Positions 1 through 64,000 of a DNA stretch of 64,000 bases are shown in pieces. Origin of the DNA: Burkholderiales bacterium (GTDB lineage Bacteria > Pseudomonadota > Gammaproteobacteria > Burkholderiales > CAIKXV01); contig JBBRCD010000001.1 of NCBI GenBank assembly GCA_038205245.1, positions 58,882 through 122,881 of the forward strand, in the 5' to 3' direction. Position 1 is the first letter of the stretch. Each line of letters begins with the position of its first letter. The position numbers were made by a program, and so were the translations under genes. Below the pieces are notes generated by a model, which was given only the letters and a program-made list of their open reading frames with translations, made no database searches and was not told the DNA's origin.

Positions 1-64
1 CATAAAGGCTGCGCCTGCAGCCCAGACCGCCCCGCCGGCGAAGTGATCGTCGCAGCGGCGTCTT

Positions 65-532
65 TCAGCTGGCGCGCAGGCGCCCCTTGATGAAACGCAG
101 CACCCCGCCCAACAGTGGAATTGACTCGTAGAGTTCTTCGGCCGTATCCCAGTAGTCCCGATGCCAGGTGACACGGCCATCAGCGGCAAACCTCAAGTGG
201 GATGCCCCGTGGATGCGTTGCACCGGCTTGCCAGGACGCAGCCGGTACTCCAGGTTCCAGGTGAGCCAGGCCTGCTCGCCGTCGACCGCGCGCTCGATGA
301 TCAGAAACCGGGGTTCGGTCAGCTGAACGAACATGTGCGCGAAGATGCGTGCAATCGCGGCACCGCCGCGCACCTGGTTGAACGGATCCTTGAAGCAGGC
401 GTCCGGCGTGTAGAAGTTGGCGACCTCGCCAACCGTCTCCGGGCTCAGCCCGGTGAACATCGCCTCCAGACGCGCCAGAGCCTCAGTGGTGTGCTCAGTG
501 GTGTGCACCGTGGCCTGCGCCGTGGTCTGCAT
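65..532 (-). CDS. NTF2/SnoaL-like family protein (distal gene of the cfa-type cluster)
   Basis: 155-aa ORF with coding-like composition. Only a 2-nt gap separates it from the upstream SDR gene. The family assignment is recalled from similar clusters; no catalytic motif was checked. Confidence 0.55.
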   Translation of the reverse strand: MQTTAQATVHTTEHTTEALARLEAMFTGLSPETVGEVANFYTPDACFKDPFNQVRGGAAIARIFAHMFVQLTEPRFLIIERAVDGEQAWLTWNLEYRLRPGKPVQRIHGASHLRFAADGRVTWHRDYWDTAEELYESIPLLGGVLRFIKGRLRAS

Positions 533-534
533 CG

Positions 535-1311
535 CTACAACCCGGTCACGCGCCGGATCAGCCGGAAGTACAGGCCGTAGGGCAGAAGGCGGAACAGCTT
601 CAGCCAGCGGGTGAATCGCTTCGGGAAGTGAATCTCGAAGCGGCCGCTGGCCAGCCCGTCGACGATCTGCTGCGCAGCCTCCTCGGCGCTGATCAGCGCC
701 GGCATCTTGAACTCGTTGCGATCGGTCAGCGGCGTCTTCACGAACCCGGGATTGACGACCCAGACGCCGATGCCGCGCGGGGCGAGATCGAGATACAGGG
801 TTTCGGCGAGGTTGATCAGCGCTGCTTTGGTCGCGCCATACACCAGGCTGGTCGGCAAGCCACGATAACCCGCCACCGACGAGCAGATCGCAACGCCACC
901 GGAACCCTGCTTGAGCATCTGCGGAACGACGACGGTCAATGCGTCGATCACCGACAACAGATTGGTTTCGACCAGCCGGTGCGCCACCGCGGAGTCCAGT
1001 GTCCAGGCGCGCACCGACTCGTGTGTACCCTGCAGGAACAGCGCGACATCGATGCCGCCCCAGGCATCCAGCATCTGCTCGAACCCGGCTTGGAGCTGCT
1101 CGCGGTTGGTGGCATCCAGCGGCAGTTCGAGCACGTTGGCCGGTCGGGTGGCAGCTGCGAGTTCATGCAGGGCCTGCGCGTTGCGGGCGGACACCGCCAC
1201 CCGCGCGCCGTGGGCAATCAGCAGCTTTGCGAGGGCAAGCCCGATACCGCTGCTGGCGCCGATCAACCAGACCCGCTTGCCTTTCCAGTCCCGGATCGGT
1301 GTGTTCAGCAT
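535..1311 (-). CDS. SDR family short-chain dehydrogenase/reductase
   Basis: N-terminal Rossmann motif 'LIGASSGIGLALAKLL' and catalytic 'YGATKAA' (YxxxK). The 258-aa length is typical. Confidence 0.85.
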   Translation of the reverse strand: MLNTPIRDWKGKRVWLIGASSGIGLALAKLLIAHGARVAVSARNAQALHELAAATRPANVLELPLDATNREQLQAGFEQMLDAWGGIDVALFLQGTHESVRAWTLDSAVAHRLVETNLLSVIDALTVVVPQMLKQGSGGVAICSSVAGYRGLPTSLVYGATKAALINLAETLYLDLAPRGIGVWVVNPGFVKTPLTDRNEFKMPALISAEEAAQQIVDGLASGRFEIHFPKRFTRWLKLFRLLPYGLYFRLIRRVTGL

Positions 1312-1343
1312 GGCAGCGATTCAGACTCGATCATCTTGTCGAT

Positions 1344-1850
1344 TCAGGCACGCATCGCGGTCGCGAGCGAAGCCAGCAGTAGGGACAGCAGTACGACCGA
1401 GGTCAGCACAGAGCGCAGTGCAAGGTACCACGAGGGTAGCGACAACACCGCCGAGACGCGGAAGTCCACCGCCAGTTGCGCGATGAAACCCAGGCCGAGC
1501 ATCGCCAATGCAGGCACGAACCCGACCGCCAGCGCCAGCCATCCCCATAGCGCGGGAACCACCGACCAGCCGAAGCCGAAGCGCGCCGCGCGCCCGTTAC
1601 CGCAGAGCAGCGCCAGACCCCAGTGGATGGCGCCGATGAAACTGAGGATCAGCGCGGCATAGGTGAGGACCGACCACTCCAGAGATGACCGCATCGGGCC
1701 GTCGACGAACCACAGCGCCAGCGCGCCGAGCAGGAAAGGCAGCAGCCCGCCCAGACCCGGAAGCAGCGCGGCGCGCGGGGCATCGCGCAGCGCAGCCAGG
1801 CCCGGACGCAGCGGACCGGCGGAGACCATCGCGCCGTCGCGCACGGTCAT
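1344..1850 (-). CDS. DUF3429-like polytopic membrane protein
   Basis: Only the C-terminal 168 aa of the 443-aa track ORF look real: hydrophobic helices and 'FIGAIHWGLAL'. The ATG at 1850 overlaps the stop of the upstream gene (ATGA). Confidence 0.65.
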   Translation of the reverse strand: MTVRDGAMVSAGPLRPGLAALRDAPRAALLPGLGGLLPFLLGALALWFVDGPMRSSLEWSVLTYAALILSFIGAIHWGLALLCGNGRAARFGFGWSVVPALWGWLALAVGFVPALAMLGLGFIAQLAVDFRVSAVLSLPSWYLALRSVLTSVVLLSLLLASLATAMRA

Positions 1851-2407
1851 TTTCGGGTGAAGCTCAGCGTCACCTGGCCCAGGCGGATGCCCCACTTGCT
1901 CATCACCGCAGTGTTGAGCATCACCCGATCGTCGATCAGGTACATCCAGTCGTCGAACTGCACATGCCATGTTCTGCCGGACACCGGCAGCGCGAGGGTA
2001 TAGGCCCAGTAAAGCGCGTTGCCATGGGCCTTGCCCTGGGCCACGCCGACCACATCGTCGGCGGTGCCGGTGTAGGTGTTCGCATCGACCTTGGTGATCG
2101 TCCACACCCGGCGCTGCTTCTCGCCATCGGACCACTCGAAGCGTTCGTCCAGGGTGCCCACATTGCCGTTCCACTTCGCATCGATGGTCACCACGAACCG
2201 GCGCTCGACCTTGCCCGAACGGCTCTGGAACATGCCGTGACCGATCAGGGTGCCGTTGAAATAGCGCTGCAGGTCGAGCACCGGCTTTTCGGCGGAGTAG
2301 ACCTGCGGATCGACCGACGCGCATCCTGCCAGCATCAGTGCCAACAGTCCCGCGGCGAACATCGAGGAACCGCGCGAACGGCAAACGGCGAGCAGACGAG
2401 CGAACAT
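1847..2407 (-). CDS. DUF3833-like lipoprotein
   Basis: Signal peptide with lipobox 'LMLAGC' after an internal Met (ATG at 2407). The conserved C-terminal part 'WHVQFDDWMYLIDDRVMLN' was recognised from cfa-associated clusters. Confidence 0.65.
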   Translation of the reverse strand: MFARLLAVCRSRGSSMFAAGLLALMLAGCASVDPQVYSAEKPVLDLQRYFNGTLIGHGMFQSRSGKVERRFVVTIDAKWNGNVGTLDERFEWSDGEKQRRVWTITKVDANTYTGTADDVVGVAQGKAHGNALYWAYTLALPVSGRTWHVQFDDWMYLIDDRVMLNTAVMSKWGIRLGQVTLSFTRK

Positions 2408-2427
2408 GGAAGACCTCCAGGAAGTGT

Positions 2428-3729
2428 TCAGAACCGCTGGGCTCGCCAGGCCTGCCAGAGCAAGGCTGCCGCGACCAGCTTGAGTGCACAAGGAACAACC
2501 GCATAAGTGAACGCCAGCGCGGCCAGCGCCTCGGCGTCCTGCGACCCGCGCAGGTAGCCCAGACCTTCAAGCAGCGGCAGCGCGATGCCCCCGGCGATCG
2601 CCAGGGTGAGCTTGTTGACGAAATTCCAGAGTCCGAAGTAGGCCCCTTCGCGCTGCCCACCATGGCCGTTGGCATCGATCACCCGCGCGAGCAGGGCCGG
2701 CGGCAGCGCGAGATCGGCGCCGAAAGCAACGCCGGACAGCACGCAGATCGCGGCAAAGCCCCAGAGCGCGCCTGCATCCAGCCAGTAAGCCCAGACGAAG
2801 GCCGCGACAGAGGCCAGCATGCCGATCAGCCAGACCACATGCAGGCTGTAGCGGCCGGCGAGCCGCACCCATAGGGGCATGCTGGCTGCGCCGGCAATAA
2901 AGTAAAGCGCAAGGAATGCGCCAGTGTAGCCAGCCAGCCCGAGGCGGTCGGCCACGAAGAACTGGAACACGGTTGCGGTGATCGAGGGCGCGACCGCGTT
3001 CAGCGCGAACACCAGCAGCAGCCAGCGAAAGCGGGAACTGGCAAGAGGCACCACGAAGCTGGCGAACGGGTTGCCACCGGCCGCCTGTCGCGCCCGCAAT
3101 ACCGACGCCTCGGTCCTCTGCGGCTGAGGCGCATAGCGAGCAAGCACGATGACACCAAGCAGCAGCGCCACCAGGAACACGCCGATCAATGCCGGCATGC
3201 CCACCGCCTGCGGCAGCACTGCACCGATCAGCACGCCGACCAGTCCCGCGCCTTCGCGTGCGCCGGTAATGCGTGCGCGGCCGGCATCATCGCCAGCGAG
3301 CTCGGAACCCCAGGCCTGATAGGCAACGATGCCGAGCGAATAGCCCAGGTAGGCGCCGACCAGCGTCACCGCCAGCCAGAGTGCGCTGCCGGCATCGCCG
3401 AGCGCGTCCGGCGGCGACAGCAGCAGCACGAAGCTCAGTGCCAGAACTGGCGCGGCAATGAAGATCGGCAGCAGATAGGAACCGCCGACCTTCTGCGCGT
3501 CCACCCAGGCGCCAAGCAGTGGGTCAGCGACGGCATCGACCAATCGGGTGGAGAACAGGACGATACCGATCAACGAAAGCGACAGGCCGGTGCGTGCGTT
3601 GTAGAAGTCGGGCAGCAGGATGTTGATCGGCAGTGCCGTCATCAGCAGCGGCACACTGAACATGCAATAGGCAGCGAGCTGCGCACCGGTCAGCCGTGCG
3701 TTCCCGGCCGGCAAGGGCTGTCCGGTCAT
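2428..3729 (-). CDS. MFS-type transporter (GPH/folate-biopterin-like)
   Basis: 433 aa with about 12 hydrophobic segments. Conserved position inside the cfa-type cluster. Confidence 0.75.
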   Translation of the reverse strand: MTGQPLPAGNARLTGAQLAAYCMFSVPLLMTALPINILLPDFYNARTGLSLSLIGIVLFSTRLVDAVADPLLGAWVDAQKVGGSYLLPIFIAAPVLALSFVLLLSPPDALGDAGSALWLAVTLVGAYLGYSLGIVAYQAWGSELAGDDAGRARITGAREGAGLVGVLIGAVLPQAVGMPALIGVFLVALLLGVIVLARYAPQPQRTEASVLRARQAAGGNPFASFVVPLASSRFRWLLLVFALNAVAPSITATVFQFFVADRLGLAGYTGAFLALYFIAGAASMPLWVRLAGRYSLHVVWLIGMLASVAAFVWAYWLDAGALWGFAAICVLSGVAFGADLALPPALLARVIDANGHGGQREGAYFGLWNFVNKLTLAIAGGIALPLLEGLGYLRGSQDAEALAALAFTYAVVPCALKLVAAALLWQAWRAQRF

Positions 3730-3735
3730 CTCGAC

Positions 3736-4332
3736 TCAGGTCTTGCCGAGCAGGCGGGCGCGTAGCTGCGGCTCGCGGGTCTTCGGATCGAGCCAGATCG
3801 CGAAGAACGCGGTGGCGAACGCCGGGTCGTCGATGGTGCCGAGCGCGCGGTCCTGGCTGAAGAAAGCGGCGCCTCCGCCTTTCAGGTACACCCCGATCAG
3901 CCGGTCGCCGCGGCCGACATTGGGAAACACCCGGATCATCGCCGCCAGCCAGCGCGCATGCTGCGCCTCGTCGGTAAAGCCGACCCGTTTCATCTCGGTG
4001 ATGCTGCTCTCTGCCAGCGCCTTGCCCGCGAGATCGCGTCCGTAAAGGATGTCGAGCGCGTGTACGTCGTCGGGCTCCCACTGCGTGCCGCGCGCCCAGA
4101 GCGCGACGTCGTACACATGCAGGCCAAACCAGCGCATGGTGCCGAAACCGATCCGCTTGAGGTCGCCTGTGGCCGCGACCACGGCTGGAGGCAGACGGGC
4201 CAACTGGGGCGGCCCGGCAGCCTGCAGCGACCCGGCCACGGGCAACGTCAATACGGGTGCCAGGGCAGCGAGCGCCAGCAGGCTGCCCAGTCGAAAAGCG
4301 GTGCGCCGACGATCCAGGCGGGAAGTATTCAT
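3736..4332 (-). CDS. Chalcone-isomerase-like family protein, secreted
   Basis: N-terminal signal peptide. 'FGLHVYDVALW...FFAIWLDPKTREPQLRARLLG' resembles the CHI-like family found in these clusters. Its start overlaps the upstream cfa gene stop by 4 nt. Confidence 0.6.
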   Translation of the reverse strand: MNTSRLDRRRTAFRLGSLLALAALAPVLTLPVAGSLQAAGPPQLARLPPAVVAATGDLKRIGFGTMRWFGLHVYDVALWARGTQWEPDDVHALDILYGRDLAGKALAESSITEMKRVGFTDEAQHARWLAAMIRVFPNVGRGDRLIGVYLKGGGAAFFSQDRALGTIDDPAFATAFFAIWLDPKTREPQLRARLLGKT

Positions 4333-5603
4333 CCCGGCGAACCGTTCATCGGACGCAACAGTTCGAAATGCAGCACATCGGTGCGACCGGAATCAAAGCC
4401 CGCCTCACAGTAGGCAAGATAGAAGCGCCACAGGCGGATGAACCGGTCGTCGAAACCGAGTGCACGAACTCGGGGCTCGGACTCGGTGAAGGTCTTGAGC
4501 CAGCGGCGCAGCGTCTCGGCGTAGTCGCGCCCGAACGCCTCGGTCGCCTTCACCTCGAGCCCGGCGCGATCGCTCTGCCGGACAAACTCGCTCTCCGAGG
4601 CGAGCATGCCGCCTGGAAACACATGCTGCTGGATGAAGTCGGTGCCGCGGCGGTAGCGCCCGAACACCTCGTCATGGATGGTGATGCCCTGGATCACCGC
4701 GCGCCCCCCCGGCTTCAGCGCATCGCGGATGGCGCGGAAGTAGGCTGGCCAGAACCGCTCCCCGACCGCCTCGTACATCTCGATCGACACCACATGGTCG
4801 AATTGCCCCTGAATGTCACGGTAATCGGTGAGCGTGAGTTCGGTCTGGCTGGACAGACCCGCCCCGGCAAGGCGCGCCTGGGCGTACTCCAGTTGCGCCG
4901 GAGAAATGGTGATGCCGCGCACCCGGCAGCCGCGCCGGGCCGCCACCTCGGCGAATCCGCCCCAGCCACAGCCGATCTCCAGGATGTGATCGCCCGCCCG
5001 CGCCTCCAGGCGATCGAGAATGCGTTCGTACTTGATCCGCTGCGCATCGTCCAGTGACCTGGACGCATCGCCGCCGAAGTAGGCCGATGAGTAGCTCATC
5101 GTCGGATCGAGCCAGAGTCGGTAGAACTCGTTGCCCAGATCGTAGTGCGCGACGATGTTGCGCCGGCTGCCAGAGCGTGTGTTGGCCCGCGACCAGTGGC
5201 GCAAGCGGTACCAGAGCACTGCGAACCAGTTGCCGTAGAACGCGCGCTCGATATGCTGCTGGTTGAGCAACGCAAGGGTGAGCAGATCGCTTGGCCGGTC
5301 GATGTCGCAGTCGCCCGCCATGTAGGCCTCGGCCAGACCGATGTCTGCGGTGCGCATTATCTCCTCCGCTGCAGCCCAGGAGCGCAGGGTCAGCGTCGCC
5401 TGCGGACCGGAGTCCGCGCCGAAACTCAGGCACTCGCGTTCGGGCGTGACCAGGTCGATACGGCCGATCTGGATCCGATCGAGCACCCGGGTGAGCAGCT
5501 GCCCGGCCGGGGGCATGGCGCTGCGCACCCGACGGGCTGTCTCCACGTCGGTGACCGGCCGGATGTCGCCGCCGCTGGACTGTTCGATAGTGACATCGTT
5601 CAT
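4329..5603 (-). CDS. cfa: Cyclopropane-fatty-acyl-phospholipid synthase family SAM-dependent methyltransferase (UfaM/Cfa-like)
   Basis: 424 aa with the SAM-binding motif 'HILEIGCGWGGFAEVAA' and CFA-synthase-like N- and C-terminal regions. Confidence 0.9.
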   Translation of the reverse strand: MNDVTIEQSSGGDIRPVTDVETARRVRSAMPPAGQLLTRVLDRIQIGRIDLVTPERECLSFGADSGPQATLTLRSWAAAEEIMRTADIGLAEAYMAGDCDIDRPSDLLTLALLNQQHIERAFYGNWFAVLWYRLRHWSRANTRSGSRRNIVAHYDLGNEFYRLWLDPTMSYSSAYFGGDASRSLDDAQRIKYERILDRLEARAGDHILEIGCGWGGFAEVAARRGCRVRGITISPAQLEYAQARLAGAGLSSQTELTLTDYRDIQGQFDHVVSIEMYEAVGERFWPAYFRAIRDALKPGGRAVIQGITIHDEVFGRYRRGTDFIQQHVFPGGMLASESEFVRQSDRAGLEVKATEAFGRDYAETLRRWLKTFTESEPRVRALGFDDRFIRLWRFYLAYCEAGFDSGRTDVLHFELLRPMNGSPG

Positions 5604-5661
5604 CGATACTGCCTTTCTAGTAGGTGGCGGTGGCCGCCGCGGTCGGCGCTCACCGGGATGC

Positions 5662-6462
5662 TCAACGCGTGGTGGTCTCGATCGGCGGCACCGGCTTGCG
5701 GTGGTACACCGCCCCCTTCCACCAGAGCCGGATCGCCTGCAGATGGATGCGCCCGATGACCCCGGCCATCAGCCAGGGCAGGCGAAGAAAGGATCGTGCC
5801 AGGCACCGGTCGGTCAGCGGCTGCGCGGCACCGGACAGCGAGGTGGTCAGCTCGAGCGCACCGGCACGCGCATAGTCGATGCGAAACAGGGTGCGCTGGG
5901 CGTCCTCGTGAAACCGGAACCGGTACTCGCCATCGACCGGGAAGAACGGAGAGACATGGAACACCTTGTGCGCCCGCAGACTCTGACCGGTACCGATCGG
6001 CGCCGAATCCGCGCAGGCCACCATGTAGTTGTGGTGCTCGCCGAACGTGTTGCTCACTTCGCACAGTACCGCGCGCAGCCGGCCGTTGCGGTCATGACAC
6101 ATCCAGAAACTCACCGGATTGAAGACGTAACCGAGCACGCGCGGCAGCGTGTAGAGCACGATCTCGCCGTCGGCAACCTGCAATTGATGATCGACCAGCA
6201 GCCGCCGGATCCAGTTCTGCAGGGACGACCCGTCGCGCGCGCCGTAGTCGCGGCGATGCAGGCTGAACAGATTGAAGCGATCGATGCCGAGCAGCCTGGG
6301 CCCCGACGCGGACTGCCCGGACTGCACGGACTCGAGCCAGGAAAGCGGCACCCGCAGGAAGAATGCCGGGTAGCGGAAGGCGTGTTCGAGCGGCGATAGC
6401 CGCCGGTGCAGCACCTCGCCCGCGCAGACCGCCGGAGATACCAGCCCGACCGGCATCCTCAT
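5662..6462 (-). CDS. DUF1365 family protein (UfaO-like)
   Basis: 266 aa. 'HRRLSPLEHAFRYPAFFL...YVFNPVSFW' is typical of DUF1365. Its start overlaps the upstream gene stop by 4 nt. Confidence 0.8.
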   Translation of the reverse strand: MRMPVGLVSPAVCAGEVLHRRLSPLEHAFRYPAFFLRVPLSWLESVQSGQSASGPRLLGIDRFNLFSLHRRDYGARDGSSLQNWIRRLLVDHQLQVADGEIVLYTLPRVLGYVFNPVSFWMCHDRNGRLRAVLCEVSNTFGEHHNYMVACADSAPIGTGQSLRAHKVFHVSPFFPVDGEYRFRFHEDAQRTLFRIDYARAGALELTTSLSGAAQPLTDRCLARSFLRLPWLMAGVIGRIHLQAIRLWWKGAVYHRKPVPPIETTTR

Positions 6463-7871
6463 GCGGCGCCCGCCAATCGGGGCCCTGCGGACGCATGGCC
6501 GCTGTCGGACGCCGTCCAGGGGGCGTGCACACCAAGTTGCGCGGCCACGGCAAGCGCCGACTTCAGACCGTCCTCGTGAAAACCATAACCGGTCCAGGCA
6601 CCGCAGAACCAGGTGCGGCGCTGACCCTGGATTCCGGGCAGGCGCTGCTGCGCGACCAGCGCCGGGGCGTCCAACACCGGGTGTGCATAGTCGAACCGGG
6701 CGATCACGCGATCGGCCGCAATCGGGCGGTGCGGATTCAGCGTCACCATCACCGGAGTGCGCATCGGCAACGGCTGGAGCCGGTTGATCAGGTAGGTCAC
6801 GCTGACCGACCCCGGCGCCGCGCTGGTCGCCGCGCTTGCCGGTGAACTGGCCACCGCGCTGGTCGCCGCACCGGCCACTGGGTTGGCCACCGGATCGCCT
6901 GGCGAAGCAGCGTCAGCGGCCGCGCCATTCCCGGAGAAGTTCCACGCGGCCCAGGCACTGCGCGAATCGGGAAGGAACCCGGTGTCGGTGTGCAGCCAGG
7001 CATCGTTGGGCTGATAGCGGATTGCCTCGAGCACGGCGCGTTCTTCGCTGCTGGCGTCGCCGAGCAGCGCCAGCGACTGATCAGAGTGTGTAGCCATCAC
7101 GATCTGGTCGAAACGCTCGACCTGCCCCGCGGCAGTCACTTCGACCGCGTCCGCCGTTCGCCGCACGCCGGTCACTGGCGTTGCCAGCCGCACGTCGTCC
7201 AGGTCAGCGAGCAGCCGGCGCACATACTCGCGCCCGCCACCGGTGACCGTCATCCAGCGCGGCCGCCGGGTGATCTGGAGCAGCCCGTGATTGACGAAGA
7301 AGCGGATGAAGCTTGCCGCTGGAAACGCGCGCATCGCGCCCATCGGGCAGGACCAGATCGCGGCCGCCATCGGCAGCAGGTACCAGTCGCAGAACTCCCG
7401 GCTGTAGCGCCCGCGTTCCAGGAATTCGCCCAGGCTGATCTGCCCGCTGTCGGGCGTCTCGGCAAACGCCGGTGCCGTGCGGTTGAAACGCATGATGTCG
7501 GCAAGCATCCGCCAGAACCCGGGACGGGCCAGGTTGCGCTTCTGGGCAAACAGCGCGCCGATCGACGTCCCCGCCCACTCGAGCGATTCACGCTCGATGC
7601 GCACGCTGAACGACATCTCGCTGGTCACCGAAGCCACGCCGATCTGCTCGAACAGGGCGATCAAGTTGGGATAAGTACGCTCGTTGAACACCAGGAATCC
7701 GGTGTCGACCGGCGCACGCACCCCTTCGAGTTCGACCTCGACCGTGTTGGTATGCCCGCCTGCATACGCGCCTGCTTCGAACAAGGTCACCCGGTGACGC
7801 TCGCGCAACAGCCAGGCGGCCGCCAGCCCGGAAATGCCCGCCCCGACGACCGCGATCGATGTTCTATGCAC
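6459..7871 (-). CDS. FAD/NAD(P)-binding amine-oxidase-like oxidoreductase (UfaD-like)
   Basis: N-terminal dinucleotide fold 'IAVVGAGISGLAAAW'. 470 aa. First gene of the minus-strand cluster. Confidence 0.85.
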   Translation of the reverse strand: MHRTSIAVVGAGISGLAAAWLLRERHRVTLFEAGAYAGGHTNTVEVELEGVRAPVDTGFLVFNERTYPNLIALFEQIGVASVTSEMSFSVRIERESLEWAGTSIGALFAQKRNLARPGFWRMLADIMRFNRTAPAFAETPDSGQISLGEFLERGRYSREFCDWYLLPMAAAIWSCPMGAMRAFPAASFIRFFVNHGLLQITRRPRWMTVTGGGREYVRRLLADLDDVRLATPVTGVRRTADAVEVTAAGQVERFDQIVMATHSDQSLALLGDASSEERAVLEAIRYQPNDAWLHTDTGFLPDSRSAWAAWNFSGNGAAADAASPGDPVANPVAGAATSAVASSPASAATSAAPGSVSVTYLINRLQPLPMRTPVMVTLNPHRPIAADRVIARFDYAHPVLDAPALVAQQRLPGIQGQRRTWFCGAWTGYGFHEDGLKSALAVAAQLGVHAPWTASDSGHASAGPRLAGAA

Positions 7872-8334
7872 CCGCTTTTTCCTCTTGTCTGCAGGGCGTC
7901 CATGACGTACCCGCCCTGCCCGCGATACGTCCGGATCCGCGAAACAGATGTTTGCGCGGACCGCAACCTGCTTCTCAACTGAGCCTGTCTACCGAGCCGG
8001 CAACGACTCGAAAATTCGCCAAACCGCCGATGGTAATCGAGCGCTATCCGGCTGCGTTGGATCGGCCGCTGTCTTGTTGTCCGGGCGGAGGTTACCCGGT
8101 CACCCGGCGCCCCACCCGCTTGCGTCGTTCTCGCATGCCGATTGCGTCGCGCGGGGCGCTCCCGCATCATCTGCCCGGCGGGACCCGGTGCACGCCGCCC
8201 AGCCCTCGAGGCCGCGTTCGAGCGCGGGCCTGTCCAGGCCTGCCGGCACCGGTTGAACGGGCATGTTTGTCCATGTCAATACCGGGTTTCCATGTACTGT
8301 TCGGGTTCTGCACTCACTTTGTCGACTCTATATC

Positions 8335-9264
8335 ATGGACATTAAACCTCTGGTGGCAGAACAACCTGGTGCGGAACGACCGCCGGTGAACATCAGTTCG
8401 GTGGAACGCGATACCGGACTGTCCAAGGATGCCCTGCGGGTCTGGGAGCGCCGCTACGGCTTTCCCCAGCCCTACCGGGACGCCCACGGCGAACGCATCT
8501 ATCCGTCCGATCAGGTCGACAAGCTCCGGCTTTTGAAGCGACTGCTTGACCAGGGACATCGACCAAGCAAGATCATTGCCAAGTCCATCGACGAATTGAG
8601 CGCCCTGTGCACCGAGGCGGAAAGTCCGTCTCATAGCACGGAAGTGGAGGCGCTGCTCAGGCTGATCAGGGCGCACCAGTCGGTCGAACTGCGCCAGACA
8701 CTGAACCAGGCACTGCTACGTGACGGGCTGCGCCGGTTCGTCATCGATCTGGTCGTGCCAGTGAACCGCGCGGTCGGCAATGCCTGGATGCGCGGCGATA
8801 TCGCGGTGTTCGAGGAGCATCTGTACACCGAGCAGATGCTCGGCATCCTGCGCAATGCGATTGCCAGCATCCAGCTTCGCGGGCACTCGCCGCGGGTTCT
8901 GCTTACCACGCTGCCGACCGAACAGCATGGCATGGGCCTGCTGATGGCCGAGGCCCTGCTCACCCTGGAGGGCGTCTACTGCGTGCCGCTGGGGGTCGAG
9001 ACGCCTGCCGCCGACATCGTTGCGGCCGCACTCGCGCACGATGTGGACATTGTCGCGATATCCTTCAGTGCCGCCTTCCCGGCGCGCCTTGCCACTGGCA
9101 GCATTCGCGAACTGCGCGAGATGCTGCCCGCGCGCATCGCGCTGTGGGTGGGCGGTGACGCAATGTTGCGCGCACGCACCCCAGGCGAAGGCATAGAGGT
9201 CGTGCGCAGTCTTGAGCAGATCATCGAAGCGCTCGGCGAGTGGCGGGCGCGCCTTTCCGACTGA
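8335..9264 (+). CDS. MerR-family regulator with C-terminal cobalamin-binding domain (CarH/LitR-type candidate photoreceptor)
   Basis: MerR HTH 'ISSVERDTGLSKDALRVWERRYGFPQP'. Wx9EH motif 'WMRGDIAVFEEH'. B12-binding 'TEQHGMGLLMAE...VDIVAISFS' (ExHxxG). The internal ATG at 8335 is preferred over the track start at 8263. Confidence 0.8.
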   Translation: MDIKPLVAEQPGAERPPVNISSVERDTGLSKDALRVWERRYGFPQPYRDAHGERIYPSDQVDKLRLLKRLLDQGHRPSKIIAKSIDELSALCTEAESPSHSTEVEALLRLIRAHQSVELRQTLNQALLRDGLRRFVIDLVVPVNRAVGNAWMRGDIAVFEEHLYTEQMLGILRNAIASIQLRGHSPRVLLTTLPTEQHGMGLLMAEALLTLEGVYCVPLGVETPAADIVAAALAHDVDIVAISFSAAFPARLATGSIRELREMLPARIALWVGGDAMLRARTPGEGIEVVRSLEQIIEALGEWRARLSD

Positions 9265-9311
9265 GCCCAGGGCCGGCTGACCGGCCGGCGGGCATTGACC
9301 GAGTCTCCCCC

Positions 9312-10184
9312 ATGCTCTACCCGAAGATATTCGTCCAGCTGGAAAAGGTCCGCTGGAACATGGCAGACGATGTCCCTTGGGACAGCTTCGACGCTTCGCG
9401 CCTCAGTGATGAGCAGGCGACGACGATCAAGATGAACGCAATCACCGAGTGGTCGGCACTTCCGGCCACCGAGATGTTCTTGCGCGACAACCGCCATGAC
9501 AGCGATTTCTCGGCGTTCATGTCGGTCTGGTTCTATGAAGAGCAGAAGCACTCGCTGGTGCTGATGGAGTATCTGCGCAAGTTCCGTCCGGACCTGCTGC
9601 CCACCGAAGCCGAGTTGCACGCGGTGCGCTTCGATTTCGACCCTGCGCCCTACCTCGAAACGCTGACCTTGCATTTCTGCGGCGAACTGCGGCTGACCCA
9701 GTGGTATCAGTGTGCAGCCGAATGGCACACCGAGCCGGTGATCCAGCATATCTATCGGCTGATTTCCCATGACGAGGCACGACACGGTGGGGCTTACCTT
9801 CGCTATATGCAGCAGGCGATCGCCAGGCTGGGTGACGAAGCCCGGCGCGCGTTCGCCAAGGTCGGCGTGCTGATGGCCTCGGCGGGCCGGACCGGCCAGC
9901 CCCTGCATCCGACCAACCTGCACGTGAGCAAGGCACTGTTCCCGAACGACACGGTGCAGAGCCGGCTCCCGGATCCGGCGTGGCTGGAGCGCTGGCTCGA
10001 CGAGCAGATCCGCTTCGACAAGGGCTGGGAAACCAAGGTTGTCGGATCGATTCTGAAGAAGCTGTCGACGCTGCTTGGCGAGAGCTTCGACACAGTGCAG
10101 TCGCTCAATCGCTACCGCAAGGTGCTCAATGCGTCGCTGGCGGCCAGCGGGGGCACGCCCCCGGGCACGCCGGTCACGGCCTGA
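9312..10184 (+). CDS. Ferritin-like di-iron carboxylate protein (desaturase/oxidase-like), function unknown
   Basis: Two ExxH motifs ('YEEQKH', 'HDEARH') plus upstream Glu residues ('ITEW', 'CGEL'). The ATG at 9312 lies 48 nt after the regulator stop. Confidence 0.7.
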   Translation: MLYPKIFVQLEKVRWNMADDVPWDSFDASRLSDEQATTIKMNAITEWSALPATEMFLRDNRHDSDFSAFMSVWFYEEQKHSLVLMEYLRKFRPDLLPTEAELHAVRFDFDPAPYLETLTLHFCGELRLTQWYQCAAEWHTEPVIQHIYRLISHDEARHGGAYLRYMQQAIARLGDEARRAFAKVGVLMASAGRTGQPLHPTNLHVSKALFPNDTVQSRLPDPAWLERWLDEQIRFDKGWETKVVGSILKKLSTLLGESFDTVQSLNRYRKVLNASLAASGGTPPGTPVTA

Positions 10185-10664
10185 GTGGTAACAGCAGCAT
10201 TCGAGCGCAAGTGCTGTGCGCCGGACGAGGCGGTCAGGCGGGCAGCCCGCCTGCCGGCGCCGACCGTCTTCACCAACGGCTGCTTCGACCTGTTGCACCG
10301 TGGTCATGTCACATATCTCGATCAGGCGCGCGCGCTGGGCGCCTCGCTGATCGTCGCGCTCAACACCGATGCTTCAGTCAAGCGTCTGGGCAAGGGCGAT
10401 GACCGCCCAGTGAACGAGCTTGAAGACCGGATGGCGGTGGTTGCCGCGCTGGAGAGCGTCGACCTGGTCACCTGGTTCGACGAGGAAACGCCGCTTGCCC
10501 TGATCGTCTCGCTGGCGCCTCAGGTGCTGGCCAAGGGCGGCGACTGGGCTGTCGAGCGGATCGTCGGCGCGGCGCAGGTGCAGGCCAGGGGCGGCACGGT
10601 GGTGTCCATCCCGTTCGTCCACCAGCGCTCCACTACCGGGCTGCTGGCGCGGATTCGCGACTGA
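10185..10664 (+). CDS. rfaE2: D-glycero-beta-D-manno-heptose 1-phosphate adenylyltransferase (stand-alone RfaE domain II / HldC)
   Basis: Cytidylyltransferase motif '[17 protein letters not shown]'. 159 aa. GTG start immediately after the preceding stop. Confidence 0.85.
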
Positions 10665-10735
10665 CCGCAGCCCGCTGATGGGCGCGCGCTCGGGGACTTG
10701 TTCCGGGACGCGATAGACCCGACCCCGGCCCGGCT

Positions 10736-11146
10736 TCAAAACACGCGATAGTGCAGTCCGAAGCCGGAGCGGCGTCCCGGTACGCCGTAGAAGAAACTCG
10801 GGCCACAGAAGAAGGGATCGAAACAGCGTCGGCCATACCATGCCGGACCACCCCCGAAGCCGGGACCCCAGCCCCCGCCCCAGGGGCCGGGTCGGTACGC
10901 AGGCCGATACGCCTCGCGGGGCAGGGGTGCTGGCTGGATGTTCACTGGTGGACCCACCTCTTTCGATGGCGGCAACGTGCCTTCGGGCAGGCGCTCCACC
11001 CGTCCAAACTCGGCCGAGGTGGCACAACCGCCAAGCGCAGCCAGCGCCGCCGCGGCGAGCGGCACCGCCAACGACGTGGACAATCTGCTCAGACGGCGGG
11101 CGGGCCACCAGCGATCTGGCTGAAGTGAGGAAACACTGTCGATCAT
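10736..11146 (-). CDS. Small Gly/Pro-rich lipoprotein, hypothetical
   Basis: Lipobox 'ALGGC' after a hydrophobic leader. No family recognised. Confidence 0.45.
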   Translation of the reverse strand: MIDSVSSLQPDRWWPARRLSRLSTSLAVPLAAAALAALGGCATSAEFGRVERLPEGTLPPSKEVGPPVNIQPAPLPREAYRPAYRPGPWGGGWGPGFGGGPAWYGRRCFDPFFCGPSFFYGVPGRRSGFGLHYRVF

Positions 11147-11357
11147 CGCCTTCCCCGGGGGAGCGCCCGACTTTTCGCGGGCGCGTTGGATACATTACAC
11201 CTTCCACAACGCTCTGACCTTGCGCGGCGTTTACCTTGCCACCGGTCTGGCCCGCGGCGCGACCCGGGTGAGTCGTGTTCGGACGAATCTGCTGTCGCAT
11301 CACTGGACGGTGGCGCGATCGATTAACATTGGGCACCGGGTGCAGGGATTGCGCGCA

Positions 11358-13751
11358 ATGAGCAGTGAACCCAATCAAGGTGGTGACGCGTCCGATACGC
11401 TGGCCGGGCAGCTGGCCGGGCAGCCAGCCGATGCGGCGCCCGAGCGCGTTGCCGACAGTGCCCAGAGTGGCGAGCCCGCCCCCCAGCGAGAGCTGATCGC
11501 CAGTCGCGTGCTGCTCGGCATGATCGCCAGCGGCGCCAGCCTGCCGGATGTGCTCGGCGCCTTGTGCAAGAACATCGAGGCGCAGGCGCCGGGCGCGCAT
11601 TGCGCGGTGCTGTTGATCCGGGATGAGCGCGTCCATGTTGCCGCCGCGCCCAGCCTGCCGGAAGCCTACAACCAGGCGATGGACCGGTTGCCTATCGGGC
11701 CGCAGGCCGGGTCATGTGGCAGCGCAGCCTACACCGGGCGGCAGGTGATCGCGCAGGACATTGCCACCCATCCTGCCTGGGTCACCTACGCGCAGATCGC
11801 GCTCAAGCACGGCCTGCGCGCCTCGTGGTCGACGCCGATCCTGGGTACCGCAGGCAAGGTGATGGCCACCTTCGCCGTCTACTACCGCGAACCCAGAGCC
11901 CCGGCGCAGCGCGAACTGGACCTGGTCAACGGCGCCACGGACCTGGCCAGCATCGTGATCGAGCGTGATCGGTCCGCCGCCGCGCTGCGCGACAGCGAGG
12001 CAAGCTATCGCGCGCTGGTGGAGACGGCACCGCTGGGCATCTTCGTCCTGACCAGGGACCGGTTCGTCTACTCGAACGCCGCCCTCGCCCGCATGCTCGG
12101 CGCGGCGAGCACCACCGAACTGATCGGACGCAGCATCGTTGGCCATGTGCAGCGCAGTTCCAGGGCAGGGCTGGCCGAGCGTCTGGCGCACACCGGCAGG
12201 CGCGGCACGACCACCCGGGTCGAGGTAAGGCTGCTGCGCATGAACGGCACCGAGTTCGAGGCCGAAATGATCGCCACGCCGATGAGTTTCGGCGGTGCGC
12301 ATTCGATCCAGTGCATGGTGTCCGACATCTCGGAGCGCAAACGCACCGAGAAGCGAATCAACTACCTTGCCCACTTCGACGATCGCACCGGCCTGCCGAA
12401 CCGCAACCTGTTCGTGGACCGACTTGCGCAGGCTCTCGGCCATGCGCAGCGAAGCGGCAAGGCAGTGGCGCTGCTCTATCTTGACCTGGACCGGTTCAAG
12501 ACGCTGAACGACACGCTCGGCCATGCCGCGGGCGACGTGCTGTTGCGCGCGGCAGGCACCCGACTGACCGAGTGCGTTCGTGCGCACGATACGGTGGCAA
12601 GACTTGGCGGCGACGAGTTCGCGCTCATCCTCGCTGATCTGGCCCAGGCAGAGCAGGCAGAGACCGTGATCGCGAAGATCTTCCAGGCGTTCGAGCGGCC
12701 GTTCACCGTCGAGCGCCGCCAGCTGTTCGTGACACCGTCCATCGGCATCGCCGCCTACCCGCGCGACGGTGCCACCCCGGATCTCCTGCTCAAGCATGCC
12801 GATATCGCGATGTACCGCGCGAAGGCGGCGGGCAAGAACACCTACCGCTTCTACCTGCCCGCGATGGGGCTTGGCCTGTCCGAGAGCCTGGCACTGGAGA
12901 CCGACCTGCCGGGCATCCTGGAGCGCGGCGAACTCGAGCTCCACTACCAGCCGCAGGTCGACGGTGCGACTGGCGATACGGTCGCGGTCGAAGCTCTCCT
13001 GCGCTGGCAGCACCCGCAGCGCGGCGAGCTCACCCCCGAAGCCTTCATTCCGCTGCTGGAAGAGACCGGGCTGATCCGCAGCGTGAGCGCCTGGGCGGTA
13101 CGCCGCGCCTGCCGTGACGCGCGCACCTGGACCGACAGCCGCGGGCGTCCACTGCGCCTCGCGATCAATCTGTCGGCGAGTCAGTTCAAGGATCCACGAC
13201 TCGCCGAACTGATCGAGCAGATCGTCACCGACACCGGCTTCGACCCGCGCCGGCTGGAGTTCGAGATCACCGAACACACACTGATGGAAGACACCAAGGG
13301 CACGCTGGACACGCTGCGCGCCCTGGCCAATCTGGGCACATCGATTTCGGTGGATGACTTCGGCACCGGCTATTCGTCACTGTCCTACCTCAAGCGGTTT
13401 TCGGTGCAGCGGCTAAAGATAGACCGCTCGTTCGTGGCCGAGATCGCCGAGAAGCGCGATACCGCCGCCATCGTCGAGGCGATCATCTCGCTCGCCCGCA
13501 GCCTCTATATCGAAGTGGTCGCCGAGGGTGTCGAGACCGCCGAGCAGCGCGACTTCCTGCTCTCGCACGGCTGCTCGGTGATGCAAGGCTACCTGTTCCA
13601 TCCAGCGCTGGCACCCCAGAAGCTGGAAGCCCTGCTGGCCGCAGGCGCGGGCCTGCGTGCGGTAACCACCAATGGCGGCACGCCAGTACAGGCACCTGCA
13701 GCCGGGCCGTCGGTTGCCGGCGTCACCCCGTTCAGAGCGCGCTCGGTCTAG
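11358..13751 (+). CDS. GAF-PAS-GGDEF-EAL cyclic-di-GMP signalling protein
   Basis: 'RLGGDEFALIL' (GGDEF); 'VAVEALLRW' and 'DDFGTGYSSLSYL' (EAL); PAS/GAF-like N-terminal half. Internal ATG at 11358 chosen. Confidence 0.9.
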   Translation: MSSEPNQGGDASDTLAGQLAGQPADAAPERVADSAQSGEPAPQRELIASRVLLGMIASGASLPDVLGALCKNIEAQAPGAHCAVLLIRDERVHVAAAPSLPEAYNQAMDRLPIGPQAGSCGSAAYTGRQVIAQDIATHPAWVTYAQIALKHGLRASWSTPILGTAGKVMATFAVYYREPRAPAQRELDLVNGATDLASIVIERDRSAAALRDSEASYRALVETAPLGIFVLTRDRFVYSNAALARMLGAASTTELIGRSIVGHVQRSSRAGLAERLAHTGRRGTTTRVEVRLLRMNGTEFEAEMIATPMSFGGAHSIQCMVSDISERKRTEKRINYLAHFDDRTGLPNRNLFVDRLAQALGHAQRSGKAVALLYLDLDRFKTLNDTLGHAAGDVLLRAAGTRLTECVRAHDTVARLGGDEFALILADLAQAEQAETVIAKIFQAFERPFTVERRQLFVTPSIGIAAYPRDGATPDLLLKHADIAMYRAKAAGKNTYRFYLPAMGLGLSESLALETDLPGILERGELELHYQPQVDGATGDTVAVEALLRWQHPQRGELTPEAFIPLLEETGLIRSVSAWAVRRACRDARTWTDSRGRPLRLAINLSASQFKDPRLAELIEQIVTDTGFDPRRLEFEITEHTLMEDTKGTLDTLRALANLGTSISVDDFGTGYSSLSYLKRFSVQRLKIDRSFVAEIAEKRDTAAIVEAIISLARSLYIEVVAEGVETAEQRDFLLSHGCSVMQGYLFHPALAPQKLEALLAAGAGLRAVTTNGGTPVQAPAAGPSVAGVTPFRARSV

Positions 13752-13781
13752 CCGAACTGTCGGGCAGCGAGGGGCAGGCGA

Positions 13782-13808
13782 GGGGACAGACCCTGAGGGT
13801 CTGTCCCC
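13782..13808. terminator. Hairpin between convergent genes (possible bidirectional terminator)
   Basis: GGGGACAGACC-ctgag-GGTCTGTCCCC followed by GTTT. It lies between the stop of the GGDEF-EAL gene and the stop of the SPOR gene. Confidence 0.4.
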
Positions 13809-13856
13809 GTTTCCGCCCAGGCGGGAGAAAGGCGCCCGGTTCGCCCGGCGAACCGA

Positions 13857-14543
13857 TCAACCGCGCCCGCGCAGCACGACCGCTGGGCACTCGATCGCTC
13901 CGAGCGCACTGTCCGGGAAACTGGTCTGCTTGAGTTCGAGCACGCGCGTGGTGACTGCCTCTCCCGGCTCGCGCACCAGCCACTCGATGCCTTCACGGCC
14001 CTTGCGCCCGACCACCGCCGCACTGCGCACCCCCGCCTGCTGCAGCCGGGCCAGATGTTCACGCGCGGACTTCTCATCACCGAACGCGCCCAGGTCGATC
14101 GCGTTGGTCCACTGCGGGTCGTTCTCGACGATGGAGAACCCGCTCAGGCCGAAACCCTTCAGCTCGGCCAGCTTTCGCTGCGCCTCGGCGCGGGTCTTCT
14201 GGGGCGGCATATGCACCCAGAACGAATCTGGACCGACGACTTCACGCGACACCACGCGCTCGGCCGGCACCAGCGCCACCAGCAGCTCGCGCGCGCGCTC
14301 GGCGTCGGCCGGAGCGAACGGTCCCCAGGCAAGGCAGGCGGTCGCGCGCTGGGCTGCCTTCGCGGGCGCGGCGGCAGCAGCAGCAGGCTGGTCCTGGCCG
14401 CCGCCGATCACCCGTACCTGCTGCGCGTTCATCTGCAGATCCAGCAACTGCGCATCCGGATTTCCGCCCGAGCCACCCCACTGCATCGCGGCGCCGAACA
14501 GCACGTTCGCAATCAACAGCAACGCCACCAGCCACCTGATCAT
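13857..14543 (-). CDS. SPOR-domain-like membrane-anchored protein
   Basis: N-terminal TM 'MIRWLVALLLIANVLFGAA'. The C-terminal repeats resemble SPOR. ATGA overlap with the coaX stop. Confidence 0.65.
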   Translation of the reverse strand: MIRWLVALLLIANVLFGAAMQWGGSGGNPDAQLLDLQMNAQQVRVIGGGQDQPAAAAAAPAKAAQRATACLAWGPFAPADAERARELLVALVPAERVVSREVVGPDSFWVHMPPQKTRAEAQRKLAELKGFGLSGFSIVENDPQWTNAIDLGAFGDEKSAREHLARLQQAGVRSAAVVGRKGREGIEWLVREPGEAVTTRVLELKQTSFPDSALGAIECPAVVLRGRG

Positions 14544-15316
14544 CGTCCATCCCCGCTGCAAACATCACCGGCACGATCCTCGATCGCCATCGTCACTGCA
14601 CCCTCCAGCACCAACTGCGGCGCGACCACCGGGGAAAACGGTTGCAACAGCAGCGCGAGCCGCTCTGCTGCCCCACCGGTCATCAGCAACCGTGGCGCAC
14701 CGTGCCCGTCTGCAATGATCGCCTCGCGGGTGCGCTGAACCGCACCGGCCAACGCCTGCAGCGCACCCGTGACTATCGCATCCTGGGTCGACCGCGCAAG
14801 GGGGTGATATTCGCCTTCCTGGTTTGGCAATCGCGCCGTGCCCTGAGCGAGTGCGCCACGCATCAGGTCGTACCCCGCAACGATCAGTCCGCCCAGAAAG
14901 CGGCCATCGGCGGCCAGTGCATCAACCGTCATGGCCGTGCCGACATCGACCACGAGTGACGCCGAGTGGCTTCGGGCGCGCGCGCCAATCAGCGCCGCCC
15001 ATCGATCGGCTCCCAACTGCGCCGGGTCGAGATACAGGTTGCGCACGCCCGCACTGCAGGCTCGGGCGCGCACTGTACGCACCGGCACGCCAAGCCGGGC
15101 GGCCACACGATCGATGGCGTGTTCGAGCGCTGTCTCGGCAACGCTGCAGACGACGATCTCGCGCAACTGGTCAACGGCAGACCATGCTGGCAGGGCAGCG
15201 TCCAGTGAAGCACCGGCCACCGATCCGGCTGAAGCGAAACGCCCGGTCACTGGCAGGTCGCCTGGATGCACCGCCCACTTGATCCGCGAGTTGCCAAGGT
15301 CGATCGCGAGAATCAT
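14540..15316 (-). CDS. coaX: Type III pantothenate kinase
   Basis: 'MILAIDLGNSRIKW' ASKHA phosphate-1 motif. 258 aa. 4-nt overlap with birA. Confidence 0.9.
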   Translation of the reverse strand: MILAIDLGNSRIKWAVHPGDLPVTGRFASAGSVAGASLDAALPAWSAVDQLREIVVCSVAETALEHAIDRVAARLGVPVRTVRARACSAGVRNLYLDPAQLGADRWAALIGARARSHSASLVVDVGTAMTVDALAADGRFLGGLIVAGYDLMRGALAQGTARLPNQEGEYHPLARSTQDAIVTGALQALAGAVQRTREAIIADGHGAPRLLMTGGAAERLALLLQPFSPVVAPQLVLEGAVTMAIEDRAGDVCSGDGR

Positions 15317-16401
15317 TCGATCTCGGCCTGCTGCGACCGCTTGCGGCTGGCAGCGTCGGCGTGACGCACGTGCACCGACCTTGCCGGCTCGCGTGCGCGG
15401 CCCAGTTCGCCGCTGAATACACGGCGTATCTGGCCTCCGGCATCGATACGCAGCGCGCCCTGGTCATCGACGCCGACCATCCGCCCGCGCACCACTTCGC
15501 CATCGGGCAGCACCACCCGCACCGGACGATTCTGGTTCGCACTCTGCGCCTGCCAGTGCGGACGGAAAGCGGCAAAACCTTCGCGGTCAAAGCGGGTCAG
15601 CGTGGTCGCCAACCCGGACAGCACGGCCGCCAGGATCAGGTTTCGATCCAGCTCGGCCAGCCCGGCACGCGCCAGATCGGTCACCGGCTGGTCGATGCTG
15701 TCGACCAGCGCGTCAGTCAGGGACACATTCAGCCCGATACCGATCACCGCAGCGCAGGGACCAAGCATGTCGCCCTTGATCTCGGTCAGCACGCCGGCCA
15801 GCTTGCGCCCGCGCACCTGTACATCATTCGGCCATTTAAGGCTCACCTCGCGCAACCCGAGCGTACGCAACGCATCGGCTATTGCCAGCCCGACCACCAG
15901 ACTCAGCCCTGAGAGATGCATCGCGCCCTTGTCGAACCGCCACAGCAGCGAGAACGTAATCCCGGCACCTGGCGCACTTGCCCAGCGTCGGTCAAACCGG
16001 CCGCGGCCTGCAGTCTGCCACTCGGCCACCAGCACAGTGCCGTGCGGCGCGCCGGCCTCGGCCTGCCGGGCGAGCGCCGTATTGGTCGACTCGCAATGAT
16101 CGAGCACGGTCAACTGAAGACATTGCGCGGTGCGCCCAAGGATGCCTGATACCTTACCGGCATCGATCCAGACCACGGGCTCGGCCAACCGGTAGCCACG
16201 ACCCCGGCCACGCAACACCCTGACCCCGGAGCGCTCGATCGCACCCACCGCGTTCCATATGGTGCTGCGCGACACCGACAGCGAGCGGGCAAGCCCTTCG
16301 CCCGAAGTGTAGCCTGCGGCATCGAGACTGCGCAGCACCTGGAACACCAGGGGCCTGATCACGACCCGGCGTACGACCCGGCCCTCAGCCCCTCGGGTCA
16401 T
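15313..16401 (-). CDS. birA: Bifunctional biotin-[acetyl-CoA-carboxylase] ligase / biotin operon repressor
   Basis: wHTH 'LSVSRSTIWNAVGAIE' and ligase motif 'GRGRFDRRW'. The 487-aa track ORF was trimmed to the ATG at 16401; the start is uncertain. Confidence 0.8.
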   Translation of the reverse strand: MTRGAEGRVVRRVVIRPLVFQVLRSLDAAGYTSGEGLARSLSVSRSTIWNAVGAIERSGVRVLRGRGRGYRLAEPVVWIDAGKVSGILGRTAQCLQLTVLDHCESTNTALARQAEAGAPHGTVLVAEWQTAGRGRFDRRWASAPGAGITFSLLWRFDKGAMHLSGLSLVVGLAIADALRTLGLREVSLKWPNDVQVRGRKLAGVLTEIKGDMLGPCAAVIGIGLNVSLTDALVDSIDQPVTDLARAGLAELDRNLILAAVLSGLATTLTRFDREGFAAFRPHWQAQSANQNRPVRVVLPDGEVVRGRMVGVDDQGALRIDAGGQIRRVFSGELGRAREPARSVHVRHADAASRKRSQQAEIE

Positions 16402-16734
16402 CCTGGAGGCTTCGGCAAGCGCCCGCTTCGTTGGGCGGTCGTCGCGTGGTGTGTGCGGGCCGCGAGTCACTTGAGATGGGTTCGCTCGGTTGTTGCCCAT
16501 GCTAGCACACGGGGCTCCCCCCCCTGCGGGAAGGTCGGTGCCAGACAGGAGGGAGCAACTCGGCGACAGCGACGTCGATCCCTGCCAGCCCGGCCCGAGG
16601 TTCTGACGCCGCGCCGCGCGGCCTACCCCGCGCGCGCTGCGATCAGCTAAGCTTCGGCCACGCCGTAGCGAGCAGAGTTCACCGCAGAGTGCGACCCGCG
16701 TCGGCGCCCTGACACCGGAGCGAGGATAACCGTC

Positions 16735-17754
16735 ATGCCAGAACCGTCGTTGTACGGCTGTGTGCGAGCCTGCCACCGCGCGCGCTCAATATTGTGGATC
16801 GCGCTCGCTGCCCTGAGCCCGGTAGCTGCCACCGCGGTGCACGCCCAGAGCGCAGCGTTCCCGGCCAAGCCGATCCGGGTCATCGTGCCGTTCACCCCGG
16901 GCGGCTTCACTGACCTGATGACCCGTGCCGTAGGCGAGCCATTGGCGAAGAACGTGGCGCAGCCGGTGTTGATCGACAACCGTCCTGGGGCGAACGGGAT
17001 CATCGGCGCCGAGCTGCTGTCCAGGGCCAACCCGGACGGCTACACGATCGGCATGGTGATCGCGGGTCACTCGGCCAGCCAGACGCTCTACGACAAGCTG
17101 CCCTATCACGCAGTGAAGAGCTTCCAGCCGATCTCGCTGGTCGGCGTGGCGCCGCTGATCCTGGTGGCCAGCAACAGCTTCCCGGCCAAGGACCTGAAGG
17201 AACTGCTCGCGGTTGCGCGCGCCAAGCCGGGTTCGATCTCGTTTGCCTCCAGTGGCGTGGGTGCGGCTGCGCATCTCACCATGGAGTTGCTCGCCCAGCA
17301 ACAGGGACTGACCATGACGCATGTGCCGTACAAGGGCACGGCACCCGCGCTCGCCGACCTGATGGGTGGACATATCCAGATCATGTTCGACACCATGTCG
17401 GCGATGCTGCCGCAGGTGCGCGCGGGCAAGATCCGGGCAATCGGCCTGTCGAGCGAGTCGCGCTGGTCGGCTGCCCAGGAGATACCGACACTGGCCGAAG
17501 CCGGCTTGCCCGGCTTTATATCCGGCTCGTGGGCAGGACTGCTCGCCCCGGGCGGCACACCACGATCGGTCGTCGATCGTCTGTCGGGCGAGATCCAGAA
17601 GATCGTGCGGCAACCCGAAGTGCGCGCGCGGATCATCGATCTGGGTGCTGAACCGGTGGGCAACAGGCCGGAGGAGTTTCGCGTGTTCATGGAGAGCGAG
17701 GTCGCGCGCTGGGCGAAGGTGATCAATCAGGCGATGCTGCGCCTGGAGCAATGA
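16735..17754 (+). CDS. Bug/TctC family tripartite tricarboxylate transporter substrate-binding protein
   Basis: Signal peptide followed by 'FPAKPIRVIVPFTPGGFTD'. C-terminal 'PEEFRVFMESEVARWAKVI'. Confidence 0.85.
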   Translation: MPEPSLYGCVRACHRARSILWIALAALSPVAATAVHAQSAAFPAKPIRVIVPFTPGGFTDLMTRAVGEPLAKNVAQPVLIDNRPGANGIIGAELLSRANPDGYTIGMVIAGHSASQTLYDKLPYHAVKSFQPISLVGVAPLILVASNSFPAKDLKELLAVARAKPGSISFASSGVGAAAHLTMELLAQQQGLTMTHVPYKGTAPALADLMGGHIQIMFDTMSAMLPQVRAGKIRAIGLSSESRWSAAQEIPTLAEAGLPGFISGSWAGLLAPGGTPRSVVDRLSGEIQKIVRQPEVRARIIDLGAEPVGNRPEEFRVFMESEVARWAKVINQAMLRLEQ

Positions 17755-18800
17755 GCATGCCGGTCGCCCGAGTCAAACCCGCCATGCGCCGTGCGCATCT
17801 GGCCACTCCGCAGGCAGCCCCGCTGGCAGCCCTTTTGGCATTCCTTCCGGCAGCCCTGCTTGCCCTGATCGTGGTGACACTCGGGTCAGCGGCCGCCATG
17901 GCGCAAGCCTGGCCGTCGCGGCCGATCCGCATCGTGGTGCCGTTCGCGCCTGGCGGGGTCACCGATGTGGTGGCCCGACTGCTCGCCGCGCGCTACACAG
18001 AGGTACTCGGCCAATCGGTCACGGTCGACAATCGCGCAGGCGCGGGCGGCAACATCGGTGCCGAGCTGGTGGTCAGGGCGGCCCCGGACGGCTACACGCT
18101 GCTGTTCTCATCGGCGGCGCTTGCGGTCAATCCGAGCCTGTACTCGAAGCTGAGCTACAACACGCTGAAGGACCTGCTCCCGGTGACTGGGGTCGTGTCA
18201 TCGCCCCAGCTCCTGGTGGTCCACCCCTCAGTGCCGGTAAAGACGGCGAAAGAACTGGTCGCCCTGTCGCGCAAGCGCAAGGGTGGCCTGAACTTCGGCT
18301 CCAATGGCGTCGGTACCACAAGCCATCTGGCAGGCGTGCTGTTTGCTTCGCTCGCCGGCGCCGAGATCACCCATGTGCCATACAAGGGGGCAGGTTCGGT
18401 GGTCGGCGCAATCATCGCCGGCGAAGTCGACATGAGTTTCTTCGCCACATCGGTGGCGCTGCCGCATCTGAAATCTGGTCGCCTGCGCGCGTTGGCGGTC
18501 ACCACGATCAAGCCCACTGCGCTGCTGCCGGACGTGCCGCCACTGGACCGTTTTCTGCCTGGCTTCGACACCGACAACTGGTTCGGCCTGTTTGTCGCCG
18601 CCGGGACCCCGAAAGCGATCATCGACCGCCTGAATGCCGAGACGCTCAAGGCGATCCAGACTGTGGAAATGCGCGCGGCGTTCGAGCGCGACGGCCTGGA
18701 AGCGCTGTCGCTCGGTCCGGCCGAATTCGCCCAATTCTTCATGCGCGAGATGGAAAAGTACGCGAAGCTGGTGAAACTATCCGGGGCGAAGGCAGAGTAG
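17751..18800 (+). CDS. Bug/TctC family substrate-binding protein
   Basis: 'WPSRPIRIVVPFAPGGVTD' and C-terminal 'PAEFAQFFMREMEKYAKLVK'. Confidence 0.85.
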   Translation: MSMPVARVKPAMRRAHLATPQAAPLAALLAFLPAALLALIVVTLGSAAAMAQAWPSRPIRIVVPFAPGGVTDVVARLLAARYTEVLGQSVTVDNRAGAGGNIGAELVVRAAPDGYTLLFSSAALAVNPSLYSKLSYNTLKDLLPVTGVVSSPQLLVVHPSVPVKTAKELVALSRKRKGGLNFGSNGVGTTSHLAGVLFASLAGAEITHVPYKGAGSVVGAIIAGEVDMSFFATSVALPHLKSGRLRALAVTTIKPTALLPDVPPLDRFLPGFDTDNWFGLFVAAGTPKAIIDRLNAETLKAIQTVEMRAAFERDGLEALSLGPAEFAQFFMREMEKYAKLVKLSGAKAE

Positions 18801-18873
18801 CGGCGCGTGGCTGTGCAACCGTTGGCGGCGCTCGCCCTGCGCTCAACCTGAGCTCACCCCACCCCACCCCGGC

Positions 18874-20724
18874 TCAGCCTGCCCCGAACTGCAGCGCCGC
18901 CAGCCGCGCATACAGCGGACTGCTCTCCAGCAACTGCGCATGCGTTCCGATCGCCTGGATGCGGCCCTGGTCGATCACCACAGTGCGATCTGCACTCTGC
19001 ACCGTCGACAGCCGGTGCGCGATGACCAGCACGGTGCGATCCTGCGCAGCGCGATCGATCGCCGCCTTCACATAGGCTTCGCTCTCTGAGTCGAGCGCGC
19101 TGGTCGCCTCGTCCAGCAGCAGGATCGGCGGGTCCTTCAGCAATGCGCGCGCGATCGCGATCCTCTGCCGCTGACCACCGGAGAGGCGCACGCCGCGCTC
19201 GCCCAGTTGCGTTTCGTAACCCTCGGGGAGCCGGGTGACAAACTCTTCGACAGCGGCCATCCGCGCTGCGGAGCGCACTTCAGCATCGGTCGCATCCGGC
19301 ATCCCGTAGCGGATGTTGTCGCGCACGCTGGCAGCAAACACGACGCTGTCCTGGGCCACAACGCCGAGCTGGCTACGCAGCCATTGCAGGTCGAGCGACC
19401 GGATGTCGACGCCATCGATCAGGATACGTCCGCTGGTCACGTCGTAGAAACGCATCAGCAACTGAAACAGCGTCGTCTTGCCGGCGCCCGACGGGCCGAC
19501 GATCGCCACCGTCTCGCCAGGCGCAATATCCAGCGTGACATCGGCGATCGCCTCAGTGTCGGGGCGCGATGGATAGCGGAACCCGACATGCTCGAAGCGC
19601 ACTGCGCCGCGTGCCATCGGTGCTGCCGCCGGCAGCGCGGGTGAAACGATCTCCGAGCGTGCACTCATCAGCTCGAGCAACCGCTCGATCGCGCCAGACG
19701 CGCGCTGCAGCTCGCCCCAGACCTCGGCCAGCGCACTGACCGATCCGGCAGCAACCACCGCATAGAGCACGAAGGCGGCGAGCTGGCCTGGGGTCATGCG
19801 TCCAGCAAGCACGTCCTGCGCACCCAGCCAGAGCACCACCACGATCGAGCCGAACACCAGCACGATCACTGCCAGCAACAAAGACGCGGTCGCCTGCGCG
19901 CGCCGGCGCGCAGTGCCGAACGAGGCTTCGATCGCCTCGCCGAACCGTGAAGACTCGCGTTTCTCCTGGGCGAAGGCCTGCACCGTGGCCACCGCGTTCA
20001 GCGTCTCGCCAGCCAGGGCGGAGGAATCGGCAAGCCGATCCTGGCTGGCGCGTGACAGCTTGCGCACCTGGCGCCCGAAGATCACCAGTGGCAACACCAC
20101 ACCCAGCATCAACAGAAAGATGTAGCTGGCCAGCCGCGGGCTGGTGATCACCAGCATGCCCAGACCACCGATCAGCAGCAAGCCGTTGCGCAGGCCCATC
20201 GAGAAACTGGTGCCCACCGCGGTCTGCACCTGGGTGGTGTCGGCGGTCAGGCGTGACAGGATTTCGCCGCTGCGCATCGTCTCGAAGAACCGCGGCGACA
20301 GCCGGATCACGTTGGAGTAGACCGCCATGCGCAGATCTGCGCTGACCCGTTCGCCGAGCCAGCTCATCAGATAGAAGCGGGTGCCAGTAGCCAGGGCGAG
20401 GATCACCGCCACCACGAACAGGGCGACGAAGTATCCGGTGATACCCCCCTGGTTGTCGCGCGCGAACCCCAGGTCGATCAGGCGCTGGAAGGCGGCCGGT
20501 ATCGTGAGCAGTGCGCCGGCGGCGACCAGAAGCGCCACCATCGCAATAACCACACGGTGACGATAGGGCTGCACGAACGGCCAGAGTTGGACAAGGGGAG
20601 ACAGGCGCACAGGTTCTGCTTTCAGTTCAAGTTCGTCGAGTTCGTAGTCGGCGCCACCGCGGCAGCCTGCTTCATTGTCCGAGGGTGAGCCCGTCCAGCG
20701 CAATGGCAGGTTGTCGCTTGGCAA
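18874..20724 (-). CDS. ABCB-type (MsbA/Atm1-like) fused permease/ATPase exporter
   Basis: Six-helix TMD followed by Walker A 'GPSGAGKTT', signature 'LSGGQRQR' and Walker B 'ILLLDEATS'. The annotated start overlaps the next gene by 53 nt, so the true start may be downstream. Confidence 0.85.
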   Translation of the reverse strand: MPSDNLPLRWTGSPSDNEAGCRGGADYELDELELKAEPVRLSPLVQLWPFVQPYRHRVVIAMVALLVAAGALLTIPAAFQRLIDLGFARDNQGGITGYFVALFVVAVILALATGTRFYLMSWLGERVSADLRMAVYSNVIRLSPRFFETMRSGEILSRLTADTTQVQTAVGTSFSMGLRNGLLLIGGLGMLVITSPRLASYIFLLMLGVVLPLVIFGRQVRKLSRASQDRLADSSALAGETLNAVATVQAFAQEKRESSRFGEAIEASFGTARRRAQATASLLLAVIVLVFGSIVVVLWLGAQDVLAGRMTPGQLAAFVLYAVVAAGSVSALAEVWGELQRASGAIERLLELMSARSEIVSPALPAAAPMARGAVRFEHVGFRYPSRPDTEAIADVTLDIAPGETVAIVGPSGAGKTTLFQLLMRFYDVTSGRILIDGVDIRSLDLQWLRSQLGVVAQDSVVFAASVRDNIRYGMPDATDAEVRSAARMAAVEEFVTRLPEGYETQLGERGVRLSGGQRQRIAIARALLKDPPILLLDEATSALDSESEAYVKAAIDRAAQDRTVLVIAHRLSTVQSADRTVVIDQGRIQAIGTHAQLLESSPLYARLAALQFGAG

Positions 20725-21919
20725 GCAGATCGGTCACCACCTGGGCGCTGCCCATGGCGAGTGTGAAGCCAAGCGCTCCATGGCCAACGTTGAGCAGCAG
20801 ATTATCGTATTGGGTGGCACCGAGCAGCGGCGGGCCTTTTGGCGTCGCCGGCCGCAGCCCGCACCAGGCACGCGCACGCGCATAATCTCCCGCCAGCGGA
20901 AAGCGCGCACTGGCCTGCGCGGATAACAGCGCCACGCGTACCGGATCGGCCACTGCCAGATACCCGGCGATCTCGGCCATACCGGCAACGCGCAGACTCT
21001 CGCCCAGTCGCGCATACACCACCTTCTGCGCAAAGTCGGTCACGCTCACCCGGGGCGCACCTGCGTCGCTCTCGATCGGCAGGGTGAGGCTGTAGCCCTT
21101 CAACGGATACATCGGCAGATGGATGCCGCAGGTGCGCGCCAGCGGCACGCTGCGATTGCCCAGCGCGAGCACATAGGCATCGCCGCTGATCGGGCCGACC
21201 GAGCTGTCGATGGCGACCACCCGTCCGTGCTCGACAATGATGCGCTCGATCGTCGTGCCCAGAGAAAAACGCGCCCCGGCACGAGTGAGCGCCTGCTGCA
21301 GTGAGACACAGAAACGGTAGCAGTCTCCGGCATCCTCGCTCGGCGTGTAGATGCCGCCCACCAGCTGGGCGCGCATGTGCGCCAGTGCAGGCTCGAGTTG
21401 AACGCAGGCATCGGCATCCAGTGCCTGCTGCTCGCAACCCAGGCTCGCCTGGTAGTCGAGCAACCTGCGCGCGGCGTCAAACGATGCCTGCTTCACATGG
21501 ATGACCAGCTTGCCGCTTCGCGAGTAGGCAAAATCGAGCGCCTCGTGCTCGACCAGCGCCCGGGTCAGGGTGCGGCTGTAAAAGGAGAGCGCGAGCAGCT
21601 GCCGTGTGGTGCGCTCGGCCTGTGTGCGGTTGCATGCGAGCAGGAAAGCCAGGCAGAACCGCCATTGCTGCAGGTCCAGCTGCGGCCGGAAGCGCAGCGG
21701 AGAGTCGGCGCGCAGCAGCCAGGGCGGCAACTTGGGCAAAACGCTGGGGTCGGCCAGTGGCGCCACATAGCTGTAGGAGAGCTGACCGCCATTGGCAAAG
21801 CTGGTCTCCAGCGCCACGCCGTCGTTGCGCTCGACGAGGGTCACCTGATGCCCGTCGCGCAGCAGGCACCAGGCGGTAGTCAGACCGATCACACCGGCCC
21901 CGAGGACGACGACATGCAT
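20672..21919 (-). CDS. D-amino-acid dehydrogenase-like FAD oxidoreductase
   Basis: 'MHVVVLGAGVIGLTTAW' at the internal ATG at 21919. DadA/DAO-like length of 415 aa. Confidence 0.8.
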   Translation of the reverse strand: MHVVVLGAGVIGLTTAWCLLRDGHQVTLVERNDGVALETSFANGGQLSYSYVAPLADPSVLPKLPPWLLRADSPLRFRPQLDLQQWRFCLAFLLACNRTQAERTTRQLLALSFYSRTLTRALVEHEALDFAYSRSGKLVIHVKQASFDAARRLLDYQASLGCEQQALDADACVQLEPALAHMRAQLVGGIYTPSEDAGDCYRFCVSLQQALTRAGARFSLGTTIERIIVEHGRVVAIDSSVGPISGDAYVLALGNRSVPLARTCGIHLPMYPLKGYSLTLPIESDAGAPRVSVTDFAQKVVYARLGESLRVAGMAEIAGYLAVADPVRVALLSAQASARFPLAGDYARARAWCGLRPATPKGPPLLGATQYDNLLLNVGHGALGFTLAMGSAQVVTDLLAKRQPAIALDGLTLGQ

Positions 21920-22034
21920 GTGAGTATTGTCCCATAGCGCCGATCGCGCGCCGCAGGCGCAGCGCTTGCGGCACGCGATTGACGCCCACCAGCGCGCCCA
22001 GGACAATATCCGGCCATGCAGACGACCCCAGCCG

Positions 22035-23420
22035 ATGGCACGCCATAAGACGATCCGCATCGGCTGCGGCGCCGGCTTCCAGGGCGACCGGATCGACCCG
22101 GCAGTGATCCTTGCCGCCCAGGGCCGCCTGGACTGGATGGTGCTCGAGTGCCTGGCCGAGCGCACAGTGGCGATGGCGCAGTTGCGCCGGCTGGCCGACC
22201 CGGATCTGGGCTATGACCCGCTGCTGCGGGCAAGAATGCAGGCGCTGCTGCCGCTGCTCAAGCGCAACCGGTTCCGTCTGATCAGCAACCTCGGCGCAGC
22301 CAATCCGCTGGCCGCCGGGCGGCAGGTGATCGCGATCGCCGCCGAGCTCGGACTCAAGCTCAAGGTAGCCGTGGTCACCGGTGACGATGTGCTGGACCGG
22401 CTGGAACCGGGGACAGCCACCCTGGAAACAGGCCAGCCGGTGTGCGAGTTCGGCACGCCGATCTCGGCCAATGCCTACCTGGGTGCCGACGCAATCCTGC
22501 CGGCGATCGCCACCGGCGCCGAGGTGATCATCACCGGGCGGGTCGCCGATCCGTCGATGTTCCTGGCACCGATGATCCGCGAGTTCGGCTGGCCACTCGA
22601 GGCGCCGACGCTGCTCGGCCGGGGCACCGTGATCGGTCATCTGCTCGAATGCGCCGGCCAGTTGACCGGAGGCTATTTCGCCGACCCCGGACGCAAGGCG
22701 GTGCGCGACCTGGCGCATCTTGGCTTTCCGTTTTGCGATGTCGGCGCAGACGGCAACGGCACCCTGGGCAAGGTCGCAGGTACCGGCGGCATGATCACAC
22801 TGGCCACGGTCAAGGAGCAGTTGCTGTACGAGGTCATCGATCCAGGCGCTTATGTCACGCCGGACGTGGTCGCCGACTTCAGCGGCGTCGATCTGATCGA
22901 TATGGGCGAGGACCGGGTGCGCGTCGAGAACGGCACCGGCAGCGCTCGCACTGGCACGCTCAAGGTCAGCGTCGGCTATCGCGCCGGTTATATCGGCGAA
23001 GGCGAGATCTCGTATGCAGGGCCGAACGCGCGTGCGCGCGCCGTGCTGGCCGGGGCAATCATGCACGAGCGCCTGCATCACGATCTGCCGGATGTGCGGA
23101 TCGACCTGATCGGCGTCGACTCCACTCACCGCACTGATTTCGGCCATCCGCATGATCCCTATGAGGTCCGGTTGCGGGTGGCGGCCAGCGGCAGCACCAG
23201 AGAACTGGCCGAACGCGTCGGGCTGGAAGTCGAGGCCTTGTACACCAACGGTCCGGCCGGTGGCGGTGGGGCGCGCAAGTTCATCAGTGAGCGCGTGGGC
23301 ATCGTATCGACCCTGATGCCCAGAGACCAGGTTACGACCGGCGTCGTGCGCATGTCGACCGACCGGCAGTTACCGCAGGCCGCAGCGATCAGCCCGCCAC
23401 CGACCCCGGGGCGCACGTGA
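22035..23420 (+). CDS. AtuA-like (DUF1446) family protein
   Basis: 'IRIGCGAGFQGDRIDPA...ECLAERT' is characteristic of DUF1446. ATG at 22035. Confidence 0.8.
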   Translation: MARHKTIRIGCGAGFQGDRIDPAVILAAQGRLDWMVLECLAERTVAMAQLRRLADPDLGYDPLLRARMQALLPLLKRNRFRLISNLGAANPLAAGRQVIAIAAELGLKLKVAVVTGDDVLDRLEPGTATLETGQPVCEFGTPISANAYLGADAILPAIATGAEVIITGRVADPSMFLAPMIREFGWPLEAPTLLGRGTVIGHLLECAGQLTGGYFADPGRKAVRDLAHLGFPFCDVGADGNGTLGKVAGTGGMITLATVKEQLLYEVIDPGAYVTPDVVADFSGVDLIDMGEDRVRVENGTGSARTGTLKVSVGYRAGYIGEGEISYAGPNARARAVLAGAIMHERLHHDLPDVRIDLIGVDSTHRTDFGHPHDPYEVRLRVAASGSTRELAERVGLEVEALYTNGPAGGGGARKFISERVGIVSTLMPRDQVTTGVVRMSTDRQLPQAAAISPPPTPGRT

Positions 23421-23764
23421 TGAGCGCCACGCACCGGATTCTGCATGATCTGGCTCACTGCCGGGCGGGCGACAAGGGCGACACCTCGATTCTGTCGCTG
23501 ATCGCCTATCGCGCCGACGATTTCCCGCTGCTGGTAAAGCAGGTGACCGCCGAAGCGGTCGCGTCGCACCTGAAGGACATCGTGCGCGGTGAGGTGACCC
23601 GCCATGTGCTGCCCAAGCTGTGCGCGCTGCAGTTCGTCTGCGAGCACGCTCTTGGCACCGGCGTGACCACCTCGACCGCGCTAGACACCCATGGCAAGGC
23701 ACTGTCGTTCGCACTTCTCGCCATGCCGATAGAGTTGTCGGAAGACCAACCAGGAAGCCCTTGA
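23417..23764 (+). CDS. DUF4387-like small partner of AtuA-like protein
   Basis: 115 aa with 'HCRAGDKGDTSILSLI'. 4-nt overlap with the upstream gene, which is the usual paired arrangement. Confidence 0.7.
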   Translation: MMSATHRILHDLAHCRAGDKGDTSILSLIAYRADDFPLLVKQVTAEAVASHLKDIVRGEVTRHVLPKLCALQFVCEHALGTGVTTSTALDTHGKALSFALLAMPIELSEDQPGSP

Positions 23765-23997
23765 TGATGCTGGTCACGCCGCGCCTCGCGTTTGCCGCGA
23801 TGCTGCCTGCCGCAGTTGCCGCTGTTGCAGAACTGAAGAAGATCGTCGACACACCCGCCCTGCGCGAACAGTTCGCAGCCCGGGCGATCGAGTTCCAGTG
23901 GGGCGATGCGGCGGACGTCAGCGCACTCGTCAAGAAGGATTTCGCGCGCTCGGCCGAAGTGACCCGTAACGGCAAGATCAGGGTCGACCCGCTCTAG
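23764..23997 (+). pseudogene. Mini-Bug: signal peptide fused to the last ~55 aa of a Bug/TctC protein (internal-deletion remnant)
   Basis: 'MMLVTPRLAFAAMLPAAVAAVA' is followed directly by the Bug C-terminal tail 'PALREQFAARAIEF...VSALVKKDFARSAEVTRNGKIRV'. The ATG overlaps the DUF4387 stop. Confidence 0.45.
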
Positions 23998-24063
23998 CAG
24001 TTCGTTGAAACGCTGTTGCACGGAAGCGGGAGCAGTCCCCATGCCGCGTCTGTGCCCTGGCCG

Positions 24064-25083
24064 TTACTCGAGCCTGGCTCCGCTCTCCTTCACCAGCTTC
24101 GCCCACTTGACCATGTCCGCGAGCATGTATTGGCGGAACGCCTCCGGCGTATTGCCCACCGGCTCGGAGCCGTCAGCGATGATCCGCTCGCGCACGTCCG
24201 GCTGGTTCAGGATCCGGATCAGTTCGCCGTTGAGCTTGGCTACCAGCGCCTTGGGCATCTTCGCCGGGCCGGCGATGCCGTACCAGCCGACCAGTTCGAA
24301 GCCAGGCAGCGCTTCGGAGACCGCCGGATAGTCCGGCAGCGCGGCGACGCGCTTCGGGTTGGACACCGCGATCGCTCGCAGCTTGCCGGCACGCACCAGA
24401 TTCTGCGCGGCCTGGATGCCGGCGAAGTTGTACTGGTACTGCCCGCCGAGCAGATCAGCCAGCGCCGGGCCGGAGCCCTTGTACGGAATATGCTGCGCCT
24501 TCACGCCAGCCATCAGGTTAAAAAGCTCGCCAGCCAGATGCCCGCCGCTGCCGATACCGGCAGAGCCGAAGTTGAGACCACCCTTGAAGCTGCGTGTCCA
24601 GTCGACGAACTCCTTCAGCGTTTTTGGCGGACTCGCCGGGTTGACCACCAGCAGCAATCCGGCCGCGGTGAGCTGGCTGATCGGCGTGAAGTCGTTCACC
24701 GGGTGATAGGGCAGCTTGCTGTTCAATGCTGCAGTGATCGTGTGCTGGTGATAGACCAGCAGCAGCGTGTAGCCATCCGGGGCCGCGCGTGCGGTCATCT
24801 CGCCGGCGTTGACCCCGGAGGCGCTCGCCCGGTTGTCGACCAGCACCTGCTGCTTCAACGACTCGGTCATTCGTGCCGCGAACAATCGTGCGAGGATGTC
24901 GGTGGTACCGCCCGGGGCAGCCGGCGTGATCAGCCTTATCGCGCGGTTCGGATAGTCGTCCTGCGCGAGCGCGGGGTTGGCCGCCACTGACCCGGTCAGC
25001 GCGGCCACCGCGAGCATCGACTTCAAGGCCACCCGCCACACCTGCCCGGCGGCCGGACGCGATTCATTCGGAATCGAAACCAT
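24064..25083 (-). CDS. Bug/TctC family substrate-binding protein
   Basis: 'YPNRAIRLITPAAPGGTTD' and C-terminal 'PEAFRQYMLADMVKWAKLVK'. GGAGGA lies 6-7 nt upstream of the ATG at 25083. Confidence 0.85.
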   Translation of the reverse strand: MVSIPNESRPAAGQVWRVALKSMLAVAALTGSVAANPALAQDDYPNRAIRLITPAAPGGTTDILARLFAARMTESLKQQVLVDNRASASGVNAGEMTARAAPDGYTLLLVYHQHTITAALNSKLPYHPVNDFTPISQLTAAGLLLVVNPASPPKTLKEFVDWTRSFKGGLNFGSAGIGSGGHLAGELFNLMAGVKAQHIPYKGSGPALADLLGGQYQYNFAGIQAAQNLVRAGKLRAIAVSNPKRVAALPDYPAVSEALPGFELVGWYGIAGPAKMPKALVAKLNGELIRILNQPDVRERIIADGSEPVGNTPEAFRQYMLADMVKWAKLVKESGARLE

Positions 25084-25199
25084 GCTGTCTCCTCCTTTTG
25101 GGTTGCCGGGGTGCTGTGCCGCACCTTTTCCGGATGGGCGGTCTGCGATGGCGACCCACCCTGTGGTGCCCGGCGCCGTCATGGACCGGCCTTCTCTGC

Positions 25200-25697
25200 C
25201 TACTTCAACTTCGACATGATCTGCTCGAGATAGCCCAGTATCAGCGCCGAAACGACGAACCCGAGATGAATGATGGTTGCCTATATCAGCTGGTTGTTAG
25301 TGTACTGCGGCAGGTTCAGAAAGATCTGCAGCAGGTGTATCGAAGAGATCGCCACGATAGAGGAGGCGACCTTGATCTTCAGGCTGCCGGCGTTGAGCTT
25401 GCCCGGAAAAGACACGTCCTCGCCGCCCGGGTCAAAACGGCTGACGAAGTTCTCGTAGCTGGAGACCATGACCATCACGAGCAGGCTGGCCACCAGCGCC
25501 GAATCGATCAGCGCCAGCATCGCCAGGATCATCTCATTGTCGCTCATGGTGAAGGCCAAGGCCGCGATCTTGCTGAACTCGTAGAGAAACGAGACCGCGT
25601 AAACCGCCAGTGCCGCCGCCAGCCCCAGCAGGAACACGACCAGTATCCAGCGACTGGCAAGGAGGATGCGCTCGACCATCAGTTCCAGCGATTTCAT
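25200..25697 (-). pseudogene. yqhA: YqhA/UPF0114 family membrane protein interrupted by one in-frame TAG
   Basis: 'ASRW...LLVMVMVSSYENFVS...VAISSIHLL' is YqhA-like. The ORF stops at TAG (25281-25283), but the same frame continues as 'ATIIHLGFVVSALILGYLEQIMSKLK' to the stop at 25200-25202, which is the conserved last helix. Confidence 0.7.
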
Positions 25698-25717
25698 GCG
25701 ATTCGGCCCCAATCAAC

Positions 25718-25773
25718 GCGTACCATCCGACGCGTACCATCTGGCGCATATCATCCGACGCATACCATCCGAC
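25718..25773. repeat. 14-bp tandem repeat x4 (GCGTACCATCCGAC-like)
   Basis: Read directly: gcgtaccatccgac / gcgtaccatctggc / gcatatcatccgac / gcataccatccgac. The array begins about 20 nt upstream of the yqhA start. Confidence 0.9.
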
Positions 25774-25793
25774 GCTTGACCCTGCGCGCCCGG

Positions 25794-25870
25794 CACCTGA
25801 GCCCTGCACCTGAGCCCTGCATCTGAGCCCCGCATCTGAGCCCCGCATCTGAGCCCCGCACCTCAGCCCG
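25794..25870. repeat. 13-bp tandem repeat x6 (CA[C/T]CTGAGCCC[T/C]G)
   Basis: Read directly: cacctgagccctg x2, catctgagccccg x3, cacctcagcccg x1. It lies in the divergent yqhA/ylqF intergenic region. Confidence 0.9.
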
Positions 25871-25994
25871 CATGATACTGAAAACCCCGACGCATCCCGC
25901 CAATGTCGGGTCGGTGGACAATAACCTCGGGCAGATCACCCTCTGCGTATTAAAACCTGCGCCGGCGCTGCCGGCTCACCGCGAAGCGAACACG

Positions 25995-26915
25995 ATGTCT
26001 ATCGGATGGTTCCCCGGCCATATGGCCAGCGCCCGCAAGAAGGCGGCGGAGACGCTGGCGAAGATCGACGTCGTGGTCGAGGTGATGGACGCGCGGCTGC
26101 CCGGTGCCAGCAGCAATCCGATGATCGAGGCGCTGCGTCGGCACCGGCAACGGCCGAGCCTGAAAGTACTGAACAAGGCCGACGCGGCCGATCCGGAGGC
26201 GACCGCCGCCTGGATGCGTCATCTGGTGGCGGCCACTGCCCGGGGCGACAAGGTGCAGGCGGTGGCGCTGTCCTGCCGCAAGGCGTCCGATGTGGCACGC
26301 GTCCCTCGTCTGGCCTTGGCGCTGGCGCCGCATCGCGACAGCGCTCTGAAGCCGTTGCGCCTTATGGTGATGGGCATTCCGAACGTCGGCAAGTCGACCC
26401 TGATCAACGCGCTGGCCAAGCGGCGGGTCGCCAATGTCGGCGACGAACCGGCGATCACCAAGAGCCAGCAGCGGATCGACATCAACGAGCAGCTGGTGCT
26501 GTTCGACACCCCGGGGCTGCTCTGGCCGCTGATCGAGCATCCGTCTGATGGCCTGATGCTGGCGGCGAGCCATGCCATCGGCATCAACGCCTACATCGAC
26601 GAAGAGGTGGCGAACTTCCTGGGCGAGACGCTGATCGCACGCTACCCGGCGCTGCTCGCGGCGCGCTACCGCTGCGATCCGGCCGGGCTCGACGGCCCGG
26701 ACCTGATCGATGCCATAGCACTGCGGCGGAGCTATGTATTGAAGGGCGGCGTTCCCGACCGGGAGAAGGCCGCGATCACCCTGCTCACCGACTATCGCAG
26801 TGGTGCGCTCGGGCGGATCAGCCTGGAGACGCCGGCGAGTCGTGCAGCGATGCTGGCCGCACCCGCGGATAAGCCCGCGGTGGTCGAGCCAGATCAGCCC
26901 GCCACCGGGGACTGA
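25995..26915 (+). CDS. ylqF: Ribosome biogenesis GTPase YlqF/RbgA (circularly permuted GTPase)
   Basis: 'WFPGHMASARKK' is present. 'VLNKADAAD' (G4) precedes 'GIPNVGKSTLINAL' (G1), showing the permuted motif order. ATG at 25995. Confidence 0.85.
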   Translation: MSIGWFPGHMASARKKAAETLAKIDVVVEVMDARLPGASSNPMIEALRRHRQRPSLKVLNKADAADPEATAAWMRHLVAATARGDKVQAVALSCRKASDVARVPRLALALAPHRDSALKPLRLMVMGIPNVGKSTLINALAKRRVANVGDEPAITKSQQRIDINEQLVLFDTPGLLWPLIEHPSDGLMLAASHAIGINAYIDEEVANFLGETLIARYPALLAARYRCDPAGLDGPDLIDAIALRRSYVLKGGVPDREKAAITLLTDYRSGALGRISLETPASRAAMLAAPADKPAVVEPDQPATGD

Positions 26916-27575
26916 TCCGCATCAACGGTCAATCAGCGGCGAACAACCGGCCGAGGTCGACCGGGAACGTACTGGTCGCGGACACACCATCGGTCCGGTG
27001 AATCTCGACAGTCGCCGTCTTCGGCTCCACGATCCACGCCTCATGTGCGCCGGCCCGAAGATAGCTCTGTGCCTTCTCGCGCAGTTCGCGCAACGAATCG
27101 TTCGGTGAGACTACCTCGATGCAGATCTCCGGAGCAGCGCGCAGAGCGACCTGCTCGGGATGCTGCTGCAGAAACACGTCGCTGCACCAGACGACGTCCG
27201 GCCCGCGCAGACCGATGTCGGTGATCATCCCGACCTCGACCATGCAGTGTCCGCCCAGTGCGTCCTCGACCAGTCGGACAAGTCTCGCCGCCGTCAGTCC
27301 ATGAGGCATAACTACCGGGGGATTCACCAGCACCTCTCCGAACTCGTTCAGCTCCACCCTGCCCGGATGGTCTCGATACGCCGGTACGTTCCATATCTCG
27401 CTCAGGCGGCGTTCCAGCCCGGCGGCATCGAGTGGCGCCGGTTTCTCACCACCGGAGACGGCGGACACACTGGGCGAACTATTCACGGTTGCACCTCATC
27501 GTTGCACCTCGATAGCCGGTCCAGGCGAACAGAATCACGCTAGAGTAAGGCAGATGCGCGTGCCAGAACAACCGG
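26671..27575. repeat. Left copy of long diverged direct repeat (ylqF 3' end + intact Uma2 + downstream)
   Basis: It aligns by eye with 32660-33065 at roughly 80-85% identity where both copies are present. The right copy lacks two internal blocks. Confidence 0.75.
26929..27486 (-). CDS. Uma2 (DUF820) family putative endonuclease
   Basis: 185 aa. '...PDVVWCSDVFLQQHPE...APEICIEVVSPNDSLRELREKAQSYLRAGAHEAWIVEP' matches the PD-(D/E)xK Uma2 pattern. Confidence 0.8.
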   Translation of the reverse strand: MNSSPSVSAVSGGEKPAPLDAAGLERRLSEIWNVPAYRDHPGRVELNEFGEVLVNPPVVMPHGLTAARLVRLVEDALGGHCMVEVGMITDIGLRGPDVVWCSDVFLQQHPEQVALRAAPEICIEVVSPNDSLRELREKAQSYLRAGAHEAWIVEPKTATVEIHRTDGVSATSTFPVDLGRLFAAD

Positions 27576-27618
27576 CGGGGTCAAGGGGTTGGTCGATCCG
27601 GTGTGACGCTGACAGAGG

Positions 27619-28086
27619 TCAAGCTGCCAAAGGTAGGCTCAGCAAACCCTTGACCGGCCGTTCAACCGCGTTGCTGTGAGGATACTTACGTACTAAATCT
27701 AACATTCCTCCAGGGCCGTGGTAGACAGCCTCATCGATCGACCATTCACCGTGCTCACCACGGCGCGAAGCAGCGAAGGCTATGGCGCATTTACCACGGT
27801 CTCCATTGATGACCATGACAAACCGAGCTGTGCTGTACGGCTTTGACATTCTGAAACCGAACCTTCCGATCCCTAGCCTCGTTGACCGTACATTCCCAAT
27901 GGCCAATGTTATTGCCGCATGATCCATTGCGTATCGTTCGGCGCTCTCATATGCGCCACTCTTTGCGATCACGAGATACGCGGTAAATGTTAATGCCAGT
28001 AAAAGCGCTAGAGCAATAGAGCCATGCCACCATAGTGGGTAACCGGCAACTTCTTTAGTGAAGAGTGACTTCGATTCCGAGGCCAT
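27619..28086 (-). CDS. Candidate Rhs immunity protein, single-pass membrane protein
   Basis: The ATG at 28086 lies inside the last 10 codons of the Rhs gene (32-nt overlap) with GGGGA upstream. TM helix 'WWHGSIALALLLALTFTAYLVIA' is followed by a ~110-aa domain. This is the most AT-rich stretch of the window. No family recognised. Confidence 0.5.
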   Translation of the reverse strand: MASESKSLFTKEVAGYPLWWHGSIALALLLALTFTAYLVIAKSGAYESAERYAMDHAAITLAIGNVRSTRLGIGRFGFRMSKPYSTARFVMVINGDRGKCAIAFAASRRGEHGEWSIDEAVYHGPGGMLDLVRKYPHSNAVERPVKGLLSLPLAA

Positions 28087-31000
28087 AAGCGAATCCCCAT
28101 TTCCCATAGCCACCACTGGACGGCCCGAACGGGATCTGCCCGTCAGCGCCGGCATAGCCCGTCATTGGAATCGCGCGAGGACCAGCAGAACCGACTGTAG
28201 TCGTGAATCCTCCCGAGAGCTGACCGCCAAGTCCGACACCAAGCGCGCCGATGCCGGCTTGACCAAATACGCCCGAGCTTGATTGTCCGGTAGGAAGACA
28301 TTGGGCGTCGCCGGCACCAGGACGCACACCGAGTGGGTCCCATGTAGCCTGAACGCCAAGACCTTTACCGAATCGAATCGAGACACCCGTCACGCGTCCG
28401 TTTCCGGTTAACGGATTGCCTGTTGCATGGACGATAACTCCGAAACCGAGACCGAAGTATCCTTCGATACCAATCGACCAGAGTCCGAACGGGTCGACGC
28501 GCATGAACGGATTTGATTGGGCGTACTTGTAGGTATTGATGCCCCCCGCCAACCCAATCGGATCGGCCTGGATGTACCGTCCCGTGAACCGATCGTAATC
28601 CCGAAAGTAGTTGTAGAACAACTCGGTCTCGACATCGGCGTACTGGCCGGGCATGCGCAGGTTGAAGGTGAAACTGCCCAGCCCCGAGGGGCTGGTGCTC
28701 GGCTGATTCCCGCCGAACGGCTCGTTGAGGTCCCAGCGCCAGCGCGCCTGGTTCATCACATTGACCATCAGCCGCGGGGTGCCGATCTGGTCCGGGTAGA
28801 TGTAGTAGATCTCGCTCGCACCTGCCGCCCCGCGCAGACTGGCCACCGGCAGGTCACCCAGCCAGACGATCTCCTGGATTGCGCTGCCGGCCAAATCGTA
28901 CTCCCCCAGCAGCCGGCCGGCCTCGTCGTAGATGAAGTAGGTGGCCGGATTGGCCGGCCCGCCCACCCGCTTGCTCACCCGCTCGCCGCGTGCGTTGTAG
29001 CCCGAGAAGACCACCTTCGAGGTGGGCGAGCCCGGCGTCACGGTCACCACCGCCAGTCGCCCGCGCGCGTCGTAGTCGTAGGCGCTGATGCCGTCGCTCA
29101 CCGCCCGCCCGGAGGCATCGTACCCGTACAGGCGCAAGGTCGAGGTCCCGCTCGCACTGTTCACTCGCTGCAGCCGATTGCTCGTAGCCTCGTACACGTA
29201 AGGTTCATTGGAGCGCGAGAGCCGGTTGCCATTCAGATCGTAGGTGTAGCTGCGGGTCGCGCCGGCAATGAAGCTCGTCAGTCGGTCGTTCGCGTCATAC
29301 CCCACCGGGATCGTCTGGCCGGGTAGCGACAGCGCAACGATGCGCGACGCCGCATCGTACGTCAGTGCCCGGGTCTGCGCACCCAGCGTGTAGCCGGTGA
29401 TGCGTCCATCCAGATCGCGCGGCCGTGCCGCCCGCGGCGTACCGCTGGCCGCCGAGAGGTCCCACCCGGTCACCTCGCCGAAGGGGTGATAGCTCACCTG
29501 GCCGATCAGCGGTGCGGTCCCGAGCGTCATCGAGGCGACGCGTCCGTTCGCATCCAGCGCAAACCCGATCTGGCGCCCGGACGGGTAGGTCAACCGATCG
29601 AGTCGACCATACGCATCGTATCGGTACTGGACGGTCAGCGCGATCGGGCCTGTGACCTGCGTCTTTGCGATGACGCGCCCACGGGCGTCGTACTGGAAGG
29701 CGGTGCCGCCACCAGGATCGGTGAAGGCGGTGAGCCGCCCGGCGCCGTACTGGCCCTGATCCCAGCTGAAGTCCTGCGTGATCGTCGCCTGTCCGCTCTG
29801 AGCATGCACCGAGCGCGTCACCCGGCCCAGCGCATCGCGGGTGTAGGTGGTCACACGTCCGGCTGCGTCGGTCTCGGTGGCGACACTGCCGGCGCTATCG
29901 AACGTGCGCGTGGTCGTGCCTCGGTCGCGCGAGACCTCCTGCGTCTCGTTGCCCAGCGCGTCGACCGTGTAGGCGGTCGGAATCGACCTGGGGTCGGTGA
30001 CCTGCGCCGTCTGGTCCAGCGCGTTGTACAGCACGCTCACCTGACCACCGTCCGGGGCGGTGGTTCGGGTGAGGCGGTTGAGCGCATCGTGGAGCCGGCT
30101 GGTCACATCGGCCAGGCCGGCCAGCGGGCCGTCGACCGTCGTGAGGTTGCCCTGGTTGTCGTAGCCGAATGCGCTCGTCTGCCCGGCCGCCCCGATCTCC
30201 TGCGCGAGGCGGTTGAGCGCGCTGTAGACGCGCGTGCGCGACTGGCGCAGGGCGCCGCCCGCATCGCGCACCTGCTCGGCGGTGCGGTTGCCCATTGCGT
30301 CCAGCGTGTAGTCAATCCGGTTGCCCACACCGTCTTCGATACCGATCAGCCGTTGCGCACCATCGTAGCCGTAGTCGATACGGCTGCCGTCGGGCTGCGT
30401 CACCCGTGTCAGCAGCCCCGCGGCGTCGTACGCGTAGGCGAGGGTCTCGCCGGCTATGGTCATCGAGGTCAGGCGCTGCCGGGCGTCAAAGGCGAGCGTG
30501 GTCGACACACCGTTCTCGTCGGTGATCGTGCGTGCGTTGCCGTGGGCATCGTGGTTACTGTAGGTGGTAGTCAGCGACGACGAGCCATTCACCTGGCGTG
30601 ATACCGACAGCAGATTGCCGTTGACCGGGTCGAAGGTCGTCGTAATGACGTCCTGCACATCGTTACGTGGGCCGTCTTCAACACTCTGCTCGATCAGTCC
30701 GGGGACTGCGCTTGAATAGGTGTGCGTCCAGGTCCATGTGCGCGTCCAGCCGCTGGCGACATCCTTCACCGCGCGCGACACCAGGTTGCCGCGTGTGTCG
30801 TAGGCCATCGAGGTTTCGCGCAGCGCCGTGCCGGTGTTGTTCTGCTCGGTCAGCTTGGTCGGCAGTCGGAAGCTCGTGTGCCACTCGGTCTGGATCGTGC
30901 GGCTCTCCGGGCGCACGGTGCCATTACCGTCCAGGCCTTCGGTGCGGCTCGTCTCCAGATTCCGCGCCAAGTCGTACCCGTACGTCGTCCTGAAACCGTT

Positions 31001-32540
31001 CCAGTCCGTCGTGCCAGACACGTTACCGTTGACGTCAAAGCTGCGCGCTGCGGGACCGCAAGCGGGACAAGGCGCAGAGTGGATCGAAGTGTTATACAGC
31101 GCATTGGCGATCGTGGTGAAACTGTAGGTACGCACCACCCCCAGTGGATCAGTCACCGTGCGATTAGCGGTATTCGGGAAGCTGACTTGGTACCGATTGA
31201 CCGATCCAGAGAGCTCGGTCGAAACAGCCCTGCCCGTGGCATCGTATCGATAGGTCGCAAAGCGAACGCCCCGCTCGTCGGTGATTCCGGTCAGGGCATT
31301 GGGGAGGTTGGCTCCCGCAGTATTGGCGGACTCGTTGTAGTGGTAGGTACGGAACGTCGCATCCGGATAAGTCACGCGGGACAGTCGCCCAGAAGAATCG
31401 TACGCATATTCGGTGATTTGGCCGGCCGGATCGGTCATTCGCGCAATGCCTCGGGCATCCCGGGCGTGGGTGAACGACAATGTGCGTCCCAATGAATCGG
31501 TCGCCGCAATCAACAACCCAGGGAAAGGCGCAACGGACGTCGGCGTGGACGTTGTGCTGTAGCTCAGGACAATCGAGGCGCCGCTACGCGAAGAGATGGA
31601 CAGGAGTTTTCCTGCAGCGTCGTAGCGTTCGACGTCCTCACTTGAGGCCACCGTGTACCGCCAACCAGAGAACACACCGCCTGTATCGACCACCCCGTTC
31701 CAGGGCATCGGATATGTCAGAATCGGGCAGGAACGTGCCTCCGACCAGCGTGAACACCAGCATCTTTCCATCTTCGCGATACGCGAAAGCCTTGCCCGAC
31801 GGGGGCGCCTCAGCGATCGACCGTGAGAAAGTATGCCGCCACTGGGGACCGATGTCCGAAGCCATTGGCGACTCGGTCGAGTTGTAGCGCCTCTCGAACC
31901 ACATGGCAAACTGCCCTTGCCCGCGATAGTCCGTTTGCCGAAGGAACTTGTTGCCGTTGCTACAATCGATTGGACAGCCTACGTGGCGACTTGCTCTTGC
32001 GTCGGGCTCTCCAAGCGTTTTCGGATTCCGATCCGGGGAAGGATCGGACGCGACGCGGCAGAACAGTCTCTCCTCATTCCCTGCCACGTACCACTGTGGC
32101 ATGCCGACTGAGACTTGGCGGTAACCAATCGAATCCATCGTGTAGGTGCACGACAAACCTTTAAGCAACTGTCCACTGAAGCCAGCGTGGCCGGGCTGAC
32201 CCGCAGGAGTACCGTTGTCTGCCCAACACGTTCCAATGACGGTGAATCGAATTATGGACGGGGCCGACCCGTAGCCTTCTGAGCTGCTAAACCAATTGAA
32301 CCATCGGTAGCCAGTGTTGGTTGTCAAGCGGGTACCCCAGATATTGACCGCTTCGCCGGGCGTTCGCCATTCAGGGCCTGAACCAACGAGTCCTCCAACG
32401 CAGCCATAGATCGTTACGGGCGGAACGTCGTATGCAGACCGGGCAATCGACGGCCACACGCCCGAAGCGACTAGCACGAACAACAGGAGGGCTCGCCATA
32501 CCTGGGGAACAATGGAGGGACTAACGATCGCTTGACGCAA
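28055..32540 (-). pseudogene. rhs: Rhs/YD-repeat toxin, split into two ORFs by a 1-nt frameshift in a G-run (about 31693-31697)
   Basis: The N-terminal ORF (32540-31638) carries 'CSNGNKFLRQTDY...RRYNS...GPQWRHTFS'. The second ORF (31909-28055) carries many YD repeats ('YGYDGAQRL', 'YRYDAYGRL', 'YDYDARGRL') and the core-ending 'DPIGLAGGINTYKYAQSNPFMRVDPFGL'. TTG start with GAGGA upstream. The break may be a sequencing error rather than a true pseudogene. Confidence 0.8.
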
Positions 32541-32659
32541 AGAGGTCCTCGTGGAAAACGCGCTGTCTCGTTACTACCCGCTGAGGATGGGCGAACTTTA
32601 TTGCGCCCTCTCGACTGGACTGATGGCGGCTTGATGAACTCTGCTACCTACCTGACCAT

Positions 32660-32910
32660 TGCGGTGATCCGGCCGGGCTCTACGCCCCGGCCCTGATTGA
32701 TGCCATAGCGCTGCGGCGGCGCTATTCATTGAAGGGTGACGTTCCAGACCGGGAAAAGGCGGCGATCACCGTGCCCACCGACTATCGCAATGACGCGCTC
32801 GGGGGATCAGTCTGGAGACGCCGGCGAGTCGGGCAGCGATGCTGGCGGCACCCGCGGTTCAATCCGTGGCGATCGAACCGGATGAGCCCGCCACTGCGGG
32901 CTGATCCGCA
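32660..32910 (+). pseudogene. Displaced 3' fragment of ylqF (frameshifted)
   Basis: It encodes 'DPAGLYAPALIDAIALRRRYSLKGDVPDREKAAITVPTDYRNDALGG', then loses frame through a 1-nt deletion relative to 26671-26915. Confidence 0.7.
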
Positions 32911-32914
32911 CGTG

Positions 32915-33000
32915 GGACCGCCTCGATGCAGAACTCCAGAGCAGCGCGCAGGGCGCCTTGCTCGGGATGCTGCTGCAGAAATCTGTCGCTACACGTCGAT
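32915..33000 (-). pseudogene. Uma2 endonuclease remnant (internal and C-terminal deletions)
   Basis: The minus strand encodes 'DRFLQQHPEQGALRAALEFCIEAV', compared with the intact 'DVFLQQHPEQVALRAAPEICIEVV'. Confidence 0.6.
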
Positions 33001-33319
33001 AGCCGGTCCAGGTGAACAGGATGGAGCCAGATCACGGCGCATGCGCGCACAGGAACCAGCGCGAGACGGCAATACCTGCTGCCCTGGTGTAAGTCGCTGA
33101 GCGCGTCGTTGGGCGGACTCTTCTGGGAGTTGAAGCGCACAAACACTTGGATACAACTGCGCATGATCCGGAAATCACCCGCTTACATCTGTGCGCTCCA
33201 ATAGGGACGTCGCGGATGCGGCATGTCCAATCCCGTGTGGATCGGACAGTCGGCAATGCTTCCCGGGCTCCCCAGCCAGACGCCCAGGTAGTCCCCCACC
33301 CATCAAACGGAGAACAACC

Positions 33320-33736
33320 ATGAGATCAGCCGTACTGTCGATGCTGGCCAGCGCAAGCCTGGGCCTGGCGCTTTCCTCCAACCCGGTGATCGCGCAGCCA
33401 ATGACGGCTGCCGATTCCGAAGTACCGACCTCAACCAGCGCGCCCCAGCCGCGACGCGGCGATGCGGGCCTGCGCTCGCGAGGTCACGGTGCGGCCTCGG
33501 GTGACCGAGAGGCCAGACGCAAGGTCATGGAACAGCTGACCACACCTGAAGAGCGCAGCGCGATGCGCGAGAAGATGCAGAACGCCTCACCGGAACAACG
33601 CAAGGAACTCGCGAACGGATTTCGCGCCGGCATGCAGGCCCGAGCCAAGGAACGTGGCATCGCGCTGCCCGCAGGCGATCAGCATCGGCACCAGCATCGG
33701 CAACACCGGGGCAACCCGGCTGCGCCGCCTGCCTGA
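33320..33736 (+). CDS. Small secreted charged protein, hypothetical
   Basis: Signal peptide 'MRSAVLSMLASASLGLALSSNPVIAQP' with GGAGA upstream. It has a helical Lys/Arg/Glu-rich body and a His-rich tail 'HRHQHRQHR'. Confidence 0.5.
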   Translation: MRSAVLSMLASASLGLALSSNPVIAQPMTAADSEVPTSTSAPQPRRGDAGLRSRGHGAASGDREARRKVMEQLTTPEERSAMREKMQNASPEQRKELANGFRAGMQARAKERGIALPAGDQHRHQHRQHRGNPAAPPA

Positions 33737-33767
33737 GTGCAACGCGCCGCAGCTTCTCAAAGAACTG

Positions 33768-36700
33768 TCAGGCCGCCTTCACCAGATTCGGCTCGTAGCC
33801 CAGATTGGGTGCGAGCCAGCGCTCGGCCAGTTCCAGCGGCATGCCCTTGCGTTTCGCGTAGTCCTCGACCTGATCCCGGTTGACCTTGCCGACTGCGAAG
33901 TACTGCGCATCCGGATGCGACAGGTAGAAGCCGCATACCGATGAGGCCGGCATCATCGCGTGGCTCTCGGTCAGGGTGATCCCCACATCGGGCGCACTGA
34001 GCATGGAGAACAATGCCGGCTTCTCGGTGTGATCCGGACACGCCGGGTAACCCGGCGCGGGGCGGATGCCGCGGTACTGCTCGGCGATCAGCTGCGCGCT
34101 GTCCAGCGCCTCGGCGCGCGCATAGCCCCAGAAGTCCGTGCGCACACGTTTGTGCAGCATCTCGGTGAATGCTTCGGCCATCCGGTCGGCCATCGCCTTG
34201 AGCATGATTGCGCTGTAGTCGTCGCCCTTGCTCTCGAACGCCTCCAGCCGCTTCTCCATGTTCAGGCCGGCGGTGACGGCAAAGGCGCCGATGTAGTCGG
34301 CAATGCCGGTGTCCCTGGGCGCGATGAAGTCCGACAGGCACTGATTCGCCCGGCCCTCGGGTTTCTGGTTCTGTTGGCGCAGGTTGTGCCAGGTCATCAG
34401 CACCTTGTCCCGCTTCTCGTTCTCGTAGATCTCGATGTCGTCGCCGACCGAGTTCGCTGGATACAGCGCGAACACCGCATTGGCGGTCAGCCAGCGGCCC
34501 TCGATCAGCTTCTTCAGCATCGCCTGTCCATCGCCGAACACGTTGCGTGCAGCTTCGCCGACCAGCGCATCCTCCAGGATCTTCGGGTACGGGCCGGCAA
34601 GGTCCCAGGTCTGGAAGAACGGGCTCCAGTCGATGTACTGGGCGATCTCGGCCAGATCGTAGTTCTTCAACTGGCGGATTCCGGTGAACGCCGGTTTTGG
34701 CGGCACATAGGCTGGCCAGTCGAAGCGCTGCAGGTTCGTACGCGCGCGCGCCAGCGGGATCAGATCCGGGCCGCGCTTGCTTGCGTGCTGCTCGCGCACC
34801 TTGTCGTAGTCCCGCGCCAGCTCGTCCAGGTACTTTCGGCGCACCGTCTCGTCTTCGGAGAGCAGGTTGGTGCACACCGACACGCTGCGCGACGCGTCAG
34901 GCACCCAGACCGTCGGACCGCGGGTGTAACCGGGCGAAATCTTCACCGCGGTATGGGTGCGCGACGTGGTCGCGCCGCCGATCAGCAGGGGCATGGTGAA
35001 GCCCTGGCGCTCCATCTCGCGCGCGACATGCGACATCTCTTCCAGCGACGGGGTGATCAGCCCGGACAGCCCGATGATGTCCGCTTTCTCTTCGCGTGCC
35101 TTGTCGAGAATCTGCTGGGCGGGAACCATCACGCCCATGTTCACCACTTCGTAGTTGTTGCACTGGAGCACCACCGACACGATGTTCTTGCCGATGTCGT
35201 GCACATCGCCTTTCACGGTGGCGATGACGATCTTGCCCTTGGCCTTGACCTCGCCTGACAGCGCTTTCTCCGCCTCGATGAACGGCACCAGGTGGGACAC
35301 CGCCTGCTTCATCACCCGCGCCGACTTGACCACCTGCGGCAGGAACATCTTGCCCGCCCCGAACAGGTCGCCAACGACGTTCATGCCGTTCATCAGCGGA
35401 CCTTCGATGACCTCGATCGGACGCCCGCCGCGCGCCTCGATCTGCGCGCGTGCCTCTTCAGTGTCCTCGACGATCCATTGGGTGATGCCATGCACCATGG
35501 CGTGCGACAGACGCGCACCGACGTCCTGCTCGCGCCACTCCAGGCTCTGCTCCTGCTTCGCACCGCCGGCCTTGAGCGTGCCGGCGATTTCGATCATCCG
35601 CTCGGTGGAATCCGGCCGCCGGTTGAGCACGACATCTTCGACCCGCTCGCGCAACTCGGGTGCAAGATCGTCATAGACGCCGACCATGCCGGCGTTGACG
35701 ATACCCATGGTCATGCCGGCGCGGATCGCGTGATACAGGAACACCGTGTGGATCGCCTCGCGCGCCGGGTCGTTGCCCCGGAAGCTGAAGCTCACGTTGG
35801 ACACCCCGCCGCTCACCTTGGCATAGGGCAGATGGTCGCGGATCCACCGCGTCGCGTTGATGAAGTCGACGCCGTAGTTGTTGTGCTCCTCGATGCCGGT
35901 GGCGATGGCGAAGACGTTCGGGTCGAACACGATGTCTTCCGGCGGAAAACCGACTTGGTCGACCAGCAGCCGATACGCGCGCGCGCAGATCTCGATCTTG
36001 CGTTCGTAGGTGTCGGCCTGACCCTTTTCGTCGAACGCCATCACGATCACCGCCGCACCATAGCGACGACACAGCCCGGCCTGGCGCACGAACTCGGCCT
36101 CGCCCTCCTTCATGCTGATCGAGTTGACGATCGCCTTGCCCTGCACGCACTTCAGACCGGCCTCGATCACGTCCCACTTGGACGAATCGATCATGATCGG
36201 CACCCGCGAGATGTCCGGCTCGGAGGCGACCAGATTCAGGAAGCGGACCATGGCCGCCTTCGAATCGAGCATCGCCTCGTCCATGTTGATGTCGATCACC
36301 TGGGCGCCGTTCTCGACCTGCTGGCGGGCGACGGCCAGCGCATCGTCGAACTGCTCGTTCAGGATCATCCGCGCGAACGCTTTCGATCCAGTGACGTTGG
36401 TGCGCTCGCCGACGTTGACGAACAGCGAATCGCCATCGACGTTGAACGCCTCCAGGCCGGAGAGCCGCAGCTTGTGATCCGGGGCAGGAATCGCGCGCGG
36501 GGGCAGGCCGCGAATCTCGTCCGCGATCGCGCGAATATGGTCCGGCGTGGTACCGCAGCAGCCACCGGCAATGTTGACGAAGCCGCTCTGGGCGAACTCC
36601 TTCACCAGCGACGAGGTGATCTCTGGCGTCTCGTCGAACCCGGTGTCGCTCATCGGATTGGGCAGGCCGGCGTTCGGATAGATGCAGATGCTGGTGTCGC

Positions 36701-37499
36701 ACAGCTTCGAAAGCTCCGCGACATAGGGGCGCATCAGGGTGGCACCGAGCGCACAGTTCAGGCCGATGGTGATCGGCTGCGCATGGCGCACCGAGTTCCA
36801 GAACGCCTCGACCGTCTGCCCGGACAGGATGCGCCCCGAGGCATCGGTCACCGTGCCCGAGATCATCACCGGCAGACGCACGCCGCTTTCCTCGAAGAAG
36901 GCGTCGATGGCGAACAGTGCAGCCTTGGCATTCAGCGTATCGAATATGGTCTCGACCAGGAACAGATCGACTCCGCCCTCGACCAGCGCCCGCGCCTGCT
37001 CGAGGTAGGCCGATACCAGTTCGTCGAAGGTCACGTTGCGCGCACCCGGATCATTCACGTCTGGCGAGATCGACGCGGTCTTGGGGGTGGGCCCGAATGC
37101 GCCGGCGGCAAAACGCGGCTGTTCCGGCGTCGAATACTTCGCGCAGGCGGCCCTGGCCAGACGCGCCGCCTCGACGTTCATCTCGTAGGCGAGATCCTCC
37201 ATGTGATAGTCGGCCTGGGCGACCCGGGTCGCCCCGAAGGTGTTGGTCTCGATCAGGTCGGCGCCGGCAGCCAGGTACTGCTCATGGATTTCCTGGATGA
37301 CCTGCGGCTGGGTCAGCACCAGCAACTCGTTGTTGCCCTTCACGTCATGGCCGAACCCGGCGAACCGGGCGCCGCGATACTCGGCCTCGCCCAGCCGGTA
37401 GCGCTGGATCATCGTGCCCATCGCGCCATCGAGGATCAGGATACGGTGGGCGAGCTGGTCGCGAAGCGTGGCGAAAATTGGGGCATCGATGACTGGCAT
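33768..37499 (-). CDS. metH: Cobalamin-dependent methionine synthase
   Basis: 1243 aa from the ATG at 37499, with Hcy-binding, pterin-binding, B12 ('[11 protein letters not shown]', DxHxxG) and AdoMet-activation domains. The longer track ORF is an artefactual 5' extension. Confidence 0.95.
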
Positions 37500-37597
37500 G
37501 GCGCGAAATCCGGTCGGAGCAGGGACAGCCGATGATCCTAGCATGCAGGCCACTGCGAAGAGGTTGCATTTGTCCTGCCGGGCCACTGCGGTAAAAG

Positions 37598-38905
37598 TCA
37601 CGCCCGGGGGTCGGCGCCATCGGCCCCGGCCAGGCCATCGGCGGCGCTCCGGCCTCGCGCCAGGAGCCGCATGTAGTTCAGCCAGCAGACCGCGCCCAGC
37701 GTCAGGAACACTGCCGCGGCGATCGCCAGCGACAACTGGGTGGAGGACACCAAGGGCGAGATCACCCCGGCCAACACTGCATTCATCATCGACTGGGTGA
37801 AGCCCTGTACCGAGGCGACCAGCCCGCGGTTGCGCGGGAACAGATCCAGGGCCAGCAGGGTGATGCTCGGCATCGACAGGGCCATGCCGATCGAGTAGAC
37901 CATCAGGGGCAGCACCGTCCACGGCAGGCCGGGCGGAAACAGCCAGTGGTAGACGATGCTCGCCATCGCTGCGAGCGCCATGATCGCGAATCCGATACCC
38001 ACGGTGCGCTCGGGCGTGGTGCGCCCGGCCATGCGCCCGGAGAGCCAGGCTCCGATCACCACCCCACCGATTCCGGGCACGAACAGCCACGCAAACTGCG
38101 ACTCGGAGAGTCCGAGGTGCTGATAGACGACGATCGGCGCCGAGACGATGTAGATGAAGAAGCCGGCGAAGTTGAACGACACCGCCAACGCCAGCATGGC
38201 GAAGCGCGAACTGCCGCAGACCTTGAGGTAGTTGGCGAACAGCGGCGCCGGATGAAACGGCTGACGGTCGGCCGGCGACAAGGTTTCCGGCAGCCGCCAG
38301 GCGCAGCCTGCCCAGAGCAGCATCCCGAACACGGCCAGAAAGACGAAGATCGATTTCCAGCCGAACGCCAGATGCAGCATGCCGCCGATCACCGGCGCGA
38401 TCGCCGGGGCGAGGCTGAACAGCATCGTCACCTGCGACATCAGCCGCTGCGCTGGCGCCCCTTCATAGGTGTCACGGATGATCGCGCGACCGACCACCAT
38501 GCCGGCGCCGGCGGACATGCCCTGCAGCGCGCGACAGGCGAGCAGGGTCTCGATGCTCGGTGCGAACACGCAACCGATCGATGCGATGACGAACACCACG
38601 AGGTTGACCAGGATCACCGGCCGCCGACCGAAGGAGTCCGACAGGGCCCCATGGAACAGGGTCATCAACGCGAAACTCGCCAGATAGACCGAAAGCGTCT
38701 GCTGGACGTACAACGCATCTACTGCATAGTCGCGCGCGATCGCCGGAAACGACGGCAGGTAGGTGTCGATCGAGAACGGCCCGATGGTCGCCAGACCGGC
38801 GAGCAGCCAGGCGAGCAGTGGCGTATGGGTGCGTGCGTTCGAGTTGTGCCGGGTCGACGCAATAGTCACTTCATGTGTGCCAGGAGATGACGACCTGGCA
38901 GGCAA
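37598..38905 (-). CDS. Bcr/CflA family MFS drug-efflux transporter
   Basis: '[16 protein letters not shown]...DSFGRRPV' motif and 12 TM segments. Confidence 0.85.
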
Positions 38906-38927
38906 AGCGCTGCAGACGGGTCGATGA

Positions 38928-39476
38928 TCAGACCAGCGCTACTGCAGCGACCACATCGACCTCGACCAGGAACTCGGGTTCGATCAGGCTTGCCACCACC
39001 AGCGCAGTGTTGGCCGGTGGCGCGTGCAGGTGGCCGAGACGTGCGATACGCACCTCGCGAAGTGCCTGCCGGTGCGCGAGATCGGTGATGTAGGTCGTGG
39101 TCTTCACGATATCGGCCAGTGTCGCCCCGGCGGTGGCCAGGGCGATCTCGATGTTGTCGAACACCTGGTTCAGCTGGGCGCGGAAATCCTGGCTGCCCAC
39201 CTTGTAGGCCGCATCGGTTGGCGTCTGGCCGGACAGATAGATCATCCGTGCATGGCGCACGTCGACCACTTGAGTGATTCGCGGCGCACGCCATAGCTCG
39301 GGCGAATCGAGATAGCGCACCCGAAACTCCGCAGCCCTCGGGTCGGTGCGCAGGTGCTTGACGATGGCGCTCGCCTCGCGATCAACGGGCTGACCAAGCT
39401 TCGCGGGGCCGTCTGCACGATGCCCTGGCTGTGCCTGCTGCTGCTGGCCGTCGCGCGGTTCGTGATCTGAGGTCAT
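38928..39476 (-). CDS. RidA/YjgF family protein with N-terminal extension
   Basis: The C-terminal 120 aa ('IYLSGQTP...VKTTTYITD...PANTALVVASL...VEVDVVA') are RidA-like. Confidence 0.75.
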   Translation of the reverse strand: MTSDHEPRDGQQQQAQPGHRADGPAKLGQPVDREASAIVKHLRTDPRAAEFRVRYLDSPELWRAPRITQVVDVRHARMIYLSGQTPTDAAYKVGSQDFRAQLNQVFDNIEIALATAGATLADIVKTTTYITDLAHRQALREVRIARLGHLHAPPANTALVVASLIEPEFLVEVDVVAAVALV

Positions 39477-39552
39477 CGTTCTCTGGCAAAGGGAGACAGG
39501 AGAGCACCGAGGCTACCACCGGTCAAGGGCGACCGACGGTTCGGCGCGCCAG

Positions 39553-41160
39553 CTATGCGCCCCCGTTGAAGCGGCGAAACTGGATCGCCTCGGCCACATG
39601 GACCGCCTCGATCGCCTGCGCCCCGGCGAGATCGGCGACTGTACGCGCGACCTTGCGGATACGCTGGAACGCGCGCGCCGACAGCCACAGCCGGTCCAGG
39701 GCGGACTGCATCAGGCGCAGCCCGCCATCGTCGAGCGCGCAGTGCCGATCGATCTGGCCGGCCTCCAGCAGCGCATTCGGCCGGCCCTGGCGCACGAGCT
39801 GGCGTTCACGCGCAATACAGACCCGGGCGCGCACCAGCGCGCTCGCCTCGGCTGGGGCGCCACGCACGAGGTCATGCTCGGTCACAGGTGGCACCTCGAG
39901 CGCGAGATCGATCCGGTCCAGCAGCGGGCCGGATACCCGGCGGCGATAGCGCGCGATCTGGTCCGGCGTGCACTGGCAACGTCCCGAGGGATGCCCGAGG
40001 TAGCCGCACGGGCACGGGTTCATTGCGGCCACAAGCTGGAATTGCGCCGGGAAGTCGGCCTGCCGCGCCGCGCGCGACACCGTGATACGTCCGCTCTCCA
40101 GCGGCTCGCGCAGCGCCTCCAGCACGCGCCGGTCGAACTCGGGCAGTTCGTCCAGGAACAACACGCCGTGCTGGGCGAGCGAAATCTCGCCCGGGCGCGG
40201 CAGACTGCCGCCACCGACCAGCGCCACCGCCGACGCGCTGTGATGCGGCGCGCGAAACGGCCGCTGGCGCCAGTGCCGGGGATCGAATCCCCGATTGGAG
40301 ATCGACTGCATGGCCGCGGCCTCGATCGCCTCGCTATCGGTCATCGGCGGCAGGATGCCGGGCAGGCGCGAGGCCAGCATGGTCTTGCCGGTCCCGGGCG
40401 ACCCCACCAACAGGAGACTGTGCCCGCCCGCCGCGGCCACCTCCAACGCGCGCTTGGCCTGCTGCTGGCCGGCGACGTCGGCCAGGTCCGCCACGGCGGG
40501 CGAAGACCCCGCGTCCAGCGCCAACGCAGGCAGGGGGGCCGAAGCGGGCTGGAACACCTCGAGTGGCACCACGCCCATCAGGTGCGCGCAGACCGAAAGC
40601 AGGGTCGGGGCAGCATGGACCCGGGCGCCCTTGACCAATGCCGCCTCGCGCGCGCTTGCCGCCGGCAGCACGAACGCGCGGCCGTCGCGTGCAGCGAACC
40701 AGGTCATTGCGAGTGCCCCGCGCACCGGTCGCAGTTCGCCGGTCAGGGCAAGCTCGCCGGCGAACTCGTAGCGATCCAGCGCATCCCGCCGCAACTGACC
40801 CGACGCGGCCAGGATGCCGAGCGCGATCGGCAGATCGAAACGCCCGCTCTCCTTCGGCAGCTCTGCCGGCGCGAGGTTGACGGTGATTCGGCGCGCTGGA
40901 AACTCGAAGCCGCAATTGACGATGGCGGCACGGACCCGCTCGCGCGCCTCGCGCACCTCTGCCTCGGGCAGCCCGACCAGGGCGAACGAGGGCAGACCAC
41001 TGGCCAGATGCACTTCAACGGTGACCGGGGGCGCCTCCATGCCGACCAGCGCACGGCTGCGCAGCACTGCCACGGCCGACACTCGCGGCGTTGTGGGCGC
41101 CGGGTCGGATGCATCGCGTGCCGGCTCACTCGTCGCCAGCTCAGGCCCGCCGGCAGACAT
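39553..41160 (-). CDS. comM: YifB/ComM family Mg-chelatase-like AAA+ ATPase
   Basis: Walker A 'GSPGTGKTMLA', 'LFLDELPEF', and the C-terminal Cys cluster 'NPCPCGYLGHPSGRCQC'. Confidence 0.9.
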   Translation of the reverse strand: MSAGGPELATSEPARDASDPAPTTPRVSAVAVLRSRALVGMEAPPVTVEVHLASGLPSFALVGLPEAEVREARERVRAAIVNCGFEFPARRITVNLAPAELPKESGRFDLPIALGILAASGQLRRDALDRYEFAGELALTGELRPVRGALAMTWFAARDGRAFVLPAASAREAALVKGARVHAAPTLLSVCAHLMGVVPLEVFQPASAPLPALALDAGSSPAVADLADVAGQQQAKRALEVAAAGGHSLLLVGSPGTGKTMLASRLPGILPPMTDSEAIEAAAMQSISNRGFDPRHWRQRPFRAPHHSASAVALVGGGSLPRPGEISLAQHGVLFLDELPEFDRRVLEALREPLESGRITVSRAARQADFPAQFQLVAAMNPCPCGYLGHPSGRCQCTPDQIARYRRRVSGPLLDRIDLALEVPPVTEHDLVRGAPAEASALVRARVCIARERQLVRQGRPNALLEAGQIDRHCALDDGGLRLMQSALDRLWLSARAFQRIRKVARTVADLAGAQAIEAVHVAEAIQFRRFNGGA

Positions 41161-41174
41161 GCCAGCAGCGCTCG

Positions 41175-41420
41175 TCAGCCGCGCGGCGCGGCCGAGCGTT
41201 CCAGGTCGGCGACCCGGGCCTCGAGCAACTCGAGCTTCTCGCGGGTGCGCGCCAGCACCGCCGACTGCACATCGAACTCGTCCCGGGTGACGAGGTCCAT
41301 TCGCTGAAGGGCAGCGCCTATCGCAGCGCGCACATTGCGCTGCACATCCTGGGCCGGGCCGCTGGCGATCAGGTCGCGCAGTCGGCGGGCAAGGTCATCC
41401 AAGGGTGTCTGAGTGGTCAT
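41175..41420 (-). CDS. ubiK: UbiK/YqiC family accessory factor
   Basis: 81-aa coiled-coil protein with 'LVTRDEFDVQSAVLARTREKLELLEARVADLE'. Confidence 0.75.
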   Translation of the reverse strand: MTTQTPLDDLARRLRDLIASGPAQDVQRNVRAAIGAALQRMDLVTRDEFDVQSAVLARTREKLELLEARVADLERSAAPRG

Positions 41421-41900
41421 GGGCGGCGTACCGGAAGGGCAACAGGGGCAGAAGACAGGGGGCAGGAGAAGGAGAAGGGAGACATTGACGGAGTTGCGTC
41501 ACACGCGAAGACAGGGCTGGGGGCAGTCAAACGGCAGACCTGGGATTGCACCACCTTTGCCTCCCCTGCGCGAGCTCGCGATGAAGCTGGCACCAGTATA
41601 GGCATGGCGTGCGCCACTGCGCAGCCGGAAAGCCTGCCCAGGACGCCGATACCGTGTCTGGTCCCAGGGACGGTCTGTTGTGCCACTGCAACATCTCCTG
41701 CCAGAAGGCGTTGTTAAATTGTTGAAGTTCGCATGATCTGGCAACGATTTAGGCCCATCAAAGGCGTATTTTTCTTTTTTTTCAGCAGGTTGGCACCGAT
41801 CTTGGGCGCCAGCGATGTCAAGCGCCCCTTGTTGGTGCGAATCTGCTGACCCAGGACCTCAAGCCGGACACACATGCTTGTTTCAAGGTTTGTTTTTAGC

Positions 41901-41916
41901 TGGCACAGCAAATGCT
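41901..41916 (+). promoter_or_regulatory. Sigma-54 (-24/-12) promoter candidate
   Basis: TGGCAC-agcaa-ATGCT, with GG and GC separated by 10 nt. It lies 62 nt upstream of the porin ATG, in the AT-rich leader of a nitrogen-related operon. Confidence 0.55.
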
Positions 41917-41977
41917 TCCTGGTCGACCGAGGCGCCACTATGCCGTAACCCGAGACCTATTTTTGGGAGAACCAGGA

Positions 41978-43226
<1,249 letters not shown>

Positions 43227-43276
43227 CGGACGTTCTGTAACGACCGTCCTGCAATAAAAACAGATCGGGAGATCGC

Positions 43277-44791
43277 ATGAAGAAGCTGCTAGTCGCCGTG
43301 CTCACTGCCGTCTCGTTCGCACTTAGTGCGACCGCGATTGCACAACCGGCCGCCGAAAAGGCGCCTGAACCGGCCAAGATGGAAGCCAAGGCCGACGCCG
43401 CGAAGGGTGCCCCTGCAGCGCCCGCGGCAACAGAGGCGAAAAAGGAAGAAGCCAAGCCTGACGCGCCCAAGCCGCCGAACATCAACAAGGGCGACACCGC
43501 GTTCATGTATGTCGCCACCGTGCTGGTGATCTTCATGACCATCCCTGGTCTGGCGCTGTTCTACGGTGGTCTGGTGCGCTCGAAGAACATGCTGTCGGTG
43601 CTGATGCAGGTGTTCGTCACCTTTTCGATGATCGCGATCCTGTGGGTGATCTACGGCTATTCGATCGCCTTCACTGCAGGCAATCCGTTCTTCGGCAGTC
43701 TGGACAAGATGTTCCTCGCCGGCGTGACCGATGCCACCGGGGCGGCCACCTTCAGCAAGGACACTTACATCCCCGAGTATCTGTTTGTCGCCTTCCAGCT
43801 CACCTTCGCCGCCATCACCCCGGCGCTGATCATCGGTGCATTCGCCGAGCGGATGAAATTCTCCGCGGTGCTGCTGTTCCTCGCACTCTGGTTCACCTTC
43901 GCCTACCTGCCGATGGCACACATGGTCTGGTACTGGGACGGCCCGGATGCGATCACCGACGAGAAGACACTCGAAGCAGTGACTGCGAACGCGGGCTGGC
44001 TATGGGCCAAAGGTGCACTCGACTTCGCCGGCGGCACGGTGGTGCACATCAATGCCGGCGTCGCCGGGCTGGTGGCCGCCTACATGCTCGGCAAGCGGGT
44101 CGGGTTCGGCAAGGAAGCGATGCCGCCACACAGCCTGACCTTCACCATGATCGGTGCCGCAATGCTGTGGGTCGGCTGGTTCGGTTTCAACGTCGGCTCG
44201 AACCTCGAAGCCAACGGCATCGCCGGGCTGGCCTTCATCAACACGCTGATCGCCGCTGCAGCCGCCGTACTCGCCTGGACCTTCGCCGAGTGGATAGGCA
44301 AGGGCAAACCGAGCATGCTCGGTGCTGCCTCGGGTGCAGTCGCCGGTCTGGTGGCGATCACCCCGGCGTGCGGCTTTGTCGGCCCGATGGGTGCGATCGT
44401 GATTGGTCTGGTCTCCGGCTTTGTCTGCCTGTGGGGTGTCACCGGCCTGAAGCGCATGCTCGGTGCCGATGACGCACTGGACGTGTTCGGCGTGCATGGT
44501 ATCGGTGGCATCGTCGGCGCCTTGCTCACCGGCGTATTCGCCTCGCCCTCGCTCGGTGGCGCCGGAATCTGCGACTACATCAAGAACGAGTGCGCGCAGC
44601 CCCTGGCAGCCGGCATCGGCGGTCAGGTCTGGATCCAGTTCCAGGGCGTGATGGTCGCGGTGGTGCTGTCGGCAGTGGTCGCCTTCATCTCGCTGAAGAT
44701 CGTCGACATCATCGTCGGTCTGCGGGTCAGCGAAGACGAGGAGCGCGAAGGTCTGGACGTCGCCTCGCACGGCGAGAAGGCATACAACTGA
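43277..44791 (+). CDS. amtB: Ammonium transporter with signal peptide and Ala/Lys/Pro-rich N-terminal linker
   Basis: Amt/MEP motifs 'DFAGGTVVHINAG' and 'GVHGIGGIVGALLTG'. Confidence 0.95.
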   Translation: MKKLLVAVLTAVSFALSATAIAQPAAEKAPEPAKMEAKADAAKGAPAAPAATEAKKEEAKPDAPKPPNINKGDTAFMYVATVLVIFMTIPGLALFYGGLVRSKNMLSVLMQVFVTFSMIAILWVIYGYSIAFTAGNPFFGSLDKMFLAGVTDATGAATFSKDTYIPEYLFVAFQLTFAAITPALIIGAFAERMKFSAVLLFLALWFTFAYLPMAHMVWYWDGPDAITDEKTLEAVTANAGWLWAKGALDFAGGTVVHINAGVAGLVAAYMLGKRVGFGKEAMPPHSLTFTMIGAAMLWVGWFGFNVGSNLEANGIAGLAFINTLIAAAAAVLAWTFAEWIGKGKPSMLGAASGAVAGLVAITPACGFVGPMGAIVIGLVSGFVCLWGVTGLKRMLGADDALDVFGVHGIGGIVGALLTGVFASPSLGGAGICDYIKNECAQPLAAGIGGQVWIQFQGVMVAVVLSAVVAFISLKIVDIIVGLRVSEDEEREGLDVASHGEKAYN

Positions 44792-44811
44792 TCGCGTATC
44801 CCTTCACGAAA

Positions 44812-44841
44812 ACGGGCACCTGCGGGTGCCCGTTTTTTTTC
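44812..44841 (+). terminator. Intrinsic terminator of glnK-amtB
   Basis: ACGGGCACC-tgcg-GGTGCCCGT followed by T8. Confidence 0.75.
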
Positions 44842-44919
44842 GTCCGTCCGTTTCGTTCGTCTCTTTTGTGCGCCTGTTTCTTCCGCCTGTTTCGTCTATC
44901 GCAGGTGGGGCATCCTGGC

Positions 44920-46032
44920 TCATTCAGCCTTGATGCCGGCTTCCTTGACTACTTTGCCCCAGCGGTCGGTCTCGCTCACGATCAGCTTGCCGAACTCGGC
45001 CGGGGTCATTGGCATCGCGACTGCGCCTTCGCCTTCCATGCGCTTCTGGGTCTCAGGCGAAGCCAGGATTGCGTTCAGCTCCTTGTTCAACCGGGCGATG
45101 ATCGGCTGGGGCAGCGCGGCTGGACCGACCAGCCCCCACCAGTTGGTCGCCTCGTAGCCCGGCAGACCGGATTCATTGATCGACGGCAGGTCCGGCAGCG
45201 TCGGGTTGCGCTTCAGGCTGCCGACACCCAGCGGCTTGAGGCGACCCGACCGGATATGCCCCTGCATCTGGATCAGTGAGCCGATGGTCACCTGCGACTG
45301 CCCGGCGATCACGTCGGTCATTGCCGGCCCACCGCCCTTGAACGGGATATGGGTCATGTCGATCTTCGCCATGCGGGTGAACAGCTCGCCGGACAGGTGC
45401 TGGAACGAGCCGATACCGGCCGAAGCAAGGTTCAGCTTTCCCGGATTGGCCCGGGCATAGGCGATCAGCTCCTTCACCGAGTTCACCGGCAGTTGCGGGT
45501 TGATCACCAGCACGTTCGGCCCGCTGCCGACCAGCCCTATCGGCGCAAACGACTTGATCGAGTCGTAGGACAGCTTGTACAGCGCCGGGTTGAACGCATG
45601 CGCCACCGAGACGATCAGCAGGGAATAGCCATCGGCGGCCGCGCGCGCGACGAGTTCGGTGCCGATCACCCCGCCGGCCCCGGCGCGATTGTCGATCACT
45701 ACCGCCTGGCCGACACGCTCCTGCAGCTGCACGCCGATCATCCGGCCGACGATGTCGTTGCTGCCGCCGGGCGCAAACGGAATCACCAGGCGGATCGCCT
45801 TCTGCGGGTAAGCGCTGTCGGCTGCAACAGCGGACCCGGTGAGCACGGGAAACCCGCCCAGGGCAACGAGCAGTAACCGGAGCGCTGATGACCGGGGAAA
45901 CGACGACCCCGAAAGCGGCCTGAACAAGGGCGTGCCGGCGTCACGCCGGATGCATGCGGTAGGACTCACTGACTCTCCTTTAGGCGGAGCGACGCGTCTT
46001 CGGAACGGTCCCGGCATGACGGTGAGCCTCAA
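44920..46032 (-). CDS. Bug/TctC family substrate-binding protein
   Basis: 'YPQKAIRLVIPFAPGGSND' and C-terminal 'PAEFGKLIVSETDRWGKVVKEAGIKAE'. The start is uncertain. Confidence 0.8.
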   Translation of the reverse strand: MRLTVMPGPFRRRVAPPKGESVSPTACIRRDAGTPLFRPLSGSSFPRSSALRLLLVALGGFPVLTGSAVAADSAYPQKAIRLVIPFAPGGSNDIVGRMIGVQLQERVGQAVVIDNRAGAGGVIGTELVARAAADGYSLLIVSVAHAFNPALYKLSYDSIKSFAPIGLVGSGPNVLVINPQLPVNSVKELIAYARANPGKLNLASAGIGSFQHLSGELFTRMAKIDMTHIPFKGGGPAMTDVIAGQSQVTIGSLIQMQGHIRSGRLKPLGVGSLKRNPTLPDLPSINESGLPGYEATNWWGLVGPAALPQPIIARLNKELNAILASPETQKRMEGEGAVAMPMTPAEFGKLIVSETDRWGKVVKEAGIKAE

Positions 46033-46173
46033 GACGACACAGGAGGCCGCCGTCCAGGTCCACGCGACCTGTCTGCAGGAACCGCGAACGCGTTCGCGAC
46101 AGCGGCGAAGTCTACTCCGAGCCGCGGTACGCGGTTGGCCAGCGCGTCAGCACAGGCAGGTGAGTACGCGCAG

Positions 46174-46229
46174 GTCAGCACCCGGACGTCAGCACCGGGA
46201 CGTCAGCACTCGGACGTCAGCATCAACCG
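46174..46229. repeat. 14-bp tandem repeat x4 (GTCAGCACCCGGAC-like)
   Basis: Read directly. It spans the stop codon and 3' end of the GNAT ORF. A further partial copy lies at about 46146. Confidence 0.85.
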
Positions 46230-46562
46230 GCGCACGCCAAGCCGGCTGGACGACCAGCCGAGCCGCGCGTAGAACGCCTCGGCCGGCGCGTTGTCCAGAT
46301 CGATCAGCAACTGCGCCCGGGTCGCGCCATGACGGGGCGCCCAAAGCAACAGGTCGTCCAGCAGCCGACGGCCGATGGTGCATCCGCGCCACGCCGGATC
46401 GACGAACACATCGTCGATCCAGGCAGACAATGCACCTTCGCTGGTGGAGACCACGAGTTGCACGCTGGCGGTGCCGACGGTACGCGCACCGGCGCGCGCA
46501 ACCGCGACCCGTGCGACTGCGGCTGGCTGCGCCAGCAGCAATTGCAACGCCCGCGCCTGCAC
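46203..46562 (-). CDS. Short GNAT-family N-acetyltransferase (possibly N-terminally truncated)
   Basis: 'IDDVFVDPAWRGCTIGRRLLDDLL...FYARLGW' is the acetyl-CoA-binding core. Only 119 aa, GTG start. Confidence 0.5.
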   Translation of the reverse strand: MQARALQLLLAQPAAVARVAVARAGARTVGTASVQLVVSTSEGALSAWIDDVFVDPAWRGCTIGRRLLDDLLLWAPRHGATRAQLLIDLDNAPAEAFYARLGWSSSRLGVRRLMLTSEC

Positions 46563-46623
46563 CGGCGGGTCGGCAGCGAAGTCGGCTGACCCCTTTTTCC
46601 TGCGCCGCGCTTACCATCCGGGG

Positions 46624-47583
46624 ATGGACCTTCTGGTACTCGCCGACCCGCTGGCGACTTTCAAGACATACAAGGACTCGACCTACGCGATGATGCGCGA
46701 GGCCGCTCGTCGCGGCCATCGCCTGTTCGCGATGGAGCAGCAGCACTTGTTGCTGCGCGACGGGCAGGTGTCCGGGCTGTCCAGCGCGATCAGCATGAAG
46801 CCGGACGCGTACGACTGGTACGACGCCGCGCCAGCACAACTGGCGCCGCTGTCCGGGTTCGATCTGGTGCTGATGCGCAAGGACCCGCCATTCGACAACG
46901 AGTACCTGTACAGCACGCACCTGCTCGAGCTGGCCGAACGCCAGGGAGCGCGCGTGGTCAACCGGCCACAGGCAATCCGCGATTTCAACGAGAAGCTGGC
47001 GGTGGCCAGGTTCCCGCAGCTTGCACCGCCCACCCTGGTGACGCGGCTGGAGCCGATCCTGCGCGAGTTCCTCGCCGAGCATCGGGACGTGATCTTCAAG
47101 CCGCTGGACGGCATGGGCGGCAGCGGCGTGTTCCGGGTGCGCGAAGACGATCCGAACATTGGCGTGATCATCGAGACCATCACCGACTATGGCCGGCGCA
47201 CGATCATGGCGCAGCGTTACCTGCCGGAGATCCGGGACGGTGACAAGCGGGTGCTGTTGATCGAGGGCGAGCCTGCGCCCTACGCGCTTGCACGTATTCC
47301 GAAGGCGGGCGAGACCCGCGGCAACCTCGCCGCCGGGGGCAAGGGTGTCGCCCGCGCGCTCACCGAGCGTGACCGCGAGATCGCGCACACGGTCGGACCC
47401 GTGCTGCGCGACCTGGGCCTCGCTCTGGTCGGCCTCGACGTGATCGGCAGCCACCTCACCGAGATCAACGTGACCAGCCCGACCGGCATGCAGGAGATCG
47501 CCCAGCAGACCGACTGCGATCCGGCGGCGCTGATGATCGACGCGCTGGAACGCAGACTCGAGCCGCGCCCCGACCTTCCATGA
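46624..47583 (+). CDS. gshB: Glutathione synthetase (ATP-grasp)
   Basis: 'KDSTYAMMREAARRGH', 'FKPLDGMGGSGVFR' and 'DKRVLLIEGEP'. ATG at 46624. Confidence 0.9.
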   Translation: MDLLVLADPLATFKTYKDSTYAMMREAARRGHRLFAMEQQHLLLRDGQVSGLSSAISMKPDAYDWYDAAPAQLAPLSGFDLVLMRKDPPFDNEYLYSTHLLELAERQGARVVNRPQAIRDFNEKLAVARFPQLAPPTLVTRLEPILREFLAEHRDVIFKPLDGMGGSGVFRVREDDPNIGVIIETITDYGRRTIMAQRYLPEIRDGDKRVLLIEGEPAPYALARIPKAGETRGNLAAGGKGVARALTERDREIAHTVGPVLRDLGLALVGLDVIGSHLTEINVTSPTGMQEIAQQTDCDPAALMIDALERRLEPRPDLP

Positions 47584-47999
47584 TCGGCATTCTTCTCATC
47601 GCCCACGGCACGCTCGCCGAGAGCCTGATCCACTGCGCAAGTCATGTGCTGGGCAAGCGGCCGATGCGGGTGCGCCAGCTCGGGGTCACCATCCACGACG
47701 ACCCGCTGACGATCCTGCCGCAGGCCCAGGATCTGGTCGCGCATCTGGACGATGGCGACGGCGTGCTGATCATGACCGACATCTATGGCGCGACCCCGGG
47801 CAACCTGGCGGCAAGACTGCTCAAGCCCGGCCGGATCGAAGGTGTTGCCGGGGTCAACCTGCCCATGCTGATCCGCGCGCTCAACTATCGCGATCAGCCG
47901 TTCGAGGTGATGATCCAGAAGGCAATCAGTGGTGGCCGGGACGGCGTGATGCGCATGCCGCAACAGGAAGGTCAGGACGATGCAGCAGCAGGACGTTGA
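47580..47999 (+). CDS. PTS EIIA component, mannose/fructose family
   Basis: 'MIGILLIAHGTLAESL' with the active-site His. 139 aa. 4-nt overlap with gshB. Confidence 0.85.
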   Translation: MIGILLIAHGTLAESLIHCASHVLGKRPMRVRQLGVTIHDDPLTILPQAQDLVAHLDDGDGVLIMTDIYGATPGNLAARLLKPGRIEGVAGVNLPMLIRALNYRDQPFEVMIQKAISGGRDGVMRMPQQEGQDDAAAGR

Positions 48000-48249
48000 G
48001 ATCATCAACAAGCTCGGGCTGCACGCCCGGGCGTCAGCCAAGCTCACCCAGACCGCGGGCCGGTTCGAGTCCGAGGTCTGGCTCACCCGCGACGGGCGCC
48101 GGGTGAACGCCAAGAGCATCATGGGCGTGATGATGCTGGCCGCGGCCAAGGGCGTACGTATCGGCATCGAGACCGCCGGTCCTGATGAAGCCGACGCGCT
48201 CGCGGCACTCACCGCATTGATCGCCGACCGTTTCGGCGAAGCCGAATAG
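47980..48249 (+). CDS. ptsH: HPr family phosphocarrier protein
   Basis: 89 aa with 'NKLGLHARASAKL' (His15 region). Confidence 0.9.
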   Translation: MQQQDVEIINKLGLHARASAKLTQTAGRFESEVWLTRDGRRVNAKSIMGVMMLAAAKGVRIGIETAGPDEADALAALTALIADRFGEAE

Positions 48250-48260
48250 GCGAAGCGACG

Positions 48261-50048
48261 ATGCCGATGGACCATCCCCTGGACGTCCAGGCCGACGCTG
48301 CCGCCGCGCGTTCGATGCGGATGAGCTTCACACTGCATGGCATCGGCGCCTCGGACGGCGTGGCGATCGGCCCGGCACATCTGGTGTCGTACGCGACGTT
48401 GGAGGTCGCACAGTACCTGGTCCCGGCCGAAGCGCTGGACAACGAGCGCCAGCGCCTGCTCACCGCGCTGGCGACCGTGCGCGAGGAACTCGGACAGCTT
48501 AGAAGCAGCCTCCCGGCCAGCGCGCCGGCCGAGTTCGGCGCGTTCATCGATGTGCACCAGATGATCCTCGCCGACTCGACCCTGTCGCAGGGACCGCTCG
48601 ACCTGATCAGCAGCCAGCAGTGCAACGCAGAATGGGCGCTCAAGCTGCAGCTCGACGAGCTGCTGGAGCAGTTCAACCAGATCGACGACGCCTACCTGCG
48701 CGAACGCCGCGGCGACATCCTTCAGGTGGTCGAGCGGGTGATGAAGGCGTTGGTCGGCAAGCCGGGCTACGTTCCGCCGTCGCTTCCTGGCGGCACGCGC
48801 GCGATCCTGGTCGCGCATGACCTGTCACCGGCGGACATGATCCAGTTCAAGCAGCTGCCGTTTGCCGGCTTTCTCACCGACCAGGGCGGCTCGACCTCGC
48901 ACACCGCGATCGTCGCACGCAGCCTTAACATCCCGGCGATCGTCGCTCTGCATCGCGCCCGCGACCTCATCCGCGAGAACGACCAGTTGATCATCGATGG
49001 CACGCTGGGTGTGGTGATCGTCAATCCGGATCCATCAGTGCTCGTCGAGTACCGGCTGCGCCAGGAGGCGCTGGGTAGAGAGCGGGCGAAGCTGCAGCGG
49101 CTCGCCAAGACCCCGGCGACCACGATCGACGGCCAGTCGATCGAACTGCTGGGCAATATCGAAGGTCCGGACGATGTCGCCGAAGTGCGTGCCAACGGCG
49201 GCATGGGGGTCGGGCTGTTCAGGACCGAGTTCCTGTTCATGAACCGGGACGAACTGCCCGACGAGGACGAGCAGTTCGAAGCCTATCGCGCGGTCGCCCA
49301 GGCGATGGACGGACTGCCGGTGACCATCCGCACCCTGGACATCGGCGCGGACAAGACCCTGCGCGGCTCGGACGAACATAGCTCGGCCAATCCGGCGCTC
49401 GGCCTGCGCGCGATCCGCCTCTGCCTCGCTGACCCGCCGCTGTTCCATACCCAGCTGCGCGCCCTGCTGCGCGCGTCGAACTTCGGCACGCTGAACATCC
49501 TGGTGCCGATGCTGTCCACCAAGCAGGAGCTGCAGCAGACGATCGCCGCGATCGCTCGCGCGCGCGCGAGCCTCGCGGAGGACGGCATCGCGTTCGCGCC
49601 GCAGGTGGCCATCGGTGCGATGGTCGAGATACCGGCCACGGCGATCGCGCTGGACGTATTCCTCAAGCATCTCGACTTCCTGTCGATCGGCACCAACGAC
49701 CTGATCCAGTACACGCTGGCGATCGACCGCACCGACGATGCGGTGGCCCACCTCTACGACCCGCTGCACCCGGCGGTGATCCGCCTGATCGCCGATGTCG
49801 CGCAGCGTGCGAACCGGGCCAAGGTGCCGGTGGCGGTCTGCGGTGAGATGGCTGGTGACGTCGATCTGACCCGGCTGCTGATCGGCCTCGGGCTGCGCCA
49901 GCTGTCGATGCACCCGGCGTTCCTGCTCGAGGTGAAGCAGCGCATCCTGAAGACCCAGTTGTCGGAGATCGCCGCGATGGCGCGCAGGATCGCCAATACC
50001 CGCGACCCGGATCGTATCCGCCGGTTGGTGGACAAGCTGAACGGCTGA
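48261..50048 (+). CDS. ptsI: Phosphoenolpyruvate-protein phosphotransferase (Enzyme I)
   Basis: 'GGSTSHTAIVARSL', 'FLSIGTNDLIQY' and 'CGEMAGD'. The start may instead be an internal Met near 48315-48321. Confidence 0.9.
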   Translation: MPMDHPLDVQADAAAARSMRMSFTLHGIGASDGVAIGPAHLVSYATLEVAQYLVPAEALDNERQRLLTALATVREELGQLRSSLPASAPAEFGAFIDVHQMILADSTLSQGPLDLISSQQCNAEWALKLQLDELLEQFNQIDDAYLRERRGDILQVVERVMKALVGKPGYVPPSLPGGTRAILVAHDLSPADMIQFKQLPFAGFLTDQGGSTSHTAIVARSLNIPAIVALHRARDLIRENDQLIIDGTLGVVIVNPDPSVLVEYRLRQEALGRERAKLQRLAKTPATTIDGQSIELLGNIEGPDDVAEVRANGGMGVGLFRTEFLFMNRDELPDEDEQFEAYRAVAQAMDGLPVTIRTLDIGADKTLRGSDEHSSANPALGLRAIRLCLADPPLFHTQLRALLRASNFGTLNILVPMLSTKQELQQTIAAIARARASLAEDGIAFAPQVAIGAMVEIPATAIALDVFLKHLDFLSIGTNDLIQYTLAIDRTDDAVAHLYDPLHPAVIRLIADVAQRANRAKVPVAVCGEMAGDVDLTRLLIGLGLRQLSMHPAFLLEVKQRILKTQLSEIAAMARRIANTRDPDRIRRLVDKLNG

Positions 50049-50197
50049 GCGGTGCGGTTACCCAGGGCGGACGCAGCGTCTCGGCGACGGCGTTGACGGT
50101 GGCGCTCACGGTGGAGTTGACGGCGGCGACGGTGTCCGCGTCGTAGGCGGTGTTTGACAGCGCCTGGCTCATGGGGGTACCGTTGCGTCTGGATCAC

Positions 50198-50301
50198 GCG
50201 CCGATTTGAGTTCAGCTTGCGGGCGCGCTACAAATTCGGCTAAAGAGAAATCCAGATTTCTCCGCCCCGGCCTGCGCAAGCACCCCGGGGCTTTTTTATT
50301 T
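50198..50301 (+). promoter_or_regulatory. Structured leader with intrinsic terminator immediately upstream of metX (attenuator/riboswitch candidate)
   Basis: Stem GCCGATTTG/CAAATTCGGC (50200-50240). Hairpin GAGAAAT-ccag-ATTTCTC (50245-50262). GC stem 50264-50291 with inner GCAA tetraloop, followed by TTTTTTATTTT. The structure ends 27 nt before the metX ATG. Confidence 0.4.
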
Positions 50302-50327
50302 TCCGCCGCCCGTTAACCAGACAGATC

Positions 50328-51485
50328 ATGGATACAACCCACCCGCCCGGCTCGGTCGGCGCGGTGAGCCCGCAACGAGCCACGTTCGTCGAGCCGCTTG
50401 CGCTTCGCTGCGGCCGCACGATTGCAGACTACGATCTGGTGTACGAGACCTACGGCACCCTGAACGCCGAGCGGTCGAACGCGATCCTCGTCTGCCATGC
50501 GCTGAACGCGGCGCATCATGTCGCCGGCTTCTATGCGGACGACCCGCAGAACATCGGCTGGTGGGACAACATCATCGGGCCGGGCAAGCCGGTAGACACC
50601 AACCGGTTCTTCGTGATCGGCGTCAACAACCTGGGCGGCTGCTTCGGATCGACCGGGCCGATGAGCATCGATCCGCAAACCGGGCGCCCGTATGGCGCAC
50701 GCTTTCCGCTGGTCACCGTAGAGGACTGGGTGGCTGCGCAGGCGCGCCTGGCCGATCACCTGGGTATCGTGCGCTTTGCCGCGGTGATGGGCGGCAGTCT
50801 TGGCGCGATGCAGGCGCTGTCATGGACGCGGCAGTTCCCGCAGCGGGTGCGTCACGCGATGGTGATTGCCTGCGCACCCAACCTGTCTGCGCAGAACATA
50901 GCGTTCAACGAAGTCGCCCGGCAGGCGATCCTGACCGATCCGGATTTTCACCAGGGCGACTACTACGCCTACGGCCTGACACCGGTTCGCGGGCTGCGGG
51001 TCGCGCGCATGGTCGGGCATATCACCTATCTGTCCGACGATGCGATGGCGAGCAAGTTCGGCCGGCAACTGCGCAACGGGAAGATCGGCTACAGCTTCGA
51101 TCCGGAGTTCCAGATCGAATCCTACCTTCGCCATCAGGCCGGCAAGTTCGCGGAGTACTTCGATGCGAATACCTATCTTCGCATCACCAAGGCGCTCGAC
51201 TACTTCGATCCCGGGTTCGACACCGGGGGGGATCTGTCCAAGGCGCTGGCCGCTGCACGCGCAGGCTTCCTGGTGATCTCGTTCACCACCGACTGGCGGT
51301 TCGCGCCGGAGCGGTCGCGCGAGATCGTGCAGGCGCTGCTGCGCAATCAGCTCGACGTGACCTATGGCGAGATCGACGCACCGCATGGCCATGACGCGTT
51401 TCTGCTGGACGACCCGCGCTACCACGCGCTGGTGCGCGCCTATGTCGACCGCATGCACGCAGAGCTCTCGGACATCCGGCGATGA
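50328..51485 (+). CDS. metX: Homoserine O-acyltransferase (MetX family)
   Basis: Alpha/beta-hydrolase nucleophile elbow 'GGSLGAMQA', plus 'HGHDAFLLD'. 385 aa. It is followed by metW. Confidence 0.9.
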
Positions 51486-52075
51486 AGGGGCCGCGCGCAG
51501 ACTTTGCGGTGATCGGCGGGCGGATCCGGCCAGGCGCCAAGGTGCTCGATCTGGGTTGCGGCGATGGTTCCCTGCTGCGCTATCTGCGCGAGTCGCAGAG
51601 CGTGCGTGGTTACGGCATCGAGATCGACGACGACAAGATTCCGGCCTGTGTGAAGAACGGCGTCAACGTGCTGCAGATGGACCTGGAGTCCGGGCTGTCT
51701 GGGTTCGACCCTGGCTCGTTCGACTATGTGATCCTGTCCCTGACCCTGCAGGCGATGAAGAACAGCGAACGTATCCTCGCCGAGATGCTGCGGGTCGGGC
51801 GCGAGGGCATCGTGTCGTTCCCGAACTTCGGCTACTGGCGAAACCGGATTCAGCTCGCGCAGGGCCGGATGCCGGTCAATGAAGATTTCCCGAATCACTG
51901 GTATGACACACCAAACATCCATCTGTGCACGCTGACCGATTTCGAGTCGTTCTGTGCCCAGCACGGCATCCGCATCCTGGAGCGGATCGTTCTACATGGC
52001 GGCCGCGAGGTAACCACCCTGCCCAACCTGCGCGGATCGCTGGCGGTGTACCGGTTCGGCAGCAGCGCAATCTAA
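51482..52075 (+). CDS. metW: Methionine biosynthesis protein MetW
   Basis: '[12 protein letters not shown]' SAM-MTase-like fold. 4-nt overlap with metX. Confidence 0.9.
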
Positions 52076-52090
52076 GGGAGTACATCGATC

Positions 52091-53095
52091 ATGGCCAAGC
52101 CTCTCGTCTATGTCATCGGCACCGGCGGCACCATTGCGTCCAGGTACGACGCCGCGTTGGGCGGCCATGTCTCGGCAGCCACGGCGGCAGACCTGGTGTC
52201 GGCGATCCCTGAACTGCTGCGCGTGGCGGACATCCGTGTGGTCGAGCACTCGAACATCAACAGCGCGTTGATGGACAGCGCGACCGCCTTCGGCCTGCGC
52301 GACACGCTGCGCCGGGTGCTCGCCGATGACGCGGTTGCCGGCGCCGTGGTTACCCATGGCACGGCGACGCTGGAAGAGACCGCCTACCTGATGGACCTCA
52401 CTGTCGGCACCGACAAGCCGATCGTGATCACCGGGGCCCAGCGAAATGCCGACGAGAAAGACGCGGATGGTCCGCGCAACCTGGTCGGCGCGGCGATGAT
52501 CGCAGCCAACCCGGCGGCCGGCGGGCGTGGTGTCATGGTCGCCCTGGGCAGCGAGATTCATGCCGCCCGCGATGTCACCAAGGTCAACCCGGAGCGCCTC
52601 ACCTGCTTCGGCGCGCGCGACGGCGGCCCGATCGGCAGCGTCACCAGCCAGGGGATCAGCTTCTTTTCCGTGCCGCAGCAGCGCCTGCATCTGGAAGTCG
52701 ACGACATCCGGTCCGACGTGCATATCATCCGCATGGTTCAGGGCTCCAGCAACCTGCTGTTCAAGGCCTGTGTCCAGGCGAAGGTCGACGGCATCGTGGT
52801 CGAGGCCACCGGCGGCGGCAACGTGAACCTGCCGTTCTACGAAGGCGTCTGCATGGCACTGCAGGCCGGCATTCCGGTCGTGGCCGGCAGCCGTCTGCCG
52901 TCCGGCGCGCCGCATCCGGGCAAAGGCTACCTCGGCTCCTGGCAGAGTCTGATCAAGCAGGGCGCGATTTCGTCCGGCTTCCTGAGCGGCATCAAGGCGC
53001 GCATCCTGCTGATGGTCGCGCTGGGCCACACTCGCGACCCGGTGCGCCTGCGCGAGATCTTCGCCCAAGCGGGCGGCGTGCCACAGCCCGACTGA
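52091..53095 (+). CDS. L-asparaginase
   Basis: 'VIGTGGTIAS' and 'VVTHGTATLEETA' motifs. Confidence 0.85.
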   Translation: MAKPLVYVIGTGGTIASRYDAALGGHVSAATAADLVSAIPELLRVADIRVVEHSNINSALMDSATAFGLRDTLRRVLADDAVAGAVVTHGTATLEETAYLMDLTVGTDKPIVITGAQRNADEKDADGPRNLVGAAMIAANPAAGGRGVMVALGSEIHAARDVTKVNPERLTCFGARDGGPIGSVTSQGISFFSVPQQRLHLEVDDIRSDVHIIRMVQGSSNLLFKACVQAKVDGIVVEATGGGNVNLPFYEGVCMALQAGIPVVAGSRLPSGAPHPGKGYLGSWQSLIKQGAISSGFLSGIKARILLMVALGHTRDPVRLREIFAQAGGVPQPD

Positions 53096-53229
53096 CGGCT
53101 ACGCGCGGCAGCACGCTGGCACGAACTGCGTCCCGAGTGTCGGGTCGTGGGTTTCGCGTAGCGGGTGCCGGGTCGCGGATTGACCGTAAGGCAAATTCGC
53201 CTTACATCTGCCCAAGTGGAGAAACGAAA

Positions 53230-53496
53230 ATGGAGCTTGGCGCCATGGCCATCTTGACTGTGACCGCTCGCGGCCAGGTAACGTTCAGAAAGGGTGTCCT
53301 GCAGCATCTGGGCATCCGGCCGGGAGACAAGATCGAGATCGACCTTCTGCCCGATAACCAGGGGCTGCTGAAGGCATCCCGGTCCACCGGAAAGATCGCG
53401 AGCTTCGTCGGTGTGCTCAACGGCAGGACGAAGAGAATTGCCACCATCGAGGAAATCAACCAGGCGGCAGTCGCGGGCTGGGCCGGCAAGCGATGA
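53230..53496 (+). CDS. AbrB/MazE/SpoVT-family antitoxin
   Basis: 'LTVTARGQVTFRKGVLQHLGIRPGDKIEI' swapped-hairpin motif. 4-nt overlap with the PIN gene. Confidence 0.7.
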   Translation: MELGAMAILTVTARGQVTFRKGVLQHLGIRPGDKIEIDLLPDNQGLLKASRSTGKIASFVGVLNGRTKRIATIEEINQAAVAGWAGKR

Positions 53497-53888
53497 AGGT
53501 CATCGTCGACACCAATGTTCTGGTGCGCGCTGCCCTCGGCGATGATCCTGCACAGGCGAAGCGCGCCGGGAGATTGCTGACCAAGGCTTAGCTTGTTGCT
53601 GTCACACGACCTTCCGCGTGCGAGTTCGTCTGGGTGCTGCTCAGGCTGTACGACCTCGAGGCCGCGGATGCTGCAGACGCCATTCGAGCCCTTCTTGCGG
53701 CGGCCAATGTGCGTGTCGGCAGACCGGCGGCAGAGGCCGGCCTGTTGACGCTGGAGGCAGGAGGAGACTTCGCCGATGGCGTGATCGCGTTCGATGGCAG
53801 CTCGCTGGGCGCGGACACGTTTGTTTCGTTCGACCGAAAAGCAGTGGCGCTGCTCACTGCACAGGGGCGTTCGGCGCCGTGGCTGTAA
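53493..53888 (+). pseudogene. vapC: PIN-domain (VapC-like) toxin interrupted by in-frame TAG at 53589-53591
   Basis: 'MKVIVDTNVLVRAAL...LLTKA*LVAVTRPSACEFVWVL...GGDFADGVIA...FVSFDRKA'. One frame throughout with a single amber codon at codon 33. Confidence 0.65.
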
Positions 53889-54135
53889 TCCGGGAAAGCG
53901 CGGGAGCAAAGCGCGGTCTGGAGGAGGCGTCGACCATGATCGGGTTCTGTCCGATCTATCCCGCCAATGCGCAGGGCGGCTTTCTGCCTGACCACATCCA
54001 GCGCAAGGCGTTCGCCAGGTGCATGGCGTCTTGACCAGCACTTGAAGCCTTCAACCGCTGCTTGACGAATGCTTTAGTGATCGCACATACTATGTGCACA
54101 CACATCGGGTGCGAGGCATTCAGGCGAGGTATGCG

Positions 54136-54363
54136 ATGAACATCACTCTCTCGGTGGACGAGCGCGTTGCAGAACAGGCTCGCAAAGCGGCCGGCGCGAT
54201 GGGCAAGAGCCTGAACCAGGCGGTCCGGGATTACTTGGAGCAGCTTGCCGGTACCCAGCAACTCGCTGCCGATCTCGACGCGTTCAAGGCCTCGGCGCTC
54301 AGCTCGCCCGGACGCCTGAACGGCTGGCAATTCGACCGGGAAGAAGCCAACCGGCGTGCGTAG
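54136..54363 (+). CDS. Type II antitoxin (RHH/VapB-like)
   Basis: 75 aa with 'MNITLSVDERVAEQARKAAGAMGKSLNQAVRDYLEQL'. It overlaps the downstream PIN gene. Confidence 0.6.
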   Translation: MNITLSVDERVAEQARKAAGAMGKSLNQAVRDYLEQLAGTQQLAADLDAFKASALSSPGRLNGWQFDREEANRRA

Positions 54364-54769
54364 TTTCCTGGACACGAATGTGCTGGTTTATGCAGACGCG
54401 ATTGACGAGCCGACGAAACAACAGCACGCGATCGAACTGATCAGCCAGCATCGGGCCGCTGGCACCGCGGTGCTGTCCACTCAGGTCCTGCAGGAGTTCG
54501 CCAACGTTGCGTTGCGCAAACTGCTGTTGCCGCCCGCCCTGGTGCGTGAGCGTCTGAACTTCTACGCGCGCTTTCATCTCGTGGCCAACGGCGCCGATCT
54601 GATCGGCGCCGCGCTTGACTTGCACGTCCTTCATCGTCTGTCGTTCTACGATGCACTGATAGTGCAAGCCGCAATCGTCAGCGGGTGCGCATGCCTGTTG
54701 ACCGAGGATCTGCAGCACGGCGGCTCGTTCGGCGGCGTGCGCATCATCAATCCGTTTCTGAGGACCTAG
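54356..54769 (+). CDS. vapC: PIN-domain toxin VapC
   Basis: 'FLDTNVLVYA', 'STQVLQEF', 'SFYDALIVQAA' and 'LLTEDLQHG' supply the acidic PIN residues. GTG start. Confidence 0.8.
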   Translation: MRSFLDTNVLVYADAIDEPTKQQHAIELISQHRAAGTAVLSTQVLQEFANVALRKLLLPPALVRERLNFYARFHLVANGADLIGAALDLHVLHRLSFYDALIVQAAIVSGCACLLTEDLQHGGSFGGVRIINPFLRT

Positions 54770-54928
54770 CACCCCGGCGCTGCTTTCACCGCGCGCAGGG
54801 TGTCCTGCGAAATGGCGCAGGCGACGCTTTTCACCACAAAGACCGCAGAAGCGGCTCGCCCATGAATGTATCGGCCTGGATGTATCGGCCTGGGCATCGA
54901 TCAACTCCGGCCATCGTAACTCCGGCCA

Positions 54929-55320
54929 TTGTTCCACCGGTGGCATCGCGCGTTCACTGCGCATCCGGGCATCTTCGGCCACTGGATGGCCGGTCGGTTG
55001 TGCACGATCGCGGTCATCTCGGACAAGCGCAGCGCGGCGCTGCCAGGTGCAGCAGGCGATGAACGAAACCGTGCCCCGCTTCGAAGGCGAATCGTGGGTG
55101 GCGCTGCTCGCCCCGGCGCGCACGCCGGGCGAGATCATCACCCGGCTGCATGCCCAGACGGTGAACATCCTGGCCCACCCGGCGCTGCGCGAGCGCCTGG
55201 CAGAACCGGGCCTGGAGGCGGTCACGAGCACACCCGCTCAAGCCGACCAGTAGATCCGCAGTCAGCTTGAGCGCTGGGGGCGGATGATCAAGGAGCGCAG
55301 GATCGTGATCGAACAGACCG
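54929..55320 (+). pseudogene. Bug/TctC C-terminal remnant (frameshifted, in-frame TAG, N-terminus missing)
   Basis: 'AGRLCTIAVISDKRSAALP' in one frame is followed by 'ETVPRFEGESWVALLAPARTPGEIITRL...PALRERLAEPGLE...ADQ*IRSQLERWGRMIKE' in another. Confidence 0.55.
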
Positions 55321-55429
55321 GTGGCCGGCCGGTGATTTCCCGCGGCTGCAACATTGCCGTGCTAGTGTATCGGTGCAAGCTGCAACTTGTTCCCCCGCCC
55401 TCGCCCGTCATCGCCCCTGGGAGACTGCC

Positions 55430-56014
55430 ATGCGTAACGTCAAATCCCTTATCGCCGCTGCCGTTCTGATCTCGTTCGCAGGTCTCGCGCAAGCCGCAAC
55501 CGTCAATGTCGTGCTGACCGGGGCGCAGGAAATTCCCCCAGTCGCCACGCAGGGGTCTGGCATCGGAACGTTCAGCCTGAATGCGAACAACACGATCTCG
55601 TTCAACATCACCTTTTCGAACTTGACAGCGCAGCCCGGCACCGGGCTGGGACTGCGCGTTGCCCATATTCATGGCTCGACGATCTTGGGAACAGGCCTGC
55701 CGGGATCGAACGCGCCGGTCCTGGTCGATATCGTCGGTGGCCTCCCACCCGCGGGTATCGTGGCGCCTCTGGCCGGTGTGTTGAGCGGCGTGATGACCGG
55801 TACCGATGTCGTCGTGTCCAACACCTTCCTGCAGGCGCTCGCGCTCGGGCAGACCTATTTCAATATCCACTCGGAGGTGTTCCCGGCTGGCGAGCTCCGT
55901 GGCCAGGTTGGCGCACTTTCCAATGCGACGGTCATCCCGTTGCCGGGCGCGGCTCTGCTCTGGCTCGGTGGACTGGCCATGATGGCTGCCGTGGCGCGCC
56001 GTCGCCGCGTTTAG
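55430..56014 (+). CDS. CHRD-domain protein with VPLPA/PEP-CTERM-type C-terminal sorting signal
   Basis: Signal peptide, 'LTGAQEIPPV...VAHIHG...YFNIHSEVFPAGELRGQV' (CHRD), and the tail 'VIPLPGAALLWLGGLAMMAAVARRRRV'. Confidence 0.8.
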   Translation: MRNVKSLIAAAVLISFAGLAQAATVNVVLTGAQEIPPVATQGSGIGTFSLNANNTISFNITFSNLTAQPGTGLGLRVAHIHGSTILGTGLPGSNAPVLVDIVGGLPPAGIVAPLAGVLSGVMTGTDVVVSNTFLQALALGQTYFNIHSEVFPAGELRGQVGALSNATVIPLPGAALLWLGGLAMMAAVARRRRV

Positions 56015-56235
56015 TCTCACCGGCAGAACCACCACGCGCTGATCACGTCGCGCCCGCGGCGCTGATGTTCAGTCAGTGCCCAACGCGCTCACGCGGGTGT
56101 GGGCTTACCAGCGATGCGGCCACAGTTCACCGATATCACGCGCCTTGTGAGGTGCAGGCGACTATCTTCGTCCGCACGATTCACGATTTCGATTGCCGTC
56201 GGTACAAGTCACGCCGCTGACGCCAATGCCCCTCG

Positions 56236-57765
56236 TCAAGACGACATCACGCTCGCCGCAGCCGCGTCCGCCGGACGCACCGGCGCCGCCTGCAACCGAC
56301 TTGCCAGCCACACCAGCACCAGCACCGGCAGTCCCAGCAGCGCCGTCGCTGTGAAGAACCACCCATAGCCGACCTGATCCACCGCCCAGCCGGAGAACCC
56401 GGCAAGAAACTTCGGCAGCAGCAGCATCACCGAGGTGAACAGCGCGTACTGGGTGGCGGAGTACGACACATTGGTGAGGCCGGACAGATAGGCGATGAAC
56501 GCCGAGGAGGCGATGCCGGCGGAAAGATTGTCTGCCGACACCACCCAGATCAGCGCGGTCACATCATGGCCGTGACCGGCGAGCCAGGCGAACAGCAGGT
56601 TGGTCAGCGCCGACAGCAGCGCACCGAGCATCAACACGCGCATCACGCCCAGGCGCATCGCCATCACGCCACCGATACCGACGCCGACCAGCGTCATGAT
56701 CAGCCCATACACCTTGGACACGGCCGCCACTTCGTCCTTGGTGAAGCCCATGTCGCGATAGAACGGATTGGCCATCACGCCCATCACCACATCCGAGATC
56801 CTGTACACCGAGATCAGCGCCAGGATCAGCGCCGCGTGCCAACGATAGCGCACGATGAAGTCGACGAATGGATTCACCGCTGCGCCATGCAGCCACGCTA
56901 GCAACCGGGCAAGCCGCACCGGCATGCGCAGCGCCAGGCGCTGCGCCATGCTGTTCTCCGCCGCGGCTTCCTCGGTGCGCGGCCGCACCGCCGGCTCGGG
57001 CGAGAGCAGCACGGTGAGCACACCGACCGACATCGACGCCGCCATCGCGAGGTAGGCCATCATCCAGGGCGTCTGCTCATAGGTCGCTTCGCTCGGATCG
57101 AAGCGGGCAGCGATCCACAGCACGCCGGCGCCGGCCCAGATCATCGCCAGCCGGTAGCCGGTCTGATAGGCCGCCGCCATCGCCGCCTGGCGCTCGACAC
57201 CGGCGGACTCGATTCGGTACGCGTCCAACGCAATATCCTGCGTCGCGGAAGCGATTGCGAGCAGCAGGGCAAACAGAATCAGCGGCTGCAGCGAACGCTG
57301 CGGATCGGACATCGCCATGCCGATCAGCGCGCACACGATCAAAGCCTGCGCGAACAGCAACCAGCTGCGCCGGCGGCCGAGCGCGCGGGTAAGCCACGGA
57401 ATCGGCAGGCGATCGACCAGCGGCGCCCACACCCACTTGAACGCATAGGCAAGCGCGACCCAGCTCAGGAATCCGATCGTGGTGCGGGCAATGCCGGCCT
57501 CGCGCAACCAGAAAGAGAGCGTGCCGAACACCAGCAACAGGGGCAAGCCGGCGGAGAAGCCGAGCAGCAGCATGCGCGCCACCGGCGGCTCGCCATAGAC
57601 CTTCGTCGCATCGACCCAACCCCGCCAGCCGGGGCGGCGGGTGTCGGCAGAACCATGGTCAGGGACTGTCCCCGAGTGCACGGCTGCGCCCTGGCTGCCG
57701 GCGCTGGCAGTGACACTGGCAGTGGAACCAGCACCGGCACTCACCGGCTCACCAGTCGAACGCAT
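56236..57765 (-). CDS. ampG: AmpG family muropeptide MFS permease
   Basis: 'LLLGFSAGLPLLLVFGTLSFWLREAG...FKWVWAPLVDR'. 509 aa. Confidence 0.85.
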   Translation of the reverse strand: MRSTGEPVSAGAGSTASVTASAGSQGAAVHSGTVPDHGSADTRRPGWRGWVDATKVYGEPPVARMLLLGFSAGLPLLLVFGTLSFWLREAGIARTTIGFLSWVALAYAFKWVWAPLVDRLPIPWLTRALGRRRSWLLFAQALIVCALIGMAMSDPQRSLQPLILFALLLAIASATQDIALDAYRIESAGVERQAAMAAAYQTGYRLAMIWAGAGVLWIAARFDPSEATYEQTPWMMAYLAMAASMSVGVLTVLLSPEPAVRPRTEEAAAENSMAQRLALRMPVRLARLLAWLHGAAVNPFVDFIVRYRWHAALILALISVYRISDVVMGVMANPFYRDMGFTKDEVAAVSKVYGLIMTLVGVGIGGVMAMRLGVMRVLMLGALLSALTNLLFAWLAGHGHDVTALIWVVSADNLSAGIASSAFIAYLSGLTNVSYSATQYALFTSVMLLLPKFLAGFSGWAVDQVGYGWFFTATALLGLPVLVLVWLASRLQAAPVRPADAAAASVMSS

Positions 57766-58525
57766 AATCGATGGTCAGCGGCGCATGATCTGAAAACCGC
57801 CGCGCCTTGTAGATCGCCGCGCGGGTCGCCGACTGCCCGACCCCCGGGGTCGCGATCTGATAGTCGATTCGCCAGCCGACGTTCTTCGCCCAGGACTCGC
57901 CCCGGTTCGACCACCAGGTGTACTGCTCCGGGCGATCGTCCAGCGAACGAAACACGTCGACCCAACCGTGCCGCTCGAATACGTCGGTGAGCCAGGCCCG
58001 CTCTTCAGGCAGGAAGCCCGAGTTCTTCTGGTTGCTGCGCCAGTTCTTCAGATCGATCGGCTGGTGCGCGATGTTCCAGTCGCCGCACAGGATGAACTCG
58101 CGCCCCTCCTCTCTCAGCCGCGCAAGCATGGGCATGAACTGGGCCATGAAGGCGAATTTGGCCTCCTGCCGATGCGGCCCGGCCGACCCCGATGGCAGGT
58201 AAATCGACACCACCGACAGTGCGCCGAAATCGCAACGAAGGAAGCGGCCCTCGCGATCGATCTCGGCAATGCCCAGGCCCTCGACCACCCGGTCGGGTTG
58301 CCGCCGGGAATAGATCCCCACGCCGCTGTAGCCGCGCTTTTCAGCGCAGTGGAAGGCGGCATGCCATCCGCGCGGGGCCCTGAGCTTCGTATCCAGATCG
58401 GCCACCTGGGCCTTGACTTCCTGCACACACACCACATCGGCGCGGCTGCGTCGCATCCAGTCGAAGAAACCCTTGGACGCGGCGGACCGGATACCGTTGA
58501 GGTTGGCGGTAGTCAGTCGGAGCAA
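57749..58525 (-). CDS. xth: Exodeoxyribonuclease III
   Basis: 'NLNGIRSA', 'VCVQEVK', 'CGDWNIAH' and 'SDHAPL' EEP-nuclease motifs. Confidence 0.9.
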   Translation of the reverse strand: MLRLTTANLNGIRSAASKGFFDWMRRSRADVVCVQEVKAQVADLDTKLRAPRGWHAAFHCAEKRGYSGVGIYSRRQPDRVVEGLGIAEIDREGRFLRCDFGALSVVSIYLPSGSAGPHRQEAKFAFMAQFMPMLARLREEGREFILCGDWNIAHQPIDLKNWRSNQKNSGFLPEERAWLTDVFERHGWVDVFRSLDDRPEQYTWWSNRGESWAKNVGWRIDYQIATPGVGQSATRAAIYKARRFSDHAPLTIDYAFDW

Positions 58526-58716
58526 GGCTGTATGCTGACGTTCAAATCAGTATCGTTGGGCATGGAAGTCGCTTTACCCGTTTCAAGGTAACCCGCTTGC
58601 GCTGAAAAAGTGTCGAAGAATCAGCAGGGTCCAACCTGGCAGTGTACTAGGACCAGACTCCGCGCGTGCCGGAATACCTTGAAACAGAACAGCTTTCTCC
58701 ACACCATCCGGATCTG

Positions 58717-59358
58717 ATGAACAGCTACCGACAACAGTTCGTGGCCTTTGCCACCGAGCGCCAGGCACTGCGCTTTGGTCACTTTGTGACAAAAGCCGGC
58801 AGAAACTCGCCTTATTTCTTCGACGCCGGCCTGTTCAGCGATGGCGCCTCACTCGGGCGCCTGACCGAACTCTATGCTTCGGCCATCCTGGAGTCGAAGA
58901 TCGGCTTCGACATGCTCTACGGCCCAGCCTACAAGGGCATCCCGCTGGTTGCTGGCGTAGCCATCGCACTGGCCGGTCGCGGCCACAACTATCCCTATGC
59001 ATTCAACCGCAAGGAACTGAAGGATCATGGCGAAGGCGGCTCGATCATCGGCGCCCCGCTCAAGGGCCGGGTGCTGATCATCGACGATGTGATCTCGGCC
59101 GGCACTTCGGTGCGTGAATCGTTGACCCATATCGCGGCGGGCGCGGCGACCGCTGCCGGCGTAGTGATCGCGCTGGACCGGATGGAGCGCGGCACAGGCG
59201 ATCTCTCGGCAGTGGAGGAAGTGCGCCGGCAGATGGGCCTGCAGGTGATCAGCATTGCCAATCTGGATGACATCGTCGAGTATCTCGGGCGCGACCCGCA
59301 GATGGCGGCGCCGCTGGCAGGTGTCGAGCAGTACCGCGCACAGTACGGGAGCCGATGA
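58717..59358 (+). CDS. pyrE: Orotate phosphoribosyltransferase
   Basis: 'FGHFVTKAGRNSPYFFD' and PRPP motif 'VLIIDDVISAGTS'. ATG at 58717. Confidence 0.9.
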   Translation: MNSYRQQFVAFATERQALRFGHFVTKAGRNSPYFFDAGLFSDGASLGRLTELYASAILESKIGFDMLYGPAYKGIPLVAGVAIALAGRGHNYPYAFNRKELKDHGEGGSIIGAPLKGRVLIIDDVISAGTSVRESLTHIAAGAATAAGVVIALDRMERGTGDLSAVEEVRRQMGLQVISIANLDDIVEYLGRDPQMAAPLAGVEQYRAQYGSR

Positions 59359-59359
59359 C

Positions 59360-60130
59360 ATGACCCGGCGACGCGCGCTGATTGGAAGCCAGATTGGAAG
59401 CCAGATCGGAAGCCAGATCGGAAGCCAGATCGGAAGGCTGATCGGAAGGCTGATCGGAAGGCTGGCTGGCAGACTGGTCATCGTCCTCGCGACTGGCCTG
59501 GGGATGTCGATCCTCGGCACCGCCCTGTTTGCGCAATCGTCGCCGCCGGCCAACCCCAGGGGCACCGGTATCATCTGCTGGAGCGACAAGAACGGCCGGC
59601 AGGTCGGCTGTGGCTACACCGTGCCGCCGGAGTACGCCAACAACCCGACACGCGAGCTCAACACCCGCGGCATCACAGTGAAGAAGAGCGAGGCCGTGCT
59701 CACGGGCGAGGCCTTGCGCGCAAAGCAGGAAGAAGACGCGAGGCGCAAGGTCGAGGAGCAGGAGCGCGCAGTCCAGCGCAAGCGCGACCTCGCCCTGCTC
59801 AATTCCTACACCAGCGAGAGCGAGATCGACTCCAGGCGCGATCGCGACCTGCAGCAACTCGACCTCACCATCGGTGGTTTACAGACCTCGCTCAAGCAGC
59901 AGCGGGCAACCGAGGCCGAACTGCGGCGCCGCATGGACACCTTTGCCAAGAACGGGAAGCCACCTCCGGAGAACCTCACCGAGGACATGAGCCGGGCGGC
60001 CAATGACGTGACCGCGACCGAGCGACTGATCTCGCAGAAGCGCAATGAGCAGGAGGGGGTACGCGTGAAGTACAACGAACTTCGCACCCGCTTCGCAGAC
60101 TTGACCCGGCGGGAGACAACAGTCAAGTGA
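59360..60130 (+). CDS. DUF4124-like secreted coiled-coil protein with repeat-expanded N-terminus
   Basis: 'IICWSDKNGRQVGCGYTVPPEY' is DUF4124-like, followed by a long charged helical tail. The N-terminus contains (IGSQ)4(IGRL)3. Confidence 0.7.
   Translation: MTRRRALIGSQIGSQIGSQIGSQIGRLIGRLIGRLAGRLVIVLATGLGMSILGTALFAQSSPPANPRGTGIICWSDKNGRQVGCGYTVPPEYANNPTRELNTRGITVKKSEAVLTGEALRAKQEEDARRKVEEQERAVQRKRDLALLNSYTSESEIDSRRDRDLQQLDLTIGGLQTSLKQQRATEAELRRRMDTFAKNGKPPPENLTEDMSRAANDVTATERLISQKRNEQEGVRVKYNELRTRFADLTRRETTVK
59381..59476 (+). repeat. In-frame 12-bp tandem repeat x8 inside the DUF4124 gene
   Basis: attggaagccag x2, atcggaagccag x2, atcggaaggctg x3, gctggcagactg x1, read directly. Confidence 0.9.
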
Positions 60131-60322
60131 ATTGGCCCGGGTACGTCTGCCCTGTGCCGAAGACCCGGGCGGCCGTCAGTGCCACTCGACTGCCATCGCC
60201 CCGGATGGCGGCCTCACGAATCAGCCGTCCGTAGAAGTCGAAGTCGAAGTCGGCGCGCTACGTTGGGGCGATCGCGACAACGTTCGCAACCCTGCAGCAC
60301 GCCCCTTCGATCGGGAATGCCA

Positions 60323-60763
60323 TTACTTGCCGCGCTTCTTCAACCAGTCGCGCATCCAGGCGATCTCGCCTTCCTGCGCCTTGATCACCTCTTCGGCGAG
60401 CTTGCGCACTTCCGCATCCTTGCCGTGCTTGAGTACCACCCGCGCCATGTCGATGGCGCCCTGATGATGCGGGATCATGCCGCGCACGAAGTCCACATCT
60501 GCGTCACCGCTGAACTTGATCGACATGTCCCGATGCATCCGCTCATTGGCCGCCATGTAGCCCCGGGTAGAGGCACTGAGATCAGCCTTGGCGTTGGACT
60601 TGGCCGGTGCCGCACCGTGCGTGCCATGCGCGTCATGGGACTGGGCGAACGCGCCCGGACCCGTCAGCGCAATGAGCACCGCCAGCGCCAGCGCAGGCAG
60701 TGCGCCCGCCAGGGCGCCGCGGGAACGGGACGGGAAAACGCAAACAGACAGGGTCTTGTTCAT
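60323..60763 (-). CDS. DUF305 family periplasmic (metal-related) protein
   Basis: '[16 protein letters not shown]' and '[24 protein letters not shown]'. GGAGA lies 6 nt upstream of the ATG at 60763. Confidence 0.8.
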
Positions 60764-60786
60764 GGTCATCTCCTTGGTTGGAAACA

Positions 60787-61200
60787 TTACTTCGCCGCAG
60801 CGACAGGACGGAACGGCTCGAACCGTTCCTGCTGCGGTTTGCCACCAGCCAGCGTCACCGACACCACGGCGCGCACCTTCGGGTCGGGAGGGAACTTTCC
60901 GCTGCCACGCAACCCGTTCTGGCCGAACGGCTCGAGCAGCACATCCGCGCGCTCGGTACCGAGCAGCAGGCTCACCCGACCGCTCGCGCCCCGGGTCGAC
61001 ACCGGCTTGTCCTCATGGGTGTTCACGAACACCATCAGTTCGTCGCCCTTCATCACGAGTTCGAGATGCCAGGACGCGGTCGCGCGCAGCTGCCCGCCAT
61101 TGGGGCCGCGCTTGCCGGCCAGCTCATCGTTGGTATGGGCGCCTGCGCTGTTCACGATCAGCAGCGCGGGACAAACAAGCAATAGAGTGCGTCTTTGCAT
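60787..61200 (-). CDS. Hypothetical periplasmic protein downstream of cusA/czcA
   Basis: Signal peptide '[21 protein letters not shown]'. 137 aa with beta-rich composition. No family recognised. Confidence 0.5.
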
Positions 61201-61238
61201 CGAAGCCTCCTCCTGGAGTATGTGAACAGGTACAGGGT

Positions 61239-64000
61239 TCAGAACATCTCGCCGGAACGCGCGGCGACCAGCCGCTGCAGGGACGGCCCGCCCCAGCGCA
61301 GGAACATGACCGGCGTCACCAGCGAATCGAGCAGCGTGGCGCTGACCAGACCGCCGAAGATGACCAGTGCCACCGGATACAGGATCTCCATGCCAGGCTG
61401 GTCGGCGTCTACCAGCAGCGGGGCAAGCGCCACGGCCGCCGTAGCCGCAGTCATCAGCACCGGGGTCAGTCGCTCCAGACTGCCGCGCATGACCAGCGCG
61501 CGCCCGAAAGACTCGCCTTCATGCAAGGCGAGATTGATGTAATGACTCACCTTGAGGATGCCGTTTCTTGCAGCGATACCGGCCAGCGTGACGAAACCGA
61601 CCAGGCTGGCAATCGACAGTTCAGCCCCGGCAATCCAGAGCGCGCATACCCCGCCGACCATCGCCATCGGAACATTGGCCATGACGATGGCGGCCAGCGT
61701 CGCCGATCGGTAGCGGCTGTAGAGCACGGCGAAGATCAGGGCCAGCGACACCAGCGCGAGGATCGCGATACGCCGGGAAGCGGCCTCCTGCGCCTGGAAC
61801 TGGCCTTCGAGCACGGTGAAGTAGCCCGTCGGCAGCGCCAGCCCGGCCAGTTCACGTCTGACCGCCTCGATGATCGTCGACATATCACGCCCGTCGGTAT
61901 TGGCGAACACTGCGATCCGCCGCCGCGCGCTCTCGCGCCCGATCTGGTTCGGTCCGTCGCCGTCCTCCAGTAGCGCCAGTCGCGACAGCGGTACCCGCCC
62001 GACAGGGGTCTCGATCAGCAACGCACCCAGGCCGTCCAGGCTGCGCTCGGCATCGGGCAGACGCAGCACGACATCGAAGCGGCGGACGCCATCGTTCACC
62101 TGGGACAGCACCTCGCCATTGGCCAGGGTCTGCAGCGCCAGCGCCACTTCGGTCGGGGTGACGCCATGGGCCGCGGCGCGCTGATGGTCGATGCGCACCC
62201 GTTGCTGTGGAACCCGCACCTGCTTCTCGGTTTGCAGATCAACCAGCCCGGGAATCATCGCCAGTCGGGCCTGCACCTGGGCAGCGAGCGTATTCAGCGT
62301 GTCCAGGTCGTCGCCGAACACCTTCACCGCAACCTGCGCGCGGATGCCCGAGAGCAGGTGATCGAGCCGGTGCGAGATCGGCTGCCCCACATTGACCGAT
62401 GCCGGCAGCACCGCGAGGCGATCGCGGATGTCGGCAACCACCTGCGCACGAGCGCGTGCCGACGGCACCAGATCGACTTCGATCTCGGTCGAGTGCACGC
62501 CCTCGGCATGCTCGTCCAGTTCGGCGCGACCAGTCCGGCGCCCGACCTGCTTCACCTCGGGCACCTGCAGCAACAGTTTCTCGGCCAGCGCACCCACCCG
62601 ATTCGACTCGGCCAGCGAAGTGCCGGGTTCCAGCAGCATATTGATGGTCAACGTGCCCTCGTTGAACTGCGGCAGGAACGATCGGGCAAGCCAGGGCACG
62701 CTCGCCGCAGCGGCGACCGCTATCGCCAGCGCGACCGCCAGTACTGTGCCGGAATGCGCGAAGGCCCAATCCAGCGCATGTCGCTCCCAGTTCTTGAGCC
62801 GCTTCACCAACGGGCTGTCCCCGCGCTCGAGCAGACGCGTGCGCCGGTTGGAGGTCGCGTCAACACCGCCGCGCGTCTCGCCTGCAATTCGCTGGGCGCC
62901 GTGCTGATCGTGCCCGCGGCCGAGCAGCAGGTAGCACAGCACTGGCGTCACCGTGATCGCCACCAGCAGGCTGGCGAGAATCGACATCACATAGGCGATG
63001 CCCAGCGGCGTGAACAGCCGCCCCTCGATCCCGGACAGGGCGAACAGGGGCAGGAACACCAGCACGACCACCGCGGTGGCGTAGACGATCGATGAGCGTA
63101 TCTCGACCGAAGCGCTGGCGATCACCTCGATCGCGGGGCGCGGCTCGGCGAGCAAACGGTTCGCGCGTAACCGACGCAGCACATTCTCGACATCGACGAT
63201 CGAATCGTCGACCAGTTCGCCGATGGCGATCGCGATGCCGCCCAACGTCATGGTGTTGATCGACAGGCCAAGCGCGCGAAACGTGAGCACGGTGATCAGG
63301 ATCGACAGCGGGATCGCCACCAGCGAAATCAGCGTGGTGCGCAGGTTGAGCAGAAAAGCGAACAGCACGATCAGCACTGCGATCGCCGCCTCGGTCATTA
63401 CCCGCTCGACATTGCCGATGGCGCGGTCTATGAACTCCGCCTGCTTGAACAGTACGCTCTTCACTTGCACGCCATCGGGAAGCGAGGCGCCGAGTCCGGC
63501 CAACGCGCGCTCGACTTCGGCGGTGAGCCGCACCGTATCGACCTGTGGCTGCTTCTCGATGGAGAGAATGACTGCCGGGCCGCCGCCATAGCCGGCGTCA
63601 CCACGCTTTACCCGGGGCGCAAAACCGACCTCGGCCACCTGCCTCAGGAGCACCGGCGTGCCATTGCGCATGGCTACTGCCAGCCCCGCCAGGTCGTCGA
63701 TCGAAGTGCTGCGGGCGACGTTGCGCAGCATCAGCTCGCGCGCACCGCGCTCGACGAAGCCGCCGCTGGTGTTCAGTGCGAAGCCGCGTGCGGCACGCTC
63801 GATATCGGCGAGCGTCACCCCGAGGTCGCGCATCCGGCGTACGTCTGGCGTTATTCGGTACTGCCGCACCTCGCCGCCGATCGCGATCACCTGTGCGACA
63901 CCCGGAATGGTGAGCAGCCGAGGCCGCACCACCCAGTCGGCCGCCTCACGCAACTGCATCGCATCGGCCCGTCCCGGCTCGGCCTGCAGCGCCACCAGCA
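61239..64000 (-). CDS. cusA: CusA/CzcA family heavy-metal efflux RND transporter (N-terminus beyond window end)
   Basis: More than 918 aa of RND permease, typical of the HME-RND family. The ORF is open to the window edge. Confidence 0.9.
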   Translation of the reverse strand, partial: LVALQAEPGRADAMQLREAADWVVRPRLLTIPGVAQVIAIGGEVRQYRITPDVRRMRDLGVTLADIERAARGFALNTSGGFVERGARELMLRNVARSTSIDDLAGLAVAMRNGTPVLLRQVAEVGFAPRVKRGDAGYGGGPAVILSIEKQPQVDTVRLTAEVERALAGLGASLPDGVQVKSVLFKQAEFIDRAIGNVERVMTEAAIAVLIVLFAFLLNLRTTLISLVAIPLSILITVLTFRALGLSINTMTLGGIAIAIGELVDDSIVDVENVLRRLRANRLLAEPRPAIEVIASASVEIRSSIVYATAVVVLVFLPLFALSGIEGRLFTPLGIAYVMSILASLLVAITVTPVLCYLLLGRGHDQHGAQRIAGETRGGVDATSNRRTRLLERGDSPLVKRLKNWERHALDWAFAHSGTVLAVALAIAVAAAASVPWLARSFLPQFNEGTLTINMLLEPGTSLAESNRVGALAEKLLLQVPEVKQVGRRTGRAELDEHAEGVHSTEIEVDLVPSARARAQVVADIRDRLAVLPASVNVGQPISHRLDHLLSGIRAQVAVKVFGDDLDTLNTLAAQVQARLAMIPGLVDLQTEKQVRVPQQRVRIDHQRAAAHGVTPTEVALALQTLANGEVLSQVNDGVRRFDVVLRLPDAERSLDGLGALLIETPVGRVPLSRLALLEDGDGPNQIGRESARRRIAVFANTDGRDMSTIIEAVRRELAGLALPTGYFTVLEGQFQAQEAASRRIAILALVSLALIFAVLYSRYRSATLAAIVMANVPMAMVGGVCALWIAGAELSIASLVGFVTLAGIAARNGILKVSHYINLALHEGESFGRALVMRGSLERLTPVLMTAATAAVALAPLLVDADQPGMEILYPVALVIFGGLVSATLLDSLVTPVMFLRWGGPSLQRLVAARSGEMF

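Follow-up and report, generated by a model that had tools for sequence, protein, structure and literature searches.

A CarH/LitR-like regulator paired with a predicted furan-lipid operon in a Burkholderiales bacterium

Introduction

Three enzymes of furan fatty acid synthesis, UfaM, UfaD and UfaO, have been defined biochemically; UfaD is an NAD/FAD-binding, phytoene-desaturase-like enzyme and UfaO a DUF1365 protein, and Rhodobacter sphaeroides can make furan fatty acids without RSP1089 (PMC7380195). A related set of genes is found with class II LitR regulators, whose cluster encodes an FAD-dependent oxidoreductase, UfaM, a short-chain dehydrogenase and hypothetical proteins (PMC9758184). For T. 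thermophilus CarH (TtCarH), a 2023 study reported that His132 is critical for light-driven disassembly, with the H132A protein staying mostly tetrameric in light (PMC10442372); an earlier study, quoted in that paper, had described disassembly of H132A, so that the part played by His132 is disputed. Here we describe a locus in which a CarH/LitR-like regulator stands beside a divergent nine-gene operon predicted to modify membrane lipids.

Results

By the window we mean the whole stretch of DNA analysed, 64,000 nt from a Burkholderiales genome. The locus consists of nine co-directional genes on the minus strand and a divergent regulator gene on the plus strand. All ten gave Pfam matches above the gathering cut-offs, in agreement with the nine operon families, and their order, named in an initial annotation of this DNA. 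The same annotation had described the operon as tightly overlapping, which is true of three 4-nt overlaps, whereas elsewhere the genes are separated by gaps of 2, 6, 20, 32 and 58 nt. The operon ends at position 65, and a convergent gene terminates at window position 46. A di-iron gene downstream was considered as a member of the system and rejected, as it belongs to a housekeeping pair.

The gene nearest the regulator encodes a UfaD-like FAD-dependent fatty-acyl desaturase of 470 aa (6459..7871; PF01593, Amino_oxidase, and PF13450, NAD_binding_8, with an N-terminal GxGxxG). It is followed, with a 4-nt overlap, by the gene for a UfaO-like DUF1365 protein of 266 aa (5662..6462; PF07103, 253 bits), the sole copy in the genome, and then by that for a CFA-synthase-family SAM methyltransferase of 424 aa (4329..5603; PF02353, CMAS, 270 bits), UfaM-like by position. 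The initial annotation had likewise placed these genes in the UfaD, UfaO and UfaM-like families, and their order is that of RPA2571-2569 of R. palustris (PMC7380195). The CMAS protein has CFA synthases as its top PDB matches and scores under every NCBIfam Cfa equivalog cut-off, and a paralogue 34% identical to it is encoded on another contig (C20); it could be UfaM, FufM, Cfa or an RSP1089-like enzyme.

Beyond these enzymes lie genes for a chalcone-isomerase-like protein (3736..4332; PF16036, Chalcone_3, 40.9 bits), predicted to be periplasmic from a Tat-type signal (RRRTAF) read off the sequence, an MFS_2 transporter of 433 aa (2428..3729; PF13347, 190 bits), a DUF3833 lipoprotein (1847..2407; PF12915, 226 bits), a DUF3429 membrane protein (1344..1850; PF11911, 107.6 bits), whose gene shares an ATGA overlap with that of DUF3833, a short-chain dehydrogenase/reductase of 258 aa (535..1311; PF00106, adh_short, 132 bits) and, last in the operon, a SnoaL_2/NTF2-like protein of 155 aa (65..532; PF12680, 64 bits). 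These six accessory genes are conserved in relatives, the DUF3429 gene being limited, among related loci, to the window's own clade. Two of the accessory proteins are extracytoplasmic, one of them the DUF3833 lipoprotein, whose most likely start is 2407 and not 2491, given the GGAGG ribosome-binding site and the LAGC lipobox that go with it. Among the operon's proteins it is the best conserved, with 59-66% identity to its counterparts in distant loci, and its AlphaFold 2 model (pLDDT 86.6) is a 10-strand calycin/nitrobindin/FABP-like beta-barrel, for which Foldseek returned BFA1, Ycf58, OssO and nitrobindin at a TM-score of about 0.6.

Taken together, the products of the nine genes would most likely turn fatty acids of the membrane into furan-type lipids with a protective role, and we infer a furan fatty acid as the product from family membership. 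The homologues of UfaD and UfaO, the two furan-ring-specific enzymes, are both single, well-scoring copies, and deletions of RSP1087-1089 left the furan fatty acid profile of R. sphaeroides unchanged (PMC7380195). Both points weigh against the alternative that survives best, to which we allow a real but clearly minor chance: that regulation is as proposed below, but that the product is another lipid, such as a methyl-branched, cyclopropane or conjugated-diene chain, or a processed or exported derivative that uses the accessory proteins. Such a product would be in keeping with the sub-cut-off scores of the CMAS protein and the presence of its paralogue, with six conserved accessory genes for which the published pathway offers no equivalent function, with a DUF3833 protein more conserved than UfaD and UfaO, and with the OssO/OlmO spirocyclases among the structural neighbours of that protein.

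The pairing of regulator and operon could be observed directly in relatives. A divergent operon lies beside the regulator in 42 of 69 related loci, with regulators down to 45% identical. In a sample of 151 genomes of the order, with adjacency taken as lying within 6 kb, the regulator was found in 47, DUF1365 in 64 and both in 43; the regulator adjoins DUF1365 in 31 of the 47, and of the 87 genomes that lack DUF1365, only 4 have the regulator. In two genomes devoid of the window's regulator subfamily, a CarH closer to TtCarH is encoded near the cluster, and one sampled genome (L097) has a B12-less MerR protein there. In relatives the locus is extended by folE2, glutathione peroxidase and photolyase genes, all of them genes of experimentally defined Pseudomonas LitR light regulons (PMC9758184). 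The arrangement is widespread in the order and not peculiar to the window's genome.

Between ufaD and the regulator gene lies a divergent control region of 463 nt (7872..8334), the length and position given in the initial annotation, for which neither an Rfam match nor a consensus RNA structure was found (folding z-score -0.16). A pair of TTGTCCnGGACAA palindromes, spaced by about 63 bp (exactly 63 in 28 cases), flanks overlapping divergent promoters in 41 related loci. The right half of site 1 doubles there as the -35 element of a rightward promoter, T(G/A)GACA-N17-TAnnAT, and 39 of the 41 also have a leftward promoter, TTGACA-N17-TATnnT, whose perfect TTGACA lies 4 nt from site 2.

The window keeps a degenerate copy of this two-palindrome layout. 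Putative operator site 1, TTGTCCATGTCAA (8267..8279), departs from TTGTCCnGGACAA by two mismatches, occupies the position of site 1 in the 41 loci and is the sole match with at most two mismatches in the 64-kb window. Putative site 2 is a remnant, ATATCATGGACAT (8330..8342), lying 63 nt from site 1, overlapping the start codon and carrying four mismatches; its left half is lost and its right half, GGACA, is intact, although the latter may also be retained by coding (Met-Asp). At the place of the relatives' rightward promoter is a weak putative litR promoter (8273..8300, plus strand; 7/12) with a -35 element, ATGTCA, inside site 1, a 16-nt spacer and a -10 element, TACTGT. The place of their leftward promoter is taken by a putative counterpart (8296..8325, minus strand) composed of TCGACA, an 18-nt spacer and AACAGT; transcription from it would leave about 420 nt of leader ahead of ufaD.

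The window's operators are degenerate, and the leftward promoter beside them is a candidate for that of ufaD. When the control region was aligned with 11 relatives, conserved blocks were limited to the litR-near part and one -10-like block, GCTCGATTAnnATC (about 8030-8043, minus strand), which could be the true ufaD promoter; its distance from the operators is about 290 nt, and no palindrome adjoins it. This leaves room for a reading in which the regulator controls only itself in the window's genome and the operon has a promoter of its own that is controlled in another way, and therefore the adjacency is inherited rather than functional. The window's spacer of 463 nt, against about 80 nt between the divergent starts of distant relatives, points the same way, as do the 8/12 score of the leftward promoter next to site 2 and the fact that a GTCCATGACGTACC copy near ufaD falls within a stretch missing from all relatives. 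We nonetheless regard it as unlikely, since the distance between site 2 and the leftward -35 element is constant throughout the window's clade (13 members), two relatives (L055 and L011) have a second TTGTCTAG-type site closer to ufaD, and the pairing is retained with regulators that are just 45% identical. We infer that the regulator would control the operon in the window's genome too.

The regulator itself (8335..9264, plus strand; 309 aa, with a start kept in 12 close relatives) comprises a MerR helix-turn-helix, a four-helix bundle and a Rossmann B12 domain, with MerR_1, B12-binding_2 and B12-binding each above its Pfam cut-off. It aligns over residues 19-300 with TtCarH (5C8D; E 2e-29, about 29% identical) and scores 138 bits with the NCBIfam CarH model against a cut-off of 400. 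TtCarH is also the top PDB match of its AlphaFold 2 model (pLDDT 88.7), the B12 domains superimposing with TM-scores of 0.80-0.84 and an rmsd of 2.6-2.7 Å. The MerR domain and the two B12 signatures reported in the initial annotation were recovered: the Wx9EH motif, WMRGDIAVFEEH (8785..8820, residues 151-162), aligns with the adenosyl-capping W131/E141/H142 of TtCarH, and EQHGMG, an ExHxxG motif (8920..8937, residues 196-201), with H177, the lower axial ligand. The W, E and H of the first and the E, H and G of the second are invariant in 68 of 68 relatives (45-88% identical), across which GxxW, EH, ExHxxG, GxxxP and GG show no variation. Directly after the W, the position of TtCarH His132 is a Met, and His is found there in none of the 68 relatives, which have Met, Ser, Val, Ala, Glu or Leu; in the 'GxxH' signature the window's regulator has Thr in place of the Gly, which is kept in 32 of the 68.

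By domains, motifs and predicted fold the protein is CarH/class-I-LitR-like, and it is very probably a repressor that senses light through vitamin B12, with B12 binding and light response both predicted. The least probable of the alternatives, namely that the regulator, while binding B12, does not act as a light switch and, as it may not disassemble in light without a His132 equivalent, would report cobalamin availability, redox or ligand state like AerR-type proteins, can draw on the missing His, on the largely tetrameric state of illuminated TtCarH H132A (PMC10442372) and on the unconserved GxxH glycine, but we consider it improbable given that the adenosyl-capping W and EH, relevant to AdoCbl only, never vary, that photolyase, folE2 and glutathione peroxidase beside the relatives' loci are classic light-damage genes, and that the earlier study, as quoted in PMC10442372, saw H132A disassemble.

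The host genome carries the reaction centre genes pufL/M together with bchG, ppsR and an AerR-like gene. It also has a PduO-type adenosyltransferase and one cobalamin riboswitch; a CobA-type adenosyltransferase was not found.

Discussion

On balance we lean towards a model in which an AdoCbl-dependent, CarH-type light-sensing repressor controls both itself and a nine-gene lipid-modification operon. In the dark, an oligomer of the regulator, held together by B12, would occupy two operator sites. These sites, spaced by about 63 bp, would enclose the regulator's own sigma-70 promoter and an overlapping, divergent one that faces the operon. Light would cleave the Co-C bond and lift repression, and the regulator gene and operon would both be transcribed. 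The SAM methylase, the FAD desaturase and the O2-dependent DUF1365 protein would then act on existing phospholipid acyl chains, yielding methylated, di-unsaturated and most likely furan fatty acids, by which singlet oxygen would be scavenged. Such protection would be useful to a bacteriochlorophyll-containing host without the ChrR/sigma-E singlet-oxygen system. For the six accessory proteins, the probable role would be to bind the modified or oxidised lipid, to transport it or to process it further, on the outer side of the inner membrane.

The regulator shares its three-part architecture and fold, as well as W-x9-EH, ExHxxG, GxxxP and GG, with CarH and class I LitR proteins (T. thermophilus CarH, PDB 5C8D/5C8E; M. 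xanthus, B. megaterium, Streptomyces). Like them, it is encoded beside the genes that it would repress, and an operator overlaps the -35 element of its own promoter. CarH, however, has His132 and the Gly of GxxH, both missing from the window's regulator; its operators are three or four tandem 11-bp direct repeats (nAnnTnnACAn; PMC8156234) instead of separated 13-bp palindromes, and its targets are carotenoid genes instead of a fatty-acid-modification operon.

In the class II LitR systems (PplR1-3 of P. putida and PmlR1/2 of P. mendocina, with short LOV proteins), a MerR/LitR regulator adjoins, as in the window, a cluster of this kind, which in class II systems is light-induced, and the regulon includes phrB and folE, as do relatives of the window's locus (PMC9758184). 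That LitR regulons include ufaM (PMC9758184) agrees with the link between LitR-type regulators and light induction of a cfa-like gene in Burkholderia that the initial annotation had named. Class II proteins have the four-helix bundle alone, do not need B12 and leave light sensing to a partner LOV protein, whereas the window's regulator retains the two B12 domains in full, along with every residue that ligates Co or contacts the adenosyl group.

The class III LitR of Burkholderia multivorans comes from the same bacterial order and is also a LitR-family regulator of light-induced genes. Sumi et al. are said to have found in 2018 that these genes include a cfa-like gene, folE2 and phrB. The C-terminus of class III proteins bears no similarity to B12 domains (PMC9758184), and the B12-less MerR protein of L097 is of this kind. 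The blue-light regulon of Vibrio cholerae includes a CFA-synthase-like gene, VC1122, and photolyase genes, and a MerR-like regulator takes part, but its control, by ChrR/sigma-E and the MerR-like protein, is attributed to reactive oxygen species and not to a B12 photoreceptor (PMC5241685).

The operon itself compares most directly with RSP1091-1087 plus UfaM of R. sphaeroides and RPA2571-2568 of R. palustris, which encode the same families of FAD desaturase, DUF1365 protein and CMAS methylase, in R. palustris in the same order and with accessory genes following (PMC7380195). These hosts are bacteriochlorophyll phototrophs, as here. The window's operon has more accessory genes (CHI-like, MFS, DUF3833, DUF3429 and SnoaL). 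The R. sphaeroides system responds to singlet oxygen through sigma-E/ChrR (PMC7380195), the ECF sigma control that the initial annotation had named, whereas ChrR was found neither in the host genome nor in the 151 genomes of the order. What is new in the locus is the wiring together of two known systems, a probable B12 light repressor and a predicted furan-lipid operon.

Results

Nine co-directional genes on the minus strand and a single divergent gene on the plus strand make up the first 9.3 kb of the window, as judged from the list of open reading frames, and a profile search placed all ten proteins of the locus above the Pfam gathering thresholds. Reading leftwards, the operon encodes an Amino_oxidase/NAD_binding_8 protein (UfaD-like; 6459-7871; PF01593 and PF13450), a DUF1365 protein (UfaO-like; 5662-6462; PF07103), a CMAS protein (4329-5603), a Chalcone_3 protein (3736-4332), an MFS_2 protein (2428-3729), a DUF3833 lipoprotein (1847-2407), a DUF3429 protein (1344-1850), an adh_short protein (535-1311) and a SnoaL_2 protein (65-532). 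The starts of the DUF3833 and DUF3429 genes were placed by start-codon inspection, the former with GGAGG as its ribosome-binding site and the lipobox LAGC in its product. Three of the junctions are 4-nt overlaps, the others gaps of 2 to 58 nt, and the operon ends at position 65, since a convergent gene runs up to window position 46. On the plus strand, litR (8335-9264) encodes a regulator with MerR_1, B12-binding_2 and B12-binding domains. The ten-gene arrangement described in the initial annotation, in which a nine-gene operon diverges from a regulator across a 463-nt spacer (7872-8334), is therefore confirmed by the reading frames and their Pfam matches.

The furan fatty acid pathway works on phospholipid acyl chains (PMC7380195). 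UfaM, a CMAS-family methylase, makes 11Me-12t-18:1 and is followed by UfaD, an NAD/FAD-binding, phytoene-desaturase-like fatty-acyl desaturase, and then by UfaO, a DUF1365 protein that uses O2; the gene order in R. palustris is ufaD-ufaO-ufaM, and the synthesis of furan fatty acids does not require RSP1087-1089 (PMC7380195). Genes 1-3 of the operon match ufaD-ufaO-ufaM in order and, at family level, in kind, so that the earlier assignment of these genes to UfaD-, UfaO- and UfaM-like families holds on both Pfam family and R. palustris order. The UfaO-like protein gave a full-length PF07103 match (253 bits) and is present in a single copy in the host genome, while the assignment of the UfaD-like protein, which has additional weak matches to HpnE/CrtI-family NCBIfam models, is made at family level. 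The CMAS protein (270 bits) falls under all NCBIfam Cfa equivalog cut-offs and has a paralogue, 34% identical, elsewhere in the host genome; from its sequence it could be UfaM, FufM, Cfa or an RSP1089-type protein. Among the accessory products, the DUF3833 lipoprotein is the best conserved protein of the cluster, and its model is a 10-strand beta-barrel (pLDDT 86.6) whose nearest structures are BFA1, the fatty-acid-binding-like Ycf58, the spirocyclases OssO/OlmO and nitrobindin (TM about 0.6). The chalcone-isomerase-like protein carries a Tat-type signal, read from its sequence. Taken with the MFS and DUF3429 membrane proteins, these two suggest that a hydrophobic ligand is handled outside the cytoplasm.

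The regulator aligns with Thermus thermophilus CarH (TtCarH) over residues 19-300 (E 2e-29). It consists of a MerR-type winged helix-turn-helix (PF13411, 44.9 bits, residues 19-80), which aligns with the TtCarH DNA-binding domain, a four-helix bundle (PF02607, 30.7 bits) and a Rossmann B12 domain (PF02310, 33.8 bits against a cut-off of 32.1). Both of the cobalamin motifs originally claimed for it were borne out by this alignment: WMRGDIAVFEEH, the adenosyl-capping W-x9-EH motif, falls on TtCarH W131/E141/H142, and EQHGMG, the E/DxHxxG motif with the lower axial histidine, falls on H177. When aligned with 68 relatives (45-88% identical) out of 69 loci in public genomes, the residues of the W-x9-EH motif proved invariant in all 68, as did GxxW, EH, ExHxxG, GxxxP, GG and, likewise, SxS/F. 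An AlphaFold (AF2) model built on 59 sequences (pLDDT 88.7) returned the full-length TtCarH structures 5C8E and 5C8D as top Foldseek matches (E 1.8e-17), and superimposed on the TtCarH B12 domain with a TM score of 0.80-0.84 and an rmsd of 2.6-2.7 Å. Three LitR classes have been distinguished, of which class I binds AdoB12, class II has the four-helix bundle only and class III lacks a B12 domain (PMC9758184); by its domain content the regulator is class-I-like under this scheme.

The regulator also departs from characterised CarH proteins. The position of TtCarH His132, the upper axial ligand of the light state, whose ligation was found in a 2023 study to be critical for tetramer disassembly (PMC10442372), is occupied by Met152; none of the 68 relatives has histidine there, and the alignment revealed no other invariant histidine in the four-helix bundle. 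The signature of light-responsive CarH comprises GxxW, EH, GxxH and GxxxP (PMC11796333). GxxW, EH and GxxxP are present in the regulator, and the glycine of GxxH, which makes a main-chain contact only (PMC11796333), is replaced by Thr195 and is found in just 32 of the 68 relatives. Against the NCBIfam CarH equivalog NF052513 (TransRegCarH), the regulator scored 138.2 bits, the cut-off being 400.

The pairing of regulator and operon recurs across the order. With the window proteins as tblastn queries, 42 of 69 loci showed operon and regulator in divergent orientation, including those of Rhodocyclaceae, Accumulibacter and the cultured Uliginosibacterium aquaticum. Several paired loci have folE2 and a glutathione peroxidase gene between regulator and operon and a photolyase gene after the regulator, and where the operon is missing, folE2, a Rieske oxygenase or a lipase-like hydrolase takes its place. 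The LitR light regulons that experiments have defined in Pseudomonas hold the same gene types, which include phrB, ufaM, folE, an FAD oxidoreductase and a short-chain dehydrogenase (PMC9758184). In an even sample from the order, 151 genomes with a completeness of 90% or more, the regulator was present in 47 genomes (33 of 99 genera) and DUF1365 in 64; the two co-occurred in 43 and lay within 6 kb of each other in 31, and the regulator was found in 4 of the 87 genomes without DUF1365, all of these counts being descriptive, since related genomes are not independent. Six genomes without the regulator subfamily were inspected: two encode, near the cluster, a second CarH that resembles the Thermus protein more closely and has the motifs GERWEKGDGTVAEEH and PGERHEAG, and one encodes a MerR protein without a B12 domain. 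A search for the ChrR anti-sigma factor recovered it from the Caulobacter control but from no member of the 151-genome sample.

The control region is most legible in the relatives. In most of them a 13-bp palindrome, TTGTCCnGGACAA, occurs twice upstream of the regulator gene. Across 41 loci the copies are 61-63 bp apart in 34 (exactly 63 in 28) and 73-74 bp apart, one helical turn more, in the remaining seven. The right half of site 1, T(G/A)GACA, doubles as the -35 element of a promoter that points rightward and has a TAnnAT -10 after a spacer of 17 nt, while a perfect TTGACA on the opposite strand, 4 nt from site 2, begins a leftward promoter whose -10 overlaps the rightward one. Promoters scoring at least 8 of 12 were found in 41/41 loci rightward and 39/41 leftward. 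Each operator therefore covers the -35 of one promoter and sits just downstream of the start of the other. The CarH operators of Thermus and Bacillus are organised differently, as nAnnTnnACAn direct repeats of 11 bp, three or four in tandem (PMC8156234), and no tandem-repeat register fits the operator region of the relatives.

In 19 of the loci that carry the cluster, a third palindrome lies 170-230 nt upstream of litR. It was rejected as an operator, as the copy in L029, a related locus, lies inside a small secreted-protein reading frame and encodes Val-Leu-Asp-Asn. That frame (L029 9626-9917, minus strand) is a conserved ORF whose product, of about 97 aa, has a signal peptide, and counterparts occupy the same position in L021 and in other loci of Rhodocyclaceae; it is the first gene of the leftward unit, abuts operator site 1 directly and contains the near-perfect palindrome copy within its coding sequence.

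The two-operator layout persists, in worn form, in the window and in the 12 relatives closest to it. Putative site 1 is TTGTCCATGTCAA (8267-8279), the sole match with at most two mismatches in the 64-kb window, and putative site 2 (8330-8342) retains only GGACA (8337-8341), at the expected distance and overlapping the start codon. TCGACA stands at the conserved position of the leftward -35, and the predicted promoters score 7 to 8 of 12; transcription from the leftward promoter would leave ufaD with a leader of about 420 nt. An alternative promoter may lie on the minus strand near 8030-8043, where a -10-like block, GCTCGATTAnnATC, is conserved among relatives and has no palindrome adjoining it. 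Given the worn operators, the weak promoters and this block, direct control of the operon by the regulator in the host genome is something we infer.

Other candidates for control elements in the spacer fared less well. The three GTCCATG copies were set aside, with the ufaD-proximal copy lying in a window-specific insertion; the host genome has only two GTCCATG clusters, the other one inside a coding sequence. A structured leader RNA found no Rfam match, no consensus structure among 10 sequences and a z-score of -0.16, and a sigma-E/ChrR-type promoter (TGATCC...TAAGA) had no acceptable spacing on reading the sequence, ChrR being absent.

Two further features of the spacer were observed. At 7891-7919, 27 nt upstream of the ufaD start, TCCATGACGTACC stands between the arms of an 8-bp GC-rich inverted repeat (GCAGGGCG / CGCCCTGC). 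About 80 nt of sequence around this feature are missing from every one of the 11 relatives aligned, and the feature may be a leader hairpin, or a small insertion, particular to the host genome. Two loci of the window's clade, L055 (at about 9835-9860) and L011 (columns 305-340 of the spacer alignment), have a separate mid-spacer palindrome, TGTCA-N9-TGACA, and a second TTGTCTAG-type half-operator, and the operator content of the spacer thus differs among close relatives.

A wider regulon in the host was rejected. Allowing one mismatch, the 11-bp core palindrome occurs 115 times in the host genome against 118 for the reversed control and is not enriched; the 13-bp palindrome does not occur there, and no site lies upstream of either photolyase gene or the second CMAS gene. 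The only perfect core palindrome of the host genome, TGTCCTGGACA, belongs to the photosynthesis gene cluster on another contig (C213; positions 1501-1511 of locus L072), where it stands between ppsR and bchG and adjoins TGTCA-rich PpsR-like sites. With about 1.8 copies expected per genome by chance, from base composition, and no promoter beside it, this match is probably a coincidence.

The host genome (4.79 Mb, 65.6% G+C, 303 contigs), whose closest relatives are lake metagenome bins, encodes pufL/M, bchG, ppsR, an AerR-like B12 protein and MetH. Its photosynthesis genes make bacteriochlorophyll-derived singlet oxygen a real hazard. It also has one cobalamin riboswitch, upstream of a TonB-dependent receptor, and a PduO-type adenosyltransferase, and AdoCbl can therefore be made from imported corrinoid.

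Downstream of the regulator, after 48 nt, starts a gene for a 290-aa di-iron ferritin-like or acyl-ACP-desaturase-like protein (9312-10184), which matches PF03405 on a short stretch only and has no solved relative. An adenylyltransferase gene of the rfaE-domain-II type abuts it without a gap (pair 9312-10664). Across distant betaproteobacterial genera (Ottowia, Laribacter, Cupriavidus and Chitinimonas) the di-iron protein keeps 73-80% identity, and in Laribacter and Cupriavidus its gene is paired with the rfaE-II-like gene with no litR within 6 kb. On this conservation and pairing it was rejected as part of the light system and is a conserved housekeeping neighbour, into which read-through from litR is possible, no terminator having been found between the two. 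About 560 nt beyond the rfaE-II-like gene lies that of an 843-aa GAF-PAS-GGDEF-EAL protein of ordinary type (11220-13751).

Discussion

Taken together, these data support the interpretation offered in the initial annotation, in which the regulator would control the operon and light and B12 would thereby govern lipid remodelling, with caveats concerning operator quality and the absent His132. Each module is already known, as is LitR-family control of such clusters by the B12-independent classes; a literature search with limited subscription coverage found no paper describing control of such an operon by a B12-type CarH/LitR protein.

The most interesting point of the system is the combination of palindromic, promoter-bracketing operators with the absence of His132. 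One tentative possibility, which we hold to be rather unlikely, is that this large betaproteobacterial subfamily switches with another geometry than the characterised CarH proteins. An oligomer held together by B12 would span the six helical turns between two 13-bp palindromes, looping out or covering the overlapping face-to-face promoters, and the light state would form without the bis-His (His132) ligation to which the disassembly of Thermus CarH is now attributed. If true, this would constitute a second mechanistic type of B12 photoreceptor-repressor and a compact natural bidirectional light switch. With its palindromic operators and no His132, the subfamily offers a natural test of the current CarH photo-disassembly model, and the 76-bp control region, with two operators around two promoters, is a candidate green-light-responsive bidirectional expression switch. 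About a third of the genomes sampled from the order, a major one with freshwater phototrophs and Accumulibacter in it, carry the regulator subfamily, of which no representative has been studied. The conserved extracytoplasmic accessory proteins, for their part, hint at an unstudied step that handles modified or oxidised membrane lipids.

Compared with known systems, the regulator differs from the class II LitR of Pseudomonas, which keeps B12-binding_2 only, without the B12-binding domain, and has a short LOV protein as partner, whereas the window regulator retains PF02310, including the axial histidine. The homologous operon of Rhodobacter is ChrR-controlled, whereas no ChrR was found in the 151 genomes sampled from the order of the window. 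For furan-fatty-acid-type photoprotection operons two inputs are known, singlet oxygen acting by way of ChrR/sigma-E and LitR proteins that are LOV-dependent or B12-independent; a B12 photoreceptor would be a third input, and its action on such an operon would take CarH function beyond the control of carotenoids.

Follow-up and report, generated by a model that had tools for sequence, protein, structure and literature searches.

Integrase-mediated islands and prophages can supply a new 3′ end to the gene into which they insert, as exemplified by e14 in icd of E. coli K-12. Homology-facilitated illegitimate recombination (HFIR) reportedly goes back to de Vries and Wackernagel in 2002 and to Prudhomme et al. 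in 2002. HFIR has been proposed for T6SS effector-immunity arrays (PMC5361080). The displacement of rhs C-terminal regions has been attributed to a single homologous crossover, for which a circular intermediate was proposed (Jackson et al. 2009, PMC2935791).

The window analysed here, a 64,000-nt stretch of DNA, contains a predicted Rhs toxin-immunity cassette adjoining the housekeeping gene ylqF. The locus resembles rhs displacement (PMC2935791) in four respects: one crossover would add DNA and leave the former homologous segment silent and displaced downstream; a site-specific recombinase plays no part; the cargo is a Rhs toxin-immunity pair; and high identity between donor and recipient would be needed. 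It differs in its homology arm, which consists of a housekeeping gene end and Uma2 instead of the rhs core; in its cargo, which takes in the Rhs gene as a whole; and in its relic, a ylqF/Uma2 pseudogene where rhs displacement leaves an orphan toxin tip. The locus also resembles HFIR, in which a homologous anchor and an illegitimate join together capture non-homologous DNA and can retain resident sequence downstream; however, HFIR usually deletes or replaces recipient DNA, whereas 904 nt are duplicated here. Like e14-type islands, the locus has an intact gene end by the cargo, a displaced remnant on its far side, and relatives in which the site is empty; unlike them, it has no integrase, its repeat is much longer than an att core and takes in another gene, and its replacement end is not foreign. 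We consider it probable, at roughly 60%, that the interval records an old insertion-duplication in which no recombinase took part and which arose either by single-crossover integration of a circle or by a one-ended homologous event combined with an illegitimate join. The locus is a real but fairly ordinary recombination-driven gain, and not a working mobile island.

Duplicated segment and empty sites

The features of the locus, in order along the window, are as follows:

25995..26915 (ORF 25872-26915), + strand, intact gene for a ylqF/RbgA-type ribosome-assembly GTPase (Pfam MMR_HSR1, 2.8e-17)
26671..27574, + strand, functional copy 1 of the duplicated unit, made up of the ylqF 3′ end, the intact Uma2 gene, and its 88-nt upstream stretch
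26929..27486, − strand, intact Uma2-family (PD-(D/E)xK-like) gene (Pfam PF05685, 7.6e-21)
27575..32660, − strand, 5.1-kb cargo: predicted Rhs toxin gene and candidate immunity gene, with no counterpart in the empty-site contigs
27619..28086 (ORF 27619-28155), − strand, candidate immunity ORF with a single hydrophobic segment; 155 aa when read from the third Met
28055..32540, − strand, Rhs gene in two overlapping frames (RHS_repeat 4.5e-77, DUF6531 7.7e-13)
32661..32910, + strand, ylqF 3′ end of copy 2, a relic pseudogene (1-nt deletion, 36 substitutions)
32912..33061, − strand, Uma2 of copy 2, reduced to an internal fragment of 83 nt that is joined to the copy-2 version of the Uma2 upstream region
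33062..33736, + strand, ancestral right flank: conserved upstream block and small signal-peptide ORF (33320-33736)
33768-38090, − strand, metH, following the small ORF in the right flank

Self-comparison of the window reveals that the 904-nt unit at 26671-27574, comprising the last ~245 nt of ylqF, Uma2, and the Uma2 upstream region, is present again at 32661-33061. Specifically, 26671-26813 matches 32661-32803 with 86% identity; 26812-26921 matches 32801-32910 with 85% identity in a register shifted by one base, copy 2 having a 1-nt deletion opposite 26814; 27105-27187, within Uma2, matches 32912-32994 with 86% identity; and 27499-27574, in the Uma2 upstream region, matches 32986-33061 with 74% identity. 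Copy 2 lacks 26922-27104 (183 nt) and 27188-27498 (311 nt), the latter deletion being flanked by two imperfect 9-mers, TCGCTGCAC and TCGTTGCAC, and the longest identical run between the copies is 23 nt. A whole-genome search returned copy 2 with E-values of 3e-76, 3e-20, and 4e-6, and returned no third copy of the unit. The left edge of copy 1 is uncertain by ~15 nt; its right edge is defined by the end of the alignment to the empty-site contigs, after ...CCAGAACAA, at 27574; and the junction between cargo and copy 2, at 32645-32660, is blurred by decay, which would mask any microhomology there. The initial annotation of the window had reported that the ylqF end (26671-26920) recurs at 32660-32910 with a 1-nt deletion, that parts of Uma2 and its upstream region recur at 32920-33065 with the intervening sequence deleted, and that the layout is an intact gene end, cargo, and a displaced, decayed gene end. 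Both recurrences are recovered at the identities given above, and the repeat and the empty sites agree with the layout.

Empty sites, which the same annotation had proposed to seek at the ylqF-Uma2 locus of relatives, are present in three independent metagenome contigs of a sister lineage (L023, L024, and L042), which have the order ylqF-Uma2-small ORF-metH, a single 904-nt unit, and neither the cargo nor a second copy. The three contigs join window position 27574 straight to sequence from 32986 onward, and L042 continues into metH with 95% identity. L023 has a mosaic structure, with 99.8% identity to the window as far as 26803 and about 90% beyond, and may be chimeric; it is thus a weaker outgroup for 26671-26803, over which the genus outgroups agree with the L023-based polarity. 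The novel junctions are those between segment and cargo and between cargo and segment. Copy 1 extends left into the 5′ part of ylqF; copy 2 extends right into the leader and the small ORF, as in the empty-site contigs, with its Uma2 upstream region running unbroken into the ancestral flank that matches L023, L024, and L042. Accordingly, the cargo sits between direct repeats of a segment that occurs once at the empty site, and each repeat runs on into one of the ancestral flanks, as in Campbell-type integration. A metagenome scan for the junction between cargo and copy 2 gave no match.

Both outer flanks are syntenic parts of a single conserved locus, with UPF0114-ylqF to the left and small ORF-metH to the right, and ylqF is 81-86% identical to its orthologues in 10 species of the genus. 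Other congeneric species have the small ORF and/or metH after ylqF, across a ylqF-metH gap of 0.1-1.0 kb, an order scored where the contig reaches that far. Uma2 is found in the sister lineage and is absent from this locus in ten other species of the genus; its relatives P0001 and P0002 are 88-93% identical, no close homologue is present in 14 genus genomes, and the species-representative genomes scanned contain only 34-38% matches, in unrelated phyla. An exact look-up of the ylqF product gave no record, consensus folding of the conserved block that precedes the small ORF yielded no supported structure (-5 kcal/mol), a promoter and terminator scan of 26600-33400 gave no matches, and an Rfam search of 25000-34500 gave nothing meaningful.

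Divergence of the two copies and decay of copy 2

Polarised comparison of the two copies reveals that nearly all the changes arose in copy 2. With 10 genus outgroups, the ylqF end has 18 derived changes in copy 2 and 1 in copy 1; the changes in copy 2 are distributed over codon positions as 5:7:6, compared with about 7:6:25 in real orthologue pairs, and sit at sites that are invariant across the genus. With sister-lineage outgroups, the derived changes, small counts from 72-244 columns per segment, number 31 in copy 2 vs 5 in copy 1 for the ylqF end, 8 vs 3 for the Uma2 fragment, and 8 vs 8 for the non-coding upstream region, indicating that copy 1 equals the rate of copy 2 only where sequence is unconstrained. 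The substitution load of copy 2 is about 0.09-0.13 per site, with 24 GC>AT and 15 AT>GC changes. In a tree, copy 1, copy 2, and L023 form one clade (support 100/98) with end branches of 0 for copy 1 and 0.15 for copy 2, and both ylqF ends carry the same lineage-specific tail.

The location of the changes, their even spread over codon positions, and the shared clade point to copies that were near-identical when formed, which, with an end branch of 0 for copy 1, again matches Campbell-type integration. Judged by polarity and codon spread, the 14-15% difference represents decay after duplication and not divergence between donor and recipient, and copy 2 appears to be a neutrally decayed relic and not a foreign allele. 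The phylogeny of the two ylqF 3′ copies that the initial annotation had suggested as a check places both with the sister-lineage contig. Its proposal that the segment was imported from a relative as an allele does not fit this grouping, the shared tail, or the concentration of differences in copy 2; moreover, allelic replacement by double crossover leaves no second copy.

Near-identity at birth is also expected of an in-genome duplication, either as two events, with a 904-nt tandem duplication and a cassette arriving later at its junction, or as an MMBIR-type template switch, in replication or break repair, that picked up the cassette from another site and resumed 904 nt back. Both would give the observed end product, and both agree with the absence of mobility genes. 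We nevertheless consider this origin unlikely: the genome holds no source copy of the cassette on which a replication error could have drawn, and two events that hit exactly one point are less parsimonious than a single event.

Cargo and search for mobility genes

The cargo comprises only two genes. The Rhs gene has the architecture of a Rhs polymorphic toxin, with RHS/YD repeats, a core motif, and a variable tip. In particular, the N-terminal frame (31638-32540) carries DUF6531, while the frame at 28055-31909 carries the RHS repeats and a core that ends in ...NPFMRVDPFGL (a PxxxxDPxGL-type motif), followed by a 141-aa Gly-rich tip. The reading frame is not intact, having one frameshift in a G run near 31693-31696 that may be a sequencing error. 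The closest Rhs relatives have 61-65% amino-acid identity, in the core only, and differ in tips and contexts. The candidate immunity ORF overlaps the end of the Rhs gene, is predicted to be membrane-anchored, has no Pfam match, and has a single relative, at 65% identity. The genome has no second copy or paralogue of the cassette, a search for a donor among 400 genomes of the order matched only the DUF6531 part of the N-terminus, no close relative of the cassette was found anywhere searched, and neither a circular nor a donor form of it turned up. Flank duplications at two other Rhs-related places, on contig C72 of the same genome and on contig C289 of G010, were uninformative for this locus. 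A Uma2 gene beside a Rhs relative in L040/L041 was considered as a link between the two families and rejected as coincidence, being 26% identical and on the opposite strand.

Rhs cores are repetitive, the genome is a 303-contig draft, and the Rhs gene carries a frameshift, all of which would favour an assembly artefact in which the contig joins two strains or loci inside the Rhs core and the two copies never lay on one molecule. Such an artefact is extremely improbable, since both outer flanks belong to one locus, so that any contributing strain has the cassette there; the assembly contains no near-identical Rhs paralogue; and a decayed relic such as copy 2 cannot be the invention of an assembler.

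The GC content is 55-59% at 27500-28500 and 58-60% at 31000-32750, whereas the flanks have 63-68%. Within the Rhs gene, GC is 55-58% over the tip region and 66-70% over the core (28750-30250), the latter equal to or above the flanks. The earlier description of the whole cargo as AT-richer than the flanks thus holds for both cargo ends (55-60% GC) and fails for the Rhs core.

No tRNA was found in the window, a profile search of the 124-kb contig (C1) with PF00589, PF00239, PF00665 (rve), and PF01609 (DDE_Tnp_1) gave no match, and hence no tyrosine or serine recombinase, integrase, or resolvase, confirming the initial reading of a window without integrase, transposase, or tRNA. No terminal inverted or direct repeats above chance are present at the cargo ends, and the element is bounded not by short att core repeats but by a 904-nt repeat with a full neighbouring gene. 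The succession of gene end, cargo, and displaced gene end, the empty sites, the low GC of the cargo ends, and the variability of the site downstream of ylqF in the genus, where a T1SS pair is inserted in G013, could all be explained by a degenerate site-specific island that entered at the 3′ end of ylqF, brought a substitute gene end with it, and has since lost its integrase. The evidence makes this very improbable: a recombinase is absent from both the 5.1-kb cargo and the 124-kb contig, as is a tRNA from the window; the repeat covers Uma2 in full together with the region upstream of it, and the empty-site lineage already has both; and the supposedly island-borne gene end is not foreign. The proposal of an island that rebuilt its target likewise founders on the lack of a recombinase, tRNA, or terminal repeat and on a unit that is not att-sized.

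Probable insertion-duplication by host recombination

Under the insertion-duplication that we favour, the ancestral order would have been ylqF, Uma2, upstream region, small ORF, and metH, as retained in the sister lineage. The incoming DNA would have carried a 904-nt ylqF-3′/Uma2 segment beside the Rhs-immunity cassette and would have recombined with the resident segment. The intermediate, which we infer to have been circular or one-ended, could have been a circle entering by a single homologous crossover (Campbell-type) or, through HFIR, a linear piece with a homology anchor on the left and an illegitimate join inside ylqF on the right; under HFIR, duplication of 904 nt implies that the illegitimate join must sit left of the donor's homologous stretch. 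The donor would have belonged to the same lineage, because the copies appear to have been near-identical at the time of the event. The outcome would have been segment, cassette, and segment. Selection would have preserved the left copy, since ylqF is completed by it and the sole intact Uma2 lies within it, while the right copy, being redundant, would have decayed neutrally through substitutions biased from GC to AT, the 1-nt deletion, and the two larger deletions. With a longest perfect match of 23 nt, RecA-mediated excision would now be very unlikely, and the cassette would be effectively fixed.

A further reading, which we consider quite doubtful, is that whole Rhs-immunity genes circulate in the population as integrase-free circles with a ylqF 3′-Uma2 homology arm, entering and leaving by RecA only, possibly assisted by breaks made by the Uma2 nuclease; if so, the relic would mark a general, self-propagating route for the movement of toxin genes, and the decayed promoter region of Uma2 within it might now direct transcription of the Rhs gene.

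No new type of mobile element emerges from this locus. It would represent a clean, datable case in which a toxin-immunity cassette was added to a chromosome by host recombination alone, and in which the empty site of the ancestor, the duplication of the homology arm, and neutral decay in the redundant copy can all be observed. The logic of rhs displacement would thereby apply not only to the rhs core but also to a housekeeping gene nearby, and decay of one repeat, to a longest identical run of 23 nt, would convert a reversible insertion into a fixed one.

Duplicated unit and genes of the locus

Repeat finding identifies four collinear matches between two copies of a unit comprising the ylqF 3' end, the Uma2 gene, and the Uma2 upstream region: 26671-26813 versus 32661-32803 (86%), 26812-26921 versus 32801-32910 (85%), 27105-27187 versus 32912-32994 (86%), and 27499-27574 versus 32986-33061 (74%). 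The duplicated unit is 904 nt in length (26671-27574). The one-base register change between the first two matches corresponds to a 1-nt deletion in copy 2 opposite 26814, which breaks the ylqF frame. Relative to copy 1, copy 2 lacks 26922-27104 (183 nt, Uma2 3' part) and 27188-27498 (311 nt, Uma2 5' part and start), the latter deletion being flanked by two imperfect 9-mers. The repeat in the initial annotation, with its frame-breaking deletion and its recurring Uma2-flank pieces lacking the sequence between them, is thus real. Only two copies are present in the whole 4.79-Mb assembly (E-values of 3e-76, 3e-20, and 4e-6 for three pieces), which excludes chance as the source of the repeat.

Genes of the locus:
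25872-26915: YlqF/RbgA-type GTPase ORF (MMR_HSR1)
26929-27486, minus strand: Uma2-family gene, intact
27619-28155, minus strand: small ORF (candidate immunity ORF) with one hydrophobic segment, overlapping the Rhs gene end; no family
28055-31909, minus strand: Rhs gene, frame one
31638-32540, minus strand: Rhs gene, frame two
33320-33736: small signal-peptide ORF, right of the repeat
right of the small signal-peptide ORF: metH

The two frames of the Rhs gene match RHS repeats (4.5e-77) and DUF6531, and are divided by a single one-base frameshift near 31693-31696, at a short G/C run; genuine decay, phase variation at the run, or an error in sequencing may underlie it. The Rhs core terminates in ...DPFGL, followed by a Gly-rich tip of 141 aa with no Pfam match. 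The Rhs protein has a Sec-like leader and no PAAR domain, and there is no T6SS gene in the window; a T6SS sheath protein (VipB/TssC, 6.9e-127) is encoded on another contig of the source genome (G000:C48:22425-23324). The only other Rhs-like DNA in the assembly is a ~45-codon Rhs-core fragment adjoining a truncated DDE (IS4-like) transposase on a different contig from the window (L043, G000:C72, 10074-11689), an arrangement that resembles the Rhs/H-rpt pairing of E. coli. Nothing closely related to the cassette turned up in any of the searches.

The two ends of the cargo have a GC content of 55-60%, compared with 63-68% for the flanks, while the Rhs core has 66-70%; the cargo, previously described as more AT-rich than its flanks, is so at its ends but not in its core. 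The window contains no tRNA, and Phage_integrase, Resolvase, rve, and DDE_Tnp_1 have no match on its contig (the genome's matches lie on other contigs), in agreement with the reported lack of integrase, transposase, and tRNA in the window.

Empty sites and ancestral gene order

In ten other species of the genus, UPF0114 and ylqF are followed by the small ORF and/or metH, as far as the contig reaches, with a ylqF-to-metH distance of 0.1-1.0 kb and with no Uma2 or Rhs gene at the ylqF locus. In one species (G001), the gap is only 126 nt, without room for the small ORF. In another (G013), an insertion at this spot, separating ylqF from the small ORF, carries a type I secretion ABC transporter and an HlyD-family gene (L020 = G013:C132:72000-79000, 2029-5135), indicating that the spot downstream of ylqF is a variable, recurrent indel site. 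Each species has its own ylqF C-terminal tail, distinct in length and sequence.

Close relatives of the Uma2 gene of the window are found on metagenome contigs only. The initial annotation had pointed to relatives as a source of empty sites, and these are found on three metagenome contigs of a sister lineage: L023 (2311 nt), L024 (1083 nt), and L042 (2589 nt; located by a 22-mer match). In each, the alignment to the window stops at 27574 and resumes at once from 32986, and L042 extends into metH with 95% identity. The three contigs indicate that the window's lineage had an ancestor with the order ylqF - Uma2 - upstream region - small ORF - metH. The window differs from this ancestor by the gain of 27575-32985; an equivalent description is a 5086-nt cargo (27575-32660) together with another copy of the 904-nt unit. 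Copy 1 retains the ancestral junction with the ylqF 5' part, while copy 2, not copy 1, retains the ancestral right-flank junction.

The proposed insertion is thus borne out, with its empty site, but the cargo is unlikely to have entered as a site-specific island: a recombinase is lacking, the 904-nt repeat includes a gene that the empty sites already carry, and the end supplied as a replacement is not foreign.

Compared with window 25607-27574, L023 has 2 mismatches in ~930 nt of ylqF (25872-26803, 99.8% identity) and differs at ~1 site in 10 from 26804 on; its right flank is only 83% identical. The mosaic reflects either recent recombination over a tract that stops within the repeat or chimerism of this metagenome contig. 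Its ylqF carries a 23-nt frame-breaking deletion (26520-26542), and its tandem arrays upstream of ylqF (window 25717-25865) are shorter than those of the window by one 14-nt unit and two 13-nt units. Within Uma2, the window differs from L023, L024, and L042 at ~27 of the 67 nt of 27253-27319, compared with ~7% of sites elsewhere in the gene, altering a residue run (VVMPHGLTAARLVRLVEDA versus VGVPHSRTAVRLARLLEDE); a short conversion tract derived from a paralogue, or local positive selection, may account for this cluster. Across the genus, the small signal-peptide ORF is preceded, at a distance of ~100-130 nt, by a conserved non-coding block (…GAAATCA..GCTTACAT….GTGCTCCAAT.GG…; window 33140-33215 and the orthologous positions of L003-L010 and L042). 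The block has no Rfam match and no supported consensus fold, and is probably a promoter or regulator site.

Polarity and decay of the copies

Differences between the copies were polarised with ten genus orthologues as outgroups over a conserved 190 nt: copy 2 holds the derived state at 18, copy 1 at 1, and 5 have ambiguous polarity. Those derived in copy 2 are distributed 5:7:6 over codon positions 1:2:3, many at sites invariant in 10/10 species, compared with ~7:6:25 for true orthologue pairs; a simple multinomial comparison on codon-position counts favours the even (neutral) pattern ~60-fold. These genus outgroups alone, without L023, leave the polarity unchanged. A second polarisation used the sister-lineage contigs as outgroups.

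Derived changes with sister-lineage outgroups (polarised-change counts are small)
ylqF end, 244 columns: copy 2, 31; copy 1, 5
Uma2 fragment, 85 columns: copy 2, 8; copy 1, 3
Non-coding upstream region, 72 columns: copy 2, 8; copy 1, 8

Copy 2 has ~0.09-0.13 changes per site in all segments, a level that copy 1 reaches only where unconstrained, and its changes are GC>AT biased (24 against 15). In a maximum-likelihood tree, a comparison suggested by the initial annotation, copy 1, copy 2, and L023 form one clade (support 100/98), with terminal branches of 0 for copy 1 and 0.15 for copy 2. The lineage-specific ylqF tail, different in every other species, is common to both copies. The neutral branch of copy 2 is similar in order of magnitude to the divergence of non-coding sequence that separates the window from its sister lineage (~0.19 total). 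Judged from these comparisons, the copies were near-identical at origin, copy 2 is a redundant relic under neutral decay, and the duplication event is old. Near-identity at origin argues against the import of a foreign allele, the other reading initially offered, and plain allelic replacement does not hold, as it would leave no relic.

Proposed recombination route and consequences

One ancestral flank adjoins each copy, and the empty site has the segment only once, the pattern expected of a single crossover. Specifically, one homologous crossover between the chromosome and a circle bearing the segment and the cargo would yield segment - cargo - segment; a linear fragment, with a homology anchor on the left and an illegitimate join inside ylqF on the right, would yield an equal product. 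The same single-crossover, circular-intermediate route was proposed by Jackson et al. for rhs tips, which are displaced and shunted downstream, not replaced (PMC2935791); here, in contrast, ylqF-3'/Uma2 serves as the homology arm in place of the rhs core, and the Rhs gene in full belongs to the cargo. Homology-facilitated illegitimate recombination was invoked by Kirchberger et al. for T6SS effector-immunity arrays (PMC5361080).

Possible alternatives to this favoured route are a tandem duplication with later insertion and a replication template switch, against each of which the absence of a source copy of the cassette from the genome weighs mildly. The assembly is a draft, and a chimeric join inside the Rhs core is a caveat; as the two outer flanks are conserved synteny partners, each strain contributing to such a chimera would need to carry the cassette at this locus. 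We conclude that the interval is an old recombination scar of known type.

Recombination between the two repeats of an insertion-duplication can reverse it. The copies here now share at most 23 consecutive identical nt, a length that does not exceed the minimal processing segment usual for E. coli RecA, and the cassette is therefore effectively fixed. The order on the minus strand is Uma2-upstream relic, relic, Rhs, immunity ORF, upstream region, and Uma2, such that the Rhs gene may now be preceded by the former Uma2 promoter region; a promoter consensus scan found nothing. The interest of the locus is modest, and its value lies in evidence of unusual completeness, which covers the empty site, the direction of change, and neutral decay.

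Follow-up and report, generated by a model that had tools for sequence, protein, structure and literature searches.

A rare glycine-rich Rhs tip with predicted amphipathic beta strands and its membrane-anchored partner as a putative toxin–immunity cassette of a Burkholderiales bacterium

In a 64,000-nucleotide stretch of Burkholderiales DNA (hereafter, the window), an Rhs gene on the minus strand ends with a 141-aa tail (28058..28480) and is followed by a 155-aa ORF ('MASESK...'; 27619..28086, minus strand). Most likely, the two are a real toxin–immunity cassette of a new family with no detected relationship to Tse4 or, among the PDB chains searched, to Tse5, although the tail would probably act in the manner of these toxins. 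In the best explanation of the locus, which we consider slightly more likely than not in its entirety, a two-gene toxin–immunity cassette terminates the gene of an Rhs protein exported by Sec, and the tail would insert beta-hairpins into a membrane and form a pore.

The Rhs ORF (28055..31909, minus strand) has its core end at '...NPFMRVDPFGL' (aa 1143), exactly where it had been placed by an earlier interpretation made from the DNA alone (the sequence-only reading). The Rhs-associated core domain (TIGR03696 Rhs_assc_core, 3.3e-19) matches aa 1064-1143 (28481..28720, minus strand) and ends at DPFGL. We take this domain to be the C-terminal plug with the aspartyl autoprotease, and established Rhs/Tc biology places the predicted cleavage site between L1143 and W1144. 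The YD-repeat shell, which occupies the second reading frame of the gene (28481..31909, minus strand), is matched in Pfam and NCBIfam by PF05593 RHS_repeat (4.5e-77 over 17 stretches) and TIGR01643, and in a PDB sequence search, the Rhs cocoons 7q97, 8cp6 (Tse5), and 8h8a matched the shell only. The true coding start of the shell is probably near 31696; whatever the listed ORF contains ahead of this point is out of frame.

The 5' portion of the gene is represented by a separate ORF (31638..32540, minus strand), the stop at the end of which is caused by a frameshift. This ORF starts with what is probably a Sec signal peptide (MRQAIVSPSIVPQVWRALLLFVLVASGVWPSIARS/AYD, read by eye), followed by ~150 aa of no recognised domain and by DUF6531 (PF20148, 7.7e-13; aa 188-263), the Rhs N-terminal plug. 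The N-terminus of this Rhs protein, which the sequence-only reading left unmentioned, resembles a Sec signal peptide and not a T6SS adaptor. The upstream frameshift was likewise absent from that reading. The DUF6531 and YD-repeat ORFs are in different frames, so that, as assembled, no single frame runs from the plug to the tip. The 1-nt frameshift probably lies in the GGGG run at 31693..31696 (minus strand): deletion of one G from this run joins the two frames into one uninterrupted ORF of 1494 aa (32540 to 28058). The site was placed by frame reconstruction and its exact position is inferred to lie within 31641-31754; alignment to the relative P0003 or to PDB Rhs proteins could not place it because the junction is too divergent. 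If the frameshift is real rather than a sequencing artefact, this genome may produce no toxin and the cassette may be inactive. No Pfam match to PAAR or VgrG was found in either Rhs ORF, and no T6SS families were detected among the neighbours or the large ORFs of the 64-kb window; T6SS features are also absent from P0003 and its 10-kb contig.

The statement of the sequence-only reading that this is the most AT-rich DNA of the window is accurate: at 27501-28100, GC content is 0.52-0.55, the lowest in the window, compared to 0.653 overall. GC content falls at the core/tip junction. Classical Rhs elements consist of a GC-rich core and an AT-richer tip, and form orphan cassettes of a core stub, a tip, and an immunity gene. 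The window resembles these elements in the composition break at the core/tip junction and in the apparently translationally coupled putative immunity gene, and relatives of the module occur as orphan cassettes. The Rhs-plus-ORF module is bracketed by two copies of a flank that covers the 3' end of ylqF and the Uma2 gene region. The intact copy (26671..27574, plus strand) contains the 3' end of a ylqF-like GTPase gene and a Uma2-family gene (26929..27486, minus strand), and the other is a decayed, internally deleted direct copy (32661..33061, plus strand). A scan of the module for promoters and terminators found nothing.

The composition of the tail sets it apart from the rest of the protein. 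The earlier count of 38 Gly among the 141 aa is correct; this is 27% Gly, compared to 10% in the core and at most 15% in any 141-aa window of the core. Charged residues account for 8% of the tail, against a core minimum of 15%. The sequence-only reading saw in the tail a stacked GxxxG run and took it for a glycine zipper of the kind found in membrane-permeabilising toxins. This rationale did not survive the analysis. The 8 GxxxG motifs are no more than expected by chance (9.8 +/- 2.2 in composition-preserving shuffles); the strict zipper GxxxGxxxG is absent (0 versus 2.4 expected from the shuffles); the quoted run holds only G81xxxG85 and G86xxxG90; and the region is predicted to be a beta-hairpin rather than a helix. 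By contrast, a remark of the same reading on alternating hydrophobic residues captured a real signal: the period-2 hydrophobic moment of the tail is 0.97, compared to 0.61 +/- 0.10 in shuffled sequences (z = 3.5; reached by 0.1% of the shuffles), whereas no such enrichment is seen in the helical moment (z = -1).

Structure prediction agrees with this pattern. With an alignment of 8 sequences, AF2 produced a medium-confidence model (pLDDT 67, pTM 0.60) of six strands of 13-20 residues and no helix (aa 2-20, 29-48, 67-79, 82-94, 106-118, and 128-140), in which the third and fourth strands span the glycine run quoted previously; with the single tail sequence, the model was unusable (pLDDT 33). 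The family-averaged hydropathy alternates in all six strands, with KD values of +1.5 to +2.6 on one face and -0.7 to -2.0 on the other. The less hydrophobic face consists of 35-50% Gly in five of the six strands, and aromatic residues are located at strand ends. The residues P54, G55, S68, G70, G76, G91, Y109, G119, G129, G135, T139, and H141 are invariant in the family, and E6, H18, D48, and E137 are conserved or near-invariant polar residues. The 'FGP' at aa 118-120 of the tail is not conserved across the family.

The tail matches no known domain or fold in the databases searched. At E<=10, none of the 8 family members matched Pfam and the tail matched no PDB chain by phmmer; NCBIfam gave no match either. 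In a Foldseek search of PDB and BFVD, the tail model had no match with E<0.01, the TM-score never exceeded 0.32, and no significant match to membrane barrels or beta-pore-forming toxins was found; the sub-threshold matches were generic beta structures of the GFP, lectin, and capsid types. Thus, with Pfam, PDB sequence search, and Foldseek all negative, the earlier view that the tail is cargo of a new family, in which no enzymatic fold can be recognised, holds. An outer-membrane beta-barrel of the OmpX/OmpA/PagL type was considered and rejected: six strands are predicted where at least 8 are needed, the tail ends in T-x-H or a Cys tail and not in an aromatic beta-signal, and the best OMP-like Foldseek matches had E 0.087-0.84 and TM ~0.2.

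The tail family is very rare: in a collection of roughly 15 billion proteins, it comprises about nine lineages. When 1.84 billion representatives were scanned exhaustively with HMMER, only 6 true relatives were recovered, with 33-61% identity, and a profile search with the family added no further members. Scans with a degenerate DNA pattern yielded one true locus in genomes (L009, a MAG) among 11 matches, and L028 among 16 matches in metagenomes; another candidate, L026, proved spurious. A scan of GTDB genomes with peptide patterns from close relatives returned no true match, and neither did tblastn of the plasmid collection with the tail or with the ORF. A second Gly-rich ORF in L003 was rejected as a distant relative of the tail (hhalign probability 0.1%). 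All family members directly follow an Rhs end, with the motif DPxGL/DSFGL. Several are orphan cassettes with short Rhs-core stubs, the classic toxin–immunity layout, with orphan Rhs fragments adjoining, and both full-length members carry a Sec signal peptide as well as domains of the surface type (Kelch, Big_5, and CarboxypepD_reg among them). The tail evolves under purifying selection (dN/dS 0.10, window versus L001, with dS above 1).

The same holds for the downstream ORF (dN/dS 0.14 in the same comparison, again with dS above 1). As noted previously, the first 32 nt of the ORF lie within the 3' end of the Rhs gene, the Rhs stop codon included (28055..28086, minus strand). The same overlap is found in L001 and L002, whereas in other lineages it is 4-13 nt, and in L034 the genes are separated by a 6-nt gap. 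GGGGA is located 7 nt upstream of the ATG; alternative in-frame ATGs are present at 28107 and 28155, and conservation with L001 does not extend upstream of M17. The ORF had been described as a single TM helix followed by a domain of no known family, and the first part of this description stands: there is one TM helix (aa 23-41, SIALALLLALTFTAYLVIA; 27964..28020, minus strand; mean KD 2.3). The N-terminal flank of the helix is net positive in 6 of the 7 scored family members, which, by the positive-inside rule, suggests an N-in topology with the C-terminal domain in the periplasm.

The second part of the description needs amending, given that the domain appears to be remotely related to Coa1 (PF08695, cytochrome oxidase complex assembly protein 1). 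The evidence for the Coa1-like domain (27712..27963, minus strand), which has the motif S.AY..A...(x)..G.V....LG.GRF.F...S.....F...V.G......F......G.W.V..A., comes from hhalign, BLASTP, and the Pfam scores of homologues. The L034 ORF scores 24.5 bits against Coa1 (GA 22; profile positions 4-110 of 117), and the L006 and L002 ORFs fall below the gathering threshold (21.8 and 17.2 bits, respectively). The window ORF itself matched neither Pfam nor NCBIfam, and it is homologous to the ORFs of the other lineages (hhalign 96.8%, E 2e-10; 34% identity to the L034 ORF by BLASTP, E 6e-25). Judged by the scores of its homologues, the window ORF appears to be a divergent, remote member of the Coa1 family. 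Coa1 was the only Pfam family that members of the ORF family matched; none of them matched NCBIfam, and comparison of the family profile with PDB sequences gave nothing meaningful. A literature search for links between Coa1 and T6SS or toxin immunity retrieved no paper. Like the ORF, Coa1 proteins combine an N-terminal TM anchor with a ~90-100-aa domain; unlike them, the ORF belongs to an Rhs toxin cassette and is not surrounded by respiratory genes.

That this ORF is the cognate partner of the tail, as proposed in the sequence-only reading, is borne out by its conserved neighbourhood: in each of the 8 lineages for which downstream DNA is available, the next gene after the tail is a homologous ORF that encodes a membrane protein with one TM pass. 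As is typical of immunity proteins, the ORFs diverge faster than the tails: L004 and L009 share 70% identity in the tails and 29% in the ORFs, and the window and P0003/L034 share 61% and 34%, respectively. The correlation of the pairwise tail and ORF identities in a mirror-tree comparison was not significant (r = 0.33, p = 0.15), which with 7 lineages is uninformative.

Under the favoured explanation, the Rhs shell, as in other members of the Rhs family, would enclose the tail and free it after autoproteolysis at DPFGL/W. The tail would fold into three long amphipathic beta-hairpins that are glycine-rich, almost uncharged, and all-beta, each strand with one hydrophobic face and an opposite face of Gly, Ser, Thr, and Gln interspersed with a few conserved polar residues (E6, H18, D48, S68, Y109, D113, E137, T139, and H141). 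A membrane target is plausible given the six predicted amphipathic strands, the low charge, and the membrane-anchored partner. The hairpins would enter the target-cell membrane from the periplasmic side and, because six strands are too few to close a monomeric barrel, the domain would have to oligomerise. The resulting narrow, probably cation-conducting pore would dissipate the membrane potential; the sequence-only reading had proposed a pore-forming or ionophoric cargo. In the producer, the ORF product would be a single-pass inner-membrane protein with its Coa1-fold domain towards the periplasm, where it may bind the tail at the membrane surface and block insertion or assembly.

A close precedent is Tse5 (PA2684, RhsP1) of P. 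aeruginosa, with an Rhs-encapsulated depolarising toxin, Tse5-CT, and a membrane immunity protein, Tsi5 (PMC9637101, PMC10684867). Like the window protein, Tse5 combines an Rhs cocoon (the window shell matches 8cp6_B at 2.4e-31), a DPxGL-type autocleavage site (predicted in the window protein), and a C-terminal cargo that belongs to no enzymatic family, which in Tse5 is hydrophobic, inserts into the membrane, and depolarises it; Tsi5 is an inner-membrane protein encoded directly downstream, as putatively here. In contrast, Tse5-CT is predicted to use TM or amphipathic alpha-helices whereas the window tail is predicted to be all-beta, and Tsi5 contains two TM segments compared to one TM helix and a Coa1-like domain in the window ORF. 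Tse5 has a PAAR-like N-terminus and requires VgrG4 and the H1-T6SS, unlike the window Rhs with its Sec-type signal peptide and no T6SS neighbours. The tail had no PDB match to Tse5 at E<=10, in a PDB copy in which the only Tse5 chain seen has 1121 residues and may lack Tse5-CT.

Tse4 (PA2774), which is paired with Tsi4, is a Gly-rich, Hcp-dependent T6SS ion-channel toxin that depolarises the membrane (PMC12169545). Tse4 (195 aa) and the tail are both glycine-rich and poorly charged, and belong to no enzymatic family; furthermore, Tse4 was first named a glycine-zipper protein and later modelled as a beta-barrel resembling Ntox25 (PMC11630599). It acts at the inner membrane and its immunity partner is associated with that membrane, but Tse4 is a stand-alone Hcp cargo whereas the tail is an Rhs tip. 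Homology was rejected: hhalign of the tail family profile against Tse4, rebuilt from 100%-coverage MS peptides (PMC12169545 S2) with a guessed order of the internal peptides, gave a probability of 0.3%. The rebuilt Tse4 had no Pfam match. The tip and immunity families are absent from the toxin and immunity domains found by term searches of the survey of Zhang et al. 2012 (PMC3482391), in which the Pfam Ntox25 model is said to carry an 'FGPY motif'; the 8 tails have no Pfam match, so that nothing ties them to Ntox25. The CDI ionophores of the CdiA-CT(EC93) type with their CdiI proteins (PMC11630599) and other zipper depolarisers, EsxX (PMC12744356) and CdzC/CdzD (PMC5380434), dissipate the membrane potential, have membrane immunity proteins whose polymorphism exceeds that of the toxins, and occupy polymorphic-toxin C-termini. 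These toxins are helical bundles that share only the helical GxxxGxxxG, whereas the tail has no zipper, no enrichment of the motif, and no predicted helix; their delivery scaffolds (T5SS, T7SS, and T1SS) also differ from Rhs.

Two alternatives concern the nature of the tail. The pair could be a true toxin and immunity protein in which the tail forms no pore and acts instead as an enzyme or a ligand-binding toxin, small and rich in beta structure, a possibility to which we assign a low but appreciable probability. As an enzyme, it might be a membrane-embedded lipid hydrolase or acyltransferase that uses the conserved Ser, His, and Glu in the manner of PagL or PagP; as a binder, it might engage lipid II, a transporter, or another target in the periplasm or membrane. 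The invariant S68, Y109, T139, and H141 and the near-invariant E6, H18, D48, and E137 are retained across 33-80% identity and share one Gly/polar face of the predicted strands, where they could form a catalytic or ligand-binding site; a pure pore might vary more at these positions, and the putatively periplasm-facing immunity domain would suit an enzyme acting in the periplasm as well. However, an ion-selective pore would be just as likely to have acidic and polar residues along its lumen, no enzyme profile or fold matched the tail, PagL, PagP, and OMPLA are not among the listed Foldseek matches, and very low charge combined with the high Gly content is unusual in a soluble enzyme. It is far less probable, indeed very unlikely, that the tail is a structural C-terminal domain, such as an outer-membrane beta-barrel anchor of an Rhs displayed at the surface, next to an unrelated membrane protein or assembly factor. 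The all-beta amphipathic pattern with aromatics at strand ends and the signal peptides and surface-type domains of both full-length members would fit such a role, but the tail starts exactly at the Rhs autoproteolysis motif, where the cargo starts in all characterised Rhs and Tc proteins, and orphan cassettes with short Rhs stubs occur. Moreover, the strand number and the C-terminus, with its His or Cys-containing tail, are not those of an OMP, the OMP barrel matches are not significant, and the rapid divergence of the partner gene is in keeping with immunity and not with a conserved assembly factor.

A further reading, possible although we lean against it, is that what this genome carries is a dead remnant, with the Rhs gene a pseudogene by frameshift and the orphan immunity gene useful, at most, against toxin-bearing neighbours. 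The signal peptide and DUF6531 plug are indeed out of frame with the YD repeats and are joined to them by a single G deletion, the decayed duplication flanking the module indicates a rearranged region, and neither the Rhs protein nor the ORF is found at 100% identity among ~15 billion proteins. Conversely, errors of sequencing or assembly commonly produce such 1-nt indels where a G4 run lies in 65%-GC DNA, and the 4.5-kb frame is otherwise free of stops, so any inactivation would be recent. In any case, this reading concerns expression in one strain and not the identity of the cassette, and is compatible with the best explanation, a toxin–immunity pair with a pore-forming tail.

Many new antibacterial activities come from polymorphic toxins, those of the Rhs type included, and new Rhs tips with no assigned function are common. 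To our knowledge, only a few membrane-depolarising cargos have been described among these toxins, and they are either helical (Tse5-CT, CDI ionophores) or poorly understood (Tse4). Tentatively, and with less confidence than in the cassette with a pore-forming tail as such, we propose that the window encodes the first beta-hairpin (beta-barrel-type) pore-forming Rhs cargo, delivered through Sec export independently of T6SS and neutralised by a periplasm-facing Coa1-fold protein. The weight of this proposal is limited by the extreme rarity of the family, by the inferential nature of the mechanism, and by the possible inactivation of the window copy. If the proposal is true, the tail would define a new family of toxin folds. 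A cargo of 141 aa that is all-beta, glycine-faced, and nearly uncharged would add another way of breaching membranes from inside an Rhs cage and would offer a compact model of beta-hairpin insertion. The partner gene would provide the first assigned role of bacterial Coa1-like proteins, as immunity factors, and thus a concrete candidate function for the bacterial branch of the Coa1 family which, as far as we know, is otherwise uncharacterised in bacteria.

In the Rhs ORF (28055..31909, minus strand), RHS repeats are matched 17 times, and the Rhs-associated core domain (aa 1064-1143) has NPFMRVDPFGL at its C-terminal end. The 141 residues 3' of DPFGL form the tail (28058..28480, minus strand), the putative toxin tip. 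Glycine accounts for 38 of the 141 tail residues (27%), against 10% of the Rhs core overall and a maximum of 15% in any 141-aa core window, and charged residues make up 8% of the tail against at least 15% of every such core window. The GC content falls at the core/tip junction, and the 500-nt windows spanning 27501-28100 have the lowest values of the entire 64 kb (0.52-0.55 vs 0.653), in agreement with the sequence-only reading, which had singled out this stretch as the most AT-rich. The counts and coordinates of that reading (the DPFGL end, 141 aa, 38 Gly and a 32-nt overlap with the next ORF) proved correct on recount; as an observation, it was largely right.

By sequence comparison, the tail family is tiny but real. 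A search with a word index over 5.8 billion clusters returned a single protein relative (P0001, 82% identity, from a 906-nt JGI contig), and HMMER, run exhaustively over 1.84 billion representatives, identified six true relatives (P0003-P0008, 33-61% identity); a seventh match, a spurious repeat protein, was set aside. A degenerate DNA pattern run over GTDB genomes and JGI metagenomes recovered the DNA encoding P0007 (locus L028) and one further MAG locus, L009, from an unclassified Pseudomonadota bacterium (JAZKGZ010000012), the only genomic relative. No further tail relatives were gained by a profile search, and a plasmid search for the tail and ORF gave no match. In all members with upstream sequence, the tail starts immediately after the Rhs end (DPLGLW, DPSGLW, DSFGLW). 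Positions P54, G55, S68, G70, G76, G91, Y109, G119, G129, G135, T139 and H141 are invariant, and E6, H18, D48-P49 and E137 are nearly so. Between the window and locus L001, the tail shows dN/dS of 0.10 (0.09 excluding the overlap) at dS > 1, and is therefore a constrained protein rather than the product of low-complexity drift. In one subclade (L004/L005, L009, L028, L006), short Cys-containing tails follow the conserved T-x-H (GNCK, GGCN, GSGCK, LEKCGC); in the window, L001 and P0003 tips, the last residue is exactly His.

The tail is accompanied by a putative immunity gene, the partner ORF (27619..28086, minus strand). If it starts at ATG 28086 (MASESK..., 155 aa), which has GGGGA 7 nt 5' of it, this ORF overlaps the last 32 nt of the Rhs ORF; it encodes one strongly hydrophobic helix (aa 23-41). 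The sequence-only reading had called for a search for co-occurrence of the two sequences, and an ORF of 114-188 aa indeed starts within a few bases of the tail stop in every lineage with downstream DNA (window, L001/L002, L003, L004/L005, L006, L009, L028, L034), overlapping the tail by 4-32 nt except in L034, where a 6-nt gap is present. Each partner ORF encodes a single TM helix at the N-terminus and, after it, a ~90-aa domain. Judging from an hhalign comparison of the window-type pair with four other ORFs (96.8% probability, E 2e-10) and a BLASTP alignment of the window and L034 ORFs (34% identity, E 6e-25), the partner ORFs are homologous to one another. The L034 ORF matches Coa1 (PF08695) at 24.5 bits (gathering score 22; profile positions 4-110 of 117), and two further partner ORFs score 21.8 and 17.2 bits. 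The window ORF has no direct Pfam match, so it is called a divergent member of the Coa1 family by transitivity only, through its homologues. The N-terminal flank is net positive in six of the seven partner ORFs scored, which suggests that the N-terminus is cytoplasmic (N-in) and the domain periplasmic. We found no literature tying Coa1-family proteins to toxin immunity.

For the ORF, dN/dS between the window and L001 is 0.14. Divergence is much faster in the ORFs than in the tails: L004 and L009 are 70% identical in the tail and 29% in the ORF, and the window and P0003/L034 61% and 34%, respectively. Immunity proteins usually diverge in this way. Among CDI ionophores, the same faster divergence of immunity has been noted (PMC11630599). 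The mirror-tree correlation of tail and ORF is not significant.

In locus L002, an Rhs-core fragment lies directly 3' of the ORF; in L009, a truncated Rhs with the tail is followed by the ORF and then by another orphan Rhs fragment; and in L003, L004 and L006 the tip and ORF come with short core stubs, amid other small modules. Taken together with the drop in GC, these arrangements are the classical, well-established Rhs toxin-immunity layout (PMC3482391). The toxin-immunity reading of the tail and ORF is well supported. Other small modules adjoin the cassettes. In L003, directly after the tip/ORF module, there is a second Gly-rich ORF (1779-2189, 136 aa, ending in VGGH) that lacks an Rhs stub; it was rejected as a tip relative (no detectable similarity; hhalign 0.1%). 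The next ORF (2191-2598) has a long hydrophobic stretch and likely encodes a membrane protein, and the two may be another membrane-toxin/immunity pair. Adjoining the orphan Rhs cassettes are a type II toxin-antitoxin-like pair, HicA and DUF7387, in L004 (1277-1697) and two adjacent small ORFs (100 and 143 aa), a candidate pair of the same type, in L009 (2544-3277).

The Rhs gene itself is split in the window. The 5' ORF (31638..32540, minus strand), with a signal-peptide-like N-terminus and DUF6531 (Rhs plug), overlaps the YD-repeat/tip ORF in a different frame (31638-31909). When one G is taken out of GGGG at 31693-31696 (minus strand; the probable site), the two frames join into one stop-free ORF of 1494 aa; either the gene is genuinely a pseudogene or the split is a sequencing error in the homopolymer. 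Among the Rhs proteins with this tip, P0003 (1777 aa; L034, Logan SRR30196963, 3060-8393) alone is intact and full-length; it combines Kelch, Big_5, CarboxypepD_reg and DUF6531 domains with a Sec signal peptide. The partner ORF beside it (8400-8771) is present, although the database lacks a gene call for it. Pfam searches of the two Rhs ORFs, of the neighbouring genes and of a sample of large ORFs from throughout the 64 kb detected no PAAR, VgrG or T6SS families, and the 10-kb contig of L034 has no T6SS genes. Given the predicted signal peptides and the lack of T6SS genes at both loci, the tail family appears to be carried by Rhs proteins that are exported by Sec and independent of T6SS. Upstream of P0003, L034 encodes two large secreted proteins (14-1516, with one YD repeat; 1529-3037, Gly-rich).

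The neighbours of the Rhs locus are metH, an MFS transporter, RidA, a ComM-like gene, a ylqF-like GTPase and a Uma2-family gene. The Rhs-plus-ORF module (~27575-32660) sits between two direct copies of the ylqF 3' end/Uma2 region, one intact (26671-27574) and one, upstream of the module, decayed and internally deleted (32661-33061; 74-86% identity to the intact copy), with a Uma2 ORF remnant (32859-33164) on the decayed side. This bracketing is consistent with acquisition of the module by recombination with donor flanks. Within a few kb of the Rhs locus lies a ComM/YifB-type Mg-chelatase-like gene, in the window (39553-41160, minus strand) as well as in L009 (416-2029); this could reflect chance or a shared neighbourhood. 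By eye, the product of the ORF at 24064-25182 (minus strand) resembles substrate-binding proteins of the Bug family (tripartite tricarboxylate transporter), which, taken with 65% GC, would point to a Burkholderiales-type host; tip-based scans of the GTDB species representatives did not recover the source genome.

The sequence-only reading had based its inference of a pore-former in part on glycine-zipper segments. We judged motif counts and hydrophobic moments of the tail against 2000 composition-preserving shuffles. Frequent GxxxG is expected in a sequence with 27% Gly, and the 8 occurrences observed do not exceed chance (9.8 +/- 2.2); the strict zipper, GxxxGxxxG, is missing (0 vs 2.4 expected), small-xxx-small triplets number 5 against 9.0 expected, and GxG spacing is at least as frequent as GxxxG (11 vs 8). 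The run quoted as a zipper contains only two GxxxG pairs and is modelled as a tight beta-hairpin. The zipper rationale is wrong in detail. Where the tail does stand out is in its period-2 amphipathicity, with a beta hydrophobic moment of 0.97 vs 0.61 +/- 0.10 (z = 3.5; reached by 0.1% of shuffles); its helical moment falls short of the shuffle mean.

AF2 modelling of the tail as a single sequence was unusable (pLDDT 33); with an alignment of 8 sequences, pLDDT was 67.3 and pTM 0.60. Six strands are predicted (2-20, 29-48, 67-79, 82-94, 106-118, 128-140) and no regular helix, the sole helical element being a 3-residue turn (23-25). Family-averaged hydropathy alternates in all six strands (KD +1.5 to +2.6 on one face, -0.7 to -2.0 on the other), and in five of the six the low-hydropathy face is 35-50% Gly, with conserved polar residues in addition. 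From the strand order, one side would hold the three hairpin turns (of 8, 2 and 9 residues) and the opposite side the termini and long conserved loops, including DPLGxRPGAGD, as would be expected for hairpin tips crossing a bilayer from the delivery side. Foldseek found no significant match to the model in PDB or BFVD (best E 0.013-0.056, TM <=0.32), and none of the profiles searched assigned the tail to an enzymatic family. On these grounds we favour a membrane-inserting, oligomerising beta-hairpin toxin that would depolarise the cell; at the inner membrane of the producer, the Coa1-like protein would capture this toxin on the periplasmic side. Such a membrane-active mechanism is our best guess, at slightly better than even chances. 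An enzymatic or ligand-binding toxin is kept alive as the alternative by the conserved Ser/His/Glu/Tyr set of the tail.

As a membrane-active toxin, the tail, with its ORF, would work like Tse5/Tsi5, in which a depolarising cargo is enclosed by an Rhs shell and the immunity protein is a membrane protein (PMC9637101, PMC10684867). The cassette also resembles Tse4/Tsi4, a Gly-rich channel former later re-modelled as a beta-barrel (PMC12169545, PMC11630599). None of the tests applied places the tail in either family: hhalign against Tse4 gave 0.3% probability, and the tail has no sequence match in the PDB, where Tse5-CT may be absent from the deposited chains. Assignment to glycine-zipper toxins was rejected for want of a zipper, and to OMP barrels given the six strands, the non-aromatic C-terminus and the absent fold match. 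The weight of the finding is tempered by the extreme rarity of the family and the frameshift in the window copy, and the function is a proposal only; what is new here is a putative toxin family and its putative immunity family, within the already well known Rhs toxin-immunity kind of system.
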